64,000 bases of DNA from a virus (taxonomy: Duplodnaviria > Heunggongvirae > Uroviricota > Caudoviricetes): IMG/VR virus record IMGVR_UViG_3300021400_000141, positions 321,354 to 385,353 of that record, one strand, 5' to 3'. A model generated the notes under the pieces. The model made no database searches. It saw nothing but the letters and a program-made list of their open reading frames with translations, and had not been told where the DNA came from. Each line of letters begins with the position of its first letter. Positions within the stretch are counted from its first letter, which is position 1. Shown here in pieces: positions 1 through 64,000 of this stretch. Position numbers and translations under genes: made by a program.

Positions 1-34
1 CACAACCTTGGTGTGTTCCTCTTCTTGAATATCA

Positions 35-616
35 TTAGGCTGATATTGCTTCGGTTTGCGAGAGTTCTTGGATTCGCTCATCGTAAAGCTCCTTGATTCG
101 TGTGGTAAGTCGTGCGTAGACAGTATGCTGTGCTACTGTGTCGGTAGGGATTTTGATAAGGTCATCGACTTCAGCCTGCGCCAGACCGTAGATAGTCTGT
201 GCGAACACGGACATGGTGTCGTTGTTAGTCTTCTTTTCGTTCAAGAAATCGACCAAGTCGGCAAGGGTCCAATTGCCAGCAGAAGTAGATTCGATAGCCT
301 TTCGCAGGAAGTTGTAACGACGAGTGTCACTCATCTTCAACTTAGCAGCTTCCGAATGGGTTTTGCCTTCCTTCGCCTTGGAAATCTTATCCTTAGTTTC
401 CTTGGACGGGTGTACACCTGTACGGGCCTTCCGCATGGCGGCCTTTGTCGCTTCGGAGTGGTGGTAGCCCTTCTTACGACCTCGCTTCTTGGGCTCGGCC
501 TTTTCGGGTGTTGCCACCTGAGTCGTAGACGGTTGAGTGACCATACTGGTGGCTCCACTGGATACGTCAGCGGAACCAACCATATCGGTCTCTTTGATAT
601 TAGGTTCAGTTTGCAT
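35..616 (-). CDS. NUMOD3-repeat DNA-binding protein (homing-endonuclease-associated module; no nuclease domain seen)
   Basis: three tandem HSE-x-TK-x-K-[IM]S-like motifs (HSEATKAAM, PSKETKDKIS, HSEAAKLKMS) preceded by basic KRGRKKG; own minus-strand promoter at 645-673. Confidence 0.5.
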   Translation of the reverse strand: MQTEPNIKETDMVGSADVSSGATSMVTQPSTTQVATPEKAEPKKRGRKKGYHHSEATKAAMRKARTGVHPSKETKDKISKAKEGKTHSEAAKLKMSDTRRYNFLRKAIESTSAGNWTLADLVDFLNEKKTNNDTMSVFAQTIYGLAQAEVDDLIKIPTDTVAQHTVYARLTTRIKELYDERIQELSQTEAISA

Positions 617-644
617 AGTGTACCTCTTTGTATGTTTACCCCCT

Positions 645-673
645 AATATACAAAATTAAAAGGGGCTTGTCAA
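645..673 (-). promoter_or_regulatory. sigma70-type promoter (TTGACA, 17 nt, TATATT) for minus-strand ORF 35-616
   Basis: revcomp reads ccccTTGACAagccccttttaattttgTATATTaggg; 17-nt spacing. Confidence 0.55.
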
Positions 674-702
674 GGGGTAAATATAAATAATTATTTTACC
701 TA

Positions 703-731
703 TTGACAATCGGGGATTTAGAGATTATATT
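703..731 (+). promoter_or_regulatory. sigma70-type promoter (TTGACA, 17 nt, TATATT)
   Basis: cctaTTGACAatcggggatttagagatTATATTgg, followed by RBS aggagg and ATG at 755. Confidence 0.55.
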
Positions 732-754
732 GGTAAAATATCAAGGAGGTCTAA

Positions 755-1054
755 ATGTCGCACTACATACAGGACGAAAAATGCTGCGAAATCGTCGAAA
801 ATGAGCGTTTTGGACAGTTTTTATATTGTAATGTCTGCCATAAGAGGTGTTTCGAGAGCTACTCGAAGGCCATGAGCGAGATTAGGCGGCAGCATCGTTC
901 GAAAAACAAGCATCATGATATATGTTCTAGGGCATACCAGTGTGATAAGTGCGGGTACTGGCATCTTACGTCACATGCCCCTTCCGCTACCAGCGAGCGC
1001 ATTAAGCGGATTCGTTTCCAGAAGAAAAAGAATCGCCTATCCGAGGCCTACTAA
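755..1054 (+). CDS. small zinc-ribbon protein
   Basis: CxxC pairs (CNVCHK, CDKCGYWH); strong RBS aaggagg. Confidence 0.5.
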   Translation: MSHYIQDEKCCEIVENERFGQFLYCNVCHKRCFESYSKAMSEIRRQHRSKNKHHDICSRAYQCDKCGYWHLTSHAPSATSERIKRIRFQKKKNRLSEAY

Positions 1055-1309
1055 TTGTCTGGAACAGTTTTCTGAACTCTAGACCGTGGTTATCAATCCA
1101 ACGACGAGCTAGGACATCCGACGACTCGTCGGAGCCTTCCTCTCGTTGTCTCATGATGTAGGCTCCTATAACCAACATCTGTATCTTCATTATGTTCTTT
1201 CCATGGTCCATACATATAGTTTATCGGCTAATTCTCGTACAATCCTTTATCCAGTGTGTTTGTGAAAAAATGTTTACATTTGATTTAATTAAAAATATTA
1301 TTCAACCTA

Positions 1310-1338
1310 TTGACAAAAGGATTATTTATTTATATTTT
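1310..1338 (+). promoter_or_regulatory. sigma70-type promoter (TTGACA, 17 nt, TATTTT)
   Basis: cctaTTGACAaaaggattatttatttaTATTTT upstream of ATG at 1366. Confidence 0.45.
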
Positions 1339-1365
1339 TGTTAAAAACTATCCAGCGGAAACTAT

Positions 1366-2139
1366 ATGAAAGCAAAATTTCTATCAGACATTCATTACGA
1401 CTTCGCTCGTGATGAAAAACAAAAACAAATTGTAGAATACGGCAAGGATGCAGACTTGCTGTTGATTGCTGGCGACTTTGGCAACTCCCTTGAAACTATT
1501 AAGGAGTGTCTTTCCTTTATATCCAATTCATGCAAACGGTTTGTCTTTGTTCTTGGGAACCACGACTTGACCGTGGAATGGGATAAGGATATTGATAAGA
1601 CAGCAGAAAAGATTGAGCGTATTGAAGAATTTGCCAGTACACTTGGCAATGCTACCATGTTGGGGCATAGCCAAAATATTGTCCTAGTGAACGATATCCT
1701 GATTGGCGGCACAATGGGTATATGGGATTATAAAATAGACGACTATATCGAAGAGTATGATTGGCGATACAAGTGGTTTGATGGTAAATACTGGGGAAAA
1801 GATGCTGGTATTCAAAAGGTGGCTATTGAAGAACGATATAGACTCGATTATATCACTAAGGCAAAGCCGCAAATCGTATTGACTCATTTTGCACCAAATC
1901 AGTGCAGTACCAATCCAAAATACTTTGGTACTAGGGAAAACCAGTATTTCTATTTCAATCTTGAACATTACAACTACTCTGGTATTAAATACTGGGGGTG
2001 TGGTCATACGCACGATGCACACAAGTTGAAGATTGGCGATATGCAGGTAATGTTGAACCCGCTTGGTTACGGCACTCATCAAGAAAATCCGTACGCTTTG
2101 AATAACTTGTCCGCAAACGACTTTACCGTGGAGATTTAA
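1366..2139 (+). CDS. calcineurin-like metallophosphoesterase
   Basis: motifs SDIHYD, LLLIAGDFGN, VLGNHD in the canonical order of the metallophosphatase fold. Confidence 0.7.
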   Translation: MKAKFLSDIHYDFARDEKQKQIVEYGKDADLLLIAGDFGNSLETIKECLSFISNSCKRFVFVLGNHDLTVEWDKDIDKTAEKIERIEEFASTLGNATMLGHSQNIVLVNDILIGGTMGIWDYKIDDYIEEYDWRYKWFDGKYWGKDAGIQKVAIEERYRLDYITKAKPQIVLTHFAPNQCSTNPKYFGTRENQYFYFNLEHYNYSGIKYWGCGHTHDAHKLKIGDMQVMLNPLGYGTHQENPYALNNLSANDFTVEI

Positions 2140-2257
2140 CAATGGCAGTCAAGGAAAGATATAGTCCTCTCGTATGCTTTCTCAGCATACTTTCGGCATG
2201 TGGCATCTTCTGGGGTGTCATTATCGCAGTAATCAACATGATACTGAAAGGTTAATT

Positions 2258-2551
2258 ATGGATGCGATTGAATTATTAGAAGGCTTACTTGGTCATCGTA
2301 TTGCGTGTGCGTTTATTGTAGTGGCAAACTTGAACCAGATGGAAATTTCTGCCGAGAATTATGCAGTGGGGCCGTCGTTGCATTTCAGCGGAAAGAATGC
2401 ACCTACATACGATATCCTTACAAACTCGCTTCCGAGTGACCGTCGTAAATGTGCGGAAATGTTGTTAGACCACATGTTCCCCAAGAGAAGTGTGAAATTA
2501 GAGGATTTCCCTGAAATTGCAAACTTATTTAACAAAGAGGAAAAAGTATGA
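2258..2551 (+). CDS. hypothetical protein
   Basis: ORF in same-strand tiling; start chosen at ATG after aaagg; start is uncertain (an alternative ATG lies at 2174). Confidence 0.35.
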   Translation: MDAIELLEGLLGHRIACAFIVVANLNQMEISAENYAVGPSLHFSGKNAPTYDILTNSLPSDRRKCAEMLLDHMFPKRSVKLEDFPEIANLFNKEEKV

Positions 2552-3111
2552 GCATGAGAGTATTATATGCGTATCTCTTCAAGGAAAACGCAGAATTCAA
2601 AGACATCCAAGAAGCAAGACAGTACATCAACGACTTGCGAGAGAAGTTCATCAAGTGGGTTCCGACCGATATGATAAAGTGGACTACCATCATGAAGCTT
2701 AGCCGTGCCGAACAGATGGAGAAGCTTGAAAAGGATACGCAGGACCCAGAAATTGGCGGGGTGTGGGATTATCAGCTCCAGTGTGTTATGTTTGCACGAG
2801 AAGTTGATGGAGTTAACTACATCGCATTGCAGTTCTTCCCGAGCAGACCTGTTGTAAAATTCTTGAAAGAGAATGTAAACCTGCGGGAGTTCTGGTATGA
2901 AAATCAGACTGACGAGGGGTTCGATTTGCCAGACTGGGAGTTTCGCAGAACGTTTTGGAATACTGTCTACCACAAGTATTGGACATCTAGTCAGGCAGGC
3001 TTTGCGTGCGACATCTATAACGGAACGGAATGGAATACCACAAGTTCCATCATGAGCGAGTTGGCAGTGCTGGCCGACAAGCAAAAAGAGAAAAAAGATA
3101 AAAAGGAATAA
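2548..3111 (+). CDS. hypothetical protein
   Basis: 187-aa ORF overlapping the previous stop (ATGA); RBS gaggaaaaag. Confidence 0.5.
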   Translation: MSMRVLYAYLFKENAEFKDIQEARQYINDLREKFIKWVPTDMIKWTTIMKLSRAEQMEKLEKDTQDPEIGGVWDYQLQCVMFAREVDGVNYIALQFFPSRPVVKFLKENVNLREFWYENQTDEGFDLPDWEFRRTFWNTVYHKYWTSSQAGFACDIYNGTEWNTTSSIMSELAVLADKQKEKKDKKE

Positions 3112-3114
3112 ACC

Positions 3115-3642
3115 ATGTACGAAGCGCTTTTCAAAAGAATCAAGTCTACGGACTTCCCGTTGAAGTGCAGGGGAATGTACTATTTCAGCAAGGGAAGGCA
3201 TGCCCACCAAGAACGAAAGGGTTCTGGGTTTCCCTACTTTGTCCATCCGAGAGGCGTTGCTTACATCGTGATGGAACACGGGGGAACGGTTGACCAGATT
3301 AACGCCGCGTTTGCACACGACTTGCTTGAAGATACCGAGACATCGTATCTAGAAATCATGACTGTGGCAAATTCCGAACACTGTGCCGACCTCTGCACTG
3401 AACTCAGAAACAACGAAATACTCAAAGAGGAAATGGGCAAGGAAGCGTATATTTCGGAAAAGCTTCTTGGTATGAGCGAGGATGCTCTGTTAATCAAGCT
3501 TGCTGACATGGTATACAACTCTTATGACCAGCCTGGTGAAAAGGCGTTGAACCGAATGTACAAGAATGTATGCCAACTCCTGTTGAAGCGCACGCTTAAT
3601 GAAAAGTGTAAGGAATTGGCAGAACTTGTTCTGCTTGCATAA
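3115..3642 (+). CDS. SpoT/RelA-type HD-domain hydrolase (small alarmone hydrolase-like)
   Basis: HPRGVAYIV...AAFAHDLLEDT matches the Rel/SpoT HD hydrolase signature (H...HDxxED). Confidence 0.6.
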   Translation: MYEALFKRIKSTDFPLKCRGMYYFSKGRHAHQERKGSGFPYFVHPRGVAYIVMEHGGTVDQINAAFAHDLLEDTETSYLEIMTVANSEHCADLCTELRNNEILKEEMGKEAYISEKLLGMSEDALLIKLADMVYNSYDQPGEKALNRMYKNVCQLLLKRTLNEKCKELAELVLLA

Positions 3643-3655
3643 ATCGGAGGTCTAT

Positions 3656-3949
3656 ATGCTGTTTTTGATTGAATCTGGTAATGTTGGAAGCGCTATCGTA
3701 GGGCATGGATTGACACTCGCTGACCTATCCGACCAGTTTTGTGAAGAAGTCGGGCGGCTGCTTTCCATCGGCGGTGTATCCGTTTACACCGTCACTGATA
3801 ACTTGCGTGAAACGAAGGTCTCGTTCTCGCCTACGTGTAACACAATGCACGAAAAGGTGTCGGATTTGAAACAATGCATGATGGACGGAAGTGTCTCACG
3901 TTTCCGTTTCAATGATATAGTGCTTACAATTCAGAACTATAAGCTATAA
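3656..3949 (+). CDS. hypothetical protein
   Basis: internal ATG with strong RBS cggagg; tiles with neighbours. Confidence 0.45.
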   Translation: MLFLIESGNVGSAIVGHGLTLADLSDQFCEEVGRLLSIGGVSVYTVTDNLRETKVSFSPTCNTMHEKVSDLKQCMMDGSVSRFRFNDIVLTIQNYKL

Positions 3950-3953
3950 TTGG

Positions 3954-4184
3954 GTGCTGCAAATGATTGCTATGAAAATGAAGAAAAAAGTAATAATCGA
4001 GTTGGACATCGATGCTTACAGCAGCTTTGGTGTCCCAGAAGAAAACCTTATTTCCCTCGTAATGGCAGACCTGAAATGGTCGATACAGGACCGTCTGCAT
4101 AATATGGAAGGCGATGTTGGTTGTGCTAACGACGGCAAGTCTTTCGGGTACAAATTTAAGCCAAACGATTTCAGTTTGGAGTAG
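3954..4184 (+). CDS. hypothetical protein
   Basis: 76-aa ORF in tiling; start uncertain. Confidence 0.35.
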   Translation: MLQMIAMKMKKKVIIELDIDAYSSFGVPEENLISLVMADLKWSIQDRLHNMEGDVGCANDGKSFGYKFKPNDFSLE

Positions 4185-4192
4185 GGTTCTTA

Positions 4193-4468
4193 ATGAAAAA
4201 TTCGCAAAAAGATAGATACTACAACAGGCTGCAAAAATGTCTGAAGGAAATCGATAAATTTACTCCGATGAGATATATGGAATGGGTTGCCCATCGTGAT
4301 AAAGTCTTGAAAGAGTATGGATTTACGATGGACGATTATTACAGGATGTGCAGCCTGACTGAATCCAACACTAAGGTCAGATGCGACGAAAGCGTTAGGA
4401 CATTCAAGGAAAAACAAAAGATTAAGCTTGACAAGAAGCTGGATGAATGTGAAATTCAAGGAGATTGA
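4193..4468 (+). CDS. hypothetical protein
   Basis: 91-aa ORF in tiling. Confidence 0.45.
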   Translation: MKNSQKDRYYNRLQKCLKEIDKFTPMRYMEWVAHRDKVLKEYGFTMDDYYRMCSLTESNTKVRCDESVRTFKEKQKIKLDKKLDECEIQGD

Positions 4469-4469
4469 T

Positions 4470-4793
4470 ATGTTGAACCAAGTAGATTGTTCACCCGATA
4501 CCCCCGTAATCGAAGCTGCTGCCGAACGAATGGCGCTCAAAGAAATGGATGACAAGAAGTTCCGTGATACGAACGAGATGTCTGGTTTCCATACTGGGTA
4601 CATGAAGGGGTTCCTCGAAGGGGCCGAGTTCATGCGCTCGTTCTATCGTTATAGGGACAATCGTGATAGACTGGCCAGGGTTGAGCGTGAAAAGAAGAAG
4701 CAAGCCGCTGCTGCGAATGACGACAACCGTATCAAGCCTGCCGAACCTATTACTGATGCTATTACTGATGTGTCTCCTTATCTTCGGAGGTAA
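4470..4793 (+). CDS. hypothetical protein
   Basis: ATG after RBS caaggag; tiles with neighbours. Confidence 0.45.
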   Translation: MLNQVDCSPDTPVIEAAAERMALKEMDDKKFRDTNEMSGFHTGYMKGFLEGAEFMRSFYRYRDNRDRLARVEREKKKQAAAANDDNRIKPAEPITDAITDVSPYLRR

Positions 4794-4795
4794 CT

Positions 4796-5230
4796 GTGGA
4801 CGAAGCATTTGTACGTAAAATTTTCAATCAGCTCTTCAACCATTACAACAATATCGATGCCGTTGCTGAATATATAGGAATCCACCAGGAATGTGCGGAA
4901 GACATGGTAAGAAGCGGGCACAAACTAGATATCATTGATGTACGACTGGAACCGATGATAGATAGGATAGTGGTCCACTACACGGTGGCTACCGACGGGG
5001 TAATAAGATACCGTACCTCCTATCCTTTTCGGTGGGAAGTATTTCTTGGTATAGTAGACGGGTTCGACAGGACGGGCTACAACCCATGGACGCAGCAACG
5101 GTATGAATATTCCAGCATCGTCAATGTGTTTGGACGCATGCGGAAGCTGAAAGGCCCGCCCCTCCGAGAAATGTCTCCAGATGATGAGAATAGGATATTG
5201 AACAGACAGGATTCGCACGGGGGTGTCTAA
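4796..5230 (+). CDS. hypothetical protein (GTG start)
   Basis: GTG start 7 nt after cggagg; 144 aa. Confidence 0.45.
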   Translation: MDEAFVRKIFNQLFNHYNNIDAVAEYIGIHQECAEDMVRSGHKLDIIDVRLEPMIDRIVVHYTVATDGVIRYRTSYPFRWEVFLGIVDGFDRTGYNPWTQQRYEYSSIVNVFGRMRKLKGPPLREMSPDDENRILNRQDSHGGV

Positions 5231-5301
5231 CTAATCATCTTGCAAGATTCTAAAAAATATATTATATTTGACAACGAAATAGTTATCAAATAGAGGATAC
5301 A

Positions 5302-5478
5302 ATGAAAAGCATTTACGATATCAAGTCCACTGGCAAATTCGTTCCTACACAGACATTCCGTGAAAAGAAGGCGGGTGTCAACCTTGGTCGCATGGAAAGT
5401 TCCATGAAGAAGCTGAACAAGGGACTGGCTAAGATGGCAAAGGAAAGGCATGAAGCCCGTTCAAAGAAGGGGGCATAA
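5302..5478 (+). CDS. small basic protein (58 aa)
   Basis: below the ORF-track cutoff; RBS agaggat then ATG; its stop overlaps the next ATG (taATG). Confidence 0.4.
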   Translation: MKSIYDIKSTGKFVPTQTFREKKAGVNLGRMESSMKKLNKGLAKMAKERHEARSKKGA

Positions 5479-5780
5479 TGAAAACGATTTTTGCCATCCT
5501 TTGTGTTGCAATGCTAGCCTTCGCCAGTGAAGACAATATCCAGTACGGAGTGCGTACGGGAAGCGTTAAGACTGAAGGTGGCTACATCGGCACTTACCAG
5601 TTCAATGACACCACGTTGACAATCCGTTTTACCAATCATGCTGTAAGCCATGTTCGCTACGACTTTGTGAACCACAAGCTGTACACCAATGGGAATGGAG
5701 TTGCAAAGGACGGAACCGTTGTGCCGCCTCCTCCGCAGCCCGAAGAGAATATGCAGGAAATCCGCCAATGGAACCCATAG
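5478..5780 (+). CDS. small secreted protein
   Basis: N-terminal signal peptide MKTIFAILCVAMLAFASE. Confidence 0.5.
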   Translation: MKTIFAILCVAMLAFASEDNIQYGVRTGSVKTEGGYIGTYQFNDTTLTIRFTNHAVSHVRYDFVNHKLYTNGNGVAKDGTVVPPPPQPEENMQEIRQWNP

Positions 5781-6121
5781 TTGTATTTGAGGAAGACTGT
5801 ACAGACCTTGCCGAGGACTACGACTACGGCGAGGAAGAGTATGTTGAACCAGAGTTCATCACTCTTCCTGACGTGAACTATGTCCCATCAAGGGTTAGGG
5901 AAATAGTTCACGACGGAACTCCACCGCTTGGGTTTCGTCTGGTTCTTCCTCCCCGTCCTTATGAGAAACCGTCCGATATTCCTCTGACTGAAAAGAAATT
6001 CATTTACATCAGAAGGGATACGGAAGAGGTTAGGATTTGTGACGTTCTTCCAATAGTAGGATACAACATAACAGACCATTGCTTGGACCTTTCAACTGAA
6101 TACGTGAGAAGACAATCATGA
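5768..6121 (+). CDS. acidic hypothetical protein
   Basis: D/E-rich N-terminal half (EEDCTDLAEDYDYGEEEYVEPEF); tiles with neighbours. Confidence 0.45.
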   Translation: MEPIVVFEEDCTDLAEDYDYGEEEYVEPEFITLPDVNYVPSRVREIVHDGTPPLGFRLVLPPRPYEKPSDIPLTEKKFIYIRRDTEEVRICDVLPIVGYNITDHCLDLSTEYVRRQS

Positions 6122-7020
6122 AAATCATAGACAACTTTGAACAAATCAGCAAGCTCCTGCGTTTCGAACGCACGGGTGATTGCTACTACCTCGAAATCCT
6201 GCTTCGGGCGAAGGACGGCAACGACGTTCGCAAGAAGCACAACAACGGTGATAGAACCATCCGTGAAATCCTCCTGAACCACGAAGGCCATCTGGAGGAA
6301 CTCCGTGAGGAAATCATCAAGCTGTGCCACGAGTTCAACGCCCGTGCCTACATCCGTCTCAACCGCAGGAACTATGCTGCAATCGGTTGGCACTATGTAA
6401 GGGAATTCATTTACCGTGCCAAGGAGAACGATACAAAGCAGTTCGAGCATCATCAGCAGGACCCGCAGCGTAACCCGTTCCGTGCCATGAGTACGGCCTG
6501 TGGAAAGGTCAATTCCGAACCGAGGGCCACTACAACATGGCTTATCGACTTGGATGACTGCACGATGGATAGCCCTATCGTAAAGGCGTTTGAAGCCGAG
6601 CTGCAGAAACCTGGTATGAACATGAAGATTGCTCCCGAGGACATGATTGTTGCCAAGATTCCTTCCAGAAGCGGGATTCACATGATTGTCCATCCGTTCA
6701 ACGCTGCGAACTACATCGAGGAAGGCGTGGTTGCTTGCCCGACAGAAGAGTTCCGCATGATGCATGCCGTCTTGACATGGGCTGTCGAGAACAAGCTTCC
6801 CATCGCCACGCTGAATACTTTCCTTCGTGGAGAGGAACAGATTGAAGAATCCGACGACCACCCGTACTTGACTGACGAGGATGTGTATGTCATGGAAAGG
6901 AATTACCGCAAGGTTAACGACAAGATTGATATCGCTGGCTTCAACATGACTGTTGGTGAATTTACTGCGGGTGTCCACAAGGACAATCCGACCATCTTGT
7001 ATGCGGAGGCTGACGAATGA
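6118..7020 (+). CDS. hypothetical protein, translationally coupled to glf
   Basis: 300-aa ORF; its stop overlaps the glf ATG (ATGA); no motif recognised. Confidence 0.5.
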   Translation: MKIIDNFEQISKLLRFERTGDCYYLEILLRAKDGNDVRKKHNNGDRTIREILLNHEGHLEELREEIIKLCHEFNARAYIRLNRRNYAAIGWHYVREFIYRAKENDTKQFEHHQQDPQRNPFRAMSTACGKVNSEPRATTTWLIDLDDCTMDSPIVKAFEAELQKPGMNMKIAPEDMIVAKIPSRSGIHMIVHPFNAANYIEEGVVACPTEEFRMMHAVLTWAVENKLPIATLNTFLRGEEQIEESDDHPYLTDEDVYVMERNYRKVNDKIDIAGFNMTVGEFTAGVHKDNPTILYAEADE

Positions 7021-8270
7021 AGTATTTGTTAGTTGGTGCTGGCCTGTATAATGCCGTAATCTATCAACGACTGGTGCATGAATTCAACGTGCATCCGCTT
7101 GACATCACCATCATCGAGAACCGTTCCCATGTTGGTGGGAACTGCTATACGGAAAATGTTGATGGAATCACCGTTCACAAGTACGGTGCCCATATCTTCC
7201 ATACGTCCGATGAAGAGGTATGGAAGTTCGCCAACCGTTTCGGCTCGTTCAACAATTTCGTCAACAGTCCGATTGCCGTGTATTTCAACGAAAAGACTGG
7301 CCAGTCAGAAACGTACAACCTTCCGTTCAACATGAACACGTTTGTACGTCTGTTTGAACGTGAACTGGCGGTGAAGAGGGTTACCCCGTATATTGTCAAG
7401 GAGGCTATCCAAGGTGAAATCGAGGCGTACAAGCTTTCCCATCCTTTTGATACTCCGAGAAATCTTGAGGAGCAGGCTATCTCGCTTGTTGGCACGACCT
7501 TGTACGAAAAGCTTATCAAGCACTATACGGAAAAGCAGTGGGGAAGACCGTGTACTGAACTTGACCCGTCGATAATCAAGCGGTTGCCGCTTAGGTTCAC
7601 CTACGACAACAACTACTTCAATGATGTCCATCAGGGCATTCCCGAGGAAGGCTACACAAAGTGGATTGAAAACATGTTCGAAGGACACGATATTCACTTT
7701 GATGAAAACTTCCTGAGCGACACATACCGCCACGAGGTTCATGGGATGGACAAGTTCGACCAGGTATTTTACTCTGGTGACGTATCCGCGTTGCTGAACG
7801 CAGTCATGAACTACGACAAGCTGGTGGCCGGGATGGTGCACGAGGATGGACTGGACGACTTTTGGCTTGACTGGCGTTCGTTGAAGTTTGCCGAGAAGGA
7901 ATACCCTACTGAAAACTGGCAGGGCAATGCCGTTGTCAACTATACGTCTGGTGAAGTCGGCTACACGCGCTCAATTGAGCATAAGTTCTTCAACCGCGAG
8001 AAGATGGACGATGACAAGACTATCGTGACGTTCGAGTATCCAGTGAAGTACAGGCTCGGGGATGAGCGATACTACCCTCTTGCTAGCGAGAAGGAGAAGT
8101 ATCAGAAGATTCTAGGCTACTTGCCGAAAAAGATTGTTCCAACTGGCCGCCTAGGCTTGTACGAATACATGGATATGGACGACGTTATTAGAGCTTCACT
8201 GTCAGATACAAGGATTCGGGTTGAGCCTGTGATTGAACCAGGTTGCATCTTCTCTACTGCATCAGTTTAA
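7017..8270 (+). CDS. glf: UDP-galactopyranose mutase
   Basis: N-terminal FAD fold VGAGLYNAV...GGNCYTE, then YGAHIFHT, NLPFNMNTF, LEEQAISLVG, YTEKQWGR and RFTYDNNYF; a near-collinear match to enterobacterial Glf as recalled from memory. Confidence 0.9.
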   Translation: MKYLLVGAGLYNAVIYQRLVHEFNVHPLDITIIENRSHVGGNCYTENVDGITVHKYGAHIFHTSDEEVWKFANRFGSFNNFVNSPIAVYFNEKTGQSETYNLPFNMNTFVRLFERELAVKRVTPYIVKEAIQGEIEAYKLSHPFDTPRNLEEQAISLVGTTLYEKLIKHYTEKQWGRPCTELDPSIIKRLPLRFTYDNNYFNDVHQGIPEEGYTKWIENMFEGHDIHFDENFLSDTYRHEVHGMDKFDQVFYSGDVSALLNAVMNYDKLVAGMVHEDGLDDFWLDWRSLKFAEKEYPTENWQGNAVVNYTSGEVGYTRSIEHKFFNREKMDDDKTIVTFEYPVKYRLGDERYYPLASEKEKYQKILGYLPKKIVPTGRLGLYEYMDMDDVIRASLSDTRIRVEPVIEPGCIFSTASV

Positions 8271-8294
8271 TTACACTCAATAAAGGACGAAAAA

Positions 8295-8603
8295 ATGAAT
8301 ATATTTTTCAGTATAACTAATGTTGCTTTTATTCATGTATACAAATTCCAAGCAAAATCTACAAATAAAGATGATGCTTTAAAAGAATTGTTTAAATATA
8401 ATAAAGAATTACTTAAACATGCAGAATATCCTGGCGACAAAAACATCCGACGTGTAATAGCTACGGAAAAGAACGAGCTGAGTGAATCTGAAGCAAGTTG
8501 GTTGCATGTTTCTAGTCTCCGATGGGATGTTGACCGCCCAGATTCTGCAATCTTTGATTCATATAGAGAAGGTTATCCTGATTATTTGCTTGAACAGAGC
8601 TAA
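8295..8603 (+). CDS. hypothetical protein (AT-rich moron-like)
   Basis: 102-aa ORF; codon composition clearly more AT-rich than the flanks. Confidence 0.4.
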   Translation: MNIFFSITNVAFIHVYKFQAKSTNKDDALKELFKYNKELLKHAEYPGDKNIRRVIATEKNELSESEASWLHVSSLRWDVDRPDSAIFDSYREGYPDYLLEQS

Positions 8604-8621
8604 GAAAAACATCTCCTTAAC

Positions 8622-8652
8622 GAAAAAACCGCCTTAATCGGCGGTCTTTTTT
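8622..8652. terminator. bidirectional rho-independent terminator
   Basis: hairpin accgcc-ttaatc-ggcggt flanked by an A6 run upstream and a T6 run downstream. Confidence 0.6.
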
Positions 8653-8857
8653 AATTGTGATGATGGTGAACGGGATATTTTTCTTTATGCCTGTGAGACC
8701 CGAGAAGGAATGAATGCCAAGATGATTCAATAGACTTCACCTTCTTCGATGTCTTGTACATGAATATCACGAGGATTACAAGCAATAGAAAAGAAATCGA
8801 TGTGATTATTGCCGAATAGACTAATAGTTCGTGCGTGTATATGTAAATAGTGTTCAT
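8651..8857 (-). CDS. small membrane protein (AT-rich)
   Basis: 68 aa with a hydrophobic stretch AIITSISFLLLVILVIFM; convergent with 8295-8603. Confidence 0.35.
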   Translation of the reverse strand: MNTIYIYTHELLVYSAIITSISFLLLVILVIFMYKTSKKVKSIESSWHSFLLGSHRHKEKYPVHHHHN

Positions 8858-8924
8858 TGTATTTCCTTTTGTGTTTGATTTACTGTAATAATATAGTTAA
8901 TTTTACGAAAATGTCAAGTATTTA

Positions 8925-8954
8925 CTTGACAAGACGGATTTAATATGCTATATT
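8925..8954 (+). promoter_or_regulatory. sigma70-type promoter (TTGACA, 18 nt, TATATT)
   Basis: cTTGACAagacggatttaatatgcTATATTg upstream of queC. Confidence 0.5.
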
Positions 8955-8985
8955 GATGAAAAACAACATCAACAAAAGGTCTCAT

Positions 8986-9933
8986 ATGACAAAAGCAAAA
9001 AACACCAGAACTCTCAAAACGCTTAAACATATCGCTGACAACTTCGGGAAGGATAAGCGCAAGTCTGAAAAGAAGGAACATCTTCTTGACAAGATTATGG
9101 CCAAGAAGGAGGAAGAACTTGTGGATGTTTTGGACGAAGGCGAGTCTCCGATGGAAGACGTTATGCCCGAAAAGGAAGCTGAACCCGCACATGAAGTTGC
9201 CCCTAAGCCGCTTGACGTAAGGCCGATTACCAAGAAATTTGACGGGATTAAGCAGAATGTTGTTGTTTTCAGTGGTGGCTTTGACAGCACCTTGATTTTG
9301 GTTGACCTGCTTGAAAAGGGCATTAAACCCAGGTTGCTTACTTTCCAGTGCAGACAGTTTGGTGAAAACCGTCATTTCACTTCTGAAATTGCAGCCCAGG
9401 AAAAAATCCTCGAATATCTCGCCAAGAAGTACGACTACGAGCCGAACCGTGATTACATGAAGCTTGAAGGCGACATGATTGGTTGGACTGGTGCTGAACC
9501 GTCCCTGTTCCAGCAGCCATTTATGCTTTCGATGGTTTCTATGGGTGGCCGTAACAACGCTTGCTACCACTTCGGATATCATCGTGGCGACGATTTCTGG
9601 CACAGTTCTCACAATATACTTGCCGCACAGGAACACCTGCTTGCAGTGGCCGGCCAGAAGAACATCATGTTCAGCTTCCCCCTGCAGTTCTTGACCAAGG
9701 CTGACATTATCCGTAACCTGAACCATTACCACTTCCCGACCGAACTCTGCACTTTCTGCTATTCGCCGACCTACAAGGGACGTTGCGGACATTGCGTTGC
9801 TTGCCAGACGTACGAAAAGGCGATGTCCGAAATTGTGCATCTGTCTGGAACCTATGAAGGAATGTCCAACCAGTTGTACTATCCTGATGGGTTCATCGAA
9901 CAGACGAAGCACCGTTCAATGTGGGATGATTAA
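8986..9933 (+). CDS. queC: 7-cyano-7-deazaguanine synthase QueC-like (PP-loop ATPase) with a K/E-rich N-terminal extension
   Basis: PP-loop VVVFSGGFDSTLIL; C-terminal Zn site CGHCVACQ; start set at the ATG after aaaagg because the upstream TTG/ATG lies inside the promoter -10 region. Confidence 0.75.
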   Translation: MTKAKNTRTLKTLKHIADNFGKDKRKSEKKEHLLDKIMAKKEEELVDVLDEGESPMEDVMPEKEAEPAHEVAPKPLDVRPITKKFDGIKQNVVVFSGGFDSTLILVDLLEKGIKPRLLTFQCRQFGENRHFTSEIAAQEKILEYLAKKYDYEPNRDYMKLEGDMIGWTGAEPSLFQQPFMLSMVSMGGRNNACYHFGYHRGDDFWHSSHNILAAQEHLLAVAGQKNIMFSFPLQFLTKADIIRNLNHYHFPTELCTFCYSPTYKGRCGHCVACQTYEKAMSEIVHLSGTYEGMSNQLYYPDGFIEQTKHRSMWDD

Positions 9934-9951
9934 CAACAAAGAGAATTTGAA

Positions 9952-10914
9952 ATGGAAAAGAAACTAAATACATATACAAACGGAAACCACAAGGTGACCA
10001 TCTATTCCGATGGCACCAAAATCAAAGAAACAATCGACCCCAAGGCCGACCATTTCACTTATGATTTTCCAGAGAACTTCGACATTAAAATCACCGACCA
10101 GTGCGATGGCGGTTGCGTATATTGTCACGAAAACTCCACTGTGAATGGAAAGCATGGAGACCTTCGTGCTTTGGAACCGATGATTGCAACCCTGCATGCT
10201 GGTACGGAATGCGCTGTGGGCGGGGGCAACGCATTGGCTCACCCTGACCTCGTATGGTTCCTAGAACGCTTGAAGGAACAGGGTGTCATTGCGAACATCA
10301 CCATCAACCAGCGTCACCTGAGACCGTACAAGGACCTCATCTGCAAGATTGTAGGTGAAGGCCTTGTTCACGGAATTGGCATTTCGCTGACCGATGCAAG
10401 CAACAAGGACGACTTTGCGTTTATCGACACTCTCGGAAACAATGTTGTCATCCACACGATTGCGGGCATCCTTTCGGAAAACGATGTTGCCCCCCTGTTT
10501 GGCCGCAAGATTCTTATCCTTGGCTACAAGGACTTGCGTCGTGGTCACACTTTGCTCGAAAAGCAGTCCGAAGAAATCAAGGCGAACATCAAGTGGTTGC
10601 AGAGCCTGTTGGTACGGATTGGTTCAACCAATATCAATCCGTTCAAGGTAATCTCGTTTGACTGCCTCGGTATCGAACAGCTTAACCCGAAGGCGTTGCT
10701 CAACATTTCCGACGCCCGTTATGATACCCTGTTCCAGGGTTCTGACACGGATGTTATGGACGCTGACGGAAACATTGCCTGTGCGACAATGTACATCGAC
10801 GTTCCCAACATGCAGGTTGCCCGTATGAGCACAGCCGCTTTGGACAAGCGTTATCCGTTCACTGGAAAAGAAAACATTCACGACCTTCTTCAGATTACTA
10901 CACAAGGATGGTAA
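9952..10914 (+). CDS. radical SAM protein, QueE-like (7-carboxy-7-deazaguanine synthase family)
   Basis: CDGGCVYC (Cx3Cx2C) followed by a GGGNALAHP segment resembling QueE SGGNP; longer than typical QueE. Confidence 0.5.
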   Translation: MEKKLNTYTNGNHKVTIYSDGTKIKETIDPKADHFTYDFPENFDIKITDQCDGGCVYCHENSTVNGKHGDLRALEPMIATLHAGTECAVGGGNALAHPDLVWFLERLKEQGVIANITINQRHLRPYKDLICKIVGEGLVHGIGISLTDASNKDDFAFIDTLGNNVVIHTIAGILSENDVAPLFGRKILILGYKDLRRGHTLLEKQSEEIKANIKWLQSLLVRIGSTNINPFKVISFDCLGIEQLNPKALLNISDARYDTLFQGSDTDVMDADGNIACATMYIDVPNMQVARMSTAALDKRYPFTGKENIHDLLQITTQGW

Positions 10915-10916
10915 AA

Positions 10917-11360
10917 ATGAAAACGATAAGACAATCAGTCTTTGAAACCAACAGTTCTAGCTGTCATTCGTTCAGCATCACGAATGAACGCAAGTTTGAC
11001 CCGAAGCGTTATCCCCGCATCAGGGTAAGCGGTAGCGGTGAGTATGGTTGGGACGGCCCCGACGTGGAAACTCCCGACGACCACCTAGACTACGCTCTCG
11101 TGGCGGGCAAGTATATCTTCGGCGAAGGCCTCCGTGACAGGCTCCCTGCTATTCGGGAATACTTCGAGGAACATGGCGTTATCGTCGATTTCGACTTCAA
11201 GGATGAACCGTCTGGCTACATCGACCACCAGAGCGCACCTGCCGCAGACGAAGACAGCCGTCACATTGGCAACATGCTTGACGACCCAGAGGAGCTGTTC
11301 AATTTCGTGTTCAGTGCCTCTGTAATCAAGATTCTTAACGACAACGATTCAATTTGGTAA
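10917..11360 (+). CDS. paralog family protein with N-terminus MKTIRxxVFETNSSSxH (member 1)
   Basis: MKTIRQSVFETNSSSCHSF; RBS aagga; the upstream ATG at 10908 lies inside the previous gene. Confidence 0.6.
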   Translation: MKTIRQSVFETNSSSCHSFSITNERKFDPKRYPRIRVSGSGEYGWDGPDVETPDDHLDYALVAGKYIFGEGLRDRLPAIREYFEEHGVIVDFDFKDEPSGYIDHQSAPAADEDSRHIGNMLDDPEELFNFVFSASVIKILNDNDSIW

Positions 11361-11364
11361 TGCT

Positions 11365-12078
11365 ATGAGAACAATCAGAATGAACGTGTTCGAAACCAAC
11401 TCGTCGTCCGAGCATGCTTTCAGTTATCCTAAGGGAACGGAACCTGCCCTACGCGACAAGTCGGAGTTCCCGCTGCCTGACGAGAACGGATTGCTCGAAA
11501 TCGAGCTGGATACTTTCTGGCAGTCTGGCAACCCGAAGTGCTACACTCACAATGTCAAGCGGATTATCCAGTATCTTGCCGCACATTCTGTATATTCCGT
11601 TCTTACAGAATGGAGAATTGACGGAGACAAGGGCGTTGTCTACAAGGTGCGGAAGGATATCAGGGAAAAGAACCATAAGGATTTCCTTGACCTGCTCAAT
11701 GGAGTGTATCAGGAGTTCGGTCTTCCCGAGATAAAGGACTACCGTTGCTATGCATTGACAGTGGATGGCGACAAGGTTGTCATCGATGGGGATGAACCGC
11801 AGGATTACAGGAACTGCGAGTTCGACCCTGCCGACATGGACCGTGACGAATACGATGCCATGGTAGCTAGGTTCCATGAGGATAGCGACTATCCCGAGTG
11901 CCCTAAGCTGGCCCATTACATTGGCATCTCTGGTAATTGCCTTACGGGAGACTCTTTCGCTGATGCGATGTCGTACTTTGGTCCAGAGGATTGGAGGGAC
12001 GACCTTGCGGGCAAGAAATACGACATGCCTCGTGACCTTCTCAGGAAACAAATGTCATTAACTTTCTGGCATAGCTAA
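11365..12078 (+). CDS. paralog family protein with N-terminus MKTIRxxVFETNSSSxH (member 2)
   Basis: MRTIRMNVFETNSSSEHAF; C-terminal region unrelated to member 1. Confidence 0.6.
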   Translation: MRTIRMNVFETNSSSEHAFSYPKGTEPALRDKSEFPLPDENGLLEIELDTFWQSGNPKCYTHNVKRIIQYLAAHSVYSVLTEWRIDGDKGVVYKVRKDIREKNHKDFLDLLNGVYQEFGLPEIKDYRCYALTVDGDKVVIDGDEPQDYRNCEFDPADMDRDEYDAMVARFHEDSDYPECPKLAHYIGISGNCLTGDSFADAMSYFGPEDWRDDLAGKKYDMPRDLLRKQMSLTFWHS

Positions 12079-12089
12079 AAGAGGAGAAA

Positions 12090-12827
12090 ATGAAGAAAAT
12101 TCTATTCGTATTATTGTTCTTGTTCTCGATGGCATCCGCTATCGAGATACCGCCGACACCGAAAAACACATTTGTGTACGACGGTGCTGGCATCATGTCC
12201 GCAAACGAGGTGTACCAGTTCAATGCAATCGCCGCTGACCTTGCAAAGAACGCAAACTTCGGTCTTGCCTTGGCCACATTCAAGTCGATTGACGGTCAGG
12301 ACCCCGTTGAATTCAGTTTGAAGGTTGCCCAGAAGTGGGCGATTTGCAGCAAGGATTCCAACGAGGGTGTCCTAATCTATGTCGTAATGGAGCCGCACCT
12401 GAGAGGCGTGCAGGTTGGCTACGGTTCGGAAGGCTATCTTCCCGATGTCCTTGTGGAACACATGCAGGAAGTCTCTCTTATCCCCGCATTGCAACAGGGT
12501 AAGGGAGGTCAGGGTGCCATCAAGCTTGCCAGCATGATTGCACAGAAGGTGCAGGAAGAGAAGAAGATTGCTCTGTCTGCAACACTCGATACGGCACAGC
12601 TCGCTCCTGCCGAAGGAGACCATCTCAAAGGGTGGCAGAAGGGTCTGATTATCTTCATTATCATCGCAGTTTTCATCCTGTTGGGCATCATCGAGGCGGT
12701 CACCGACATTCCGTGTTTGAGTGGTTTGCTTCTCATTCTTTCCTGCCTTGGTAAAGGCGGTGGAGGTGGTGGCCGTGGTTTCGGTGGAGGCGGATTCGGC
12801 GGTGGCGGAAGTCACGGTGGCTGGTAG
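12090..12827 (+). CDS. TPM-domain (YgcG-like) membrane protein
   Basis: signal peptide, TPM-like domain, TM helix GLIIFIIIAVFILLGII, Gly-rich C-terminus GGGGGGRGFGGGGFGGGGSHGGW. Confidence 0.6.
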   Translation: MKKILFVLLFLFSMASAIEIPPTPKNTFVYDGAGIMSANEVYQFNAIAADLAKNANFGLALATFKSIDGQDPVEFSLKVAQKWAICSKDSNEGVLIYVVMEPHLRGVQVGYGSEGYLPDVLVEHMQEVSLIPALQQGKGGQGAIKLASMIAQKVQEEKKIALSATLDTAQLAPAEGDHLKGWQKGLIIFIIIAVFILLGIIEAVTDIPCLSGLLLILSCLGKGGGGGGRGFGGGGFGGGGSHGGW

Positions 12828-12829
12828 CC

Positions 12830-12858
12830 TTGACAAGAATTAAATTAAATACTATATT
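12830..12858 (+). promoter_or_regulatory. sigma70-type promoter (TTGACA, 17 nt, TATATT)
   Basis: cTTGACAagaattaaattaaatacTATATTtt upstream of lemA. Confidence 0.5.
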
Positions 12859-12893
12859 TTAACCAAAACATTAAAACAAAGAGGTAAATAACC

Positions 12894-13490
12894 ATGTCTA
12901 CGGGCAAAATCATCCTTATCGTTCTCGCTGTTCTCGCATTCATCGGCGGAGCAACGCTTATCGGACAGTTCAACGGCATCCGCACCCTTGAAAACGGTGT
13001 GCAGATGAGCTGGGCCAATGTCGAAAACCAGTATCAGCGTCGTTACGACCTTATCCCGAACATCGTCGAATCGGTGAAGGGTGAGGCAAACTTTGAAAAG
13101 AGCACGCTCACCGAAGTCATCGAAGCACGCAGCCGCATGGGTGGCGTGATGAAGATGGATGAAAGCATGCTTGGCGACGAACGTGCAATGAAGCGCTTCC
13201 AGGAAGCTCAGAACAGCCTCGGTGGTGCATTGCAGCGTCTCATGATGCTTACTGAAAACTATCCCAACTTGAAGGCTAATGCCGCTTTCCGAGACTTGCG
13301 TGTTGAACTTGAAGGATGCGAAAACCGTATCGCCGAAGCAAGGCGTCAGTTCAACAAGTCTGTCAACGACTTGAACAACAAGGTAAGAACTTTCCCTGGC
13401 GTTCTCGTTGCTGGTATCGCAGGCGTGACCCCGAAGGTTCCGTTCTCCGCAGTGACTGGTGCTGATGTAGCACCGACCGTGAAGTTCTAA
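12894..13490 (+). CDS. lemA: LemA family protein
   Basis: N-terminal TM helix, then QYQRRYDLIPNIVESVKG, LTEVIEARSRM and RQFNKSVNDLNNKVRTFPGVLVAGIAG, the typical LemA signature. Confidence 0.8.
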   Translation: MSTGKIILIVLAVLAFIGGATLIGQFNGIRTLENGVQMSWANVENQYQRRYDLIPNIVESVKGEANFEKSTLTEVIEARSRMGGVMKMDESMLGDERAMKRFQEAQNSLGGALQRLMMLTENYPNLKANAAFRDLRVELEGCENRIAEARRQFNKSVNDLNNKVRTFPGVLVAGIAGVTPKVPFSAVTGADVAPTVKF

Positions 13491-13509
13491 TTTATTTAGA
13501 CTTTATCAA

Positions 13510-13540
13510 AGCGGATGGTGTGAAACTATCCGCTTTTTAT
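13510..13540 (+). terminator. rho-independent terminator
   Basis: agcggat ... atccgct hairpin followed by TTTTT. Confidence 0.6.
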
Positions 13541-13553
13541 CTTAGAGGATATT

Positions 13554-14036
13554 ATGAAAACAATTAGATTAGGGGTATTTGAAACCAATTCTTCCTCGGC
13601 TCATGTGATGACTTATACCCAGAAGGACAAATGGGAAAGGTTCGTTGCAGGAGACCCTAACCTGATTTGGCTTCGTTACAACCCGATGGTTGATAATACT
13701 CCGTATGACAAGTGTGATAACATTGTCGAAGTCAAGGACTATGCAAAATACCTACGTGAGCATTATCCTGACGACTTTGGCGAGTTGTCGTTGGAGTTTA
13801 TCGAAACCTTTATACGGATTACCGTAAATCATAAAACCTCTGGTGGAAATCCAATCAGTGAGTTGCTCTATAAATTAGAGGACGACCACAAGGCAAGCAA
13901 CTATCAGGAACTGAAGGACCTCTCTGCCGACTTTACCGAAGTGGGTGACTCCGAATGGGACCGTTCCGAAGTCAAGGAAGTTGTCGAAGGTGACAAGACC
14001 TTCGTGAAAGCCCGTGCCGTATGGTTCGATGGTTAA
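13554..14036 (+). CDS. paralog family protein with N-terminus MKTIRxxVFETNSSSxH (member 3)
   Basis: MKTIRLGVFETNSSSAHVM; RBS agagga. Confidence 0.6.
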   Translation: MKTIRLGVFETNSSSAHVMTYTQKDKWERFVAGDPNLIWLRYNPMVDNTPYDKCDNIVEVKDYAKYLREHYPDDFGELSLEFIETFIRITVNHKTSGGNPISELLYKLEDDHKASNYQELKDLSADFTEVGDSEWDRSEVKEVVEGDKTFVKARAVWFDG

Positions 14037-14047
14037 TGGAGGTTTCT

Positions 14048-14593
14048 ATGAGTCTCATCGACAGATTGTGGGAAGGTGTATGTGAAGGTGGGCCGTCTAT
14101 CCTAGCTTGTCATGAACGGATAATCGGCGGAATGGTCTATGCCTTTAAGAAGGCGTCTGAAACTGAAATAACTTTGGACGTATATTACGGAAATGACCAC
14201 TACGATTTTGGTGTGGTGTTCAGGTCGGTTGTAAATGACAAGGAGCACTCCCCGTGTGTGACCATGAAGTACCCACCGAAGGAAAAATACGAGTTCATCC
14301 ATGTTCAGGATGCTGTTGGAATGATTGGAACATCATTGCTTGGTGACTACAAGGAATGGAGTGATGATTCCATTAAACAGTGGGTTGAAAGCATGATTGA
14401 TGAGTACGGGAAGCTTGCCTCTTGGAGAATATGGGTTTCCAAGAAGTTCAAGGAACTGGAATCATCCCTGCTTGAACCTGACTGGAATATCGTAGCGGCA
14501 ATCACTAAGGAGATAAAAGCTCATTCCGACCTGATATTCAAACATGGACATGTCACATGTGAGGAAAGTCCCGAAGACGAGAGAGAGGGATAA
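14048..14593 (+). CDS. hypothetical protein immediately upstream of cas3
   Basis: RBS ggaggt; its stop lies 4 nt before the cas3 ATG, so probably co-transcribed. Confidence 0.5.
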   Translation: MSLIDRLWEGVCEGGPSILACHERIIGGMVYAFKKASETEITLDVYYGNDHYDFGVVFRSVVNDKEHSPCVTMKYPPKEKYEFIHVQDAVGMIGTSLLGDYKEWSDDSIKQWVESMIDEYGKLASWRIWVSKKFKELESSLLEPDWNIVAAITKEIKAHSDLIFKHGHVTCEESPEDEREG

Positions 14594-14597
14594 AAGC

Positions 14598-16838
14598 ATG
14601 AACCCGAACGACTTATTGGCGAAAAGTGATGGCACTACATTGATAGCTCATTCCAGAGCAGTAGCTGACATGGCAAAGAGAATTGCTGAAACACTTGGCT
14701 TCGATAGTGTGTTAACCGCACTATGCTATGTGGCCGGGCTTTTGCATGATATCGGCAAAGCAATATCACCTTTTCAGGAAATACTGCGTGAAAATGAGCA
14801 TGGGCCTGGTAAATTGAGCGACGATTGCAATGCTCGTCACAGTGCAGTAAGCGGATGGTTTATGGCTAACCATGCAGCAACGTTCGATAAGATGGTTCCT
14901 GGTGTGAATGGCAGAGCTAGTGAAATCTTGTGCCGTGCCGTTACATGGCACCACAAGCCATATTTTCCTGTTGAGGAAAGTCGGTTTGCGTACGATGAAC
15001 AGTTCGATGCAGAAATCAAGTCGTTTGTTGATGCACTCGTTGATAACCTTGATTGGAGCATTAGTTCTGACGATGATTTTGATTTTTCTGGTGGAGATTT
15101 TTCCTATTTCTATACAAGAAATCTTTCTGGTAAAATCAATTCTCGAATTCATGCTGTGAGGTCGGTAGTCATTCGTGCTGACTATCTTGTAAGTGGAGGT
15201 GTTTCCGAATACTCGATAAGTAAACTTGCACCTATTGATATTGATTCTATCGCATGCCCGATTGATTTCAATGCAGAGCGATTTGTATTTCAGCGAAACG
15301 AAATTGCAAAGAAAGCAATGGAATCTGGCAAGAAAACTGTTGTGATAAATGCACCCGCAGGTTTTGGAAAAACTATTATTGGTCTGCTTGCAGGACTTCA
15401 TCGAGGTGAAAAGATTTACTGGGTTGTTCCAAGAAACGTTATTGCCGAAGAAGTGTATCGTTCTATTTCGGATTTGCTGTCGATGTTGAATGTATCGGAA
15501 ACATATTCGTTGAACATGATTTTTGGCGGCAAGGTTCAGCTTGGCCCAGAAAATGCCGACATTACAGTAACTAACATTGATGCTATCTTGCAGCCGATGG
15601 GTCAACATGGAAATATGGGTTTGCAGTGTGATATGCTGAGTGGAACAATGATATTTGACGAATATCATGAACTGGTAGGAAATAGCCCGATGTGGTCGGC
15701 ATTTCTTATCCTCATGGCTGCAAGAATGGAGGCGAACGGTAGAAATATCCTCGTTTCGGCAACACCGTTAGATATCATGTCGTGTTTGAAAGTGAACCCT
15801 GATGATGTTCTGTATCTTCCAGGTAAGAACATCCATTACCAAGCACAGCATTCAGTTCCATACCATATCGAAACTGCTGACAGCATGCCCTCCTTGGTTA
15901 GTGGAGATAGCTTCGCTATCAGCAACTGCATTTCACGTGTGCAGAAAGTACAGTGTGGAATTATGTTTCATAGCAAGTATACTGACGAAGACAAAAACGG
16001 CATCATATCCCAATTATTGAATTCGTTCGGAAAGGGAAAGACCAATGTAGTCGATGGGGTATCAGCAGGCCCGATTTTGAGCACTTCGCTTGACCTATCG
16101 TGTACACATTTGTATGAAAGTGTATGCAGTCCTATGGATTCCATGCAGCGAATTGGGCGGTGTAACCGCTTTGGAAACAAAAGTGGATGCTCGGTAACCT
16201 TCGTGACTGGAAGCGTTCCAGGTGAACGAGATTATGTGGATATGAAATTTACGACGGAGCTTCGTTCAGAATGGTGTGACACTATCCGTCGGGAATTCAA
16301 TAAAAAAGATATTACTCTTGATGAAATGTATCGTTGCTACGATAAGTTCATGGAAGAAAATGCTGCCCGCATTAAAAGGTGGATGGTTGGTCTGCAACAA
16401 GAGAGCATTAACTGCCTCGTTACAAGCTGTGCCCCATGTGTCTTTGAAGTTGCTTTGCCGAAAAAGAACAAAGGCAAAAGCGGTGGTACTATACGAAACC
16501 CAGAACCAAATATGTACTACATAGTCCCATCTGCCGATGAGAAGACCTACTATGGGCCTTTCAGTATCGACATTGCCACGGCAAACGGGCCGAAGTATGG
16601 TAGAATATTCAGACAGGTGAACAACTTAACGGAATACGAAAAGGCCAAGCAGGCATCTCCTGCTCTTGTGAACGGAACGACAGAATATCTCTCTGGCGGA
16701 ACCCGTAAGAAACGGTGGTATAAGGAGAATGCAGACAAGTTGGCTAGAAACTCGGAAAGCCCGTTTGTCGTATCTGCTAGGTACATGACATACGACTCGT
16801 TCAATGGAGTTGTATTCAACTCGAATATGGAAGACTAA
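14598..16838 (+). CDS. cas3: Cas3 HD-nuclease/helicase (no Cas2 fusion)
   Basis: N-terminal HD motifs (LIAHSRAV, LLHDIGKA); helicase Walker A INAPAGFGKT, DExH box MIFDEYHE, SAT-like LVSATPL, motif VI QRIGRCNRFG. Confidence 0.85.
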   Translation: MNPNDLLAKSDGTTLIAHSRAVADMAKRIAETLGFDSVLTALCYVAGLLHDIGKAISPFQEILRENEHGPGKLSDDCNARHSAVSGWFMANHAATFDKMVPGVNGRASEILCRAVTWHHKPYFPVEESRFAYDEQFDAEIKSFVDALVDNLDWSISSDDDFDFSGGDFSYFYTRNLSGKINSRIHAVRSVVIRADYLVSGGVSEYSISKLAPIDIDSIACPIDFNAERFVFQRNEIAKKAMESGKKTVVINAPAGFGKTIIGLLAGLHRGEKIYWVVPRNVIAEEVYRSISDLLSMLNVSETYSLNMIFGGKVQLGPENADITVTNIDAILQPMGQHGNMGLQCDMLSGTMIFDEYHELVGNSPMWSAFLILMAARMEANGRNILVSATPLDIMSCLKVNPDDVLYLPGKNIHYQAQHSVPYHIETADSMPSLVSGDSFAISNCISRVQKVQCGIMFHSKYTDEDKNGIISQLLNSFGKGKTNVVDGVSAGPILSTSLDLSCTHLYESVCSPMDSMQRIGRCNRFGNKSGCSVTFVTGSVPGERDYVDMKFTTELRSEWCDTIRREFNKKDITLDEMYRCYDKFMEENAARIKRWMVGLQQESINCLVTSCAPCVFEVALPKKNKGKSGGTIRNPEPNMYYIVPSADEKTYYGPFSIDIATANGPKYGRIFRQVNNLTEYEKAKQASPALVNGTTEYLSGGTRKKRWYKENADKLARNSESPFVVSARYMTYDSFNGVVFNSNMED

Positions 16839-16876
16839 ATAAAGTATTTTGTAAATATAATTTTACATAATACGAC

Positions 16877-16904
16877 TTACATTCATGATTGAATTAACTA
16901 TATT
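16877..16904 (+). promoter_or_regulatory. possible internal promoter (TTACAT, 16 nt, TATATT)
   Basis: cTTACATtcatgattgaattaacTATATTtaat in the 98-bp AT-rich gap between cas3 and the next gene. Confidence 0.3.
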
Positions 16905-16936
16905 TAATATCAAATCAAACACAAAAGGAAATAAAT

Positions 16937-17965
16937 ATGATTAAACAGATTCCAACAATCAAACTTCATGTCACGTTCAAGGGTCAGGGAATAGTCAACT
17001 ATGACGGCAAAGACCAGAAGCAGGTTATTTTGGACACCAAAGCAATTACACTTCCTCGTGATAATCAAGGGAAAGTTCGTGATAACCTTAAAATTGCCAA
17101 GGCCACGTATGCCATTGATGGTGATGGAAACGTAAAACGCTCTGTAAAGGTGTCTTCAGATTGTATTCGTCAGGCCATTTTCAGATTAAAACATAACCCG
17201 AACATTGTTTTTAGCCCAGTATTGTTTAACGACTGGATTTCATCAAAGACAGCGCTAGTGAGAGGATATTTTTTTCCAAAAGATGGGGGAAATGCGGCTA
17301 GCCGAAAGAGCCCTCTGACCGTGCTTGATGCACTAGAAGTAAGTGGGCAGATTTCCACGTTTAACGTTCATAGTAACAGCGGTGCTCGTACCGACAATAG
17401 TCTGTACTATGTGGAAGAGATTGGGGAAACCCGTTTCGAAAACGACATGTATATCGACCTTTCTGAACTTAAGCATATCGTGTTATCTGACACATACGGT
17501 AGAAACAGTGTGTTTTCTGACGGTGAAGAATCCCTTGTTGCAAAGCTCCGTGAAAAGTACGGTGTAGTCACAACAGGGTTTTTCCGCATGGATGGAGAAA
17601 CTGTGGAGGTTCCTGAATACGGGGCGGAAATCTCTGATGAAGCAGTTGTGTCTATTGTACGGGATTTGATTGACCATATAAAGCAGTTACATATCAACCG
17701 TTCTAACGCATACCTGGAATGTGATACCATTGAGGTGTTTGCATTCGAAAACGGTGCGTGGATTCCTATGGATGAAAAGAGCAACTTTACTGTCAAAAGT
17801 AGTTATGTTCTCATTGAAGACCAAGACGGTGCAAAAACGCTTCATGACGATGTATGTGACAAGGCAAATCAGGGACAGACTGCCCGCAAAGAAGCAAAGA
17901 AAGAAGAAGCCGCAAAGAAAGCTGCAAAGAAAGCTGCCAAAAAAGCAGCAAAGGACAATACATAG
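16937..17965 (+). CDS. putative Cascade subunit A (Cas5/Cas8-like or Cas7-like) with Lys/Ala-rich C-terminal tail
   Basis: position between cas3 and cas6; 342 aa; C-terminal AKKEEAAKKAAKKAAKKAAK; no confident motif match. Confidence 0.4.
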   Translation: MIKQIPTIKLHVTFKGQGIVNYDGKDQKQVILDTKAITLPRDNQGKVRDNLKIAKATYAIDGDGNVKRSVKVSSDCIRQAIFRLKHNPNIVFSPVLFNDWISSKTALVRGYFFPKDGGNAASRKSPLTVLDALEVSGQISTFNVHSNSGARTDNSLYYVEEIGETRFENDMYIDLSELKHIVLSDTYGRNSVFSDGEESLVAKLREKYGVVTTGFFRMDGETVEVPEYGAEISDEAVVSIVRDLIDHIKQLHINRSNAYLECDTIEVFAFENGAWIPMDEKSNFTVKSSYVLIEDQDGAKTLHDDVCDKANQGQTARKEAKKEEAAKKAAKKAAKKAAKDNT

Positions 17966-17967
17966 CC

Positions 17968-18912
17968 ATGGCGTTTCTTGACCTGACAATTAAACTTACC
18001 GATGGTAAGCGGTTTCGGGCGGCAGACCGAATTAATCAAAATAGTACAGATTTTAAGTCGAGTAATATTCATGACGATTGCCCTGATGATACAATCCCTA
18101 TAACATCTGTTGCAAACATCCTCGCTAAACTGTCTGGTCATCGTCCATGGAAGCGTAATGACATTGAACTAGGAAAGGTTCCTATTAGTTTCTCCCGTTT
18201 CATGAATATGGCAAATCGGTCTCGTGTGGAGATATTCACTGTAGGTGGAAACAAGGAACTTATGCGAAGTTCAAAGGCATCCCATTCTGGTACAAAACAA
18301 ACGTGGAAACTTAGACTTGACGGCAATCTGTTTCCTATAGTGCGTAACTTACCTACTTATGAAACCATCCAAGCAGTACTCCCTGAGGTAGACTGGAAAA
18401 ACTTGGAGGCAATGCTCATAAACCTGTTTGGCTCAGATTACCGTACCAACTTGACCTCAGGAGCGACATCTGCTGCAGCGATGATTGAGAATCTCCGTAA
18501 AGAATATCTGCGTGGCAACAAAGAGGTTATTGCATTTTGCGAATACTACAAGAATACATCGACCAAACTTCGTGATTTGCTTATTGTCCCGCTGACAACA
18601 GGTTCTCCAGTCCGAGATGGTAAAAAATACAAGGTATTCCGCATTGACAGTCCAATAGGAAAGACTTCTGTAGAAAGGCTTTTACATAACAAGACAAATA
18701 CCCACGGCATTCTCATGGCTCAGGTAGTTTCTGGTGTTTTGCATGTCAAAATTGCCGAGAGTGAATTGGAGATGTTTCGTAACGGTCCAGGATTTGCCAC
18801 ATTCCTAGACGGAGGTGTGGCAGAAATTGAAACGCTTGACCTTGACTACTGGCAAAGTGAAACCGATAGCTTACCGAATCCGTTTATATCAAAAACAACA
18901 AAACAGGAGTAA
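17968..18912 (+). CDS. putative Cascade subunit B (Cas7-like or Cas5-like)
   Basis: 314 aa; starts 2 nt after the stop of the preceding gene; position matches the I-F variant layout cas5fv-cas7fv-cas6f. Confidence 0.4.
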   Translation: MAFLDLTIKLTDGKRFRAADRINQNSTDFKSSNIHDDCPDDTIPITSVANILAKLSGHRPWKRNDIELGKVPISFSRFMNMANRSRVEIFTVGGNKELMRSSKASHSGTKQTWKLRLDGNLFPIVRNLPTYETIQAVLPEVDWKNLEAMLINLFGSDYRTNLTSGATSAAAMIENLRKEYLRGNKEVIAFCEYYKNTSTKLRDLLIVPLTTGSPVRDGKKYKVFRIDSPIGKTSVERLLHNKTNTHGILMAQVVSGVLHVKIAESELEMFRNGPGFATFLDGGVAEIETLDLDYWQSETDSLPNPFISKTTKQE

Positions 18913-18917
18913 CCTAT

Positions 18918-19472
18918 ATGCGAACTGTATTCTACTGCACTATTCATCATGACCATAAGGCTACCCACAACGATATTCACAAAAAGATAACAGCCATTTA
19001 CCAACAATCCCCTGGCCCTCGTTGGTGTAGCAACGGCTCGGTTGTTGAGGTTGTTAGCGATAAAATGCCTATACGTTGCGACCAGGTTTCATCTGTTCGT
19101 GAAGTTAGTGTGCCTACTGGGTTACTTACACTATCGTTTCAGTACCCTGCAATACGTCGTAGCAATGATGGTAAGAAGGAGCATGTAAAGATATACGATT
19201 CCCCTGCTATTGCAAAAAAACAAATTTCTGAGAAGGTATGCACCCGTCTGAGCGAACTTGGAATGTCTGATGTTCGTATAGTGGAATATGTACACAACGT
19301 ATGTCGTCTTGACTTGCATGACCGTAAGAATGGTATATCAAAAGTTCCCGTGTCGTTCATCGTTGCCAAGTGCGTTTGTGCAGATGAGGATAAAGTACGA
19401 CATCTTATGGTGAACGGAATAGGAAAGTTCCGCTTCGCAGGCCTCGGGATGATTTATGTAACAGAAGGGTAA
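18918..19472 (+). CDS. cas6: Cas6-family CRISPR repeat endoribonuclease (Cas6f-sized)
   Basis: 184 aa; C-terminal glycine-rich loop GIGKFRFAGLG (GhGxxxxxGhG); its stop codon directly abuts the first CRISPR repeat. Confidence 0.7.
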   Translation: MRTVFYCTIHHDHKATHNDIHKKITAIYQQSPGPRWCSNGSVVEVVSDKMPIRCDQVSSVREVSVPTGLLTLSFQYPAIRRSNDGKKEHVKIYDSPAIAKKQISEKVCTRLSELGMSDVRIVEYVHNVCRLDLHDRKNGISKVPVSFIVAKCVCADEDKVRHLMVNGIGKFRFAGLGMIYVTEG

Positions 19473-19925
19473 GTTTCCCGTGCATACGGGAATTGAAATG
19501 AATACAAAGCCCTATCTTATTCATTGAAAATATGTTTCCCGTGGGAGCGGGAATTGAAACTTTGCACTCGTCCCTCGTAATGGGTTTTCAAAATGTTTCC
19601 CGTGAATACGGGAATTGAAAGAGCGCACTTGTTCCTCGGAATGGGTTTATACAATGTTTCCCGTGTGTTCGGGAATTGAAACGAATACGATACCTGGCTA
19701 CGACAGAGCTACAATGTTTCCCGTGTTTGCGGGAATTGAAAGAGATACGTGTGAGGGTTTCCCCATTCTCCAGTAGGTTTCCCGTGTTTGCGGGAATTGA
19801 AACTCATATTGGACCTCGCCGTTTACGATGTCGAAAGGTTTCCCGTGTGTGCGGGAATTGAAACGATACATTGACAGACCCGAAACATTGGGACGAATGT
19901 TTCCCGTTTATGCGGGAATTAAAAA
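19473..19925 (+). CRISPR. CRISPR array, 8 repeats and 7 spacers, type I-F-like hairpin repeat
   Basis: repeats (ATGTTTCCCGTG-NNNN-CGGGAATTGAAAC) start at 19473, 19534, 19595, 19656, 19716, 19777, 19838 and 19899 with 60-61 bp periodicity; 6-bp stem TTCCCG/CGGGAA with a variable 6-nt loop; unique 32-34 nt spacers; last repeat degenerate (..CGGGAATTAAAAA). Confidence 0.9.
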
Positions 19926-19954
19926 AGCCCACACCATTAAGGTGTTGGCTTTCT
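19921..19954. terminator. bidirectional rho-independent terminator shared by the CRISPR array and clpX
   Basis: aaaaaa-agcccacacc-attaa-ggtgttggct-ttct; 9/10 bp stem; the A6 on plus gives a T6 for the minus-strand clpX transcript. Confidence 0.65.
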
Positions 19955-19966
19955 AACTTAATTTTC

Positions 19967-21214
19967 TTATGATGCTTTCCGTTCTTGTATATTGAAGTGT
20001 TCCATCACCATGTCTTGCGTGATGTGGATTTCCTTCTGTTCGCTGTCGGGGCCCATGAACATTGCGTTATGGAGCAACTCTTCGACGATTGAACGGAGGC
20101 CACGAGCGCCCGTATGACGGTCGATTGTCAGCCTTGCGATTTCACCAAGGGCTTCTTCGTCGAGCGTGAGTTTAATGCCGTCAAGTTCGAGGAGTTTTGT
20201 GTACTGCTTGATGATGGCATTCTTCGGTTCGGTCAGGATGCGACGGAGGGCTTCTTCGTCAAGTTCATCGAGTGCGACGGTAACGGGAAGTCGTCCCACA
20301 AGTTCAGGCATGAGGCCGAACTTCACGAGGTCATCGGGTTCGCACTTATCGAAGAGTTCACTGAGGCTCTTCTTTTCCTTATTGTGGATGGTGGCACCGA
20401 ATCCCATGCCGCCACTCTCGGTACGCTCGGAAATGATGTCTTCCAGCCCCTCGAACGCTCCACCGCAGATGAAGAGGATGTTCCTCGTGTCAATTGAAAT
20501 AAGTTTCTGCTCGGGGTGCTTTCGTCCGCCCTGCGGATTGATTTTAGCCTCGGTTCCTTCCAGGAGTTTCAACAGTCCCTGCTGAACACCTTCGCCAGAA
20601 ACGTCTCGGGTGATAGATGGGTTGGAACTCTTCCTTGCAATCTTGTCGATTTCGTCGAGGAAGATGATGCCGTGTTCAGCGGCGATAGCGTCCATGTCTG
20701 CAGCTTGGAGGAGACGGGAGATGATGCTGTCCACATCTTCGCCCACGTAGCCTGCCTCGGTAAGGACGGTTGCATCGGCGATTGCGAACGGCACGTCGAG
20801 CATCTTGGCGATAGCCCTTGCGAGCATCGTCTTTCCGCAACCAGTCGGGCCCACGAGGAGGACATTAGACTTCTCGATTTCCACATCGTCGTCCGAACGG
20901 ATTGCGTTGTAGTCCAGACGCTTGTAATGGTTGTACACGGCGATAGAAAGGGCTTCCTTGGCCTTGTCCTGACCGATTACGAACTGGTCGAGGTGTTCCT
21001 TAATCTTGTGCGGGGATGGCAGAGCAGCGGCTTTCTTTGGCTTAGGTTCCTTGAGCATGGGGGATTTTGCACCCATCATGCTACTGGCGAGCTTGACGCA
21101 GTCTTCGCAAATCGTTGCGTACATTCCGCTTACGGCCTTCGCTGTAGGTGCAAGGGGCTTTCCGCAGAAGCTGCAAGCAGGGGTAGTTTCTTGTGTAGGT
21201 TTTTTAGTTGCCAT
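19967..21214 (-). CDS. clpX: ATP-dependent Clp protease ATP-binding subunit ClpX
   Basis: N-terminal zinc-binding domain CSFCGK...CEDC; Walker A LLVGPTGCGKT; IIFLDEIDKIARK; full-length ClpX architecture (415 aa). Confidence 0.9.
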   Translation of the reverse strand: MATKKPTQETTPACSFCGKPLAPTAKAVSGMYATICEDCVKLASSMMGAKSPMLKEPKPKKAAALPSPHKIKEHLDQFVIGQDKAKEALSIAVYNHYKRLDYNAIRSDDDVEIEKSNVLLVGPTGCGKTMLARAIAKMLDVPFAIADATVLTEAGYVGEDVDSIISRLLQAADMDAIAAEHGIIFLDEIDKIARKSSNPSITRDVSGEGVQQGLLKLLEGTEAKINPQGGRKHPEQKLISIDTRNILFICGGAFEGLEDIISERTESGGMGFGATIHNKEKKSLSELFDKCEPDDLVKFGLMPELVGRLPVTVALDELDEEALRRILTEPKNAIIKQYTKLLELDGIKLTLDEEALGEIARLTIDRHTGARGLRSIVEELLHNAMFMGPDSEQKEIHITQDMVMEHFNIQERKAS

Positions 21215-21239
21215 GTGTAATTCCTTGGTTCTTGCATTT

Positions 21240-21268
21240 AATATAGTATATTCTGTTTATCTTGGCAA
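21240..21268 (-). promoter_or_regulatory. sigma70-type promoter for clpX (TTGCCA, 17 nt, TATATT)
   Basis: minus strand reads ccccTTGCCAagataaacagaatatacTATATTaaatgc. Confidence 0.5.
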
Positions 21269-21298
21269 GGGGTTTTGAAAAATAATTAGGTATTTCCC

Positions 21299-21327
21299 TT
21301 GACAATCGAAAACGAAGTATGTATATT
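21299..21327 (+). promoter_or_regulatory. sigma70-type promoter (TTGACA, 17 nt, TATATT), divergent from the clpX promoter
   Basis: cccTTGACAatcgaaaacgaagtatgTATATTttgg. Confidence 0.55.
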
Positions 21328-21345
21328 TTGGTAAAAGAGGTTTAT

Positions 21346-21705
21346 ATGGCAAACGAAGAAAAAAGACTTACCGAAGAACTCGAAAAGCTGATAGAGCTTC
21401 GTAAGGGTATTGAAAACGAAATGGAACAGTTCAACAAGAAAATGGAAGGTGTCCTTGGCGGTGATACCCGTTCGATGTATTTCGGGCCTAGCCACTTGTT
21501 TGACGATTATCTAATCAAGTGGATTATGAGAAACCTGAATGAAGCCAGGTATGGTGCCGAATGGTTCCTGTATGAGGCTCTGGGACAAATGTCTAAAGGC
21601 GGTTATACTTTTGTTGTAGAAAATGGCAAGAAATACACTCTTCACAATGTTGCTGAATATGTAAGTATGTGTGTAAAAACTCATGTAAAGGGGAAGAAGA
21701 AATGA
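21346..21705 (+). CDS. hypothetical protein
   Basis: RBS aaagagg then ATG; the track start 21319 lies inside the promoter -10. Confidence 0.5.
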   Translation: MANEEKRLTEELEKLIELRKGIENEMEQFNKKMEGVLGGDTRSMYFGPSHLFDDYLIKWIMRNLNEARYGAEWFLYEALGQMSKGGYTFVVENGKKYTLHNVAEYVSMCVKTHVKGKKK

Positions 21706-22274
21706 GTCGGACAGTGGAAGAAAATAAGGCTCTGTTGGAGAAGTACCCGATACTTCGCCAGAGGAATGTCTACACGGGCGAACCGATTGATAACAACGAC
21801 GAGTACACCTATCTCGACGCAATGCCTAAGGGATGGGCTAAGGCGTTCGGCATCCCGATGTTCGAGGATATCCAGAACGAGGTAAATACTTGGCCGAAGG
21901 AAGAACAGGAACGATTCTTCTTTACCGACATCAAGGAAAAGTATGGAGAACTCCGTGTGTACACCTCGCACATGACAGACAATATGTTCAACATCCTCGA
22001 AGCGTACTGTGCAATTTCTCGCAACGTATGCATTATTTGCGGAAAGTTGGATGTTCCTATGGTCAATCGCGGGTGGATTAGCCCGTACTGCCGTGACTGT
22101 GCAACGAAAGCTGACATAGACAGTATGGAAGAATATGACGATGCCGTCAAAGATGAGCGCAAGACCATCGTGACCAGTCTCAAGTTCAGCACAGTCAAGG
22201 ACGGAAAGGAATATCCGTTTGAGCTCGATATTTCCGAATACGTCAAGAAAGTTAGAGATTACAACAAGGAATAA
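21702..22274 (+). CDS. zinc-finger hypothetical protein
   Basis: CIICGK...CRDC cysteine pairs; ATGA overlap with the previous gene. Confidence 0.5.
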   Translation: MSRTVEENKALLEKYPILRQRNVYTGEPIDNNDEYTYLDAMPKGWAKAFGIPMFEDIQNEVNTWPKEEQERFFFTDIKEKYGELRVYTSHMTDNMFNILEAYCAISRNVCIICGKLDVPMVNRGWISPYCRDCATKADIDSMEEYDDAVKDERKTIVTSLKFSTVKDGKEYPFELDISEYVKKVRDYNKE

Positions 22275-22276
22275 AC

Positions 22277-22783
22277 ATGCAAGTTATTCTTGATATTGAA
22301 AATACAGTAATAGACAGCCTGTTCTCGTGCAGGTTCATGGATGAAAACTGTAGGAAGATTGCGGAGTTCATTAAGAAGTATGACCCTCTATTCGTACATC
22401 TGTTTACATGGGGATGGAAGACCAGCAATGATGCTGACCTCGCAATCGCCAACAGGATATATGACCGACTTGGGGTGGATGGGTTCAACCGTGGTTTACT
22501 TTACACGAAGAACGACTCTGTTGATTATGCAATCAGCCGTGGTTGGCTGAATGAAGAGGACAGGGAAGAAGTTCTAAACCCAGGCATGATGGGAGTGTAC
22601 GGTCTCACCAAGGTAAACCTGGTGGTTGAACAGTTCGAGAACAACGACCTGAGCAAATACGAAGGTGGCGAATATGTCATCATAGACGACCTTGTCAGTG
22701 AAAAGGAACACAATACCCGTCCTTACTTTAACATACTGCTTCTCAACCCATCCAAAGACCTTATCATAAAAAAGGAATCATAA
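22277..22783 (+). CDS. hypothetical protein, weak HAD-like features
   Basis: N-terminal ILDIENTVID (a DxExT variant of HAD motif I) and a later IIDD; tentative. Confidence 0.35.
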   Translation: MQVILDIENTVIDSLFSCRFMDENCRKIAEFIKKYDPLFVHLFTWGWKTSNDADLAIANRIYDRLGVDGFNRGLLYTKNDSVDYAISRGWLNEEDREEVLNPGMMGVYGLTKVNLVVEQFENNDLSKYEGGEYVIIDDLVSEKEHNTRPYFNILLLNPSKDLIIKKES

Positions 22784-22784
22784 C

Positions 22785-23066
22785 ATGCTGATACGTGACA
22801 AGGACGGAAACGAGAGAATCGCATACTCCGAGGACTTCCAGGATACATCAATAACGCTGACTCCGCAGGAGTGGCAGGAACTGTGCGCTCTGCTGGAATA
22901 CCGTAAGCAGACGAAGCCGTGTGCCTTCGCCAAAGCGAACATGAAGATATACGAGAAGCTGATGACCAACCCTCCGTTATTGCGAGATGGTGTGACTGAA
23001 ATAAAGACGGAGGACACGATGGCCAATAACCAAGCAAATCAAGGAGATTCACATGAAAACAATTAG
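22785..23066 (+). CDS. hypothetical protein
   Basis: RBS aaaaagga; 93 aa. Confidence 0.45.
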   Translation: MLIRDKDGNERIAYSEDFQDTSITLTPQEWQELCALLEYRKQTKPCAFAKANMKIYEKLMTNPPLLRDGVTEIKTEDTMANNQANQGDSHENN

Positions 23067-23784
23067 AAATTCCGTATTCGAAACCAATTCATCTTCAATG
23101 CACGCAATCGTTATACCGAGGGATAGCGTGCACAACGAGACACCTGTCGATGTCTGTATGGACGGGAGCATGGATTTTAGCTCGAGAATGCTTATCGAGA
23201 GGAAGCTGCCTGACGAAAAGGCTAGCTACTGCTTTCTCATTATCATGAAATACTGGTGCGACAAGTTTACTTGTGGCAAGTGGTCTGAGAAAAAGAAGGG
23301 CTACCTGAACATTACTGATGAGGAAATCAAGCGTAATGATGAGATTATAGCAGCGTTTCGCAAGTTCATTACGTACATGAAGAAGAGTTTTAAAAGGCAC
23401 TGGGCAATCAACCTTACAATCAAGAATTACACAGTAAAATCTATGAAAAACGGAGCATACATCTCTCCGAAGGATTGGGCTACTAACGGATGCTATGGAC
23501 ATGATGTCTTAAACTCTATCCTTATGAAACGGTTGCTCGAAAGGATTGACGAGATTACCGAGCCAGATGCAGACTTGTCTGTGCTGAGAGCGGATGATAA
23601 TACATGGAATTCATTCCTGGACTTCTGTGACCTTGCTTCCTTTATTCTGGACCCGAATGCGGTTATCATCCAGCATACTGACGAGTATGACGAATATGAC
23701 CTTAAGCTTATGCAGAAGATGGTAATTGACTATGTAAAGAAAAACAAGGGCATGTGCTTCGTTGACTGGCCTGCAGGCGGCTAA
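23053..23784 (+). CDS. paralog family protein with N-terminus MKTIRxxVFETNSSSxH (member 4)
   Basis: MKTIRNSVFETNSSSMHAI; RBS caaggag. Confidence 0.6.
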   Translation: MKTIRNSVFETNSSSMHAIVIPRDSVHNETPVDVCMDGSMDFSSRMLIERKLPDEKASYCFLIIMKYWCDKFTCGKWSEKKKGYLNITDEEIKRNDEIIAAFRKFITYMKKSFKRHWAINLTIKNYTVKSMKNGAYISPKDWATNGCYGHDVLNSILMKRLLERIDEITEPDADLSVLRADDNTWNSFLDFCDLASFILDPNAVIIQHTDEYDEYDLKLMQKMVIDYVKKNKGMCFVDWPAGG

Positions 23785-23850
23785 CCTCTTGACAGCCAGT
23801 TTTAAATTTACTATATTTCAAACTAACAAACAATCAACAAAGAAGGACCT

Positions 23851-24531
23851 ATGTCTTTTATCAAAAACAAATTCCGTGCGCTGTACATGGCAGCGTTTAT
23901 CATCTTCACCGTCATCTTCACCATCATGATGCCTGACGGCCATACGGCGATGTGGTTCGCAATGCTCACCGCACTTCTGGGAACGATATCCACCGTGATG
24001 TTCGCACAGAAGAACATCTGGGCTTACGTACCCAGTTTCGTGTTCAACTTCATGTATATGTACATCTGTTGGGAAAGCCGTCTGTGGCTTGAATTTGGCG
24101 AATACATTTTCTACAACGTGACTATGGTTTATGGTGTCTACGCATGGTACAAGCAGCTCGAAAAGGACAAGACTCACGTTATCCCGAAGAGGCTGTCCCC
24201 CAAGGCGTGGGTCGCTTCCATTATTGCCACCATCATCCTTACGGTCGGCTTCGGTACATTCGATAAGTTTGTTCTGGACGGTGCAGTTCCGTACATGGAT
24301 GCGTTAAGCATCAGCTTCACTGTTATCGCCCAGATTCTCATTGTCACTTGTTACCGTGAACAGTGGTTCTTCTGGTTTGTTCTTGACGCAATTTCCATTG
24401 TTACGTTCGCACTGATTGGCGAATGGGCAATGGTTGCAATGTATGTGTGCTGGTTCATCAACACCATCTACGGATGGATTGAATGGTCTCATAACGAGAA
24501 GAAACTCGAAACGGACACCGTGGAGGATTAA
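23851..24531 (+). CDS. pnuC: nicotinamide riboside transporter PnuC
   Basis: multi-TM 226-aa protein; VYGVYAWYKQ matches the PnuC IYGWYAW signature; stop overlaps the nadR ATG. Confidence 0.75.
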   Translation: MSFIKNKFRALYMAAFIIFTVIFTIMMPDGHTAMWFAMLTALLGTISTVMFAQKNIWAYVPSFVFNFMYMYICWESRLWLEFGEYIFYNVTMVYGVYAWYKQLEKDKTHVIPKRLSPKAWVASIIATIILTVGFGTFDKFVLDGAVPYMDALSISFTVIAQILIVTCYREQWFFWFVLDAISIVTFALIGEWAMVAMYVCWFINTIYGWIEWSHNEKKLETDTVED

Positions 24532-25680
24532 ATGTTTGGCGACGTGATTAACAACATCTGCGGTGCGCCTCGTGAATACGGGGTTGTGCTCGGGTCTTTC
24601 AGCCCGATGCACACAGGTCATCTTGACCTCGTAATGGCAGCGAAGAAGCTCTGCTCTAAGGGCGCTATCATTGCCGTTTGCGGTCTTGATGGTGACCGTG
24701 GCACGAGAATCGGTCTCCCTATTGAACGCCGCTATGAAATCATCAAGAAGATGTTTGAAGGCGACCCGCTTGTACACGTCGTCATGATGAAGGATAACGA
24801 TATCGGCATCGCAGGTTACATGGACAAGTGGGCTGAATGGTTGGAAGCCCTAAGCTATAAAATAGCTGAAGTCGTGTATGGCAATGCTGATATTAGCAAG
24901 AGAAAGTGCATGAAATTGCTTCAACGCACGACTGTCTTTACTGGTGAAGAGTCGTACAGACAGGCAATCATGTCGTTGGTGATGAAGGGCCCTAATGTGT
25001 TCCAGTTGTCCAGGAAATTGAATACGATTTCTGCGACAAAGATACGAAAGCAACCGATGAAGTATTGGGACGAAATCATTGGGTATGAGTTCAAGGCTCA
25101 GTTCGCCAAGCGTGTCTTGATTATCGGTACGGCATCGGAAGGAAAGTCTACTCTCACGAAAGACCTTGCACGATATTTCGATGCGGGTTGCACCGAGGAG
25201 TATGGACACACGTATATTGCCGATGTGAATGGTGAAACCCCACATCCAGACGATACCAAGCTGACCTACGATGACTACATCCGTTTCCTTGACGAACAGT
25301 ATCGTGTCAACTCGGCAAGCTGGCATAAGGTTAACATCTGTGACAGTGACGCAATGACGACGCTCATGTATGCCAAATACTATTCGATGGATGACAGGTA
25401 TGCCATCACCGAAGAAGATTACAAGCGTATCGAAGCGCATGCAAAGTTCCTGAAGTACGATGCAATCTTTGTTCTTCCACCGAAGAAGGACAGTTGGGTG
25501 CAGGACGGCAGCAGGGATTGCCTCACCAACAGTTTCGAAGACCGTAAGAAGCAGTACCAGGTATTGATGAGCATTATCGGACAGCACTACTGCACCGAAG
25601 ATATCGTTTACCTGAACGGCACTTATCACGAGAACTTCATGAGGGCCAGAGACAAAATCAAGAGTTTGCTTTCTGACTAG
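24532..25680 (+). CDS. nadR: bifunctional NMN adenylyltransferase / ribosylnicotinamide kinase (NadR-like, no HTH)
   Basis: N-terminal HxGH nucleotidyltransferase motif GSFSPMHTGH; C-terminal Walker A GTASEGKST. Confidence 0.75.
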   Translation: MFGDVINNICGAPREYGVVLGSFSPMHTGHLDLVMAAKKLCSKGAIIAVCGLDGDRGTRIGLPIERRYEIIKKMFEGDPLVHVVMMKDNDIGIAGYMDKWAEWLEALSYKIAEVVYGNADISKRKCMKLLQRTTVFTGEESYRQAIMSLVMKGPNVFQLSRKLNTISATKIRKQPMKYWDEIIGYEFKAQFAKRVLIIGTASEGKSTLTKDLARYFDAGCTEEYGHTYIADVNGETPHPDDTKLTYDDYIRFLDEQYRVNSASWHKVNICDSDAMTTLMYAKYYSMDDRYAITEEDYKRIEAHAKFLKYDAIFVLPPKKDSWVQDGSRDCLTNSFEDRKKQYQVLMSIIGQHYCTEDIVYLNGTYHENFMRARDKIKSLLSD

Positions 25681-25692
25681 GCTGAATGGACT

Positions 25693-25767
25693 CGGGTAGT
25701 ATCCCAACTGGTAGAGGAATGGGACTTAAAATCCTTACAGGTGTGGGTTCGAATCCCACCTGCCCGA
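25693..25767 (+). tRNA. tRNA, anticodon loop cTTAAaa (anticodon UAA, Leu-type) in a short-variable-arm scaffold
   Basis: acceptor cgggtag/ctgcccg (one G-U pair), U8, D-loop with GG, T-arm gtggg-TTCGAAT-cccac, discriminator A; anticodon stem only 4 bp. Confidence 0.5.
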
Positions 25768-25786
25768 TTAAAAGTAAGGTGTAATT

Positions 25787-26980
25787 ATGATTGAGATACA
25801 GGGAAAGTTTAATACGGCCAAGGTGTTCACCGACAATATCGAGCCCGAGGCTTACACACAGTTGTTGAACATGATGTGCCAGTGCTGGGCTAAGGACATG
25901 CAGGTTCGCGTCATGCCCGACGTACATGCTGGAAAGGGGTGTACGGTTGGAACCACTATGACCATCAAGGACAAGGTTGTTCCTAACCTGGTCGGGGTGG
26001 ACATTGGGTGTGGTATGCTTGTCGCCAAGTTGAAAGACCGTTCGGTTGATTTCGACAAGTTGGACAAGGCTATCCGTGAAAGGATTCCATCTGGTAAGAG
26101 CCACCGTGAAAGCAAGCATTCGATGGCAAAGGACTTTCCTATCGAGGATATGATTGTCTACAAGGAAGGGAAGATGGAGTATACCGAGCTGTTGTCGCTT
26201 GGGTCACTCGGCGGTGGCAACCACTTCATCGAACTGGACAAGGATTCCCACGGCAATCTGTACATCGTAATCCACTCTGGTTCCCGTCATCTTGGGTTGG
26301 CAACATGCGATTACTGGCAGGGACTTGCAATCGACGAATGCAATGACCTTACGCAGCAGCGTGGGGCCATTATCGCCAAGTACAAGCGTGAGGGACGTGA
26401 AAACGAGCTTGAAGCGGCGTTGGCAAGCATCCCTCATTTCCCGCCACCGAAGGAACTGTCTTACCTCACTGGCAAGTCGTTCGACGGATATCTGCATGAC
26501 ATGGCGTTGGCACAGGAGTTTGCAACACGCAACCGCGAAGCGATGCTTGAAGAGATTGTCAGGGCGCTCCGCCTGCATGTTGTGGACAAGTTCTGCACAT
26601 TGCATAACTACATCGACTTGAAGCACATGATACTCCGCAAGGGTTCTGTATCGGCTCAGGAAGGTGAGCGTCTTATCGTTCCTTTGAACATGAGGGATGG
26701 TTCTCTTATCTGCACTGGTAAGGGAAACCCTGACTGGAACTTCTCGGCTCCTCACGGTGCAGGACGCAAGATGTCCCGTTCAAAGGCTAAGGAAAGCATC
26801 TCCCTTGAAGCGTACCAGAAGGCCATGCGTGGCATCTACACGACTTGTGTAAACAAATCTACTTTGGATGAATCCCCGATGGCATACAAGCCGTCCAAGG
26901 AAATAATCGAGAACATCAAGGATAGTTGCGATGTTGTAGATACTATCAAGCCTGTGTACAACTTCAAGGCATCTGACTGA
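25787..26980 (+). CDS. rtcB: RtcB-family RNA 3'-phosphate/2',3'-cyclic-phosphate ligase
   Basis: MPDVHAGKGCTVGT, GCGM, SLGGGNHF, HNYI and APHGAGR motifs in RtcB order. Confidence 0.9.
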   Translation: MIEIQGKFNTAKVFTDNIEPEAYTQLLNMMCQCWAKDMQVRVMPDVHAGKGCTVGTTMTIKDKVVPNLVGVDIGCGMLVAKLKDRSVDFDKLDKAIRERIPSGKSHRESKHSMAKDFPIEDMIVYKEGKMEYTELLSLGSLGGGNHFIELDKDSHGNLYIVIHSGSRHLGLATCDYWQGLAIDECNDLTQQRGAIIAKYKREGRENELEAALASIPHFPPPKELSYLTGKSFDGYLHDMALAQEFATRNREAMLEEIVRALRLHVVDKFCTLHNYIDLKHMILRKGSVSAQEGERLIVPLNMRDGSLICTGKGNPDWNFSAPHGAGRKMSRSKAKESISLEAYQKAMRGIYTTCVNKSTLDESPMAYKPSKEIIENIKDSCDVVDTIKPVYNFKASD

Positions 26981-26988
26981 GGTGGAAT

Positions 26989-27648
26989 ATGAAAAATCGA
27001 AAGTCGCTCTACAACGATTCTAGCATACAGCTTATCCGTGAGGATGACCACTATGTGCTTGTCACTAAGGAAAAGAAAGTCAAGATAGAGAATCGTACTT
27101 ATGACGAAGACCAGAAAGCCATGCTTGAAGGAGCTACGGTTGATGCGTGGTGCAAGAAATTCGATGTCGTGTATAGTGTATTCGATGTACCAGCAGTCAA
27201 TGGAAAGCTTTTTGTCTATACCACCAATGGAAACTTCTCCAGACGGGTAATGACAATGGGTGAACACGAGGATTTCGCCAAGATTGTCATTAACGAGTAC
27301 AAGCTGCCGTATATGTTCTATGGTGAAATGAAGGATGCGGACGAGTCTGGATATGTCATGATGTTCGGGTGTAGGATTGGCGATGATGATTTCGTTTCAG
27401 ATGACTTCTGCGAAAGGATGGTACTTGAAACATCCAATCCTAAGGTCAAGTGGCATTTATATTGCTTTGACGAGCATGACGAGCCTGAGAGCGATGTTGT
27501 CGATGAGATATTCGACAAGTACCGTCTCAAAGAAGACAAGATGATGGGCCTGTATATGTCCAACGACAACTGTGGATGCCACTGGGCTTTTCTCGAATTT
27601 CCGAACTGGAAGATAATTCCAGGCAGTGCATATTCTAAACGGAGGTAA
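26989..27648 (+). CDS. hypothetical protein
   Basis: RBS gaggtgg; 219 aa; acidic C-terminal half. Confidence 0.5.
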   Translation: MKNRKSLYNDSSIQLIREDDHYVLVTKEKKVKIENRTYDEDQKAMLEGATVDAWCKKFDVVYSVFDVPAVNGKLFVYTTNGNFSRRVMTMGEHEDFAKIVINEYKLPYMFYGEMKDADESGYVMMFGCRIGDDDFVSDDFCERMVLETSNPKVKWHLYCFDEHDEPESDVVDEIFDKYRLKEDKMMGLYMSNDNCGCHWAFLEFPNWKIIPGSAYSKRR

Positions 27649-27650
27649 CT

Positions 27651-27938
27651 ATGGTTATCAAGAAAATCGACCTTACATCTGACAGGTTCGCCGAACAGAA
27701 AATCGTAATTCAATTGAATTACAGCGAGCTGACTAAGATTGCAAACGCAGTCCACAACATTAAAGTCAAGGACAAGGATGATGCTTGGCTCAAATGGGAA
27801 TTTGCTGCACTCCGTGACCTGTGCCATGATGAGGGATTTATGACCGATTTCGCCCCGGCCACCATCTTTCCTAGAATAATGAAAGAACTCAAGGCTGTTG
27901 AAAAAAAGCAGAATAAAAAGGAGACAACCAATGAATAA
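27651..27938 (+). CDS. hypothetical protein
   Basis: RBS acggagg; 95 aa. Confidence 0.5.
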   Translation: MVIKKIDLTSDRFAEQKIVIQLNYSELTKIANAVHNIKVKDKDDAWLKWEFAALRDLCHDEGFMTDFAPATIFPRIMKELKAVEKKQNKKETTNE

Positions 27939-28098
27939 AGAAGATGCCGTCTTTTTTGCTGGACAGATGGAAGATTTTCTGGATATTCCATCTATGTTCT
28001 GCGAAAAAATCGAGAAAATGCTGACCGAAGGAAAGGCAATGGAAGTGTGCGAGTACATTGTACGCCGTCGCAGGGAACTTGTCAAGAAAAAGGATTAA
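27931..28098 (+). CDS. small hypothetical protein (55 aa)
   Basis: ATG after aaaaaggag, overlapping the previous stop. Confidence 0.4.
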   Translation: MNKEDAVFFAGQMEDFLDIPSMFCEKIEKMLTEGKAMEVCEYIVRRRRELVKKKD

Positions 28099-28100
28099 AT

Positions 28101-28301
28101 ATGAACGTAGAAGAACTCAAGGCCAAGCTCTGTGAACGTATTTCCAATACGGAACTGGACAAGACATTCAGGGTGGTCGTGGCCCGAAAGAAGAAGCGTG
28201 GTGGATATGATATCTACCCCTGTGTCAAGGATGTAGAACTGGCATACGTTCCGATTCCAGGTGAAACTAACCCAGTTGCCGCAATCGTATTTGAGGACTA
28301 A
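28101..28301 (+). CDS. small hypothetical protein
   Basis: ATG after aaaaagga. Confidence 0.4.
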   Translation: MNVEELKAKLCERISNTELDKTFRVVVARKKKRGGYDIYPCVKDVELAYVPIPGETNPVAAIVFED

Positions 28302-28302
28302 T

Positions 28303-28551
28303 ATGGCTGACCGTAATGAATTTCATAATGACCTTGAAGTGTTTTGCTCTGCACAGGAACACAAGGGAATGGTTCTTGAACTGATTAGGGTGTACGGCGA
28401 GTCTGTCACCTTGAAGGATGTACTGGATAGCATAAACTACCAGATGGACAAGTACGAGAACCTTCTGTTCAATCATCATCTTTTGAAACCCGCAATCAAC
28501 CTTGCTACTGCGGTCATGTCGTCTATCAACGACGTGAAGGAAACCAAATGA
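28303..28551 (+). CDS. small hypothetical protein
   Basis: ATG after ttgagga; tiles exactly with neighbours. Confidence 0.4.
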   Translation: MADRNEFHNDLEVFCSAQEHKGMVLELIRVYGESVTLKDVLDSINYQMDKYENLLFNHHLLKPAINLATAVMSSINDVKETK

Positions 28552-28718
28552 AAATCTACAATGTGTTCCAAGTATCGGGCATGGGCTACCACATGTATAT
28601 GGCCACTTGTAAGACACGGGAGGCTGCTAACAAGTTTGTTGCAAAACTTTGTAAGAAGCATCCTGACATCTACAAGAAATCTTACTTGAAGGTAAGGGTT
28701 GGAAAAATCTTGGAGTAG
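28548..28718 (+). CDS. small hypothetical protein (56 aa)
   Basis: below the ORF-track cutoff; ATGA overlap with the previous stop; fills an otherwise empty 170-bp gap. Confidence 0.35.
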   Translation: MKIYNVFQVSGMGYHMYMATCKTREAANKFVAKLCKKHPDIYKKSYLKVRVGKILE

Positions 28719-28721
28719 GCC

Positions 28722-28913
28722 ATGTGTAAGTATTGCGAACAGTTGGATGGACTTGGCTGCGGTGAAGACTTCACGGATGACGATAGTTGGACTGACCGTT
28801 TTCATCTGCGTCGAGATAGCGACGGTAAATATCGTATCGAATGCTATGCCGACCAAAGTTCACCAATCAATTTCTGCCCTAAGTGTGGGAGACCGTTATG
28901 CGACCCGAAATAA
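28722..28913 (+). CDS. small zinc-ribbon protein
   Basis: CKYCEQ ... CPKCGRPLC cysteine pairs. Confidence 0.45.
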   Translation: MCKYCEQLDGLGCGEDFTDDDSWTDRFHLRRDSDGKYRIECYADQSSPINFCPKCGRPLCDPK

Positions 28914-29164
28914 AGGAACTACTACAAGATAGACTTGAGTCGTTCGTGACTGAGTATCTGAATGATGCCGCAAAGAATGCCGATGGAGGATGCTGCGGCG
29001 TTCACATAACCAACCCAGAGATGCGATACTACAAGGGATATATCGACGGCATGTGCTGTGCCTTGAATTTCAAGGGATGGGGACTTGAAGGCGAATACTG
29101 GGTTGTGCGTGATGCTCGTAACCGTATTGTAATCAAATGTAAGAACGAATGGGAAGAGGAATAA
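28898..29164 (+). CDS. hypothetical protein
   Basis: ATG start (the track start 28883 is a GTG); 88 aa. Confidence 0.4.
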   Translation: MRPEIKELLQDRLESFVTEYLNDAAKNADGGCCGVHITNPEMRYYKGYIDGMCCALNFKGWGLEGEYWVVRDARNRIVIKCKNEWEEE

Positions 29165-29165
29165 A

Positions 29166-29747
29166 ATGAGAAGACTGTTTATTATCAGAAAGGATTTGCA
29201 GCTGCAGCCAGGTAAGCTTGCAGCTATGGTGGCCCACTGTGCCGAAGGGTACTGGCTAAACGTATTTAAGTATCTGAGCGTAGTCGAGGACAACGAATAC
29301 GATACACTGCCAGTAGAAACTCCGAACGACCCTGATTACTGGATGCGTTATCGTCATCCTGCTGTATTTGAGGCGGCGAAAGCTGCTCACGAACGGGGTG
29401 AGAAAACCTTTAAGTTCAAGGCGGAAAACTCCCGTCCTACAAAGACGATTTCATTTGAAATCCCGAAAGAAATCTGGGATGGCTACATCAATGATATCTT
29501 CACGAAGACAATCTGCGAGGCAAAGAATCTTAACCATCTAATGAAGGTGGAAGAGGTTGCCACGGAACTTGGTCTTGTCCCGCTCGTTGACTACGGGTAT
29601 ATCGACGATGTTTGCAAGACCGATTTGACCCCAGAATTCACAGACGAGAACGGTGTGGGCCGTTGCCGTGTTGGCATCTGGTTCAAACCGCTTCCTGACG
29701 ATATCAGCCATAAGCTGAGCAAGAAGTACCAGCTTTACAAGGGGTAA
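29166..29747 (+). CDS. PTH2-type peptidyl-tRNA hydrolase-like protein
   Basis: N-terminal LFIIRKDLQLQPGKLAAMVAHCAEG resembles the PTH2 motif VRxDLxMxxGKxAAQxxHAA; longer than canonical PTH2. Confidence 0.5.
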   Translation: MRRLFIIRKDLQLQPGKLAAMVAHCAEGYWLNVFKYLSVVEDNEYDTLPVETPNDPDYWMRYRHPAVFEAAKAAHERGEKTFKFKAENSRPTKTISFEIPKEIWDGYINDIFTKTICEAKNLNHLMKVEEVATELGLVPLVDYGYIDDVCKTDLTPEFTDENGVGRCRVGIWFKPLPDDISHKLSKKYQLYKG

Positions 29748-29749
29748 AC

Positions 29750-30034
29750 ATGAAGGATACTAGGATAGAAGACTTGGTCAAGGCCATCATGGAGGCGACC
29801 AGTGTGAAGGAAGTTGTTGACGCTGACGGAAACCGTATGCACGTAGGTTCAAACCGTCTCCATCTGAGTGTTACCGATGATGTCGATATCATTATAGAGA
29901 CGGATATGGGGCCTATGTATGACGTGTGGATTCAGAACCATACCGAGGGAGAGGGATGCACAGTCGCCCGTACTGAGGACTTGGAGAAAGTAGCGGCATT
30001 CATCCTAAGCGTGTTCAAACTCTGTGGAAAATAG
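29750..30034 (+). CDS. hypothetical protein
   Basis: RBS aagggg; 94 aa. Confidence 0.45.
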   Translation: MKDTRIEDLVKAIMEATSVKEVVDADGNRMHVGSNRLHLSVTDDVDIIIETDMGPMYDVWIQNHTEGEGCTVARTEDLEKVAAFILSVFKLCGK

Positions 30035-30037
30035 CCT

Positions 30038-30352
30038 ATGCATAGCCGTCAAGACCTAATTCAATTAGAACTGACAGAAGATGAAGCTCAGGAAATAATA
30101 AACTCCCTGCCCGAGAATAATTGGGCGGGGATGAGTGTTAAGACCAAGTTGAAATCCCTGTTGGATAAAAAGAAACAGCGGGATAGCCATCCCCACAAAC
30201 TTGCCGATGAATACGAGGCAATGAAAAACTGCCCGTATCGTGGAGACTGGCACTACTGTTGCAGATGTGAATTTGATTATATCTGCACTGGTTCTAACCA
30301 TTACGATAAGAACATGGTGAAGAAACACATTGAAGAAAACAGAGGCAAATAA
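30038..30352 (+). CDS. hypothetical protein
   Basis: 104 aa; last plus-strand gene before the strand switch. Confidence 0.45.
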   Translation: MHSRQDLIQLELTEDEAQEIINSLPENNWAGMSVKTKLKSLLDKKKQRDSHPHKLADEYEAMKNCPYRGDWHYCCRCEFDYICTGSNHYDKNMVKKHIEENRGK

Positions 30353-30634
30353 CTAGGCCTTCTTGTTTTCTTTTACACCGAAGCGCTGCATCTGGTATTC
30401 ACGCAGCGCTTTTCTTTCTATACGGTTCTTTCGCATCTGGAGTTCAGCGTTCTTGCCGTGGCCAAGTACCCCAAGCACGAAGGAAAGGTCGGATTTGGAG
30501 TTGCGACGGCTGTTCATCATCTTCTTTACAAGATGGATTGCATAGTCGTATTCTGTGTCGAACACGAGGTTATGCTGAGCATCAACATGATAGGGGTTGC
30601 CGATAAGGTCTAACTGGTGTTTTGCTTTTTTCAT
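30353..30634 (-). CDS. hypothetical protein
   Basis: start moved to the internal ATG with RBS aaagga downstream of the minus-strand promoter at 30663-30691; the track start is a TTG inside the -10. Confidence 0.45.
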   Translation of the reverse strand: MKKAKHQLDLIGNPYHVDAQHNLVFDTEYDYAIHLVKKMMNSRRNSKSDLSFVLGVLGHGKNAELQMRKNRIERKALREYQMQRFGVKENKKA

Positions 30635-30662
30635 GGTATGTCCTTTTGAAGTTTCTATACAC

Positions 30663-30691
30663 AATATAGAAACTTAAATGCGATTTGTCAA
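30663..30691 (-). promoter_or_regulatory. sigma70-type promoter (TTGACA, 17 nt, TATATT), minus strand
   Basis: minus strand reads ctaTTGACAaatcgcatttaagtttcTATATTgtg. Confidence 0.5.
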
Positions 30692-30698
30692 TAGTTAA

Positions 30699-31298
30699 TT
30701 AAATAATTCCGACAGTTTCCTTGATAGCTTCAAGGTTGCGGTCAATTCGCTGCATGTATTGGTGAATCATTGTGATGGCATTGTACTTCTTGCTTTGTAC
30801 GGCGCCAGGGTTGAATTGAAGTTTCCATGCTTCGGCAGGGTCATCCGCCTTGTTGAACTGGATTACTTCCCATGACATCATCTGCATCGCCTGACGCATA
30901 TCATGGTATTCTCCACCCAAATGGAATTCGTTTAGTCGGTATCCTAGTTCCACCATCATACGGGTTCCGTTCGGGGTATTTGGAAGGTGGTGTTGATGCA
31001 CATTAGCCATTCGGAAAGGTTCAAGCATGCTGTCCAGCTTTTCGATGATACGCTGGATTTCCTGCTTGTTTACGCTAACTTCCTCAGACGGTTCCTCCAA
31101 GGCTGAACCCTCTGGTTTCTCGTCAATTTCTCCGCTAAGAGCGTCCTGCATATCTGACGGGTTTTCATCGGCTATGAGATTGGGTTCGCCTTCGTGCGTT
31201 GCTTCGAACAGGGAAACAACGGCATCTTCCTTCTCTTTACTCAAACCGAGGTTGTGAACGCTTTCCAAGAACAGTTTTTTGCGATACATAGTGAACAC
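30699..31298 (-). CDS. hypothetical protein
   Basis: 199-aa ORF, minus-strand tiling. Confidence 0.5.
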   Translation of the reverse strand: MFTMYRKKLFLESVHNLGLSKEKEDAVVSLFEATHEGEPNLIADENPSDMQDALSGEIDEKPEGSALEEPSEEVSVNKQEIQRIIEKLDSMLEPFRMANVHQHHLPNTPNGTRMMVELGYRLNEFHLGGEYHDMRQAMQMMSWEVIQFNKADDPAEAWKLQFNPGAVQSKKYNAITMIHQYMQRIDRNLEAIKETVGII

Positions 31299-31321
31299 CA
31301 GTGTAATTCAACTACAGTTTA

Positions 31322-31356
31322 TAACAAAAGCCCGCATGGGAATCCACACGGGCCTT
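31322..31356 (-). terminator. rho-independent terminator (minus strand)
   Basis: minus strand reads gcccgtgtggattcccatgcgggc followed by ttttgttat. Confidence 0.55.
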
Positions 31357-31371
31357 CTGAACAGGATTTGA

Positions 31372-31479
31372 TTACTTCTTGTCCTTCTTCAACTTATTGT
31401 TTTCTTTGATGATAGCAACAAGTTTGCAGAAAAGGCAACCGAGGGCAAATCCGAGACAAATACCGAACAGTACCGCCAT
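31372..31479 (-). CDS. small hydrophobic peptide (35 aa) coupled to the SPFH gene
   Basis: MAVLFGICLGFALGCLFCKLVAII...; its ATG lies 1 nt after the SPFH gene stop; terminator follows. Confidence 0.3.
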   Translation of the reverse strand: MAVLFGICLGFALGCLFCKLVAIIKENNKLKKDKK

Positions 31480-31480
31480 A

Positions 31481-32428
31481 TTATTCCACCTTGCTCATGT
31501 TGATTCCCGAGAAGTTCGGGGTGATAGTGTTGGCTTCTGAACCAGGGAACTTGCCGTTCCACTTTTCGAGACGGGCCATAGTTTCTTCATGACGCCATGC
31601 GCTCTGCTGAATTGCATAGTTGGCGGCGATAGCCTTGTTCTTTGCAATCATTGCCTTAGCTTCTGCTTCTGCGGTCACGATGGTAGCCTCAGCGTTTTTC
31701 TTGGCGATTTCAAGTTCGTTTTCAGCCTTGTTGAGAGCATTGCGGTAGGTTGCCGAGTCAGCCCTCAACTGAGCCTGTTGAGCAACGACCTTCTTTTCGT
31801 TGATTGCACGTTCGATTTCCACGTCAGCCTTTGCAGTCTTTTCCTTCTGGGTCTTAATCATCGTTTCCTTAATCTGGTTGTCGAAGTCTTTTGTCCAGTC
31901 CCAGTTGGTAATGTTGACATCCTGAATGGTAATCGGGAACTTTGCACACTTCTTTTCCATCAAAGCCTTCACTTCATCCGCAATCTTGTCGGTTTCCTTG
32001 GTAAGGTCATAGATGGAATACTTGCCGATGACAACCTTCAATGAAGTTTTCATGTTGGACTTGAAGAAGCTTTCCATAGAGCTTCTGCTATAGTTGCGGA
32101 CGAAGTTTTCGGCTTCATCTTCGTTGAACACATAAATGATGGAGGTGGAAACACCAACCGTCTGCATGTCCTTCGTGATTGCACCGTCATCGCCGACTTC
32201 GTATGTAAAGTCGTCCTTCTGCGGAGAAAGGTCGATGGTGGTGATAGACTGGATGAACGGAACCTTCAATGTGTAACCGTTGCCACGAGGAATCGTGCCC
32301 GAAATAGAGCCTGCCGTCTTGACGACACCGACTTCGGTCGGTTCCACGCAAGTGATAGAACCGAGCGCAAGGGCGAAGATTGCCACGACTGCGCAAATGA
32401 TGATGATGATTTTGGTATTACTGTTCAT
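31481..32428 (-). CDS. SPFH/band-7 domain membrane protein
   Basis: N-terminal TM helix, an EVGVVKT-type start of the SPFH domain, and a long coiled-coil Ala/Lys/Glu-rich C-terminus typical of the stomatin/HflK family. Confidence 0.6.
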   Translation of the reverse strand: MNSNTKIIIIICAVVAIFALALGSITCVEPTEVGVVKTAGSISGTIPRGNGYTLKVPFIQSITTIDLSPQKDDFTYEVGDDGAITKDMQTVGVSTSIIYVFNEDEAENFVRNYSRSSMESFFKSNMKTSLKVVIGKYSIYDLTKETDKIADEVKALMEKKCAKFPITIQDVNITNWDWTKDFDNQIKETMIKTQKEKTAKADVEIERAINEKKVVAQQAQLRADSATYRNALNKAENELEIAKKNAEATIVTAEAEAKAMIAKNKAIAANYAIQQSAWRHEETMARLEKWNGKFPGSEANTITPNFSGINMSKVE

Positions 32429-32457
32429 TGGTTTCTCCTTTGAGAGTTGTGTTGGAA

Positions 32458-32706
32458 TTAATTTAAATTGTTCAGAAGGCCTAGAGATGCGTATAGACTG
32501 ATTGCCTGTCTCGACGCATCACGCTCACGCTTTTTCAACAGGGCTGCAGCCTCTGGGTAAACCAGTTCTCGTGAACCGTCTTTCAATCCGAAGATTGCAT
32601 CACGTACACGGTCGAAGTGTTCATCGTCCGATGCGAACAGCTTGTCGCACCACGAGATGTGAATCCACTTGTCACGAAATTCGTATTGGAGGAATGTATA
32701 CTTCAT
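32458..32706 (-). CDS. hypothetical protein (near-leaderless)
   Basis: ATG about 4 nt downstream of the predicted TSS of the promoter at 32717-32745. Confidence 0.45.
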   Translation of the reverse strand: MKYTFLQYEFRDKWIHISWCDKLFASDDEHFDRVRDAIFGLKDGSRELVYPEAAALLKKRERDASRQAISLYASLGLLNNLN

Positions 32707-32716
32707 TGTACTAAAT

Positions 32717-32745
32717 AATATAGTAAGTTAAAAGGCGGTTGTCAA
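32717..32745 (-). promoter_or_regulatory. sigma70-type promoter (TTGACA, 17 nt, TATATT), minus strand
   Basis: minus strand reads cTTGACAaccgccttttaacttacTATATTattt. Confidence 0.5.
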
Positions 32746-32761
32746 GAGAATATATGAAATT

Positions 32762-33061
32762 TTATGTTTTATTTTTCGCACGGGAAATAGGGAACACGTT
32801 CCTGTGGCACAGGGGGCATCTGGAAATAGTGAAGGACATTGCCAAAGACTTCGCTTCGCATTCTTTGTCATAAGCGATACTTTCCTTTGTCTCGCACCAT
32901 GCGCCAACATATACCTTCAGGTGGTTTCCTTCAAGTTCATAGCACTTGTTCATTCCAATTCCGATATAAGCTCCCCCGTATCTTTCCTTTGGGGTGAACT
33001 CTTTGAAATACTTACCTTTGCCATTTTTGGGTTGGCACAGCGGACATCTTTTATTTTTCAT
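32762..33061 (-). CDS. zinc-finger hypothetical protein
   Basis: CPLCQ ... CPLCHR cysteine pairs. Confidence 0.45.
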   Translation of the reverse strand: MKNKRCPLCQPKNGKGKYFKEFTPKERYGGAYIGIGMNKCYELEGNHLKVYVGAWCETKESIAYDKECEAKSLAMSFTISRCPLCHRNVFPISRAKNKT

Positions 33062-33069
33062 GTGTACCT

Positions 33070-33702
33070 CTACATATGGATTTCATCGGGTGAGGGCATG
33101 TCTGTCATGGGAGTTACCAGACGGTTATTTCTCTCGCATTTTTCCTTGAACTCGATATGAATAAGCTCCAGTTGCATATCGAGAGTTGCAGGGTCGTCGG
33201 CACAGAAGTATGTACCCCCGCTACGGTCAGATATGTAGATGACATCTTCAATCATGTGGATTGTACTTTTCAGGAGTATAGACTTGTCGCTTAGAACTAG
33301 GGTCTTCTCTGTTTCCTTTACCACGTCCCAACCGCCGTGCCATTCGCCATTCCATTTCATTCCAGGGGCGGTCACTTTCTTCCAGCCCAATGTGGGGTAT
33401 TCCACCTTGGGCTTGAACACGGGCTGTTCCTTCTCGTAGTAGTCTTTAAGGTTGCCCATTTCTCCCTTCCTGCGGACACAGGAACGATGGCAGTCCCAAC
33501 GGTTCCTGTAAGTGTGGATGCACTTCATTTCCCTACATTCGTCGAATGTATGCTTGGGAACCAGGTCGTATGCTTCCTGTTGGAGTTCCTTTATTTGCGA
33601 GTTGAGTTCATCTATGCGGGCGGCGATTGCCTTCAGTTTGGCTCGTGTCTCGTCGGAAAGAACTTCCATTACCATAGGTGTCTTTTTATCAGTCGGTTTC
33701 AT
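33070..33702 (-). CDS. hypothetical protein with N-terminal coiled coil and Cys/His-rich region
   Basis: 210 aa; AARIDELNSQIKELQQEAYDL, then CREMKCIHTYRNRWDCHRSC. Confidence 0.45.
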   Translation of the reverse strand: MKPTDKKTPMVMEVLSDETRAKLKAIAARIDELNSQIKELQQEAYDLVPKHTFDECREMKCIHTYRNRWDCHRSCVRRKGEMGNLKDYYEKEQPVFKPKVEYPTLGWKKVTAPGMKWNGEWHGGWDVVKETEKTLVLSDKSILLKSTIHMIEDVIYISDRSGGTYFCADDPATLDMQLELIHIEFKEKCERNNRLVTPMTDMPSPDEIHM

Positions 33703-33929
33703 ACCATGAATATTCCTACCGCAAATTTCAAGAACAAGATGATTACCAAGAAAACGAACAGGCCTCCTAATAGGGTGTCTCCTATTATATTCTTCGGATA
33801 GACCTTGTTGAAGTCTTCCTTAGCTGCTTCAATAGAATTGAAACAACGTCCATTGTCTCGGCAATGATGCCACTTTCCGTCACGCTGGTAGTACATTTCG
33901 CCACGGCGTTCTCCAAATTCTCTAGCCAT
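33699..33929 (-). CDS. small membrane protein
   Basis: C-terminal hydrophobic helix LGGLFVFLVIILFL. Confidence 0.4.
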   Translation of the reverse strand: MAREFGERRGEMYYQRDGKWHHCRDNGRCFNSIEAAKEDFNKVYPKNIIGDTLLGGLFVFLVIILFLKFAVGIFMV

Positions 33930-33931
33930 TG

Positions 33932-34294
33932 TTATCTCCCGTTAAGAGTGTGAATGAAGTCGTCGAAGTTGTGTCTTCCAGGACGGTCCGCCCTTCCTTC
34001 ATAGAAGAGTTCGTCTGGAATTCCAAACGCCATCTTCTCAAAGTAATCCAATTTGGCAAACTCACCTTCCTTCAACGGGGCACGCTTGATGATAGCGTAC
34101 GAGTCTTTTCCGTGGAGCAGGCTGATGCCGCCCCAAGTCCCGTGGATATTTCCCGCGTCGTCAATGCTCTGGACAACCCCTTCCTTGCCTACGTAGATGC
34201 CTTCTGCTGGGTCATGGGTGCCGTCGGCGTTAGGGGCCAGGGACAAGATACGGATAGTGTCACCTACCCTTACTGTGCTAATGTATTCTGCCAT
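33932..34294 (-). CDS. hypothetical protein
   Basis: 120 aa, tiles with neighbours. Confidence 0.45.
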   Translation of the reverse strand: MAEYISTVRVGDTIRILSLAPNADGTHDPAEGIYVGKEGVVQSIDDAGNIHGTWGGISLLHGKDSYAIIKRAPLKEGEFAKLDYFEKMAFGIPDELFYEGRADRPGRHNFDDFIHTLNGR

Positions 34295-34297
34295 AAT

Positions 34298-34594
34298 CTA
34301 CTCCTTTTGGTAGCGCCATGCCTTTACATCGACAGAGTATACAGGGTCGGTGTTGTCATCGACGAATAGCCATTCCTTGGTGTAGTCCTCAACGACAGAA
34401 CCATCGTCGTCGGTGTAGTTGCAAGGAACTTCGTCTGGGTACAACTGACCGTCTACAATACTGCCGTCTTTCATGATGTATTGGACGTTGTGATAACCCC
34501 AACCACTACTAATCTCTGCTGGTATCGAGCAATAGAGGTGGGTATCTCCAAGTTCAATCCAGTCAGACCATACTTCTTTTTTGCCTTCAGCCAT
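34298..34594 (-). CDS. hypothetical protein
   Basis: 98 aa. Confidence 0.45.
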   Translation of the reverse strand: MAEGKKEVWSDWIELGDTHLYCSIPAEISSGWGYHNVQYIMKDGSIVDGQLYPDEVPCNYTDDDGSVVEDYTKEWLFVDDNTDPVYSVDVKAWRYQKE

Positions 34595-34887
34595 TACTTG
34601 TTTACCTTCTGCTTGTCGTGAACGGTGATTTCGAGCTTGGAGAAATCGCCGTTGAAAATGAACGAGCCTACCTTGAATTGGCTATGGAGTTCCTGACCAA
34701 TACGCAAGGTGTTGTAGAAATCGCAGTCAACGGGGAGTTGGAGGAACTGCTTGTTGGCCTCGTTCTTCAAATGCTCGCTGATGCTCAGAGTGAACGTTGA
34801 CTGCTTAATCTTGAAAGTGACCACGCAGAGTTCACCTGCGAACGAGGAGAGTTCGAACAACATGATGATTGCAAAGATTTTCTTCAT
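34594..34887 (-). CDS. small secreted protein
   Basis: start moved to the internal MKKIFAIIMLFELSSFA signal peptide; the N-terminal extension of the track ORF overlaps the upstream gene. Confidence 0.45.
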   Translation of the reverse strand: MKKIFAIIMLFELSSFAGELCVVTFKIKQSTFTLSISEHLKNEANKQFLQLPVDCDFYNTLRIGQELHSQFKVGSFIFNGDFSKLEITVHDKQKVNK

Positions 34888-34888
34888 T

Positions 34889-35185
34889 TTACTTTTCCAT
34901 TGGTGGATAATGTTTATTGACCCAATCCACAAACAAATGGTCCAGAGCCCTGCGGGTACCAAAGTCGGACCACTTTTCGACAGGCATATTTGCGGACGGG
35001 GAGTTGAGTTTAATAACCATAGAGAGGTTTTCAAGAGGAATCGGCTTCGGTGCGTTCGGGTCTGGACCGCCGCTGTCCACACGGTAGCCTTCGAACAACT
35101 CGGGGTTGATACCGTGCTTCTTGAACATGGCGTTCATGGTTTCCTTGTAATAGTCGGGTTGCATGGGGAGGGTGATGTTGCTCAT
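34889..35185 (-). CDS. hypothetical protein
   Basis: 98 aa. Confidence 0.45.
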   Translation of the reverse strand: MSNITLPMQPDYYKETMNAMFKKHGINPELFEGYRVDSGGPDPNAPKPIPLENLSMVIKLNSPSANMPVEKWSDFGTRRALDHLFVDWVNKHYPPMEK

Positions 35186-35361
35186 GGGTAATCCTTTTTT
35201 AGATAGTCGTCACAGAGGTTTAAAATATGTATGATTGGGTTGTTTGTTATAATACGGCCACACGCAAAACAGTAGTTGAGGTGGTCTTTGGTTCCCTTGG
35301 ATAGGTCATCGTTAACATAGTCGTCTCCAGGGAACCGTTGACAGTAGGGGCAGAAGTCCAT
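35182..35361 (-). CDS. small zinc-ribbon protein (59 aa)
   Basis: below the cutoff; CPYC ... CFAC; its TGA overlaps the next ATG (ATGA). Confidence 0.4.
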   Translation of the reverse strand: MDFCPYCQRFPGDDYVNDDLSKGTKDHLNYCFACGRIITNNPIIHILNLCDDYLKKDYP

Positions 35362-35364
35362 AGG

Positions 35365-35502
35365 CTATCTATCCCCCCAATCTAAATCGTCGTCGAGATG
35401 GGACATGGCAACGATGCTTTCCTGCATCGCCTCGCCGCTCAATCTGCGTTCGAAATCGACCTGAACGGTCTCTTGACGCTTTTCGGTATTGTTTTCAGCC
35501 AT
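35365..35502 (-). CDS. small acidic protein (45 aa)
   Basis: start moved to the ATG with strong RBS aaggagg downstream of the promoter at 35524-35552; the track ORF start lies upstream of that promoter. Confidence 0.4.
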   Translation of the reverse strand: MAENNTEKRQETVQVDFERRLSGEAMQESIVAMSHLDDDLDWGDR

Positions 35503-35523
35503 GTTGGCCTCCTTTGGGTTGAT

Positions 35524-35552
35524 TACATGACTAAATATACATAAATAAATCA
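35524..35552 (-). promoter_or_regulatory. sigma70-type promoter with hairpin around the -35 (minus strand)
   Basis: minus strand reads atcacccgtgtcTTGACAtgggtgatttatttatgTATATTtag; inverted repeat atcaccc/gggtgat. Confidence 0.5.
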
Positions 35553-35599
35553 CCCATGTCAAGACACGGGTGATAAAAAAGTGAAATGTTTATAATTTT

Positions 35600-35944
35600 T
35601 TACATATGGGAGATGGCAGCGTGCTTCATTATGCAATCCTTGCAGATATAGAGGGAGGTCTTTCCGAGTTTCTTGTTTTCGGCTTCATCTACTGTATATA
35701 TGTCGATTCGGATGCTTGTGTCTGCACCGCAGTACCGACACTTCTGGTAAATGTACACTCTCGGTTTTCTTCCTTTGAACTTGTTCGGGTTATACGCCCC
35801 AGGACGCCTCGTCTTCAATGCAATCACCAGGGTGGTCGGGGAAACACCGAGCTTGGCAGCGGCGTCTTTTGCACACATGTGTTGAAGTCCTAGGTCTTCC
35901 CACATCGTGCAGATTTTTTCATATTTCTCTTCTGTTTGTGTCAT
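35600..35944 (-). CDS. HTH plus zinc-ribbon putative transcription regulator
   Basis: helix-turn-helix-like AAAKLGVSPTTLVIAL; CRYCG ... CKDC. Confidence 0.45.
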   Translation of the reverse strand: MTQTEEKYEKICTMWEDLGLQHMCAKDAAAKLGVSPTTLVIALKTRRPGAYNPNKFKGRKPRVYIYQKCRYCGADTSIRIDIYTVDEAENKKLGKTSLYICKDCIMKHAAISHM

Positions 35945-36257
35945 TTTTCTGCCTTGTCTTTTCTTTCTGGTATTCCCACTGTTGGAAGATTTCCTGTGGT
36001 GATTTGTGAGTGAAATTTAATTCTTTTTCCTTTTCGTCCAGTTCGAACTTGTACGCTAGGAAATGCTCGTGTTCTCGTTTCATCTGTTTGAACAGGCTGT
36101 CGGCGTTGTCTGCCATTATTTTTGCTACATGTTCCCAGAATTCGAGTTGGCTCATCGTAGGAACACCCTCTCTCAGGTACATCTTGAATGCAGCGTCGAT
36201 TTTCTCCTTGTATGAACCAAACGTGTTGGAGTATGCCTCGTTAATCTTATCTAGCAT
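35919..36257 (-). CDS. hypothetical protein
   Basis: 112 aa. Confidence 0.45.
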   Translation of the reverse strand: MLDKINEAYSNTFGSYKEKIDAAFKMYLREGVPTMSQLEFWEHVAKIMADNADSLFKQMKREHEHFLAYKFELDEKEKELNFTHKSPQEIFQQWEYQKEKTRQKNDTNRREI

Positions 36258-37057
36258 GGTTGTTCCCCCTTTGTCAACTTAATTCGTTCAATGCTGTACT
36301 TGACCTGCTCGGCAGATATTTCGCTGCCAAGGTACTGCATGCCTAATGCGACGGCACCGACAGCGGTTGTACCTGTGCCTATGAACGGGTCGAACACCAC
36401 GGTTTCCTTCTCTGGTGGAGCATACAGTTCCAACAGGGATGTCACCAGCTTGGTGCTGAATGCGGCCTTGTTGAGATTGTTCTTTCCGTCGTTGTTGGGA
36501 GCCTCGATAAAGTTGTAGAACGGGGAGTACATCTTCTGCCCAGTCGGCCTGACAGAAGACACCTTCTTGTTGGCCTTGAACGTCTTGAACTCGCCCGAGC
36601 GGGCGATGACATAGACGAACTCGCAGAGGCGTGTCGCCTTGTTCGGGGACTGGTTGTCAGGTAGCGCCGACTTCTTTTTCCATGTGATGACATCGGCGAT
36701 TGTAAACCCTTCCTGAATGATGCGGTTGAGCGCAAGGAACATCGCATTTGCGTTCTCGTTTCCGTAACTGGCGTTCCACAGGATTACACCGTTCGGTTTC
36801 AACACCTTGTCGAAACCCTTGAAACATTCCGCAACAAAGTCGCAATACTGGTCGTTGGTAAGGTTGTCGTCGTAGCCGTCGTATCTGGCGTAGGTGAACT
36901 CACCCTGCTTGGCATGAACCGTGTTTGTGTTGACCTTGGAGGAGCCCTTCTTGTTCGTGTTGTATGGAGGGGAGGTCAGGATTACATCGACGCAGCCCGC
37001 GTCCATCTCCTTCATGAGGTCCAGACAGTTCATGTTGTATATGGTATTAAATTCCAT
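36251..37057 (-). CDS. DNA methyltransferase (N6-adenine or N4-cytosine, beta class), orphan
   Basis: motif IV SPPY near the N-terminus and motif I DPFIGTGTTAVGA near the C-terminus; no adjacent endonuclease. Confidence 0.75.
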   Translation of the reverse strand: MEFNTIYNMNCLDLMKEMDAGCVDVILTSPPYNTNKKGSSKVNTNTVHAKQGEFTYARYDGYDDNLTNDQYCDFVAECFKGFDKVLKPNGVILWNASYGNENANAMFLALNRIIQEGFTIADVITWKKKSALPDNQSPNKATRLCEFVYVIARSGEFKTFKANKKVSSVRPTGQKMYSPFYNFIEAPNNDGKNNLNKAAFSTKLVTSLLELYAPPEKETVVFDPFIGTGTTAVGAVALGMQYLGSEISAEQVKYSIERIKLTKGEQPC

Positions 37058-37081
37058 TCTGTTTCCTGTACAGTTTCTATA

Positions 37082-37110
37082 AATGTAGATAATTAATTAC
37101 TATTTGTCAA
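37082..37110 (-). promoter_or_regulatory. sigma70-type promoter for the methyltransferase (TTGACA, 17 nt, TACATT)
   Basis: minus strand reads cccTTGACAaatagtaattaattatcTACATTtat. Confidence 0.45.
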
Positions 37111-37280
37111 GGGTGGAGTCTATCCAATCTTCGTTTCGTTTCGCCTCGGTATAGGCGGCAAAGATGAGGGGGCTGAGAATTGCGACCCCGAGCATGAAAA
37201 TAGTTGCCAATACAGTATCTGCTATTCTTTTGAGCATGTCTTTTCCAAGTATATTTCCCTATTTAATTTATAATTTTCGG

Positions 37281-37309
37281 TTGACAGATTTAATTACATA
37301 TTGTATATT
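37281..37309 (+). promoter_or_regulatory. sigma70-type promoter (TTGACA, 17 nt, TATATT)
   Basis: cggTTGACAgatttaattacatattgTATATTatatgg. Confidence 0.5.
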
Positions 37310-37339
37310 ATATGGTGGATTTAACTAATGAGGAAACCA

Positions 37340-37564
37340 ATGATTGAGATTACCAAGCCTGGAAAGAAACCAGAGCCAGAAAAGAGAGCTGTATTGACAT
37401 TCACTTGCCCGAATTGCGGATGCGAGTTTCGTACGGACGAGTATAGCAAATGTGCGGAACGTTGCCCGAACGGTCGCCGCTGGATTGAAGTCAAGTGCCC
37501 TGAAAAGGATTGCTGCAACACTTTCTCCGTGGAAGATAAACATGCCAAGGCTGTTCTGGGGTGA
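37340..37564 (+). CDS. small zinc-ribbon protein
   Basis: CPNCGCEF ... CPNGRRW ... CPEKDCC; RBS tgaggaaacc. Confidence 0.45.
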   Translation: MIEITKPGKKPEPEKRAVLTFTCPNCGCEFRTDEYSKCAERCPNGRRWIEVKCPEKDCCNTFSVEDKHAKAVLG

Positions 37565-37591
37565 TATGGACAATCAGGCATTTCTGTTCGA

Positions 37592-37627
37592 GAAGAAGAA
37601 GAAGAAGAAGAAGAAGAAGAAGAAAAG
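37592..37627. repeat. (GAA)11-12 trinucleotide microsatellite
   Basis: perfect gaagaagaa... run in a 357-bp region with no convincing gene. Confidence 0.9.
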
Positions 37628-37921
37628 CACCCTCTTTCCAGGCAGTATTAAGTATGGAATTTCTTAATGGAAGCGAATTGTTTCACATGCACAGTGGGCA
37701 TTTCACGATACTCCAGCTGTGGCTTGGCGAACGTGTCTTTGACATCAGTTATTATCCGCAGCACACATTTCATTTCTGGTGCCATTCAAACGGGGCCGTG
37801 AAAGGTAAAGACAGTTGCCTTGACTTGAACCTGCATATTCTTGGCGTTTTCTTTTCGTATACCGATTACGGCTATTATCGCTACAAGAGGAGAAAATAAT
37901 GATTTTCACTAAGGAGAATTT

Positions 37922-38170
37922 ATGAACGCCGTCAGGCATGAATTCTGTGATAATAATACCCTGTTGAAGTATTATGATGCACAAGACCGTATTGTAGAAA
38001 TTGCATTCATTACCTCTGGAAACGGATGCACAATCCAGTATGACGTATCCCTGGAACGACCAGATGAACGCATAGTCCGTTGGGACAACGGGGAAGTGTT
38101 CCGTACTTGGACAGAAGAGGGAAAGACCAAGTTTGTGAGGCTGAACGATGTGCAAGAGTGGCACTACTGA
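37922..38170 (+). CDS. hypothetical protein
   Basis: strong RBS ctaaggag; 82 aa. Confidence 0.5.
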   Translation: MNAVRHEFCDNNTLLKYYDAQDRIVEIAFITSGNGCTIQYDVSLERPDERIVRWDNGEVFRTWTEEGKTKFVRLNDVQEWHY

Positions 38171-38326
38171 GTTGCACCCATTTGATATACGGAAGTTCGA
38201 ACTGTATACTGGACGAGGCATTTCTGCTGCATACAATGCTGGTGGCTACGAGGGTGCCAAGAAATTCTATGAAACCGAAACGGGAAGCTCGTTCGAAAAA
38301 GACCTTGAAAAAGCGAGGAAGTATTA

Positions 38327-38568
38327 TGAAAGTGAAAATAACAAACAAGAAAGATGAGACTGATTCATACTCGTTAAACCTATCCAAGGCGTTTGGAGTC
38401 AGGCGTATGGGAGATGCGTTAATCGTGTATTATCCTGGGTATAATACCATGTTTTCGTTTCCGTCAAAACAATATAAGTTTGAAGAAGTCGAAATGTCGG
38501 CTGATGGTCGGGCTCATTATAGCGAGCGTAATATTGAGGAAATAGCAGAGTATTTCCTGTATGATTGA
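38327..38568 (+). CDS. hypothetical protein
   Basis: ATG after gaggaag; competes with the overlapping frame 38148-38357. Confidence 0.35.
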
Positions 38569-38607
38569 CATCATCTGAAAAAATATAGAAAATTTAAACA
38601 ACCCCCC

Positions 38608-38636
38608 TTGACAAAGGGGGTTTAATTATCTATATT
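38608..38636 (+). promoter_or_regulatory. sigma70-type promoter with hairpin around the -35 and conserved TTTAATTATCTATATT core
   Basis: aaccccccTTGACAaagggggtttaattatcTATATTatt. Confidence 0.55.
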
Positions 38637-38665
38637 ATTCAAGTAAACACAAAAAGGAACCAAAA

Positions 38666-39091
38666 ATGAAAGCACCGAAAAAGACAATCAATGTCATTGT
38701 GAATCCTACAAAGGGAGCAATCGAGCGTATTGCAAGCGTCAGGTTGATTCGTGGGTACGATGACGGTCGCATCAAGAAACAATTTGCCAAAGTGGACGGA
38801 TGCGCTATTTTATATCCTGAAACACATCTCATGCCGAAGGATGCTGCTGTTCGTACAAAGAATGTTATTGACCTGTTCCTTGAAAGTGATGGAACTGAGT
38901 TTAACATACTCACTGTATCGACCGATGTATGCATTCTCGCACACGATTACGGTAAACACAAGAAGTGCAAGGTGAAGTTGTCCTATCAGGACAAACCGTC
39001 TACACTTGCAAAAGTGTTCAAGAAGTTCAATGAATTTTTCACTTACAATGCCAGGGTGACTGAAGACATAGACAGTATTTGGCATGAGTAA
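38666..39091 (+). CDS. hypothetical protein
   Basis: RBS aaaaagga; 141 aa. Confidence 0.5.
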   Translation: MKAPKKTINVIVNPTKGAIERIASVRLIRGYDDGRIKKQFAKVDGCAILYPETHLMPKDAAVRTKNVIDLFLESDGTEFNILTVSTDVCILAHDYGKHKKCKVKLSYQDKPSTLAKVFKKFNEFFTYNARVTEDIDSIWHE

Positions 39092-39108
39092 CCAAAAGAG
39101 AGGAAATC

Positions 39109-39417
39109 ATGGCATACAAATCATTCGACGAAAATGCCAAGGAACTCGGGGGCATAACAAACAAGGAGAACAACATGACGGAAACAAAGGAAACCATCCC
39201 ACAGCGCATCACGCTTGACGGCGTGGAAGTTCGCAATATCGAAATTCATGATGGCCAGTTCGACAGTCACTATGAAGACCTGGTTAGCCTGGAGGATGTC
39301 GAGCGCCTCGTTGAGCAGGCGAATTGCCTCATTTGCCTTAGCGAAGGCAAGGCCTCTGGCCTCCAATATGCGCTTAACGCGCTTCTTGAAAAGACACACA
39401 AGTCCAATAAAGGTTAA
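39109..39417 (+). CDS. hypothetical protein
   Basis: RBS agagagga. Confidence 0.5.
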   Translation: MAYKSFDENAKELGGITNKENNMTETKETIPQRITLDGVEVRNIEIHDGQFDSHYEDLVSLEDVERLVEQANCLICLSEGKASGLQYALNALLEKTHKSNKG

Positions 39418-39430
39418 AAGGAGTTAAAAA

Positions 39431-39814
39431 ATGGAATACAAATCATTCGAAGAAAAAATCAAGGACTATGATGCCCGTAGCGACATACACTACCATGTGT
39501 ATTTCAGTTCTGCATCGTACACCTATTGCGTGGACGTGCTTCAGTTCAAGAAGAAGTCCGATATCAAGAACGACTTATACAAGAACAAGAAGTATTATTC
39601 CACTTATGCGGAAGCACAGGCAGTCGCTGATAAGCTCAATGCAAAGGACACCGATGTTGGCCATCTTTTCGGCAGGGCTGCAAGTGAATTTGAGCATAAG
39701 ATGTATGAACTCCTTAAAATGGGAGGAATGACAGAGGCCCAGAAGTATGCTATTGAAGCGGCGAATGCTAATGTGCATGCGCTAACCAAGCTTATCAACG
39801 ACGAGCACTTCTAA
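39431..39814 (+). CDS. hypothetical protein
   Basis: RBS aaaggag. Confidence 0.5.
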   Translation: MEYKSFEEKIKDYDARSDIHYHVYFSSASYTYCVDVLQFKKKSDIKNDLYKNKKYYSTYAEAQAVADKLNAKDTDVGHLFGRAASEFEHKMYELLKMGGMTEAQKYAIEAANANVHALTKLINDEHF

Positions 39815-40074
39815 TGCGTTGCAACGGATGTCCATACGAAAGTTACGACTACCAGGAAGGATACCCGACCTGCAGACTGTTCGGTGATGACGACGAATTC
39901 ATCTACGAGAACGCAAAGGGCGAACTCGGATGTAGGTTCAACCAACGTGGCTTGCAAAAGTACATCAGGATGCATGAGGCAGAAGAAGAGGAAATCGTCA
40001 GACAGATGGGCGATTTCGCCAAATGGTATGAAGAAACATATAAAACCCAATCCAATCAGGAAAACGCCAAGTAA
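39814..40074 (+). CDS. hypothetical protein
   Basis: stop/start overlap; C-x2-C ... C pattern (CNGCPYE, CRLF). Confidence 0.45.
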   Translation: MRCNGCPYESYDYQEGYPTCRLFGDDDEFIYENAKGELGCRFNQRGLQKYIRMHEAEEEEIVRQMGDFAKWYEETYKTQSNQENAK

Positions 40075-40087
40075 AGGAAACTGAATT

Positions 40088-40570
40088 ATGTACATGATGA
40101 GAAGAGTACACGCTGAGCAGAGCCCAAAAGGCGGCCACATGAATGTCTGGGTAATGCAGTGGAAACACGCTGACCTCAACGAATTGATTAAAAAGGCCAG
40201 ATTCAACCTTGACCCGTTCAAGGAAGTTCCTGGTTGCTGCATGTGGGAAGACCACTCCCCTGACCAGAATAAGTTGCCAGGATGCGTGTGGCAGGGCCGT
40301 GTGGACGAGAATTTCGAATGGAACGACAGTATTGTTCACGGGATTACCCACTGCATGATTTTCAACATCTCGAAATGCTGGTACAGTTCCGTTCTGTCCC
40401 GAGAGACGAGCGATTGCGACAACGCCCTTATCCGTTTCAACTGCAAGTTTGATGATGAAGTATACCCGTCGTTCGCCACAATCAAGGAATGCGTGGACTA
40501 CCTGACAAGCCCAGAGGGTATCGGGATATGTAGCAACAGAGATATCAAACCTGTGGAGGTTGACAAATGA
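40088..40570 (+). CDS. Cys-rich hypothetical protein
   Basis: RBS aaggaaa; many Cys/His residues. Confidence 0.5.
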   Translation: MYMMRRVHAEQSPKGGHMNVWVMQWKHADLNELIKKARFNLDPFKEVPGCCMWEDHSPDQNKLPGCVWQGRVDENFEWNDSIVHGITHCMIFNISKCWYSSVLSRETSDCDNALIRFNCKFDDEVYPSFATIKECVDYLTSPEGIGICSNRDIKPVEVDK

Positions 40571-40767
40571 CAGCGTTATACATCGGTATCTACATCATCG
40601 TCGCACTCGTAATCTATCTCGCCGCACTGTTCGCATGGGCGTTTGGCTTCGGGATGGCTTATCCCTATGCCAAATGGTATCACTGGTCCAACCTCGGATG
40701 CGCATGCATTATGTTCGGATATCCCATCGCTGCAATCGCAGCAGGAATTCTAATCTTCGCTCGATAA
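40567..40767 (+). CDS. small membrane protein
   Basis: two hydrophobic helices; ATGA overlap with the previous gene. Confidence 0.45.
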   Translation: MTALYIGIYIIVALVIYLAALFAWAFGFGMAYPYAKWYHWSNLGCACIMFGYPIAAIAAGILIFAR

Positions 40768-40794
40768 AAAATCATAAAATTTACATAAACCCGC

Positions 40795-40823
40795 TTGACA
40801 AGGCGGGTTTAATTGTCTATATT
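40795..40823 (+). promoter_or_regulatory. sigma70-type promoter with hairpin around the -35
   Basis: aaacccgcTTGACAaggcgggtttaattgtcTATATTaac. Confidence 0.55.
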
Positions 40824-40859
40824 AACACATGTAGCACACAAACAAAAAAAGGAACAAAC

Positions 40860-41576
40860 ATGCTTGCATATCTCAAATGGTTATTTACCCCGAAGTCCCG
40901 TCCTGCCTATGTTTTGGACTGGTTCAACAAGAATATCGCAGTGAATCCCAAGTTGGCTCCCTTCATGGGCAGATTGAAGGTGGAAACTGCACAGGATGAA
41001 CTTCGGTTCATCGTATCATCAGGTATCTATAGCAATAAACAACTGTGGGAAGTTCATTGCACTAATGTGAAGCGTCTGTACACTCGTGCAATGGAATACC
41101 CGAATGCGAAACAGGGGGATTCCTTGATTGACAGCATCATCTATCATATTAAAGAGGTGGATGCTGCGGTAAAGTCGTTGGACAAGTATTTTCTCCGTAT
41201 TTTTGACAACTCTAATTTTAATCTGACTGACTTTGATTACAGTTCATCTACGTTTGGCCAAGTGTCTTTGTGCCCTGCTGGTGTTCTTCCTCTGATGGAG
41301 GCGACTGAAAAGGATATCAAGAGGCAGGGTAACCATTTGTACAATGATGAACTTGCTCTGAAGGCAGACCTCGGTAATTATTATAACTACATTATCAAAG
41401 AATTTTCGAAGCGGCTTAACGGTCGTAAGCCTAAGGCAAGTTCCCCTCATATTGATGTCAAGACATTTGAAGAATGGCGTATAGACAGAGACATTATTGC
41501 CAAGGCTGATGCGGAAGAAGAACGGTTGAGCAAGGCCTGTACCAAGGTTCTTGACGACATAAGTAGAGGAAAATAA
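40860..41576 (+). CDS. hypothetical protein
   Basis: start set at the ATG downstream of the promoter with RBS aaaaaggaac; the track ORF has a 100-aa spurious N-terminal extension. Confidence 0.5.
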   Translation: MLAYLKWLFTPKSRPAYVLDWFNKNIAVNPKLAPFMGRLKVETAQDELRFIVSSGIYSNKQLWEVHCTNVKRLYTRAMEYPNAKQGDSLIDSIIYHIKEVDAAVKSLDKYFLRIFDNSNFNLTDFDYSSSTFGQVSLCPAGVLPLMEATEKDIKRQGNHLYNDELALKADLGNYYNYIIKEFSKRLNGRKPKASSPHIDVKTFEEWRIDRDIIAKADAEEERLSKACTKVLDDISRGK

Positions 41577-41577
41577 T

Positions 41578-41985
41578 ATGAAAACACTTTTCTATGTTCG
41601 CTCGGCTATGCTCACCCTGTTTGAAGCATATCCTGATGACCCGAAGACTGGTTGGATGGCGGGGCGTGAATGCCTAGGTTCCACCAATCTGGATTACCGT
41701 GGTAAGTACGACTCGATTGCATCCCTGCTAACCTACATATCCCCTAATGACACATACTATCCCATTAGCGAATGGGAAGTGTCCAATGTTGAGGATGGCG
41801 GGTTCCTGCTTAACTTGGATGTACTTGTTGACCACAATAAGCTCGCACCGTCGCCCGACCGTATTAAAGCGTGGAAGGAAGGTCATGCACACTTGTGCCA
41901 TGGCTACTATTCCATCGAGGTGAAGGCACAGCGTATCGAGGATATTTCCGCAGACGAACTGCAGAAACTTATTGAAAAGGCATGA
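41578..41985 (+). CDS. hypothetical protein
   Basis: RBS gaggaaa. Confidence 0.5.
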   Translation: MKTLFYVRSAMLTLFEAYPDDPKTGWMAGRECLGSTNLDYRGKYDSIASLLTYISPNDTYYPISEWEVSNVEDGGFLLNLDVLVDHNKLAPSPDRIKAWKEGHAHLCHGYYSIEVKAQRIEDISADELQKLIEKA

Positions 41986-41992
41986 GGAAACC

Positions 41993-42568
41993 ATGAGAAA
42001 AGCGGCAGCAAAAAAGATAAAGGCGCTTGAAGACAAGATTGATGCCTTGCGAAACAAGCAGGATGAAATCAGGCATAAGGAATGGGAATATGAAGAGGCC
42101 GAAGAGAAACGTAAGTGGATGAAGGACAATGCCGAGTGCATTCCGTTCTGTAAGGCTCTTGTAGGCAAGGCATTCACCTTTGGCGATTCTGTGATAAAGC
42201 ATCATACGGACACGGAGAATGGTGTTGTCACCAGTGAATATGATTATATCAGCATCTATTTTGCAAAGATAGTCAGCTATCGTGAGAAGTCTAAGGTGTG
42301 CATGGCGGTCAGGCACATGTACAGTGGTGACACATACGCCACATTAGATGACAACACTGAGATGTTCATTAGTTTGGAAAAGCGTGGCAAAGACTGGATG
42401 GCCGATGAACGTGGCAGAAGTTTCCTCGGAAAGGTGCATGTATTAACCGATGAAGAACTGCAGGAAGCGTTCGCATTCTGGGAAAAACGTATGTCCGAAC
42501 TTGGGCGTAATGCGTTTATCGACCCTTCCAAGAACAGGTGGGTATGCCCGACGTTGTCGAATAAATGA
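41993..42568 (+). CDS. hypothetical protein
   Basis: ATG after gaggaaacc. Confidence 0.5.
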   Translation: MRKAAAKKIKALEDKIDALRNKQDEIRHKEWEYEEAEEKRKWMKDNAECIPFCKALVGKAFTFGDSVIKHHTDTENGVVTSEYDYISIYFAKIVSYREKSKVCMAVRHMYSGDTYATLDDNTEMFISLEKRGKDWMADERGRSFLGKVHVLTDEELQEAFAFWEKRMSELGRNAFIDPSKNRWVCPTLSNK

Positions 42569-42579
42569 CTGAGGTAAAT

Positions 42580-43152
42580 ATGCAAAAACGAATGAAGACT
42601 AAAAAAGATTATGATGCGGCCATGGACGCTATCGATTGCAAGCTTGCACAGATTAGCAAGACCGCTGATGAACTGGAAGCCAAGCGGAGAGCGCTGCAGA
42701 ATAAAAAGAGGGCTAAGTTCGACCCAGAATACCGTGCCGAACAGGCAAGGCGACGGAAAGTCAACGCCGAGCGCAAAAGATTGATAGCGGACGCCGCCAA
42801 GAAGTTCGTCGGCAAATGGGTGTTCCTTGACGACGGAACGTACATACATATTTGTGGCGTAGACGCTCCTACGAAAGAATCCTCCAGTGGAGAATACCAG
42901 GGTGAAGGATATCTCGTGTTTCCTACGCACTACGACATAAGCGTTGTGGCTGGCGACGGTAACGTCAAAATAGCCAATGGAACGTCAAAGAACCATGGAG
43001 TGGTATATCTCACCTTATATGCTGAGGACGTGATTAAAGTACCAAAGAAGGATGTCATGGAAGACCTGGAGAGCAAATTGGGTGATGTAATGTCCAACTA
43101 CAAGGCATTGTGCAAGCGGATGAAATGGAAACCTTCCGTATGCAAAGCATGA
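42580..43152 (+). CDS. hypothetical protein
   Basis: ATG after gaggtaaat. Confidence 0.5.
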   Translation: MQKRMKTKKDYDAAMDAIDCKLAQISKTADELEAKRRALQNKKRAKFDPEYRAEQARRRKVNAERKRLIADAAKKFVGKWVFLDDGTYIHICGVDAPTKESSSGEYQGEGYLVFPTHYDISVVAGDGNVKIANGTSKNHGVVYLTLYAEDVIKVPKKDVMEDLESKLGDVMSNYKALCKRMKWKPSVCKA

Positions 43153-43177
43153 CGTGTGTTTTTTTTGCATAAACCCC

Positions 43178-43206
43178 TTGACAAGAGGGGTTTAATTATC
43201 TATATT
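43178..43206 (+). promoter_or_regulatory. sigma70-type promoter with hairpin around the -35
   Basis: aaaccccTTGACAagaggggtttaattatcTATATTatg. Confidence 0.55.
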
Positions 43207-43247
43207 ATGTCGTGTAGAATGCACAAAGGCATCAAAAAGGAGTTATT

Positions 43248-43772
43248 ATGTATTCCGAAATTCAAGACGGGCCTGCACGTATCGGAACATCCAAGTTTTT
43301 CTTCGATGTGTGGTATAAGATAACCAATGAAAAAGCGTTGGTTCCGTGTGGGTATTGCGGGAATGGTTGGAATGCCGATTCCAACGAGCCGCCCAAGACT
43401 TATTTTGTTGGTGACTATTCCAGGGAACAGTTCAACTCGGTGCTGTTTCGATTGAGTATCTCGAAATCTTCATTGTGGGAAGGCAAATATGATGTCAAGG
43501 TGCTTTGCTTTGCCGACACCAGAGAGTGCGGGGCTGAAACTATCGTCTATATGAAGACTGATGACCCAAATAAGATTGAGGCTCGCATGTTCGAATATGC
43601 AGCCGACGTGCTTTCCCGTTCTGGTGCTGTATTGGACCATGAATTGAACCAGAAGGATTTCGAATCACGTAAAGAAAAGATTGCTACCATGCAGGCGTAT
43701 AACGACAAGTTGGCCAGAATTATGCAAATCGATAAAATCGGTAAAAACTTGAAAGAGCTTTTTCATAACTAG
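43248..43772 (+). CDS. hypothetical protein
   Basis: RBS aaaaaggag; 174 aa. Confidence 0.5.
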   Translation: MYSEIQDGPARIGTSKFFFDVWYKITNEKALVPCGYCGNGWNADSNEPPKTYFVGDYSREQFNSVLFRLSISKSSLWEGKYDVKVLCFADTRECGAETIVYMKTDDPNKIEARMFEYAADVLSRSGAVLDHELNQKDFESRKEKIATMQAYNDKLARIMQIDKIGKNLKELFHN

Positions 43773-43780
43773 GAGTTAAC

Positions 43781-44326
43781 ATGGCTGTAAAACTACCAGA
43801 TGAGCCTAAACAGTTGAAATCCCTTTGTGAAAGGTATCAGAAGCAAGTCAAGGAACTCACGCAGAAGTGCGAACGCGAGAACCTAAAATGGGGGATGGAG
43901 GAATACTATCTCACCCAGAAGATTCGTGACTTCGAGAAGCTATGCGAGAACAACGACATTGGTTTCGACATCGTGAACGAGCTTGACAAAAAGCGTCGCC
44001 ACCTGCCAAGTGCCAAGAAAGAGCCTGTCACCGAGGAACAGTTCCTGTCGGTGTTCACTCATTATTACCCTCATGCCTATATTCACAATGTGGATGATAA
44101 AGACTTCGACGATATCTGGGTTCGTGCCAAAGGATTTTGGGAGGCCGACAGAATACTGTACAGCCGTTCCGATAAGGAAATCCGCATGTGGAGAACCAAA
44201 GGCCAATATGACTACCATTTCAATTCAATCAAGGAATTTGAATGCTGGTTAGAGAGAGCGCTGTTTAGAGACAGAGAATTTGAAAGAAAGAGTGAAAATA
44301 ATGAAGAGGCAAGGTGTACAATTTGA
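43781..44326 (+). CDS. hypothetical protein
   Basis: RBS taggag. Confidence 0.5.
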   Translation: MAVKLPDEPKQLKSLCERYQKQVKELTQKCERENLKWGMEEYYLTQKIRDFEKLCENNDIGFDIVNELDKKRRHLPSAKKEPVTEEQFLSVFTHYYPHAYIHNVDDKDFDDIWVRAKGFWEADRILYSRSDKEIRMWRTKGQYDYHFNSIKEFECWLERALFRDREFERKSENNEEARCTI

Positions 44327-44341
44327 ATAAGGAGATGTCAT

Positions 44342-44599
44342 ATGACGTTCTTTGAAATGGAAGGATATAAAGAGGGCGAACGCTATCCAGAATGCACCGT
44401 TAGGTATACCACGTTCAAGGGAGCTGTCGAACATTTGTCCCGCTCCGTTGGGGGTCTCGGACACCTGTCCAGAGTGGTTGTATACTACGTTGGTCAGGCG
44501 CATCCTAGCGCCAAGCTCATCAGGCTTTCTAAATGGATGGTGTCATCCCGAAAGCTGTGTAAATTTATCTTGAACAATTGTCCGTTTATTGAGAAATAG
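44342..44599 (+). CDS. hypothetical protein
   Basis: RBS aaggag. Confidence 0.4.
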   Translation: MTFFEMEGYKEGERYPECTVRYTTFKGAVEHLSRSVGGLGHLSRVVVYYVGQAHPSAKLIRLSKWMVSSRKLCKFILNNCPFIEK

Positions 44600-44606
44600 G
44601 GTTGAT

Positions 44607-45017
44607 ATGACTGCATCAGAAGAAATGCACAAGGAATATGTAGAGCAGGCTGCAAAGAACATTGATTTCGTGTTCGTTCCTGCGTTGCTTAAATTTGATG
44701 GAAAATACTGTAATGTGCCTGAACTTCATTGGGAACAGTCAATGAAGCCGTACCCACAGGATGACCCCCGTGCGTTCGGCTATCACATCGGAAATTTCAG
44801 TGCTCGTTTCGAGCGTAATCCTGATACGCACAGACTCGACACATTGGTACTCACGTTTGAAGAAGGAACTTTCGAGGGATTCCTTCATCCAGACGACAAG
44901 GTGAAAATCGACATGACCAAGGATGCTTTCACCAAGTTCCATGTAACCTATGACCCGAAGACGGAAAAGCTTAAACTCGACCGTCTTGAAGAGAATGTAA
45001 AAATCGCAAAGGAGTAA
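44607..45017 (+). CDS. hypothetical protein
   Basis: internal ATG with a short upstream purine run. Confidence 0.45.
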   Translation: MTASEEMHKEYVEQAAKNIDFVFVPALLKFDGKYCNVPELHWEQSMKPYPQDDPRAFGYHIGNFSARFERNPDTHRLDTLVLTFEEGTFEGFLHPDDKVKIDMTKDAFTKFHVTYDPKTEKLKLDRLEENVKIAKE

Positions 45018-45019
45018 TC

Positions 45020-45304
45020 ATGGCTACAGCATCAGAAAATGCAAGAAAAGTCCTTAATTCAATCAAGGCTAAACTCAATCTGGATAAGTTCCCCCGTGGA
45101 ACATTTATCGAAGGGTTTGGCGATGACCTAGCCTACATCCGATACAACGGTTGTATTGAAGGCCGTTTCTCCTCTGGGGAACTTACTGACGAGGAAGCAG
45201 AAGAACGGGCCCAGAAAATAATCGACACCTGTGGCGCACCTGAGCTGAACACCTCAGAGGATTTTCTTGCCCCAGAAGACATTCCACCCTGCATGAGAGG
45301 TTAA
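45020..45304 (+). CDS. hypothetical protein
   Basis: RBS aaaggag. Confidence 0.5.
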   Translation: MATASENARKVLNSIKAKLNLDKFPRGTFIEGFGDDLAYIRYNGCIEGRFSSGELTDEEAEERAQKIIDTCGAPELNTSEDFLAPEDIPPCMRG

Positions 45305-45591
45305 TGATGCAACGGGTAAAGGAATATCTCGAAGAAATCAATGTCCCCTACACCGAGGAAAATGCCGATGGAATGACTGTGCTCAAACTCAAGTACCACG
45401 ATGACTTGCTGGCAATCTTCCCTCCTGATGACGGAGAGGAAGAATTCCATGCGGTCACCGCCTACAACGGGAAGGTGCAGCAGTACGGTAAGATGAAACT
45501 CGATGCCCTCAAAGATTGGCTTCATGCCGTATTCATCGAGGAGTCTCCCGATTATGTCTACGAAGATGAAGCCTTCACTGAAAATAATTAG
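45304..45591 (+). CDS. hypothetical protein
   Basis: RBS gagagg. Confidence 0.5.
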   Translation: MMQRVKEYLEEINVPYTEENADGMTVLKLKYHDDLLAIFPPDDGEEEFHAVTAYNGKVQQYGKMKLDALKDWLHAVFIEESPDYVYEDEAFTENN

Positions 45592-45611
45592 GTATTTTTA
45601 CAGGACACCCC

Positions 45612-45639
45612 TTGCATTTTGAAATAATTTTCCTATATT
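45612..45639 (+). promoter_or_regulatory. sigma70-type promoter (TTGCAT, 16 nt, TATATT)
   Basis: ccccTTGCATtttgaaataattttccTATATTttt. Confidence 0.45.
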
Positions 45640-45799
45640 TTTGTTGTGCAGTACGTTAGTGGAGAGAACACCTGGCTAGGGGCTGGGTGGCGGTTACCGT
45701 TGCGATGCGTGTATCGGCGGGATAGTTCATTCCACAAGGGCGGGGAGAGTATCAGGCGCATGACAAACTCCCGTCCGCACAACTTTTATTGGAGCTTTT

Positions 45800-46033
45800 A
45801 TGGAGAAAGATTTCATCGAGGATATGGAAAGGGTTGCCCACCGCATCACTCTGAGTATGGAACACTTGGGTGATGGTTGTTTCAAGTGGGAGCGAACTGA
45901 GGAACCAGACTTCTGGGAAACAATGAAGGAAGACAGGCCGAAGACCGCCGAGGAGAAACTCGAAGAGGCTGAGTTCGTCGAGTGCGAAATCATCGAGGAA
46001 AACACCGTTGCAATCGGATATGAAGCGGTTTAA
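45800..46033 (+). CDS. hypothetical acidic protein
   Basis: 77 aa; weak RBS; preceded by a ~140-nt GC-rich leader. Confidence 0.35.
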   Translation: MEKDFIEDMERVAHRITLSMEHLGDGCFKWERTEEPDFWETMKEDRPKTAEEKLEEAEFVECEIIEENTVAIGYEAV

Positions 46034-46108
46034 GGAGACTTCTATGGTAGATAATGGTTTCAACCTCGCTGAAACATTGCAATACAACCCGAAAATGAGG
46101 TAACACCT

Positions 46109-46333
46109 ATGACATATGCCGACCTGAAAGAACTTGTTGAGACCATGGACGAAAACTACAACGCCGAGTACCTCGCCAACAAGGAAGTTGTAATCGAATA
46201 CAAAGACAAGAACGGTCACTACCATTATTACGGCATCGGTGATTGGAAGTTCAACCAGTGCGGCGATGAGTCGATGGACTGCCTGTATCTTCGGTGCGAC
46301 GACGATGTACCGTGCATGGAGAAAACAACATGA
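46109..46333 (+). CDS. hypothetical protein
   Basis: RBS tgaggtaa. Confidence 0.45.
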   Translation: MTYADLKELVETMDENYNAEYLANKEVVIEYKDKNGHYHYYGIGDWKFNQCGDESMDCLYLRCDDDVPCMEKTT

Positions 46334-46521
46334 GCAAAAAGAAGAATGAATCTCCTGTCGTATACATGATTACAGGCATCATTCCTTACTCTGGCGGGGA
46401 CCGCTCGGTAATCAATGTCTATCTTGACGAAGAGAAGGCGAACAAGCGTTACGAAGAATTGCGTAACGGCAGTGACTATTATCTCGATGTGCAGATGGAC
46501 ACTTATGAGGTGGATGACTAA
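46330..46521 (+). CDS. small hypothetical protein
   Basis: internal ATG after gagaaaacaac. Confidence 0.4.
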   Translation: MSKKKNESPVVYMITGIIPYSGGDRSVINVYLDEEKANKRYEELRNGSDYYLDVQMDTYEVDD

Positions 46522-46534
46522 GGTCGGAGGTAAT

Positions 46535-46918
46535 ATGGCCAAAGAAAATGATGAAATTGTATGTGTCCCTCTTGCCAAACTTTTTGTTACCGACAAGAAG
46601 CCGTATAAGGGTCATGTTGAAAAGCCAGTGTTTGCTGACGATTGGGAGACGCAGGGTATAGACTGCTCGGAGGTTCCTTCTGTAATCAAGCCAGACATGG
46701 ATGGGCCGTCCCTAACCAAGGTTGCAATAAGCCTTCGTAGAGAAGCGAAAGCTTGGCTCAAAAGCAATAAGAATCTGAGTGACAATGGTGCAAAACTGTT
46801 TGCAAAGAACTTTGCATGTGCTCTCAAGGCTGCTATTAACGCCACTTACAATAACAAGGACCTTGCAGAAATTCTTGCTAAGGAAGGATTTACCAACACG
46901 CTGACGATATGGAGATAG
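46535..46918 (+). CDS. hypothetical protein
   Basis: ATG after tcggaggtaat. Confidence 0.5.
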   Translation: MAKENDEIVCVPLAKLFVTDKKPYKGHVEKPVFADDWETQGIDCSEVPSVIKPDMDGPSLTKVAISLRREAKAWLKSNKNLSDNGAKLFAKNFACALKAAINATYNNKDLAEILAKEGFTNTLTIWR

Positions 46919-46926
46919 CATAGCTA

Positions 46927-47196
46927 ATGATTGATACTGAATGGCACTCAGCTTTCAAGGAATGTGGACCGTTCGACCATGAGGACGAATGGGACAAATC
47001 ATGGGTTATCCCAATCGAATTTAAGATGCATGATGGGAAAATCAAGAAGACAAACTTGATTTATACAGAAGATGAACACGGAAAGGGCTTCGACTATGAT
47101 GAAAACAGTGGGGACTTCTGTGCTTATTTTGATGTTTACGATATAGTAGCATGGCGTTTCCCTGTCATGCCAGGACAACTTAACAACAAGGAGTAA
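46927..47196 (+). CDS. hypothetical protein
   Basis: 89 aa. Confidence 0.45.
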   Translation: MIDTEWHSAFKECGPFDHEDEWDKSWVIPIEFKMHDGKIKKTNLIYTEDEHGKGFDYDENSGDFCAYFDVYDIVAWRFPVMPGQLNNKE

Positions 47197-47198
47197 TT

Positions 47199-47378
47199 AT
47201 GGGATTATTTTCTAGTATTTGTGATATGATTGCCGACACGGCTGATACCGCTGTCGATGTGGCATCCTCCGCAACCAAGGCTGGCGTGCGTGGAGTAAAA
47301 AAGGTGGCGAACGATGCAGAACGGGTGGCAAAGAATGTGGTTGACCCCTTCCAGATTTTTCACGATGATGAGGAATAG
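47199..47378 (+). CDS. small hypothetical protein (59 aa)
   Basis: below the cutoff; RBS caaggag; fills the gap. Confidence 0.45.
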   Translation: MGLFSSICDMIADTADTAVDVASSATKAGVRGVKKVANDAERVAKNVVDPFQIFHDDEE

Positions 47379-47382
47379 GCGT

Positions 47383-47847
47383 ATGAACAACGAAGCGAAG
47401 ATGGACGCAAAGTTCGTCAAGGCAAGTCACCATAACGGTGACCCTAACCACGATGCACAGTGGGAAAACAACGGTATCAAGCAACTGAAAATTTCTGACA
47501 TTCCTCAGCTAATTATTTCCATGAAGCACGCTTTGGATAAATTCAATTACAAGTACGTGTGCAATTTCATGGCCACTGAGCATGACCTGAACATTTTGAA
47601 CCCAGATGCGTTAAAGGCGTTTATGTATGAGAATGCGATGAACGCTATTGCGAAACTATCCAGTATCATTATAGACGGAGCTTCCTGTGCTCCAAGGGAA
47701 TTTTGGCTTGATGAAACATGGCTGCAAGCAAACATTGCGTTCACACTTCCGATTCATTGCCGCATCAGGCAATATCCAGAAGAACCGTTGAAGGTCATCT
47801 TGGAATTCATCCCGTTCGCAACAGAAATGTCCATCGAAAGGCGATAA
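47383..47847 (+). CDS. hypothetical protein
   Basis: ATG after gaggaat. Confidence 0.5.
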   Translation: MNNEAKMDAKFVKASHHNGDPNHDAQWENNGIKQLKISDIPQLIISMKHALDKFNYKYVCNFMATEHDLNILNPDALKAFMYENAMNAIAKLSSIIIDGASCAPREFWLDETWLQANIAFTLPIHCRIRQYPEEPLKVILEFIPFATEMSIERR

Positions 47848-47848
47848 T

Positions 47849-48049
47849 ATGGATATGGCATCGACGTATCAAGAACAGCTCCGACTGGCGGATATTTATG
47901 CGTCCGAAAATAGTTGGAATGATACCGACTGGCAGAAGGTTTATAACTGGCTGAAAGAAAACCAGAGGGAAATCGACAAGAACACAGTACGCAGTTTATG
48001 TAAATCAGCAGACGAATCCGAAGACATCATTTGGACACTGGGGCTCTAA
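47849..48049 (+). CDS. small hypothetical protein
   Basis: RBS gaaagg. Confidence 0.45.
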   Translation: MDMASTYQEQLRLADIYASENSWNDTDWQKVYNWLKENQREIDKNTVRSLCKSADESEDIIWTLGL

Positions 48050-48426
48050 TGAAAAAGAAAAGCACGACACTTACTTTATCCTTGAAACGGAAATGGTTCG
48101 ACCTTATCAAGAGTGGGGTCAAGCTTGAGGAATATCGGGAATACAACCCGTATTGGTGCTCCCGTTTCTTTGTCAAAGAACCTGGGTTCAAGGACTGGGT
48201 TCATGTCCGTATAGACTACACGGAACTTGTATTCACCTTGGGGTATCCTAAGAAGGATGACATGTCCCGCAGGCTCGTATTCAAGAATCCTCGCATCTAT
48301 ATTAGGACGGGTAAGCCAGAATGGGGTGCAGAACCAGGTAAACCCTATTTCGTAATCACATGGGATGCTCCAAATGTCGAAGAGAAAAACGTTTCCACTG
48401 ACAATTTACGAGAAGAACCAGTTTAA
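48049..48426 (+). CDS. hypothetical protein
   Basis: ATG overlapping the previous stop (taATG). Confidence 0.5.
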   Translation: MKKKSTTLTLSLKRKWFDLIKSGVKLEEYREYNPYWCSRFFVKEPGFKDWVHVRIDYTELVFTLGYPKKDDMSRRLVFKNPRIYIRTGKPEWGAEPGKPYFVITWDAPNVEEKNVSTDNLREEPV

Positions 48427-48498
48427 GCCGCCGTATTCTGGAATTTACAACCCGTTAGAAACAGTGTTCATAAAGATACGAGTTATTAGGAGGAAACC

Positions 48499-48666
48499 AT
48501 GTGGATTTACCGACCGACAGATGAGATGATTAAAAAAGATTTCAAGAAGCATAACTGGTACAATACGGCAATTGACGAGGCAGATTGTAAAAAGAAAATT
48601 GCAGAACTTATAAAATCTGGTAAATACAAAAAAGGTGAACTCATGTATGACGATTTCCGATGGTAA
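48499..48666 (+). CDS. small hypothetical protein (55 aa)
   Basis: below the cutoff; strong RBS taggaggaaacc. Confidence 0.45.
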   Translation: MWIYRPTDEMIKKDFKKHNWYNTAIDEADCKKKIAELIKSGKYKKGELMYDDFRW

Positions 48667-48677
48667 AAGGAGTACCT

Positions 48678-49022
48678 ATGGCTACCAACCGTGAATACCT
48701 TAATGCTATATTGTTCTCTGGAATGCTGGATGCTTGTACACCATCCCAGATGACCAACTACATGAAGAACGCTTCCGAGAATATACCGAAGTATGTATAC
48801 AAGTACAAAAAGGTTGTCGGAAATCCACCGACTGCTGAACACACTCAAATCGTCGTAACGAAACGCTACGAACTGGAAAAGGTTAGCAAGTACACAGTCC
48901 TTCACTGCATGGAAAGCCAGATGCGTGCTATCGAAAATTTGCCTGCATGTAAGGCATTGCCTCTGTTGAAAGATGCTATCGACCAGTTCGAAAAGGAACA
49001 CGAAGGTGGCAAGGATGAGTAA
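48678..49022 (+). CDS. hypothetical protein
   Basis: RBS aaaggag. Confidence 0.5.
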   Translation: MATNREYLNAILFSGMLDACTPSQMTNYMKNASENIPKYVYKYKKVVGNPPTAEHTQIVVTKRYELEKVSKYTVLHCMESQMRAIENLPACKALPLLKDAIDQFEKEHEGGKDE

Positions 49023-49719
49023 GAAGTTTGTTCGAGCAAATCCGTTCCTGAAACAGAGCGAGATTTCCGAGAATTTCCATGGGCAGGAAGTATATAAGTC
49101 TGGCCCATGGCATCCGTATTATCGTTATGAGGAGCGTGATGAACTTGGGAGACTTACAGGTATCTACTACGCTGATGAACACAAGAAGCCAAGGCCGAGG
49201 ACACTCGTAGTCAAGTATTCAGATGACAGCAAGCGCCCGTATGCAATATGGTTCTGCTACGACGGCTCCGAAGAAATGCACTTCTGCTTTAAGTACAAGA
49301 AAAACGGAGACCTTGACACGATTTACTTCTGGGGTGACGGTGGTAATACATGCAACGAGTTTCATTACAAAAAAGCGATAGAGACAAATACGGTTAAAAC
49401 AGGTCGCCGAGTTACATACAAAGAGAGTTGGCCAGCAATCACAATCAACGGCCATACTGCATTGTTCCTCCGTGAACTGCCAGACATGACCAAGGTTGCT
49501 GGGTTCTACTATACCCACGAGAAAGACCCTTTCTATCCCCAGACCCTAATTGAAAACGACTGGGCAATCCACGACTGGCTAGGCATAAGTGCAGAAACCC
49601 TGTACGACAGATATCCAAAGAGACCTCCACGTCCGTTTGACCCGAAAGTGGACGGATATTGTGTAAGGAAGATGATGGAAATACAGAACGCAATTAACAG
49701 ACCACAACTCGGAGAATAA
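49015..49719 (+). CDS. hypothetical protein
   Basis: ATG after ggcaagg; 234 aa. Confidence 0.5.
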   Translation: MSKKFVRANPFLKQSEISENFHGQEVYKSGPWHPYYRYEERDELGRLTGIYYADEHKKPRPRTLVVKYSDDSKRPYAIWFCYDGSEEMHFCFKYKKNGDLDTIYFWGDGGNTCNEFHYKKAIETNTVKTGRRVTYKESWPAITINGHTALFLRELPDMTKVAGFYYTHEKDPFYPQTLIENDWAIHDWLGISAETLYDRYPKRPPRPFDPKVDGYCVRKMMEIQNAINRPQLGE

Positions 49720-49720
49720 T

Positions 49721-50155
49721 ATGGCAACGAAAACTATGGGAACACTTAAATTTATTCATCTTGCGATAACCGACCTGATGGCAGACTGTATGTTCATCAT
49801 GTGGTTTGGAATGGTGCTTGATAACATACTGGTAGTCTATGCGTTGATAACTGGCGTGGATATGATTGTGTTTCCAGACAGGGCTAGCACGCTCCGTATA
49901 TTATTTGCCGTATATGGAGGACTAAACACATTCTTTCTTATTATGACCTATTGTTATATTCTGGAACCGCATGAGCGAGGGTATACCAGGGAAGAACGGT
50001 ATGACCGTTATGGCAAGGCGCTAGCACCGATGCTGGTACTATGGCCGCTTGCATTGCCTATGTGGGCAGGTTTCATAGTAGCCATGATTGTCTTCGGTAT
50101 CGGATGGCTCATATACACAGGTTACAAAACGCTTGAAAACAAATTGCTTAAATAG
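49721..50155 (+). CDS. membrane protein
   Basis: multiple hydrophobic helices. Confidence 0.5.
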   Translation: MATKTMGTLKFIHLAITDLMADCMFIMWFGMVLDNILVVYALITGVDMIVFPDRASTLRILFAVYGGLNTFFLIMTYCYILEPHERGYTREERYDRYGKALAPMLVLWPLALPMWAGFIVAMIVFGIGWLIYTGYKTLENKLLK

Positions 50156-50163
50156 AGGTTGGC

Positions 50164-50622
50164 ATGTTAAAATTTTACATCGAAGCTCTCAAATTCGTAT
50201 GGGCATGGACTAAGAAATTCCTGCTTGCTATTACTGTTCTGCTCCCAGGCATCATCTTCCTGATATACATGTTTGCCGAAAATATGCCAGATGTAGGGAT
50301 AATCCCAGGCCTCCTCGTCATTGCCGCTATTGCACTGTGGGCACCAATTCCTCTGCGTCCGTTCTTCTTTCAAGGCCAGAAATTGATTGAATGCTATGTG
50401 ACAATGTTTGGGGCGATAGGTATTGCGATTGCGTTCTGCCTTGTCTTGTTAGGCTGGCTTGTGTGGTTGCTCCTTCCTATCCTAACTGGATTGGTTATAA
50501 GCGCCGTATTGAACCGTGAACCAAAACCACTTGAATGTGTAGGAACAATAGTATTCAACATTGTTTGGGGCCCAGGTGCTCATTACGTTTACCAAAAGCT
50601 GCTTGACAAAGTAATTAAATAA
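50164..50622 (+). CDS. membrane protein
   Basis: multiple hydrophobic helices. Confidence 0.5.
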   Translation: MLKFYIEALKFVWAWTKKFLLAITVLLPGIIFLIYMFAENMPDVGIIPGLLVIAAIALWAPIPLRPFFFQGQKLIECYVTMFGAIGIAIAFCLVLLGWLVWLLLPILTGLVISAVLNREPKPLECVGTIVFNIVWGPGAHYVYQKLLDKVIK

Positions 50623-50643
50623 TCCTATATTCAATGAAGATAA

Positions 50644-50718
50644 TGCCCCGTAGCTCAATGGACTTAGAGCGTCGCTCTCCGAAGGCGAAGGTTACGAGTT
50701 CAACCCTCGTCGGGACAA
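50644..50718 (+). tRNA. tRNA-Arg (anticodon CCG)
   Basis: acceptor tgccccg/cgggaca (one C-A mismatch), U8, D-stem gctc/gagc, anticodon loop cuCCGaa, variable aggtt, T-arm acgag-TTCAACC-ctcgt, discriminator A. Confidence 0.65.
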
Positions 50719-50722
50719 CTAA

Positions 50723-50815
50723 AAGGGTAGGGACCCCTGAAGGGTGCATTTTCGAATGATTTCCCTAAACGTCCTTCGAACCAAACACTTGCACCTGGGT
50801 CCTACCCTTAATTTT
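50723..50815 (+). terminator. long imperfect hairpin (about 19-bp stem, 50-nt loop) then T-run; probable terminator or structured RNA after the tRNA
   Basis: agggtagggaccc..gggtgca pairs with tgcacctgg..gggtcctaccct, followed by taattttttaaaa. Confidence 0.45.
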
Positions 50816-50831
50816 TTAAAATGGAGAAGTC

Positions 50832-51554
50832 ATGGAACTGCATCACAAGATAATCGAAGTTCTTAATCAGGAATTCCCGACATTGGTACTTCCCGAAATT
50901 CAGAAAGGATTTAAAATAGCCATCACAGTGACCCTCGAACGGCTTGCACCTGACCCGAAAAATCCAGTACAATATATGGAGTTTTCCTACTACTCCGAAA
51001 CAGGTGATTTCACTTACGTTCCTATCCTGTTGAGCTCTGGCATAGGTCACCAAACCACAGTAGAAGAGTTCCAGAGAGAACTTCAGTGGGCTAAGGAAAA
51101 TGGACCATTCAAGGTAAATGCTTCGGTCAATTTCGTTTGCCCTTCAATAACTGTCTACAACAAAACCACAGTGAATTCCGATAATAATTTTTCTCAGGAA
51201 ACTTTCACCGATGAGGAAATCAAAATGGCTCGTGAACGAGAGAACGATACGTTCGGTGTGGAAGTGTCCGAAGACAAGTTTAAAATCAAGGTGTTCCCGA
51301 AAGATAAAAACTCCATTTATGACTCTCTCCTTCTTACGGTCGAACGCCATATCAAGTTCCCTAAGGACAGGATGTGGCACCTCGAACTTCTGACCGATAT
51401 TCCCAACATTGGCACTGACCCGCACAATGACCTGAGCAATCACACAAGGTGGGCTGGAATCCCTTTTAGCGTCATGCTCGACAAGATGTTCGACCTTTAT
51501 GAAGATGATGGTTATACGGTGATTCCAGCCGCAGGAAATTTAAAAGAAAATTAG
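50832..51554 (+). CDS. hypothetical protein
   Basis: RBS aaaatggag; 240 aa. Confidence 0.5.
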   Translation: MELHHKIIEVLNQEFPTLVLPEIQKGFKIAITVTLERLAPDPKNPVQYMEFSYYSETGDFTYVPILLSSGIGHQTTVEEFQRELQWAKENGPFKVNASVNFVCPSITVYNKTTVNSDNNFSQETFTDEEIKMARERENDTFGVEVSEDKFKIKVFPKDKNSIYDSLLLTVERHIKFPKDRMWHLELLTDIPNIGTDPHNDLSNHTRWAGIPFSVMLDKMFDLYEDDGYTVIPAAGNLKEN

Positions 51555-51563
51555 TGAACCCCC

Positions 51564-51592
51564 TTGACAGCACTTTCGTTCTTTTCTATATT
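51564..51592 (+). promoter_or_regulatory. sigma70-type promoter (TTGACA, 17 nt, TATATT)
   Basis: cccccTTGACAgcactttcgttcttttcTATATTtat. Confidence 0.55.
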
Positions 51593-51599
51593 TATAAAC

Positions 51600-51900
51600 G
51601 GACACAGGGGAAACCCTGTGGGACAGCAAACCAAGCCGTGGATGGCGGCTACATACGCTGTTCATCCCTTCATGGATGCATCGTGAAGCGGTTGGAGTCG
51701 GACCGTATGAGCGACCAAGGTTCAGCCCGTCTCCTAAATGGGGCCAGTTGACGCTTTTCGAGTTTCGATGATTAAGCCATCGCGATGGTCTGATGTAAAC
51801 TCGTAGCACTTGCGACGACTAAACTTGCCCTCGGGGTAATTTGAATGCCGCAGCGTATCCCCCCTACGCTTAGCCTCATCAGCAGGGGGTTTTCTTTTTA
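51600..51900 (+). ncRNA. candidate ~300-nt non-coding RNA with its own promoter and terminator
   Basis: no ORF with an RBS inside; 5' hairpin cacagggg-aaa-ccctgtg just after the predicted TSS; several internal hairpins; ends with cccccc...ggggg then ttttcttttt. Confidence 0.4.
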
Positions 51901-51916
51901 TAGAGAGTAAGTCAAA

Positions 51917-52447
51917 ATGGAAGAAGTTTATCAAGTTTCCTCGGTTCCTGTCATGGGCATATGGTGCGCCTACAAGCTCGCACCACTCTACCCGTTCTTC
52001 TCATCGTTCAATGTCTCGGAAGCGAAACACGGTCAGAACTCCGTTAAAATCCTCTCCACCGAACGGGGGAAATTCAGTCAGAAAGGAACTATCCACCGCA
52101 GGATTAACTCGAACGACCTACTCAGTTCACACCCAATCGAGGTGGATGTCCCCTATGAATACAGGATAAAGTTCCAGCTCGAAGACGGAACACTCCAGAC
52201 AGTCTACACCAATTCCGACGAGGCAGGCTGCCTGCTCCGTCTCATGTCCTCCCAAGAGAATATTGACAAATTCCGTAAACTTGCTCTCAAAGGCTATTGG
52301 GCGGCTGCTATGACCGCTCTCATGGGTGAAGAAGTTGTTGAAAAATCCTTTATCAGCATGACAGACAAGGAAAATCTTGAAGCGCTTGCTAAATTGGGCG
52401 GTAAGAAAGTAGATGATGCGGCAAACAATTCACCCAAGGTAGAATGA
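51917..52447 (+). CDS. hypothetical protein
   Basis: 176 aa. Confidence 0.5.
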   Translation: MEEVYQVSSVPVMGIWCAYKLAPLYPFFSSFNVSEAKHGQNSVKILSTERGKFSQKGTIHRRINSNDLLSSHPIEVDVPYEYRIKFQLEDGTLQTVYTNSDEAGCLLRLMSSQENIDKFRKLALKGYWAAAMTALMGEEVVEKSFISMTDKENLEALAKLGGKKVDDAANNSPKVE

Positions 52448-52680
52448 TGAACAATCTGCAATATTTTGTGAGAAATGAGAAGAACATCCATAGGCTAATC
52501 TATGTTCTTGGGAGCGACGATTGCGATGTATGCCCAGCGCACTCGTTCTGCTTGGCTGACGGCAAAAGGGCCGAGCCCAAGTATGAGGATTGCGGAGATG
52601 CCTTCGTCGCTTGGGCAATGAAGGAAAAGAAAATAAGAAGCAAAACGGATAAACCCTGGCTTGAAACACCAAACATCTGA
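52444..52680 (+). CDS. small Cys-containing protein
   Basis: ATGATG overlap; CDVCPAHSFC. Confidence 0.45.
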   Translation: MMNNLQYFVRNEKNIHRLIYVLGSDDCDVCPAHSFCLADGKRAEPKYEDCGDAFVAWAMKEKKIRSKTDKPWLETPNI

Positions 52681-52687
52681 GGAACCT

Positions 52688-52951
52688 ATGATTGTCCGAA
52701 TAACTGAAACAGTTTACAGCGAGTTCAGCGGCGTGTATAAACGTGAACCCGTCCTATACAAGATACCAGGAGAACTGCAGAAGATGGTTGATGATATCCA
52801 CAAGATGTCAAGGGATAGCGCAATCAAGGCAGATATCTTCTCCGCAGAACTGACAGACAGCGATAATCTCCTTTGTAATAATCCATATCATAATAGTCCA
52901 AGTTGTAATAAGGAGGAGTCAGATGGTTGTGACACAGGAACGAGTGATTGA
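52688..52951 (+). CDS. hypothetical protein
   Basis: ATG after gaggaacct. Confidence 0.45.
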   Translation: MIVRITETVYSEFSGVYKREPVLYKIPGELQKMVDDIHKMSRDSAIKADIFSAELTDSDNLLCNNPYHNSPSCNKEESDGCDTGTSD

Positions 52952-53097
52952 TTGGCTCGAACGTCAGATAGGATTCGTAAAGGCGAACCACCTCGAAAAT
53001 TGCCTTATGACAAATGATGGCGACCTGAAGATGGAGCCAGAGCATCCTAACCTATGCACCATCGTCATCTATGACCCGAGGATTCCAGCAATATAAT
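52924..53097 (+). CDS. small hypothetical protein (57 aa)
   Basis: below the cutoff; strong RBS aaggaggag. Confidence 0.4.
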
Positions 53098-53130
53098 GTA
53101 AGAATTTTTAAAAAAATGTCCGAACCCGCT

Positions 53131-53159
53131 TGACAATGCGGGTTTAATTATTTATATTG
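53131..53159 (+). promoter_or_regulatory. sigma70-type promoter with hairpin around the -35
   Basis: gaacccgcTTGACAatgcgggtttaattatttaTATTGg. Confidence 0.55.
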
Positions 53160-53184
53160 GTAGCACAGCATAAGGAAATAGAAA

Positions 53185-53493
53185 ATGTCGAACCTATTGA
53201 AACTCCGTGTAGAACTGGCAGATGGCTGCATTCTTGTGGGCGAGGTAGTCAGCGTAGGCAGCAAACCACAGTCCCCAGAATACTTTGACAAACCTCAGAT
53301 GAAGTGGTTTATGGACTTACGGACGGACACGCTCGGGAAGGTCGAAATTAACGCTCTCAACATCGTAAAAATGGGACCAGACCCTATTAAGATGCAGGAA
53401 TTCAAGGACCCTGTGGAGGTAGTCAACCACGTGATGGAGCTTATGCGGGTTGCCAAAAACATGCCCCTCGACTTCCTGAAACTAAGAGAGTAA
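53185..53493 (+). CDS. hypothetical protein
   Basis: RBS aaggaaa. Confidence 0.5.
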   Translation: MSNLLKLRVELADGCILVGEVVSVGSKPQSPEYFDKPQMKWFMDLRTDTLGKVEINALNIVKMGPDPIKMQEFKDPVEVVNHVMELMRVAKNMPLDFLKLRE

Positions 53494-53496
53494 ACT

Positions 53497-53718
53497 ATGG
53501 CTTATACAATCGGATACTGCAATTGCTGCCATAAGCCGCTTCTGAACAATTTACAGTACTTGACTGCAAATCTTGATGACATCCTGTGTCCATACTACGG
53601 GAAACCGAAACTCGCATACTGCTCGGATGAATGTGTAGAAAAAGATGTGAAATTTGTTTTGGAACAGTTGAAACAAAAAAGGAAAAAACAATGTCTTACC
53701 CAAAACCAGGCGTTATAA
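53497..53718 (+). CDS. small zinc-ribbon protein
   Basis: CNCCHK ... CPYYG ... CSDEC. Confidence 0.45.
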   Translation: MAYTIGYCNCCHKPLLNNLQYLTANLDDILCPYYGKPKLAYCSDECVEKDVKFVLEQLKQKRKKQCLTQNQAL

Positions 53719-53987
53719 TCTACTTGACCGATAAAGAAACGGGTGAAACCACGGTTACGAACACGAGCACGGACGAGCATTACAAACTGTCAGAAAAGTG
53801 TGAACCAGGCCCGTTCGGACTTGTTCATGGCGGACCGTCCAACCCAATCTGTTTTGTATGCGGCGCTCCCCTTGCAGGAAAGTGCTACGCTTCTAACGGC
53901 CTAGGAGACTTCTGCCTTGAATGCTCCGACGAGGCAGATTACTATGTTAATGCAATGAAAGGCCGTGGCTTCCACGGTACGAGGTAA
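53691..53987 (+). CDS. hypothetical protein
   Basis: ATG after aaaaaggaaaaaaca; CFVCGAPLAGKC ... CLEC. Confidence 0.45.
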   Translation: MSYPKPGVIIYLTDKETGETTVTNTSTDEHYKLSEKCEPGPFGLVHGGPSNPICFVCGAPLAGKCYASNGLGDFCLECSDEADYYVNAMKGRGFHGTR

Positions 53988-53990
53988 ACC

Positions 53991-54212
53991 ATGAACAACC
54001 TGTTGAACCCAGCTAACCCGATTTCCCCGCTAAACCCGATTAACCCCATATCCCCTCTGCACGACGGCCTGTTCAAGTCGCCCTCTGACACACTATACAA
54101 TATGGCAGCGGCAACATCGACCGATATTCCTATGTTCGTTCTGGGTATGTTCCTTGGCATCGTATTCACTCTCATTCTATGCGTATTCATCTTTCTTTGG
54201 AAAAAAGGATAA
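53991..54212 (+). CDS. small membrane protein
   Basis: PISPLNPINPISPL repeats, then a TM helix. Confidence 0.45.
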   Translation: MNNLLNPANPISPLNPINPISPLHDGLFKSPSDTLYNMAAATSTDIPMFVLGMFLGIVFTLILCVFIFLWKKG

Positions 54213-54216
54213 CACC

Positions 54217-54372
54217 ATGAAGAAACCTCTCGTCGTATTCAAGGATTGGTGCATCTGCACGGATAGCCCAGTCATCTACTACTCCATCGTTGTACTGTCT
54301 TCCCTAGCCCTAGGATTCTTTATCGCCTATGTATGGATTCCCTTAGTGCAATGGATACACACCTATGTCTGA
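54217..54372 (+). CDS. small membrane protein (51 aa)
   Basis: ATG after aaaaaaggata; hydrophobic C-terminal half. Confidence 0.4.
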   Translation: MKKPLVVFKDWCICTDSPVIYYSIVVLSSLALGFFIAYVWIPLVQWIHTYV

Positions 54373-54541
54373 AAAGCAAGATGGCATGTCATACCTGATG
54401 TTCACAAACAGGGATACGAACCGTTTCTTGTGGAACAACAAGGTTCGCAAAGAGATTCTCGAAGAGAACAGACCGAAGGAACCACTTGAACCAGTTGAAC
54501 AAGAAGACGATGGTTAACTAAATTCAATGTAAAGGAAACCT

Positions 54542-54826
54542 ATGGCAACCCCGATTAACTTCGTCCTACCTGATAGCGGCCCGTTCCGCTTCATCCATGA
54601 ACAGTTCCGCAACGACAAGCGGTTCGCAGATGAGGTTCGCAACGGCGGTGCAATCGTCGTCCTATCCATGACAAAACCCATTATCAAAGTCAAGGTCGCA
54701 AAAGACGGAAAGACACTGTTTGCCGACGAACAGGGCCTCTATGAGGACTGGCTATACTGCTGCCCTGGAAAAGAATATCTCAAAACTTTCGAACGCACAA
54801 CCACATACAAACGAATCAAAAGGTAA
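54542..54826 (+). CDS. hypothetical protein
   Basis: RBS aaaggaaacc. Confidence 0.5.
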   Translation: MATPINFVLPDSGPFRFIHEQFRNDKRFADEVRNGGAIVVLSMTKPIIKVKVAKDGKTLFADEQGLYEDWLYCCPGKEYLKTFERTTTYKRIKR

Positions 54827-54830
54827 ACCT

Positions 54831-55124
54831 ATGTCACAACCAATCGTAATCTCTCCCGAAGCGGCGAGCGAAGTAAACCAGAAAATCAAGGAACTCAAAG
54901 AAACCCTCGAAAAGCACAACCTGCTCATGGTGTTCAATGTCGAAATCGGTGAGGGATTCCTGTTCCCGAACACATACAAGGTATGTTCTATCGACGACCC
55001 TGAATACGACGAGGCGGACCCCACCGATTTGCCCATGTCCGTAGACGGCACCCGAACCAAGATTGGTGACTGCATGTCCACCTTCGAGAAGCATTACAAC
55101 GCAATTATTTCAACCAAGAGGTAG
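54831..55124 (+). CDS. hypothetical protein
   Basis: ATG after caaaaggtaaacct. Confidence 0.5.
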   Translation: MSQPIVISPEAASEVNQKIKELKETLEKHNLLMVFNVEIGEGFLFPNTYKVCSIDDPEYDEADPTDLPMSVDGTRTKIGDCMSTFEKHYNAIISTKR

Positions 55125-55129
55125 ATATT

Positions 55130-56191
55130 ATGATGTCGCTTGACGAATGCAAGAAGCATGCGGCAAACGGTGAACCATGCCAGATGATGACTCCTGATGG
55201 CAAATGGGTTCCGTTTAATGAAACACAAGTAATAACGAAGTTCCGTGTCGCTCCCCGTCTGTTCGAGAACAGCGGCCCGAGAATCGTGATGTACGCCTTG
55301 CTCAGCCTCGAAAAAATGGTCGAACGCCATTTCCGCAACACATTCTTGTGGATTGACCTGCCGCAATCTGGTTTCAAGGAAGACTGGACTCTGACCGCTG
55401 GCTACCATGGCAAACTCGGTGCTCGTGACATAAGGGTTGAACCAAGTATCGAAGACCAGGTAAGAGCCGTACTGGGGAAACCGAAGACGGAATATCTTGA
55501 CCGTACGGATTTACGCCTCAGAGATATATTCAGAACGTATTTCCGTGTCCGTAAAGTAAAACCAACCGTGTACGAAGTCCAGTGCCGCTCTCTGACGAAA
55601 GCCCAAGACGATAACAACTGGATTACCATATTCAGGGTGAAACAGGAGCATTTCAAGGAACACGACGATTTCAATCTTGCCTCTAAGGATGCACCTCTTA
55701 GCTGGTGCATCGAAACCTGCGCTGATTACTCGTATATACCTAAAGAATGGAAGGAAAGGCTTGGAACATACCAGTATAGTACAACTGAGCGATATCGAAT
55801 CAAGCAACAGCGTATCAAGAGCGTATCAAAAATAACGCCATGCGGAACCGAGATTCTCAACAACATCGCACTCTGGATTTGCAACTACCTGACGTTCATC
55901 AGCCATATCGACATGAACCTGAAGGACTTCTCGGATTTCATCGAGAATAACATGGAAAAGACAGACAGCCCGACTCACCGTCTGGCTACACCAGGATGGA
56001 CTACGAACAACAGGAGCCTTGTCATATACTACCAGTACAGCGAATTTGCAAAATATCGAGATGCCGCCCTTGGGAGACGCCAGTATGATGAAAACGGGTA
56101 CTTAGATTACCGACAGGCACACGCAATACTTCTGCGATACTTCAATATGAAATATCACGGGACCATCTATGAAGTGAGAGAGAAACAGTAG
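55130..56191 (+). CDS. hypothetical protein (353 aa)
   Basis: RBS aagaggtag; largest unassigned ORF in the right half. Confidence 0.55.
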   Translation: MMSLDECKKHAANGEPCQMMTPDGKWVPFNETQVITKFRVAPRLFENSGPRIVMYALLSLEKMVERHFRNTFLWIDLPQSGFKEDWTLTAGYHGKLGARDIRVEPSIEDQVRAVLGKPKTEYLDRTDLRLRDIFRTYFRVRKVKPTVYEVQCRSLTKAQDDNNWITIFRVKQEHFKEHDDFNLASKDAPLSWCIETCADYSYIPKEWKERLGTYQYSTTERYRIKQQRIKSVSKITPCGTEILNNIALWICNYLTFISHIDMNLKDFSDFIENNMEKTDSPTHRLATPGWTTNNRSLVIYYQYSEFAKYRDAALGRRQYDENGYLDYRQAHAILLRYFNMKYHGTIYEVREKQ

Positions 56192-56240
56192 TTCATTAGG
56201 CGATATCAAACAAAATCTAATCAAATCAGGAGATAACACC

Positions 56241-56651
56241 ATGTTCAAACGTGAATTGACAAACCTTGAAGAAAGACTTTACGACTTCCTCGACTTCGCA
56301 GACAGCACACTGGAATACGATGTCTCCCAGAAGTCATGGGAAAAGCTGCGGGAAGCAATGAAACGCTGCAAGGAAGACTGCAAGGTGAAATACGGAGTCA
56401 TCAACAACGGTTACTCCCTCCATGTGGAACTTCCCTTCGACGTGGACAAGTACATGAAGCAACAGGAAAAGAAGAGCAACCTCCTGCAGGACATGAAGGA
56501 AGACCCAGCAGCCAACAAGCTCGGCGAATTCATCGTCAACCAGCTCGGTATCAACCTCGTTTCCGTCGATGGCATCAAGGTCGAAAGACAGCATGACGGC
56601 CAGATTACCGATATCCACATCGCTTTCATCCCCGCACCAAAGGAAGCATAG
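56241..56651 (+). CDS. hypothetical protein
   Basis: RBS caggagat. Confidence 0.5.
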   Translation: MFKRELTNLEERLYDFLDFADSTLEYDVSQKSWEKLREAMKRCKEDCKVKYGVINNGYSLHVELPFDVDKYMKQQEKKSNLLQDMKEDPAANKLGEFIVNQLGINLVSVDGIKVERQHDGQITDIHIAFIPAPKEA

Positions 56652-56653
56652 TT

Positions 56654-57079
56654 ATGACAAAGCCAGTTTCACCTGTTCCAGTTTCCCAGTTTAACTACAA
56701 CTGCATGAAGAACCTCTGCAACAACGAAGTCCACCAGTTCAAGAGACCTGCTCCTTGGGACAATGACAAGGAAGTAAATGCGGCCCACTGGGTTTTCAGT
56801 GAGGAATACGCCCTTAACCACGACGGGTTCGAACTCTTCTGGCATACACCTGGAGTTATGGACGGTGGTGAGTATGTAGTAGCCAAGTTTCCCAAGGACG
56901 GCCCAAAGGACACGCTCGTGGTAGAAGCGCATAAGGACGGCTTCGTTCCGATGGGTGTCATCAAAAGTACAGAAATCAAGCTGGAACGTGGCAAGAACAG
57001 GATGATTCTCCTCTACTATGGCGAACTAACGAGTGAATTCAAGGTCTACTTTGTAGATGAACAAAATAAATCAAATTAG
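56654..57079 (+). CDS. hypothetical protein
   Basis: RBS aaggaag. Confidence 0.5.
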   Translation: MTKPVSPVPVSQFNYNCMKNLCNNEVHQFKRPAPWDNDKEVNAAHWVFSEEYALNHDGFELFWHTPGVMDGGEYVVAKFPKDGPKDTLVVEAHKDGFVPMGVIKSTEIKLERGKNRMILLYYGELTSEFKVYFVDEQNKSN

Positions 57080-57088
57080 AGGTAAACT

Positions 57089-57349
57089 ATGTCACTGAAA
57101 GCTAAAAGAACCCTGGTCGTATCCTTTGTCATCCTCACGGCATTCTCCCTGGGTCTGGCCCTCATTTCGATGCGTGGCTTCTCCATTGCAGGATGGCTCC
57201 TCCTCTCCATGCAGGTGGAACTCGGTATACTCGTATTCGCCTTGCTCGTCATAGGCATCATCGTAGGTTACGGATGGGCCCTTACCGCAGATGCCCACAA
57301 GTCGTTCTTGGCATATCTCAAATTCATCGTTCAACACGTACTGGAGTAA
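57089..57349 (+). CDS. small membrane protein
   Basis: two TM helices; RBS agaggtaa. Confidence 0.45.
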   Translation: MSLKAKRTLVVSFVILTAFSLGLALISMRGFSIAGWLLLSMQVELGILVFALLVIGIIVGYGWALTADAHKSFLAYLKFIVQHVLE

Positions 57350-57353
57350 ACCT

Positions 57354-57635
57354 ATGGCCGTACACTACTCGATGCTCTGCAACCCACGAAAGGACGGGGA
57401 CGGAAAAGCCATTGCCGAAGACCTGAGGAAGAGACTGAGAGAAAGCCTCGTGGCGTTCACAGCCGACAAGAAAAAGGATGAGTTCGTCAGGATAACATCT
57501 AGCCGCTACCTCTCCGATGGAGATATCAGGGTGTGTTTCATCATGGACGACAACTCCGCCCAGAAACTCACAGGCTTCCTCTATGACCATCAGGACGAAC
57601 TGGACATAGATATCCTAGAAGCGGGAAAAGACTAA
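57354..57635 (+). CDS. hypothetical protein
   Basis: ATG after ggagtaaacct. Confidence 0.45.
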   Translation: MAVHYSMLCNPRKDGDGKAIAEDLRKRLRESLVAFTADKKKDEFVRITSSRYLSDGDIRVCFIMDDNSAQKLTGFLYDHQDELDIDILEAGKD

Positions 57636-57652
57636 AAATACAAAAAATATCT

Positions 57653-57681
57653 TGACAACCAAGATTTAATTATCTATATTA
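57653..57681 (+). promoter_or_regulatory. sigma70-type promoter with inverted repeat overlapping the -35
   Basis: atcTTGACAaccaagatttaattatcTATATTaatg. Confidence 0.5.
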
Positions 57682-57686
57682 ATGGC

Positions 57687-57863
57687 ATGAAGACTATAAA
57701 ATTTGTATTAAGATTATTGTTTTTCAATTTTATTACTTGGATTTCTGTAGTAATTGCACTTTTAATTGTTGACAAGTCCGAAACTTGTACATATATCAGT
57801 TATGTACTTGTAAACATTTTTGTTTTTACCTGGATATACATTTTAACCCATCCTGCTAACTGA
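57687..57863 (+). CDS. small AT-rich membrane protein (58 aa), apparently leaderless
   Basis: ATG about 7 nt after the -10; no RBS; hydrophobic LLFFNFITWISVVIALLIV. Confidence 0.35.
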   Translation: MKTIKFVLRLLFFNFITWISVVIALLIVDKSETCTYISYVLVNIFVFTWIYILTHPAN

Positions 57864-57872
57864 TTTCATATT

Positions 57873-58505
57873 ATGGAAAACAAAAAGAAATACACATTCT
57901 TCTCCGCTGGCGAACTCGAAAACGAAATCGCTGGCAAATGGGCTTACCAACCCCTCGGCTTGCTTATGGTGTATGCCAGCAAGCTAGCCGACGAGTTCTA
58001 CGAGGGTGTCAACGATACCGTCGGCCCCATGCTGCAGGACACCGTTGACGACCTCTATGATGCCTATGCCGAAATCAAGGACGAGAACATCAAGGTCAAA
58101 TCCCTTAAACAACTCAGGGCGTGGATGGATGCCATCGTCCCCACCTTCGAATGGATTGAAGCCAATATCACCGACCCGGCCACCCGTGGAATGTTCGAAA
58201 ACAAGGTCGCAGGCAACGGTGCAGGCCCCCTCGGCATCCTCGTAGGATACTCATCTAATCTCTGGCACGATACCTCCAAGGCAATCGCATACAAAATCGG
58301 AACACCCCTCCGTGAATCCGTGGACAGCTACTACGCCAAGGATAAGCAAATCACGGACAAGAACGCAAGGATGAAAGCCCTCAAACGTATTCGAGTTTGG
58401 CTCGATGTAATAATCGACGCTGTCTCCTATGTCGAAGAAAGAACCGACAACTCCGATTTAACCATCAAGAAAAAGGACCACAACCAGATTTTTCCAATGA
58501 GGTAA
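57873..58505 (+). CDS. hypothetical protein
   Basis: 210 aa. Confidence 0.5.
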   Translation: MENKKKYTFFSAGELENEIAGKWAYQPLGLLMVYASKLADEFYEGVNDTVGPMLQDTVDDLYDAYAEIKDENIKVKSLKQLRAWMDAIVPTFEWIEANITDPATRGMFENKVAGNGAGPLGILVGYSSNLWHDTSKAIAYKIGTPLRESVDSYYAKDKQITDKNARMKALKRIRVWLDVIIDAVSYVEERTDNSDLTIKKKDHNQIFPMR

Positions 58506-58510
58506 CAACC

Positions 58511-58921
58511 ATGTCCAGAAGAACACGTGAATTGGAATATGACTTCAAAAACCACATGCAAGAACCCGTAAAAATCCGCCTCGTCCATGATTTCGACGAC
58601 GAATACGCAATGGAATTCTGTCTCCTGAATGAAAGCCCCTGTTGGCATCAGGTTCAGGAGTACATACATACCCTAGACCATACATATGAACCTGGTTCAA
58701 GCACATGCTATAGCAGCGGTGTATGGACCACCCGTTGGTTCAAAGTCAACGACATCGGCCACGGCAAGAAGATTCTCGAATATTACAGGGGGAAAATCAA
58801 TACGGTTGCCGATATATACTGCCTCTTCATTGAAAAGGGAATCCGTGAGCGTGAACGAGATATTGAAGCCTACAAGAAGTATAAGGCACACCTAGAGTCA
58901 ATCCCAGATACAATCGAATAG
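58511..58921 (+). CDS. hypothetical protein
   Basis: ATG after gaggtaacaacc. Confidence 0.5.
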   Translation: MSRRTRELEYDFKNHMQEPVKIRLVHDFDDEYAMEFCLLNESPCWHQVQEYIHTLDHTYEPGSSTCYSSGVWTTRWFKVNDIGHGKKILEYYRGKINTVADIYCLFIEKGIRERERDIEAYKKYKAHLESIPDTIE

Positions 58922-58950
58922 GTAAAAATATACAAAAAAGGAACAAAACT

Positions 58951-59349
58951 ATGCTTGATTTTCTGTTTGGAAACAATGAAAAAAGGGCAGTCCTAGACTG
59001 GCTTGTGGAACATGATAACGGTGATTATCATGGCTTTTATATGACTTATGGCTATGAACTTAATCGGTTTTATTACGAACAAACTTACAGTTTGGATGCG
59101 CTGAAGCAAATGAAAGAAGATATGATTGCTAAACACAATCGTTATCTTTATGAAAAAGCCCACCCGAAGCCGAAAATCGGGGAAACCTACAATGTCTACC
59201 TATGCGGCAACCACGTAGATACCCTCTACCACGTCACGAACGTTTCCTCCAACGAACACGGAGCCTTCTTCACCATCACGAACGAGGACGGAACCACCTC
59301 CCTCAAGGAATACTGGGGCTCTGGCAGCATCAACTGGACTAAAGAATGA
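58951..59349 (+). CDS. hypothetical protein
   Basis: RBS aaaaaggaac. Confidence 0.5.
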   Translation: MLDFLFGNNEKRAVLDWLVEHDNGDYHGFYMTYGYELNRFYYEQTYSLDALKQMKEDMIAKHNRYLYEKAHPKPKIGETYNVYLCGNHVDTLYHVTNVSSNEHGAFFTITNEDGTTSLKEYWGSGSINWTKE

Positions 59350-59927
59350 CACTTATGACCCCACTAAAGCAAACACTGGAATATATCCGCTCGCTCGACC
59401 ATGACGGATGCCAGAAGGAACTGGAACAGATTGGCCACGCCCTGTTCACGAGTAATGGCAAAGTGATTCACGACAATATAAGAAACGACAAGATTGTCAG
59501 GAAACACTACGATGAAGAAAAACGCCGCTTCACCGAACAGATGTTCTCCTATGTCTCCAACGGGCAGATGATACCCGTGGAGCTGGTAAACAGCCTGTGC
59601 CGCTTCCTGTACCAGTCCCACAGGCACTGCTTCCCTGGCTTCATGGGCTTTAACCGAGTTAACGACCGCAAGCACATTACAAGGTGGCTCGACGACATGA
59701 AACATCCCGAGGAGGCATGCGTACATGCCTGTTACGTGATTCGTAAGTATATCAACGGGAAGGGAGCCACCGATATAATGCTTGGCAACCTCAAGAAAGG
59801 GTTCCAGCACTACGGACGTGCCAAGGACCCGAACCAAAGGATATGGTCGTTGATTGAAACCATGTTCATTAACTCAGTACACCAGTATTACTGGACGATG
59901 GAAAAGAAGATGCATGACCCGTTCTAA
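59346..59927 (+). CDS. hypothetical protein
   Basis: ATGA overlap with the previous gene; 193 aa. Confidence 0.5.
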   Translation: MTLMTPLKQTLEYIRSLDHDGCQKELEQIGHALFTSNGKVIHDNIRNDKIVRKHYDEEKRRFTEQMFSYVSNGQMIPVELVNSLCRFLYQSHRHCFPGFMGFNRVNDRKHITRWLDDMKHPEEACVHACYVIRKYINGKGATDIMLGNLKKGFQHYGRAKDPNQRIWSLIETMFINSVHQYYWTMEKKMHDPF

Positions 59928-60264
59928 CGGAAGCAGGGTTGAACGAGGCTTCTACAACGAGAGGTTACATCAGTTGATGCGTACTAAACAAATAACAGTT
60001 ACACCGAACAAGGATGCTCCAATATATACGGTGCAGTTCCATGCTTGGCTGTATAATGAACTAAAAGAATATATCGATAAGAAGATTATATCTATATTTT
60101 ACAGTTCAGCGTACGGTTGCGTAGTTACTCTGCGAGACACGCCATCGGAAGAATTGCGAGTTTTGGAAATGTCTCCACTAATGTCCAGGGATGATTTATT
60201 ATTCAACATCAAACTATGGATTAGACTGAAAACTTCGGATGCAGAACACCATGACCGACCGTAA
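59914..60264 (+). CDS. hypothetical protein
   Basis: in-frame ATG overlapping the end of the previous gene. Confidence 0.4.
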   Translation: MTRSNGSRVERGFYNERLHQLMRTKQITVTPNKDAPIYTVQFHAWLYNELKEYIDKKIISIFYSSAYGCVVTLRDTPSEELRVLEMSPLMSRDDLLFNIKLWIRLKTSDAEHHDRP

Positions 60265-60301
60265 GGAATCATAGCCAGTCAAAAATACAGGAGACGCTAA
60301 T

Positions 60302-60448
60302 ATGCCAGTTATGGACAAGCTGAGACAATGTGCTGAAAAAATGGGTTATCATCTAGGCCCTATAGACCAGAAAATGGAAAAGGCTATCGACGAAGCCTTC
60401 GACGCAGTCTTTGAAGATGAAGAAAAATCGAATAAAGAACAAAAATAA
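60302..60448 (+). CDS. small acidic protein (48 aa)
   Basis: below the cutoff; RBS caggagacg. Confidence 0.35.
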   Translation: MPVMDKLRQCAEKMGYHLGPIDQKMEKAIDEAFDAVFEDEEKSNKEQK

Positions 60449-60466
60449 AAAATGTTTCAAAACCCC

Positions 60467-60495
60467 TTGACAACCGTGCTTTAATTATGTATATT
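60467..60495 (+). promoter_or_regulatory. sigma70-type promoter (TTGACA, 17 nt, TATATT) with TTTAATTATGTATATT core
   Basis: aaccccTTGACAaccgtgctttaattatgTATATTctt. Confidence 0.55.
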
Positions 60496-60532
60496 CTTTA
60501 TACCAATCACGGAAACCAAACAAGGAGTTACC

Positions 60533-60727
60533 ATGAAAAACAGGAGATTTCCTATCGGAACGGGCAAGTTCAAGTGTGTCGAACCGTATTCGGAAAACGG
60601 GATTGAACTTGTCAAGGGGAAGACCTACGAAGTGTATTCCTACGACAGCAACTTCGTCTATATCTGGGGAATCAAGGACGCAAAGTTCTCACACATGTTC
60701 TTCTGGGAACATTTCGAAGAAGCTTAA
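60533..60727 (+). CDS. small hypothetical protein
   Basis: RBS caaggag. Confidence 0.45.
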   Translation: MKNRRFPIGTGKFKCVEPYSENGIELVKGKTYEVYSYDSNFVYIWGIKDAKFSHMFFWEHFEEA

Positions 60728-60753
60728 CCAAACATTAAACAAGGAAACCTAAG

Positions 60754-60900
60754 ATGAACCGTAAGGAATTCGAAAAGAAGTACAAAGGCAGCAGCGATGA
60801 AATGTTCAAGGACGCCCTCTCCGTCTTCGACTCCCTCGAAAAAAAGCTGAAGGAAGAGGAAGAGTCCAGATACTACGACTCCTTCATGGGAGCAGGGTAA
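60754..60900 (+). CDS. small acidic protein (48 aa)
   Basis: below the cutoff; RBS caaggaaacc. Confidence 0.35.
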   Translation: MNRKEFEKKYKGSSDEMFKDALSVFDSLEKKLKEEEESRYYDSFMGAG

Positions 60901-60928
60901 ACTCAAACTTAATCCAGTTAAAGGAAGC

Positions 60929-61159
60929 ATGAAACTCAAAGACTATATCAAACAGGTCAGGAACCATATCCTGTGCTATGAATACTCTACCACCTCCGAC
61001 CTCGCTAACCATATCGTCGAAGAGGACCGTGAGTACATAGAAGAAAACTTCAACAACCATGTACCGACCGACGATACCGCCCATCAGGTCTGGAACCGAT
61101 GGGTTTGCCCCTCAGGTATCGAACCCTTTGTCAACCAAGGAGATAACCAATGCAGTTAA
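60929..61159 (+). CDS. hypothetical protein
   Basis: RBS aaaggaag. Confidence 0.45.
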   Translation: MKLKDYIKQVRNHILCYEYSTTSDLANHIVEEDREYIEENFNNHVPTDDTAHQVWNRWVCPSGIEPFVNQGDNQCS

Positions 61160-61365
61160 CCCTCAATACCCTCATTGACCAACTTACCCGCATCCGTGAC
61201 AAGTACGACGCAGGGGAAGCCCTCGTCGAAACCCGCTACGAAGAAGATATCGACCTCGTTGAAGAAATCATCACGGCCAAAGTTGTTTCAGTTGATACTC
61301 CCCCGAAGTTGAAACCCCACAAGGTTATCATCAACATGGATAAACCAATACCGAAATACTACTAG
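61150..61365 (+). CDS. hypothetical protein
   Basis: RBS aaggagat, overlaps the previous gene. Confidence 0.45.
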   Translation: MQLTLNTLIDQLTRIRDKYDAGEALVETRYEEDIDLVEEIITAKVVSVDTPPKLKPHKVIINMDKPIPKYY

Positions 61366-61375
61366 GAGATAACCC

Positions 61376-62179
61376 ATGAGCACAGAAGCTGAACTGCCAT
61401 CCTCCCCCTCCTGGGGCGAACCGTCCCTCCCCGTCAAGGGCCCACTCAACGACTTCCTTGCCAAACGTCTGGTAAAGGAGGAACAAGGCAAAATGGAGAA
61501 ATCTATGTCAGAACCCAAAAAATCAAAAAATATTTCCGTACCAGAACAGGATATCCCCCCTGTAGATGACCTGTCCTATTCCCTCGTAAAGCTGTACTTC
61601 AAGGTCAACACTTCATCCCGAAACGACGAAGACGACTATGACCCTTACCTCCTCCAACGGGACTACTTCCCCGAACTCCTCTGGGCCTTCTCCATGACCT
61701 ACATGGGAAACCACTTCCCCAACAAGGCGGAAGACCTCCCCGAAGGCGTCAAACCCGCCCAGCACTACCTCGCATACTCCCCCACGGAAGGCATCCTCCT
61801 CTGCGTAGGATACTACTTCAAGAACAGCATCCTCCAACGCTCGTCGGCAGAATACTTCAAGGACTGCCTCGAAAAGATTGTCGATAACATCGACGGCCAG
61901 TTCCTCGACGGATGGGGCGAAAACGGATTCCAGTTCATATACAAGGATAAGTACATAGTCGCAAACTTCGAAAGCAGACTCCTCTATGTCATCGCCGATG
62001 TCTTCAGCGTGGATTCCCTCCATGTCAGATGGGACTCCATCCAGGAAATCGACAACCTCGACTGGATGCTATCCTATAAGGCATACGAATGGCTCTATGA
62101 ACACCGCAGGTTTATGGACCAGTCCCAAACCCAACTGGATTACCTTACAAAACACAAGGGAAACTTCTTCTTCGCGTAA
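61376..62179 (+). CDS. hypothetical protein (267 aa)
   Basis: RBS taggagat. Confidence 0.55.
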   Translation: MSTEAELPSSPSWGEPSLPVKGPLNDFLAKRLVKEEQGKMEKSMSEPKKSKNISVPEQDIPPVDDLSYSLVKLYFKVNTSSRNDEDDYDPYLLQRDYFPELLWAFSMTYMGNHFPNKAEDLPEGVKPAQHYLAYSPTEGILLCVGYYFKNSILQRSSAEYFKDCLEKIVDNIDGQFLDGWGENGFQFIYKDKYIVANFESRLLYVIADVFSVDSLHVRWDSIQEIDNLDWMLSYKAYEWLYEHRRFMDQSQTQLDYLTKHKGNFFFA

Positions 62180-62206
62180 ACCCAAATTGTTTAGGAAGGC
62201 GTAATA

Positions 62207-62602
62207 ATGGTACTTGAACAATTATACCAGTATCTCGGTAGCTATATCCGTAATGGCTATGGCCACCTGAATGTAGCAGTCGAGAATGCGTTTGGAGAAG
62301 GCGGAGACCTTAATTCCATCAGCATTGCAAATGACGGAAAGACAATCTATCTGAAAGAGTCCCATGGCCCTCAGTTTTTTGAAGGGGGTCTCTATGAGGT
62401 AGATGCAGGCAGTTTCTTTATCGCAAAACGGGCTACAGGTGAAGAAGGCCCTGGCATTCATGTGGGTGACCCCATCCTCGAACGTGACGAAGGAAACAAG
62501 ATGATGCATACGATTGCTGGGATTCCCGAGAATGCCAGGTTTACTGGAATAGTTGTACATTTCAGTATTCTGGAAAAGGGAGAGAGGAACATAACCCTAT
62601 GA
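62207..62602 (+). CDS. hypothetical protein
   Basis: RBS aggaagg. Confidence 0.5.
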   Translation: MVLEQLYQYLGSYIRNGYGHLNVAVENAFGEGGDLNSISIANDGKTIYLKESHGPQFFEGGLYEVDAGSFFIAKRATGEEGPGIHVGDPILERDEGNKMMHTIAGIPENARFTGIVVHFSILEKGERNITL

Positions 62603-62919
62603 ATACCCTGGAACAAAGATGCCTCAACTACATGAAGGCCTATAAGGCACCCAGAGAGGAATTCTTCCAACACCTCTGGGATTCAATAGTTTGCCCCAAG
62701 GAGTTAGCACAAAAAGCCCTAACCCATGCTGGCATCCCGTTTGGAAAAGTCTGGACCCTCAATGCCCGTGTCGCCCATAACCCATGTACGGATAAGGATG
62801 AACTGACACTGGACTGGCTCACCGTTGCCTACTACCTGGAACAAAACCATGCTATTACCCTAAACAATACCGCAGAGGCAAAAGACAGGGTAAACCAGTA
62901 CCTTGCATCAATCCCCTAA
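62599..62919 (+). CDS. hypothetical protein
   Basis: ATGA overlap with the previous gene. Confidence 0.5.
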   Translation: MNTLEQRCLNYMKAYKAPREEFFQHLWDSIVCPKELAQKALTHAGIPFGKVWTLNARVAHNPCTDKDELTLDWLTVAYYLEQNHAITLNNTAEAKDRVNQYLASIP

Positions 62920-62993
62920 AAAATCAAAAAATATCCCCCAGGTTAATCACCCAGGGGATTCCTCATGTATTGAATATACGGCAGGAAGAAATG

Positions 62994-63404
62994 TCATCTC
63001 TTCAATACACGCTTTAAAATCGTGGTAAGACTATCTATCTTCCCGAACATCTCACTTATGGCTAACATCACGCTAGTAGAGGTAAGGGTGCACGTCTCCA
63101 CATAATCCCTGTCAAGTCTCCTTACTCCCCCAAAATTGTAATAGTTCGGAAAGTAAAAGCGGCTGCACTTGGAGTTCTCCCACCCGATGGAAAGAAAGGC
63201 CCTAACCTCCTTGAACTCACCCTTCTTTGTATACTCTATCGAAACACAGAGGTAACCGTATTTCATGTACAGGTAGAAAACACCCTTGCATAACCCGTCC
63301 TCGATAAAACCCTGCTTCTTCAAATACTTGCGGAAAGCAAAAATTTCTCTATTAGTTGGCTTAACCATACAATGCCTCCAAACATTCGTCAATGCCATCG
63401 CCAC
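62994..63404 (-). CDS. hypothetical protein
   Basis: 136 aa; convergent with the plus-strand block. Confidence 0.5.
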   Translation of the reverse strand: MAMALTNVWRHCMVKPTNREIFAFRKYLKKQGFIEDGLCKGVFYLYMKYGYLCVSIEYTKKGEFKEVRAFLSIGWENSKCSRFYFPNYYNFGGVRRLDRDYVETCTLTSTSVMLAISEMFGKIDSLTTILKRVLKR

Positions 63405-63588
63405 CCCCTACATAGGAACCCGCCTTACAGTCGAACATCCCCCAGTGGTCCTCCTGACGTATCAGCTTGATATGAGTATCGGGAAGACTCACTATCCTAC
63501 CCGTGCTTGAAACACTTATCTTCCCCTCGTCGAATTCAACCCCCAGGGTCTTCAAACACTCGATTACACTCTGCTTCAAATCTACCAT
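63361..63588 (-). CDS. hypothetical protein
   Basis: 75 aa; downstream of the minus-strand promoter at 63624-63652; RBS aacggaggtttcc. Confidence 0.45.
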   Translation of the reverse strand: MVDLKQSVIECLKTLGVEFDEGKISVSSTGRIVSLPDTHIKLIRQEDHWGMFDCKAGSYVGGGDGIDECLEALYG

Positions 63589-63623
63589 TGGAAACCTCCG
63601 TTGTTTTAACTAGGTATATTACC

Positions 63624-63652
63624 AATATAACAAATCTCCCCCAGTCTGTCAA
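63624..63652 (-). promoter_or_regulatory. sigma70-type promoter (TTGACA, 17 nt, TATATT), minus strand
   Basis: minus strand reads ccctaTTGACAgactgggggagatttgtTATATTggt. Confidence 0.5.
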
Positions 63653-63692
63653 TAGGGTAATATAAGAAAATTAAAAATTATTTTCCATCCCT

Positions 63693-63716
63693 GGGGGGCA
63701 GCGAAGCTGCCCCCCA
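63693..63716. other. perfect 10-bp GC-rich hairpin with a GAA loop
   Basis: ggggggcagc-gaa-gctgcccccc; sits in a non-coding A-tract-rich region. Confidence 0.6.
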
Positions 63717-64000
63717 TGTTTTCACAAAAAATCAAAAATTATTTTGAACACCAGAAAAATCAAAAAAATTTTTTACCCGTGGTGAAAACCCCCTGTTTTG
63801 AAATTGGCCAAAAAACGCTAATTTCGCCATAGGTTATTACCCAAGACGATACGTTCTTCGGACGTATGAGCGGCGCGGCGCTGTTATAAAATGAATTGTT
63901 TTGAAACTGATTTAATTATGTATATATTTACACAGGGCTGTTAAAGAAGGGATAAGACCTAACCCTCGTGTGTCTCAACAGGTTATCAACAGGTTTTCTA

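Follow-up and report, generated by a model that had tools for sequence, protein, structure and literature searches.

A candidate new family of conserved, folded non-coding RNA carried as an accessory cassette by rumen megaphages

Comparison of related phage genomes indicates that an element of about 350 nt lying between two protein genes of an uncultivated rumen megaphage is a conserved, folded non-coding RNA cassette of a new family, found so far in one rumen megaphage lineage. The cassette (51555..51904, + strand, of the 64,000-nt stretch of DNA that was analysed, hereafter the window) consists of a promoter, an RNA of about 300 nt, and a terminator, and it forms a clean indel relative to related phages. 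Uncultivated megaphages are known for their tRNAs, CRISPR systems, and translation genes; to our knowledge, their non-coding RNA content is almost unexplored, and a search of the literature on non-coding RNAs of megaphages and rumen phages returned nothing relevant. The RNA described here is comparatively well supported, as it combines a conserved promoter and covarying helices with a core that is constrained more than the neighbouring protein gene. We consider it a credible new RNA motif of narrow distribution, and its size is tractable for structure work.

An earlier note on this DNA had proposed an sRNA, a long structured leader, or a regulatory RNA at this place. What stands of this proposal is that a discrete structured element, non-coding and bounded by a promoter and a terminator that belong to it, is present; covariation, purifying selection, the retention of promoter and terminator, and the lack of a conserved open reading frame (ORF) all argue for it. 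The same evidence fits both a stand-alone RNA and a leader.

The cassette, its promoter, and its distribution

The predicted sigma-70-type promoter (51564..51592, + strand) comprises the -35 hexamer TTGACA (51564-51569), a 17-nt spacer, and the -10 hexamer TATATT (51587-51592), and agrees with the consensus at 11 of 12 positions; transcription is predicted to start at about 51599-51600. With at most one mismatch allowed, TTGACA-N17-TATATT occurs 23 times in the 64-kb window, where 0.42 copies are expected from shuffled sequences, and it therefore represents a real promoter class of the phage. Since an ORF starts 20-40 nt past the -10 element of most copies, the class can be regarded as the standard promoter of the phage, presumably an early one that is used by the host polymerase. 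Both hexamers and the 17-nt spacing are constant across all RNA variants, with spacer letters that differ at several positions (e.g., in L029). The strong promoter that the earlier note had placed at 51564-51592 is thus borne out by the consensus match, the 23-copy class, and the conserved hexamers. The distance from the -10 element to the next ORF, 324 nt, is an outlier within the class, the nearest value being the 200 nt to the ORF behind the promoter of a tRNA-Arg(CCG) gene (50644-50719), which is driven by the class copy at 50603. This tRNA unit with its own promoter (50603-50719) lies about 900 nt upstream of the RNA.

In many promoter copies of the window, the -35 hexamer TTGACA falls within the loop of a GC-rich hairpin (e.g., at 38598-38636, 40785-40823, 43168-43206, and 53122-53158), the spacer holding the 3' arm and a TTTAATT run, as in CCCCC-TTGACAAA-GGGGG-TTTAATTATC-TATATT. 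These hairpin-embedded promoters look like combined terminator-promoter modules, and they could be recombination hot spots for cassette shuffling.

The stop codon of the upstream 240-aa gene occupies 51552-51554. In the cassette-less relative L031 the two flanks are joined directly (...TAATTGCA|GAGTAAGTAAAAATGG, the junction being also given as TAATTGCA|GAGTAAGT), and in the RNA-bearing locus L009 about 350 nt stand between exactly these flanks, so that ...TAATTGCA is followed by an insert running from AAACCACTTGACA to TTTTTATAGA and then by GAGTAAGTCAAAATGG. The same downstream gene is preceded by a spacer of a mere 17-38 nt, with no RNA, in L003/L004, L012-L015, L031/L032, and L043-L045. The alignments indicate that the unit of promoter, RNA, and terminator is gained or lost as one block and is an optional cassette. 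Partial forms occur as well. A variant in L018 is devoid of the first hairpin, H1, which is accordingly dispensable. The 207-kb relative L030 carries a short form of about 140 nt (L030:2860-2990) ahead of the same 176-aa gene, in which the promoter, H1, an H2-like hairpin, and the 3' half of the terminator are kept and about 90 unrelated nt take the place of the conserved core of about 170 nt. Loci with the core, without the core (L030), without H1 (L018), and without the cassette thus make up a natural series that can serve as a ready-made deletion set.

About 17 distinct RNA variants were recovered by protein-anchored look-ups and a 20-nt DNA pattern scan of JGI metagenomes, all of them on rumen megaphage contigs of 130-422 kb (IMG/VR, metagenomes). 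An exact match of the 176-aa protein encoded downstream puts the window itself on a 419-kb rumen contig from ENA (L006), and we assign the element on this distribution to an uncultivated rumen megaphage lineage. The known family is narrow, with one such lineage and members that are all at least 82% identical. Neither a distant blastn search of INPHARED with the region nor a megablast with 12 kb gave a match, and no paralogues were detected by blastn and nhmmer in the window or in the other loci. A 19-mer scan of 185,579 GTDB genomes returned one match only, in a Rhizomicrobium MAG; its flanks are dissimilar, and it was rejected as a bacterial homologue or a clue to the host and attributed to chance.

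Folded 5' domain, invariant core, and terminator

A 13-sequence alignment was used to assess both covariation and ORF conservation. On neither strand do the 13 variants have an ORF whose frame or extent is conserved; ORFs of 20-52 codons occur but vary in both respects from variant to variant, and 1- or 2-nt indels are found at five places in the conserved part of the RNA. A small protein is ruled out by these frameshifting indels and the non-conserved ORFs. This agrees with the earlier note, which had described about 300 nt with no RBS-preceded ORF (the promoter-to-ORF distance is 324 nt) and had named a conserved small ORF with ribosome footprints as an observation that would speak against a non-coding RNA.

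Covariation in related phages, which the earlier note had suggested as a check, argues for a folded RNA. In the RNAalifold consensus of the 13 sequences 98.7% of cells are paired, and seven pairs show changes on both sides, as opposed to 0-2 in controls with the partners shifted by 1-3 columns. The double-changed pairs fall in four helices, namely the hairpins H1, H2, and H3 of the 5' domain and a hairpin further downstream, helix 11. Many G-U pairs occur in the consensus helices, so the structure is specific to the + strand. Folded as a single sequence, the full-length RNA is not significantly more stable than shuffles (z = -1.46), whereas its 5' 100 nt are (z = -3.3); in view of the weak full-length value, the case for a structured RNA rests on comparative evidence and not on the single-sequence fold. 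A long-range helix of the minimum free energy structure, GUCGGACCGU/GAUGGUCUGAU, was rejected, as a U-to-C change in L019, L040, L029, L018, and L024 turns one of its pairs into an A-C mismatch.

H1 (51603..51620, + strand) is a predicted 7-bp stem capped by a GNRA loop, CACAGGG-GAAA-CCCUGUG, the tetraloop being GAAA in the window and GCAA in other variants. Its pair at alignment columns 15-26 is GC in 7 sequences, AU in 3, and GU in 2, and the 5' hairpin cacagggg-aaa-ccctgtg of the earlier note is a real one at this position, with an A-U pair replaced elsewhere by G-C or G-U. H2 (51621..51663, + strand) consists of an outer and an inner stem (the latter GCCG/CGGC) separated by an internal loop, and it is closed by the 7-nt loop UGGAUGG; independent predictions for five variants agree on this fold. 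The sequence gccgtggatggcggc (51635-51649), one of the internal palindromes singled out by the earlier note, corresponds to the inner stem of H2, and the other, catcgcgatg, lies inside a 12-nt palindrome at 51777-51788 discussed below. Compensatory changes in H2 are seen at columns 32-73 (AU/GU/GC) and 34-71 (CG to UA), and in the alignment the inner stem of L007/L009 shows a G-C to U-A exchange. H3 (51668..51688, + strand) covaries at columns 80-99 (CG 10, UA 3) and 81-98 (CG 8, UA 3, AU 2); an alternative local pairing at 51663-51678 also has one compensatory change, and the register given for H3 is therefore tentative.

In diverged variants, the 5' domain (51603-51688) is 48-70% identical to the window (about 62% between variants), close to the 63-71% at four-fold-degenerate sites of the adjacent gene. 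At identities of about 62-70%, five variants folded over this domain alone give the same three hairpins. The z-scores are -2.5 to -3.6 in four variants with all three hairpins and -0.8 in L018, which is without H1. Taken together, the comparisons indicate that the 5' hairpins are selected for shape, with a sequence that drifts at about the neutral rate and a pairing that is preserved.

Tandem hairpins that begin 3-4 nt past the predicted transcription start and keep their structure despite drift are reminiscent, we assume, of the put RNA of phage HK022. Promoter and 5' hairpins might then act in cis as a processive antitermination RNA, the core being a passenger module; polymerases from the cassette's own promoter would pass its terminator, and read-through transcripts from upstream would be stopped there. 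The short form in L030, in which the promoter, H1, the H2-like hairpin, and the terminator are retained and the core is replaced, speaks for such a mechanism. However, L018 does without H1, and the strongest signal of all, the invariant 170-nt core, would be left unexplained, and we therefore consider a put-like role very improbable.

The core (51689..51807, + strand) is conserved in a different manner, namely in sequence, with an identity above that of the four-fold sites of the adjacent gene. A 38-nt block (51694-51731) is identical in all variants. Over 51689-51856 (172 alignment columns, about 170 nt), identity to the other variants amounts to 88-100%, and to 88-94% in diverged pairs, in comparison with 63-71% at four-fold-degenerate sites of the adjacent gene in the same comparisons, which points to purifying selection on the RNA sequence. 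The adjacent protein gene as a whole is about 85% identical at the nucleotide level, and selection on the sequence of the core is thus stronger than that on this gene taken as a whole. The predicted fold of the core is no better than that of shuffles (z = -0.08), and the core varies too little for its secondary structure to be read from comparison.

The core contains a perfect 12-nt palindrome (51777..51788, + strand; CCATCGCGATGG / CCAUCGCGAUGG), which is still perfect in the variant forms CCAUCAUGAUGG (L002, L019, L021) and CCAUUGCAAUGG (L018, L024). It has one break in L025, and single-step intermediates between the perfect forms are not found among the variants. The central positions of the palindrome cannot pair inside one hairpin. 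The self-duplex is predicted to be 15-19 kcal/mol better than two hairpins, as holds for any such palindrome. That the palindrome is kept self-complementary hints at an intermolecular duplex and dimerisation; the support amounts to two double substitutions only, one of which (C-G replaced by U-A next to a 2-nt loop) could alternatively reflect a CUUG-type tetraloop.

A core that is conserved in sequence without a detectable signal of RNA structure, together with a palindrome that stays palindromic, could also be explained by conservation at the DNA level, e.g., of a site bound by a protein or of a signal for recombination or replication, in which case promoter and terminator would be incidental. 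The GATG/CATC motifs, which look over-represented as read from the sequence, would fit this explanation. On the other hand, H1-H3 and helix 11 contain G-U pairs and compensatory changes, which are features of RNA and specific to one strand, and the promoter and terminator are co-conserved and travel with the element as one cassette. It is, moreover, improbable that an essential cis-acting DNA site would take the form of an accessory cassette that is missing in close relatives. Of all the explanations weighed here, we hold a DNA-level element to be the least probable.

The border between the 5' domain and the core is marked in other ways. A number of short metagenome or Logan contigs (L011, L036, L037, L039, L041, L042) start inside the RNA, and their starts fall at or near the border of the variable 5' domain and the invariant core, which suggests that the differing 5' domains of co-existing strains cause assemblies to break at this place. 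The border also marks a recombination boundary, since the identity of L007 and L009 to the window is 100% for the core and the downstream gene but only 70% for the 5' domain.

Directly 5' of the terminator lies helix 11 (51808..51856, + strand), a long irregular hairpin predicted from covariation. Its columns 230-265 show a perfect co-change (GC 6 vs AU 7), and changes are also seen at columns 238-257 (AU/GU/GC) and 243-253 (GU/AU). It is followed by an intrinsic-terminator-like element (51860..51899, + strand), which has a CCCCCU...AGGGGG stem (C6/G5, 51860-51889, about -12.4 kcal/mol) and then the U-tract UUUUCUUUUU (51890-51899). The earlier note had seen a GC stem and U-tract at about 51868-51900, and the terminator scan itself reported 51872-51891; the element is present, kept in the variants, and better placed at 51860-51899. 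Stem and U-rich tract are retained in all variants, with drift in the sequence of the tract. The loop is unusually long, with 18 nt and a 3-bp inner stem, and the terminator may therefore be weak. As a class, terminator-like sites are not enriched in the region (5 found vs 4.8 expected). The U-tract ends at 51899, 17 nt ahead of the ATG at 51917, which agrees with the earlier remark that the next gene begins just after the terminator.

Comparison with known RNAs and with the CRISPR locus of the phage

The RNA matches no described family. At gathering thresholds, Rfam 15 (4227 models) detected only two tRNAs in the whole window; at E <= 10, the region 51500-51960 gave five chance-level matches of 12-16 bits, as compared with thresholds of 41-75, and two further variants pointed to no consistent family. 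The Rfam or Infernal scan that the earlier note had recommended has thus been run on three variants without a family being matched. ARAGORN found only tRNA-Leu (25692-25768) and tRNA-Arg (50644-50719) in the window, so the RNA is neither a tRNA nor a tmRNA. The tRNA-Leu(UAA) gene is immediately followed by a gene for an RtcB RNA ligase (25787-26980) and preceded by a NadR-like gene (24532-25680).

Several specific likenesses were considered and set aside. A group I intron or a ribozyme derived from one is contradicted by the lack of an Rfam match, by the RNA's own promoter, and by its location between genes, and the group I R-like motif CAACGACUAGA falls in helix 11, where local pairing is backed by covariation. 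Further likenesses, to SRP domain IV (GUCGGACC...AGCGAC), to the Tetrahymena group I intron (AGUCGGACC and UCUCCUAAAUGGG), to the hammerhead (CUGAUGA), and to a K-turn, have no Rfam scores behind them and are regarded as coincidence. An omega RNA of a TnpB/IscB system was rejected as well, since TnpB lies upstream in L021 only, the other neighbours are unrelated, and the RNA has its own promoter.

The arrangement also resembles a type III toxin-antitoxin system of the ToxIN kind in gene order, with a leaky terminator between an RNA and a gene for a protein of about 170 aa. However, type III antitoxins are characterised by tandem direct repeats of about 36 nt that the toxin processes, and Tandem Repeats Finder detected no such repeats in 51555-51904; the protein has no ToxN, PADLOC, or Pfam match, and many relatives have its gene but not the RNA, a state that is incompatible with a toxin. 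A ToxI-like antitoxin was therefore rejected.

ROOL and GOLLD are large orphan structured RNAs that occur in phages close to tRNA genes. Like ROOL (RF03087) and GOLLD (RF01998), the present RNA is phage-borne, non-coding, located near a tRNA gene, and derived from rumen or gut metagenomes; it shares with them a conserved core with variable peripheral hairpins, the absence of a known function, and possibly self-association. It differs from them in its size (about 300 nt vs about 580 and 800 nt), in having no Rfam match at E <= 10, in its very narrow distribution, and in being always directly upstream of one gene. As a genetic unit, the cassette may be compared with phage morons and with the PeSL promoter/stem-loop cassettes of T4-type phages, which are autonomous units; it has in common with them its own promoter and terminator, its insertion between two genes of an operon, and its presence or absence among relatives, but its cargo is a structured RNA instead of a protein gene.

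The window also carries a phage-encoded, type I-Fv-like CRISPR-Cas locus (14544-19926) in which no adaptation genes were seen. It comprises a Cas3fv-like gene (14544-16838), a Cas7fv-like gene (16937-17965), an unassigned 314-aa gene (17968-18912), a Cas6-like gene (18918-19472), and an array (19472-19926) of 8 repeats (GUUUCCCGUG-N4-CGGGAAUUGAAAC) and 7 spacers, each 33-34 nt long. Over 24 nt, spacer 2 shares 87.5% identity with spacer 3, and the spacers match neither the cassette nor any of the fetched loci. A hairpin at 51825, UUGCCC-UCG-GGGUAA-UUUGAAU, resembles the repeat of the phage, UUCCCG-N6-CGGGAA-UUGAAAC; the match came only from a pattern written after the hairpin had been seen, and it was discarded. 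A covariance model of 7 of the phage's own repeats recovers the 8 array repeats at 34-47 bits in the window and, with filters off, finds nothing in 51555-51904 at E <= 10, and a mimic of this repeat was rejected. The idea of an RNA anti-defence element, raised in the earlier note, found no support; the one version of it that lent itself to a test, mimicry of the phage's own type I-Fv repeat, failed with the covariance model. The best match of the repeat model outside the array, at 33825-33845 (UGCUUC...GAAUUGAAACA; 15 bits, E = 0.14), shares the 3' handle of the repeat and is probably due to chance.

Downstream genes and possible roles of the RNA

In every RNA-bearing locus, the gene directly downstream is the 176-aa gene (51917..52447, + strand), and this linkage holds in all nine of the loci that were found by RNA/DNA pattern alone. 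The upstream neighbour varies and may be the 240-aa gene, a 221-aa gene, or a TnpB transposase ORF (L021). The 176-aa protein has no Pfam, PHROG, or PADLOC match; AlphaFold predicts its structure with low confidence (pLDDT 62), and a Foldseek search against BFVD and the PDB returned nothing below E = 0.04. Four genes (51917-53096) are without a promoter of their own, the next promoter being located at 53130. As no other promoter precedes 53130, these genes must be expressed by read-through of the terminator, and this requirement keeps a leader function alive.

The RNA may thus be a cis-acting attenuating leader, either riboswitch-like or sensing a protein or an RNA, in which the core would sense a ligand and helix 11 and the terminator would form the expression platform. 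The signal would decide whether transcription stops at 51890-51899 or continues into the gene for the 176-aa protein and three further small genes. We regard this as a serious possibility, although we think it will probably prove not to be the case. The order of promoter, conserved RNA, terminator, 17 nt, ribosome-binding site, and gene is the classic one of terminating riboswitches and attenuating leaders such as the T-box, lysine, and cobalamin RNAs; the size of the RNA is within the range of the larger of these classes, and the constancy of the downstream gene next to three types of upstream neighbour, together with the four promoter-less genes, agrees with control in cis. In addition, a candidate antiterminator pairing, AGCGUA (51852-51857) with UACGCU (51865-51870), overlaps the terminator and would compete with the base of helix 11 and the terminator stem. 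Even the short form in L030 keeps a promoter, a 5' hairpin, and a terminator ahead of the same gene. However, AGCGUA and UACGCU are invariant and thus without covariation support, the covariation backs the state in which helix 11 and the terminator are formed, and no helix enclosing the core communicates with the terminator. No known riboswitch class is matched, and the 176-aa gene has no recognisable function that would point to a ligand. Furthermore, the same gene occurs leaderless in relatives and without the core in L030, so the sensor would be dispensable for it.

We favour over the attenuating leader the explanation that the cassette is a self-contained accessory gene, with a structured RNA of about 300 nt as a stand-alone product that acts in trans, while giving it somewhat less than an even chance. 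The promoter belongs to a real and conserved class that also fronts tRNA-Arg, a stable RNA, and only the promoter of that tRNA has a gap to the next ORF comparable to the 324 nt seen here. The covariation in four helices, the + strand-only G-U pairs, the three 5' hairpins common to the variants, the stability of the 5' hairpin, and the conserved terminator all fit a discrete transcript, as do the core identity above that of four-fold sites, the lack of a conserved ORF, and the clean borders of the cassette. A stretch of about 170 nt that is near-invariant even in its predicted helices is more consistent with contact along most of its length than with a typical aptamer. ROOL and GOLLD, located near tRNAs in phages, provide a precedent, with tRNA-Arg lying 900 nt upstream in the present case. 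Against a stand-alone RNA, it must be said that the atypically long terminator loop may make for weak termination, and that the RNA is physically the 5' leader of four genes with no other promoter. No locus has the RNA apart from the 176-aa gene, as would be expected from a cis role but also from nothing more than a single origin. The family is confined to one lineage with all members at least 82% identical. The fold of the core is without thermodynamic or covariation support, and a dimer is suggested by two double substitutions, one of them explicable by the tetraloop mentioned above.

If the RNA acts in trans, RNA polymerase would initiate near 51599, and the 5'-terminal hairpins, one of them GNRA-capped, would make the transcript more stable and might also dock onto the core. 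Transcription would mostly stop at the U-tract (51890-51899) and give rise to an abundant, stable RNA. The invariant 170-nt core would be the working part and serve in trans as a platform to which a protein or some other nucleic acid binds; two copies may pair through the 12-nt palindrome into a homodimer. A fraction of the polymerases would pass the terminator and allow the four small downstream genes to be expressed. The stand-alone and leader readings are compatible, as a leaky terminator would yield both a stable RNA and downstream expression. A more far-reaching proposal, which we consider unlikely but worth stating, is that the cassette represents the first member of a previously undescribed class of structured phage RNAs, whose core would be an RNP- or ribozyme-like module, possibly joined into a homodimer by the palindrome, and which, as a mobile cassette, would have a role in host takeover or phage competition. 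A trans-acting RNA would add a new orphan class to the few large phage RNAs such as ROOL and GOLLD; a leader would represent a new type of sensor controlling early phage genes.

The surroundings of the cassette and the rest of the window hold other genes of interest. In L021, a 329-aa TnpB ORF with OrfB_IS605 and TNB domains (L021:91-1080) is inserted directly upstream of the cassette. In relatives that are without the full RNA, genes a few kb downstream encode proteins of 816-833 aa whose TNB domain resembles that of Cas12f1; the TnpB/Cas12f-like genes of L012 and L030 were located at L012:10901-12516 and L030:6019-6501. Auxiliary genes typical of huge phages are also present in the window, including those for a full-length ClpX homologue, a UDP-galactopyranose mutase, a QueC-like protein, a radical-SAM protein, and a TPM-domain/LemA pair; auxiliary genes were located at 19967-21214 (- strand), 7017-8270, 8953-10914, and 12090-13490.
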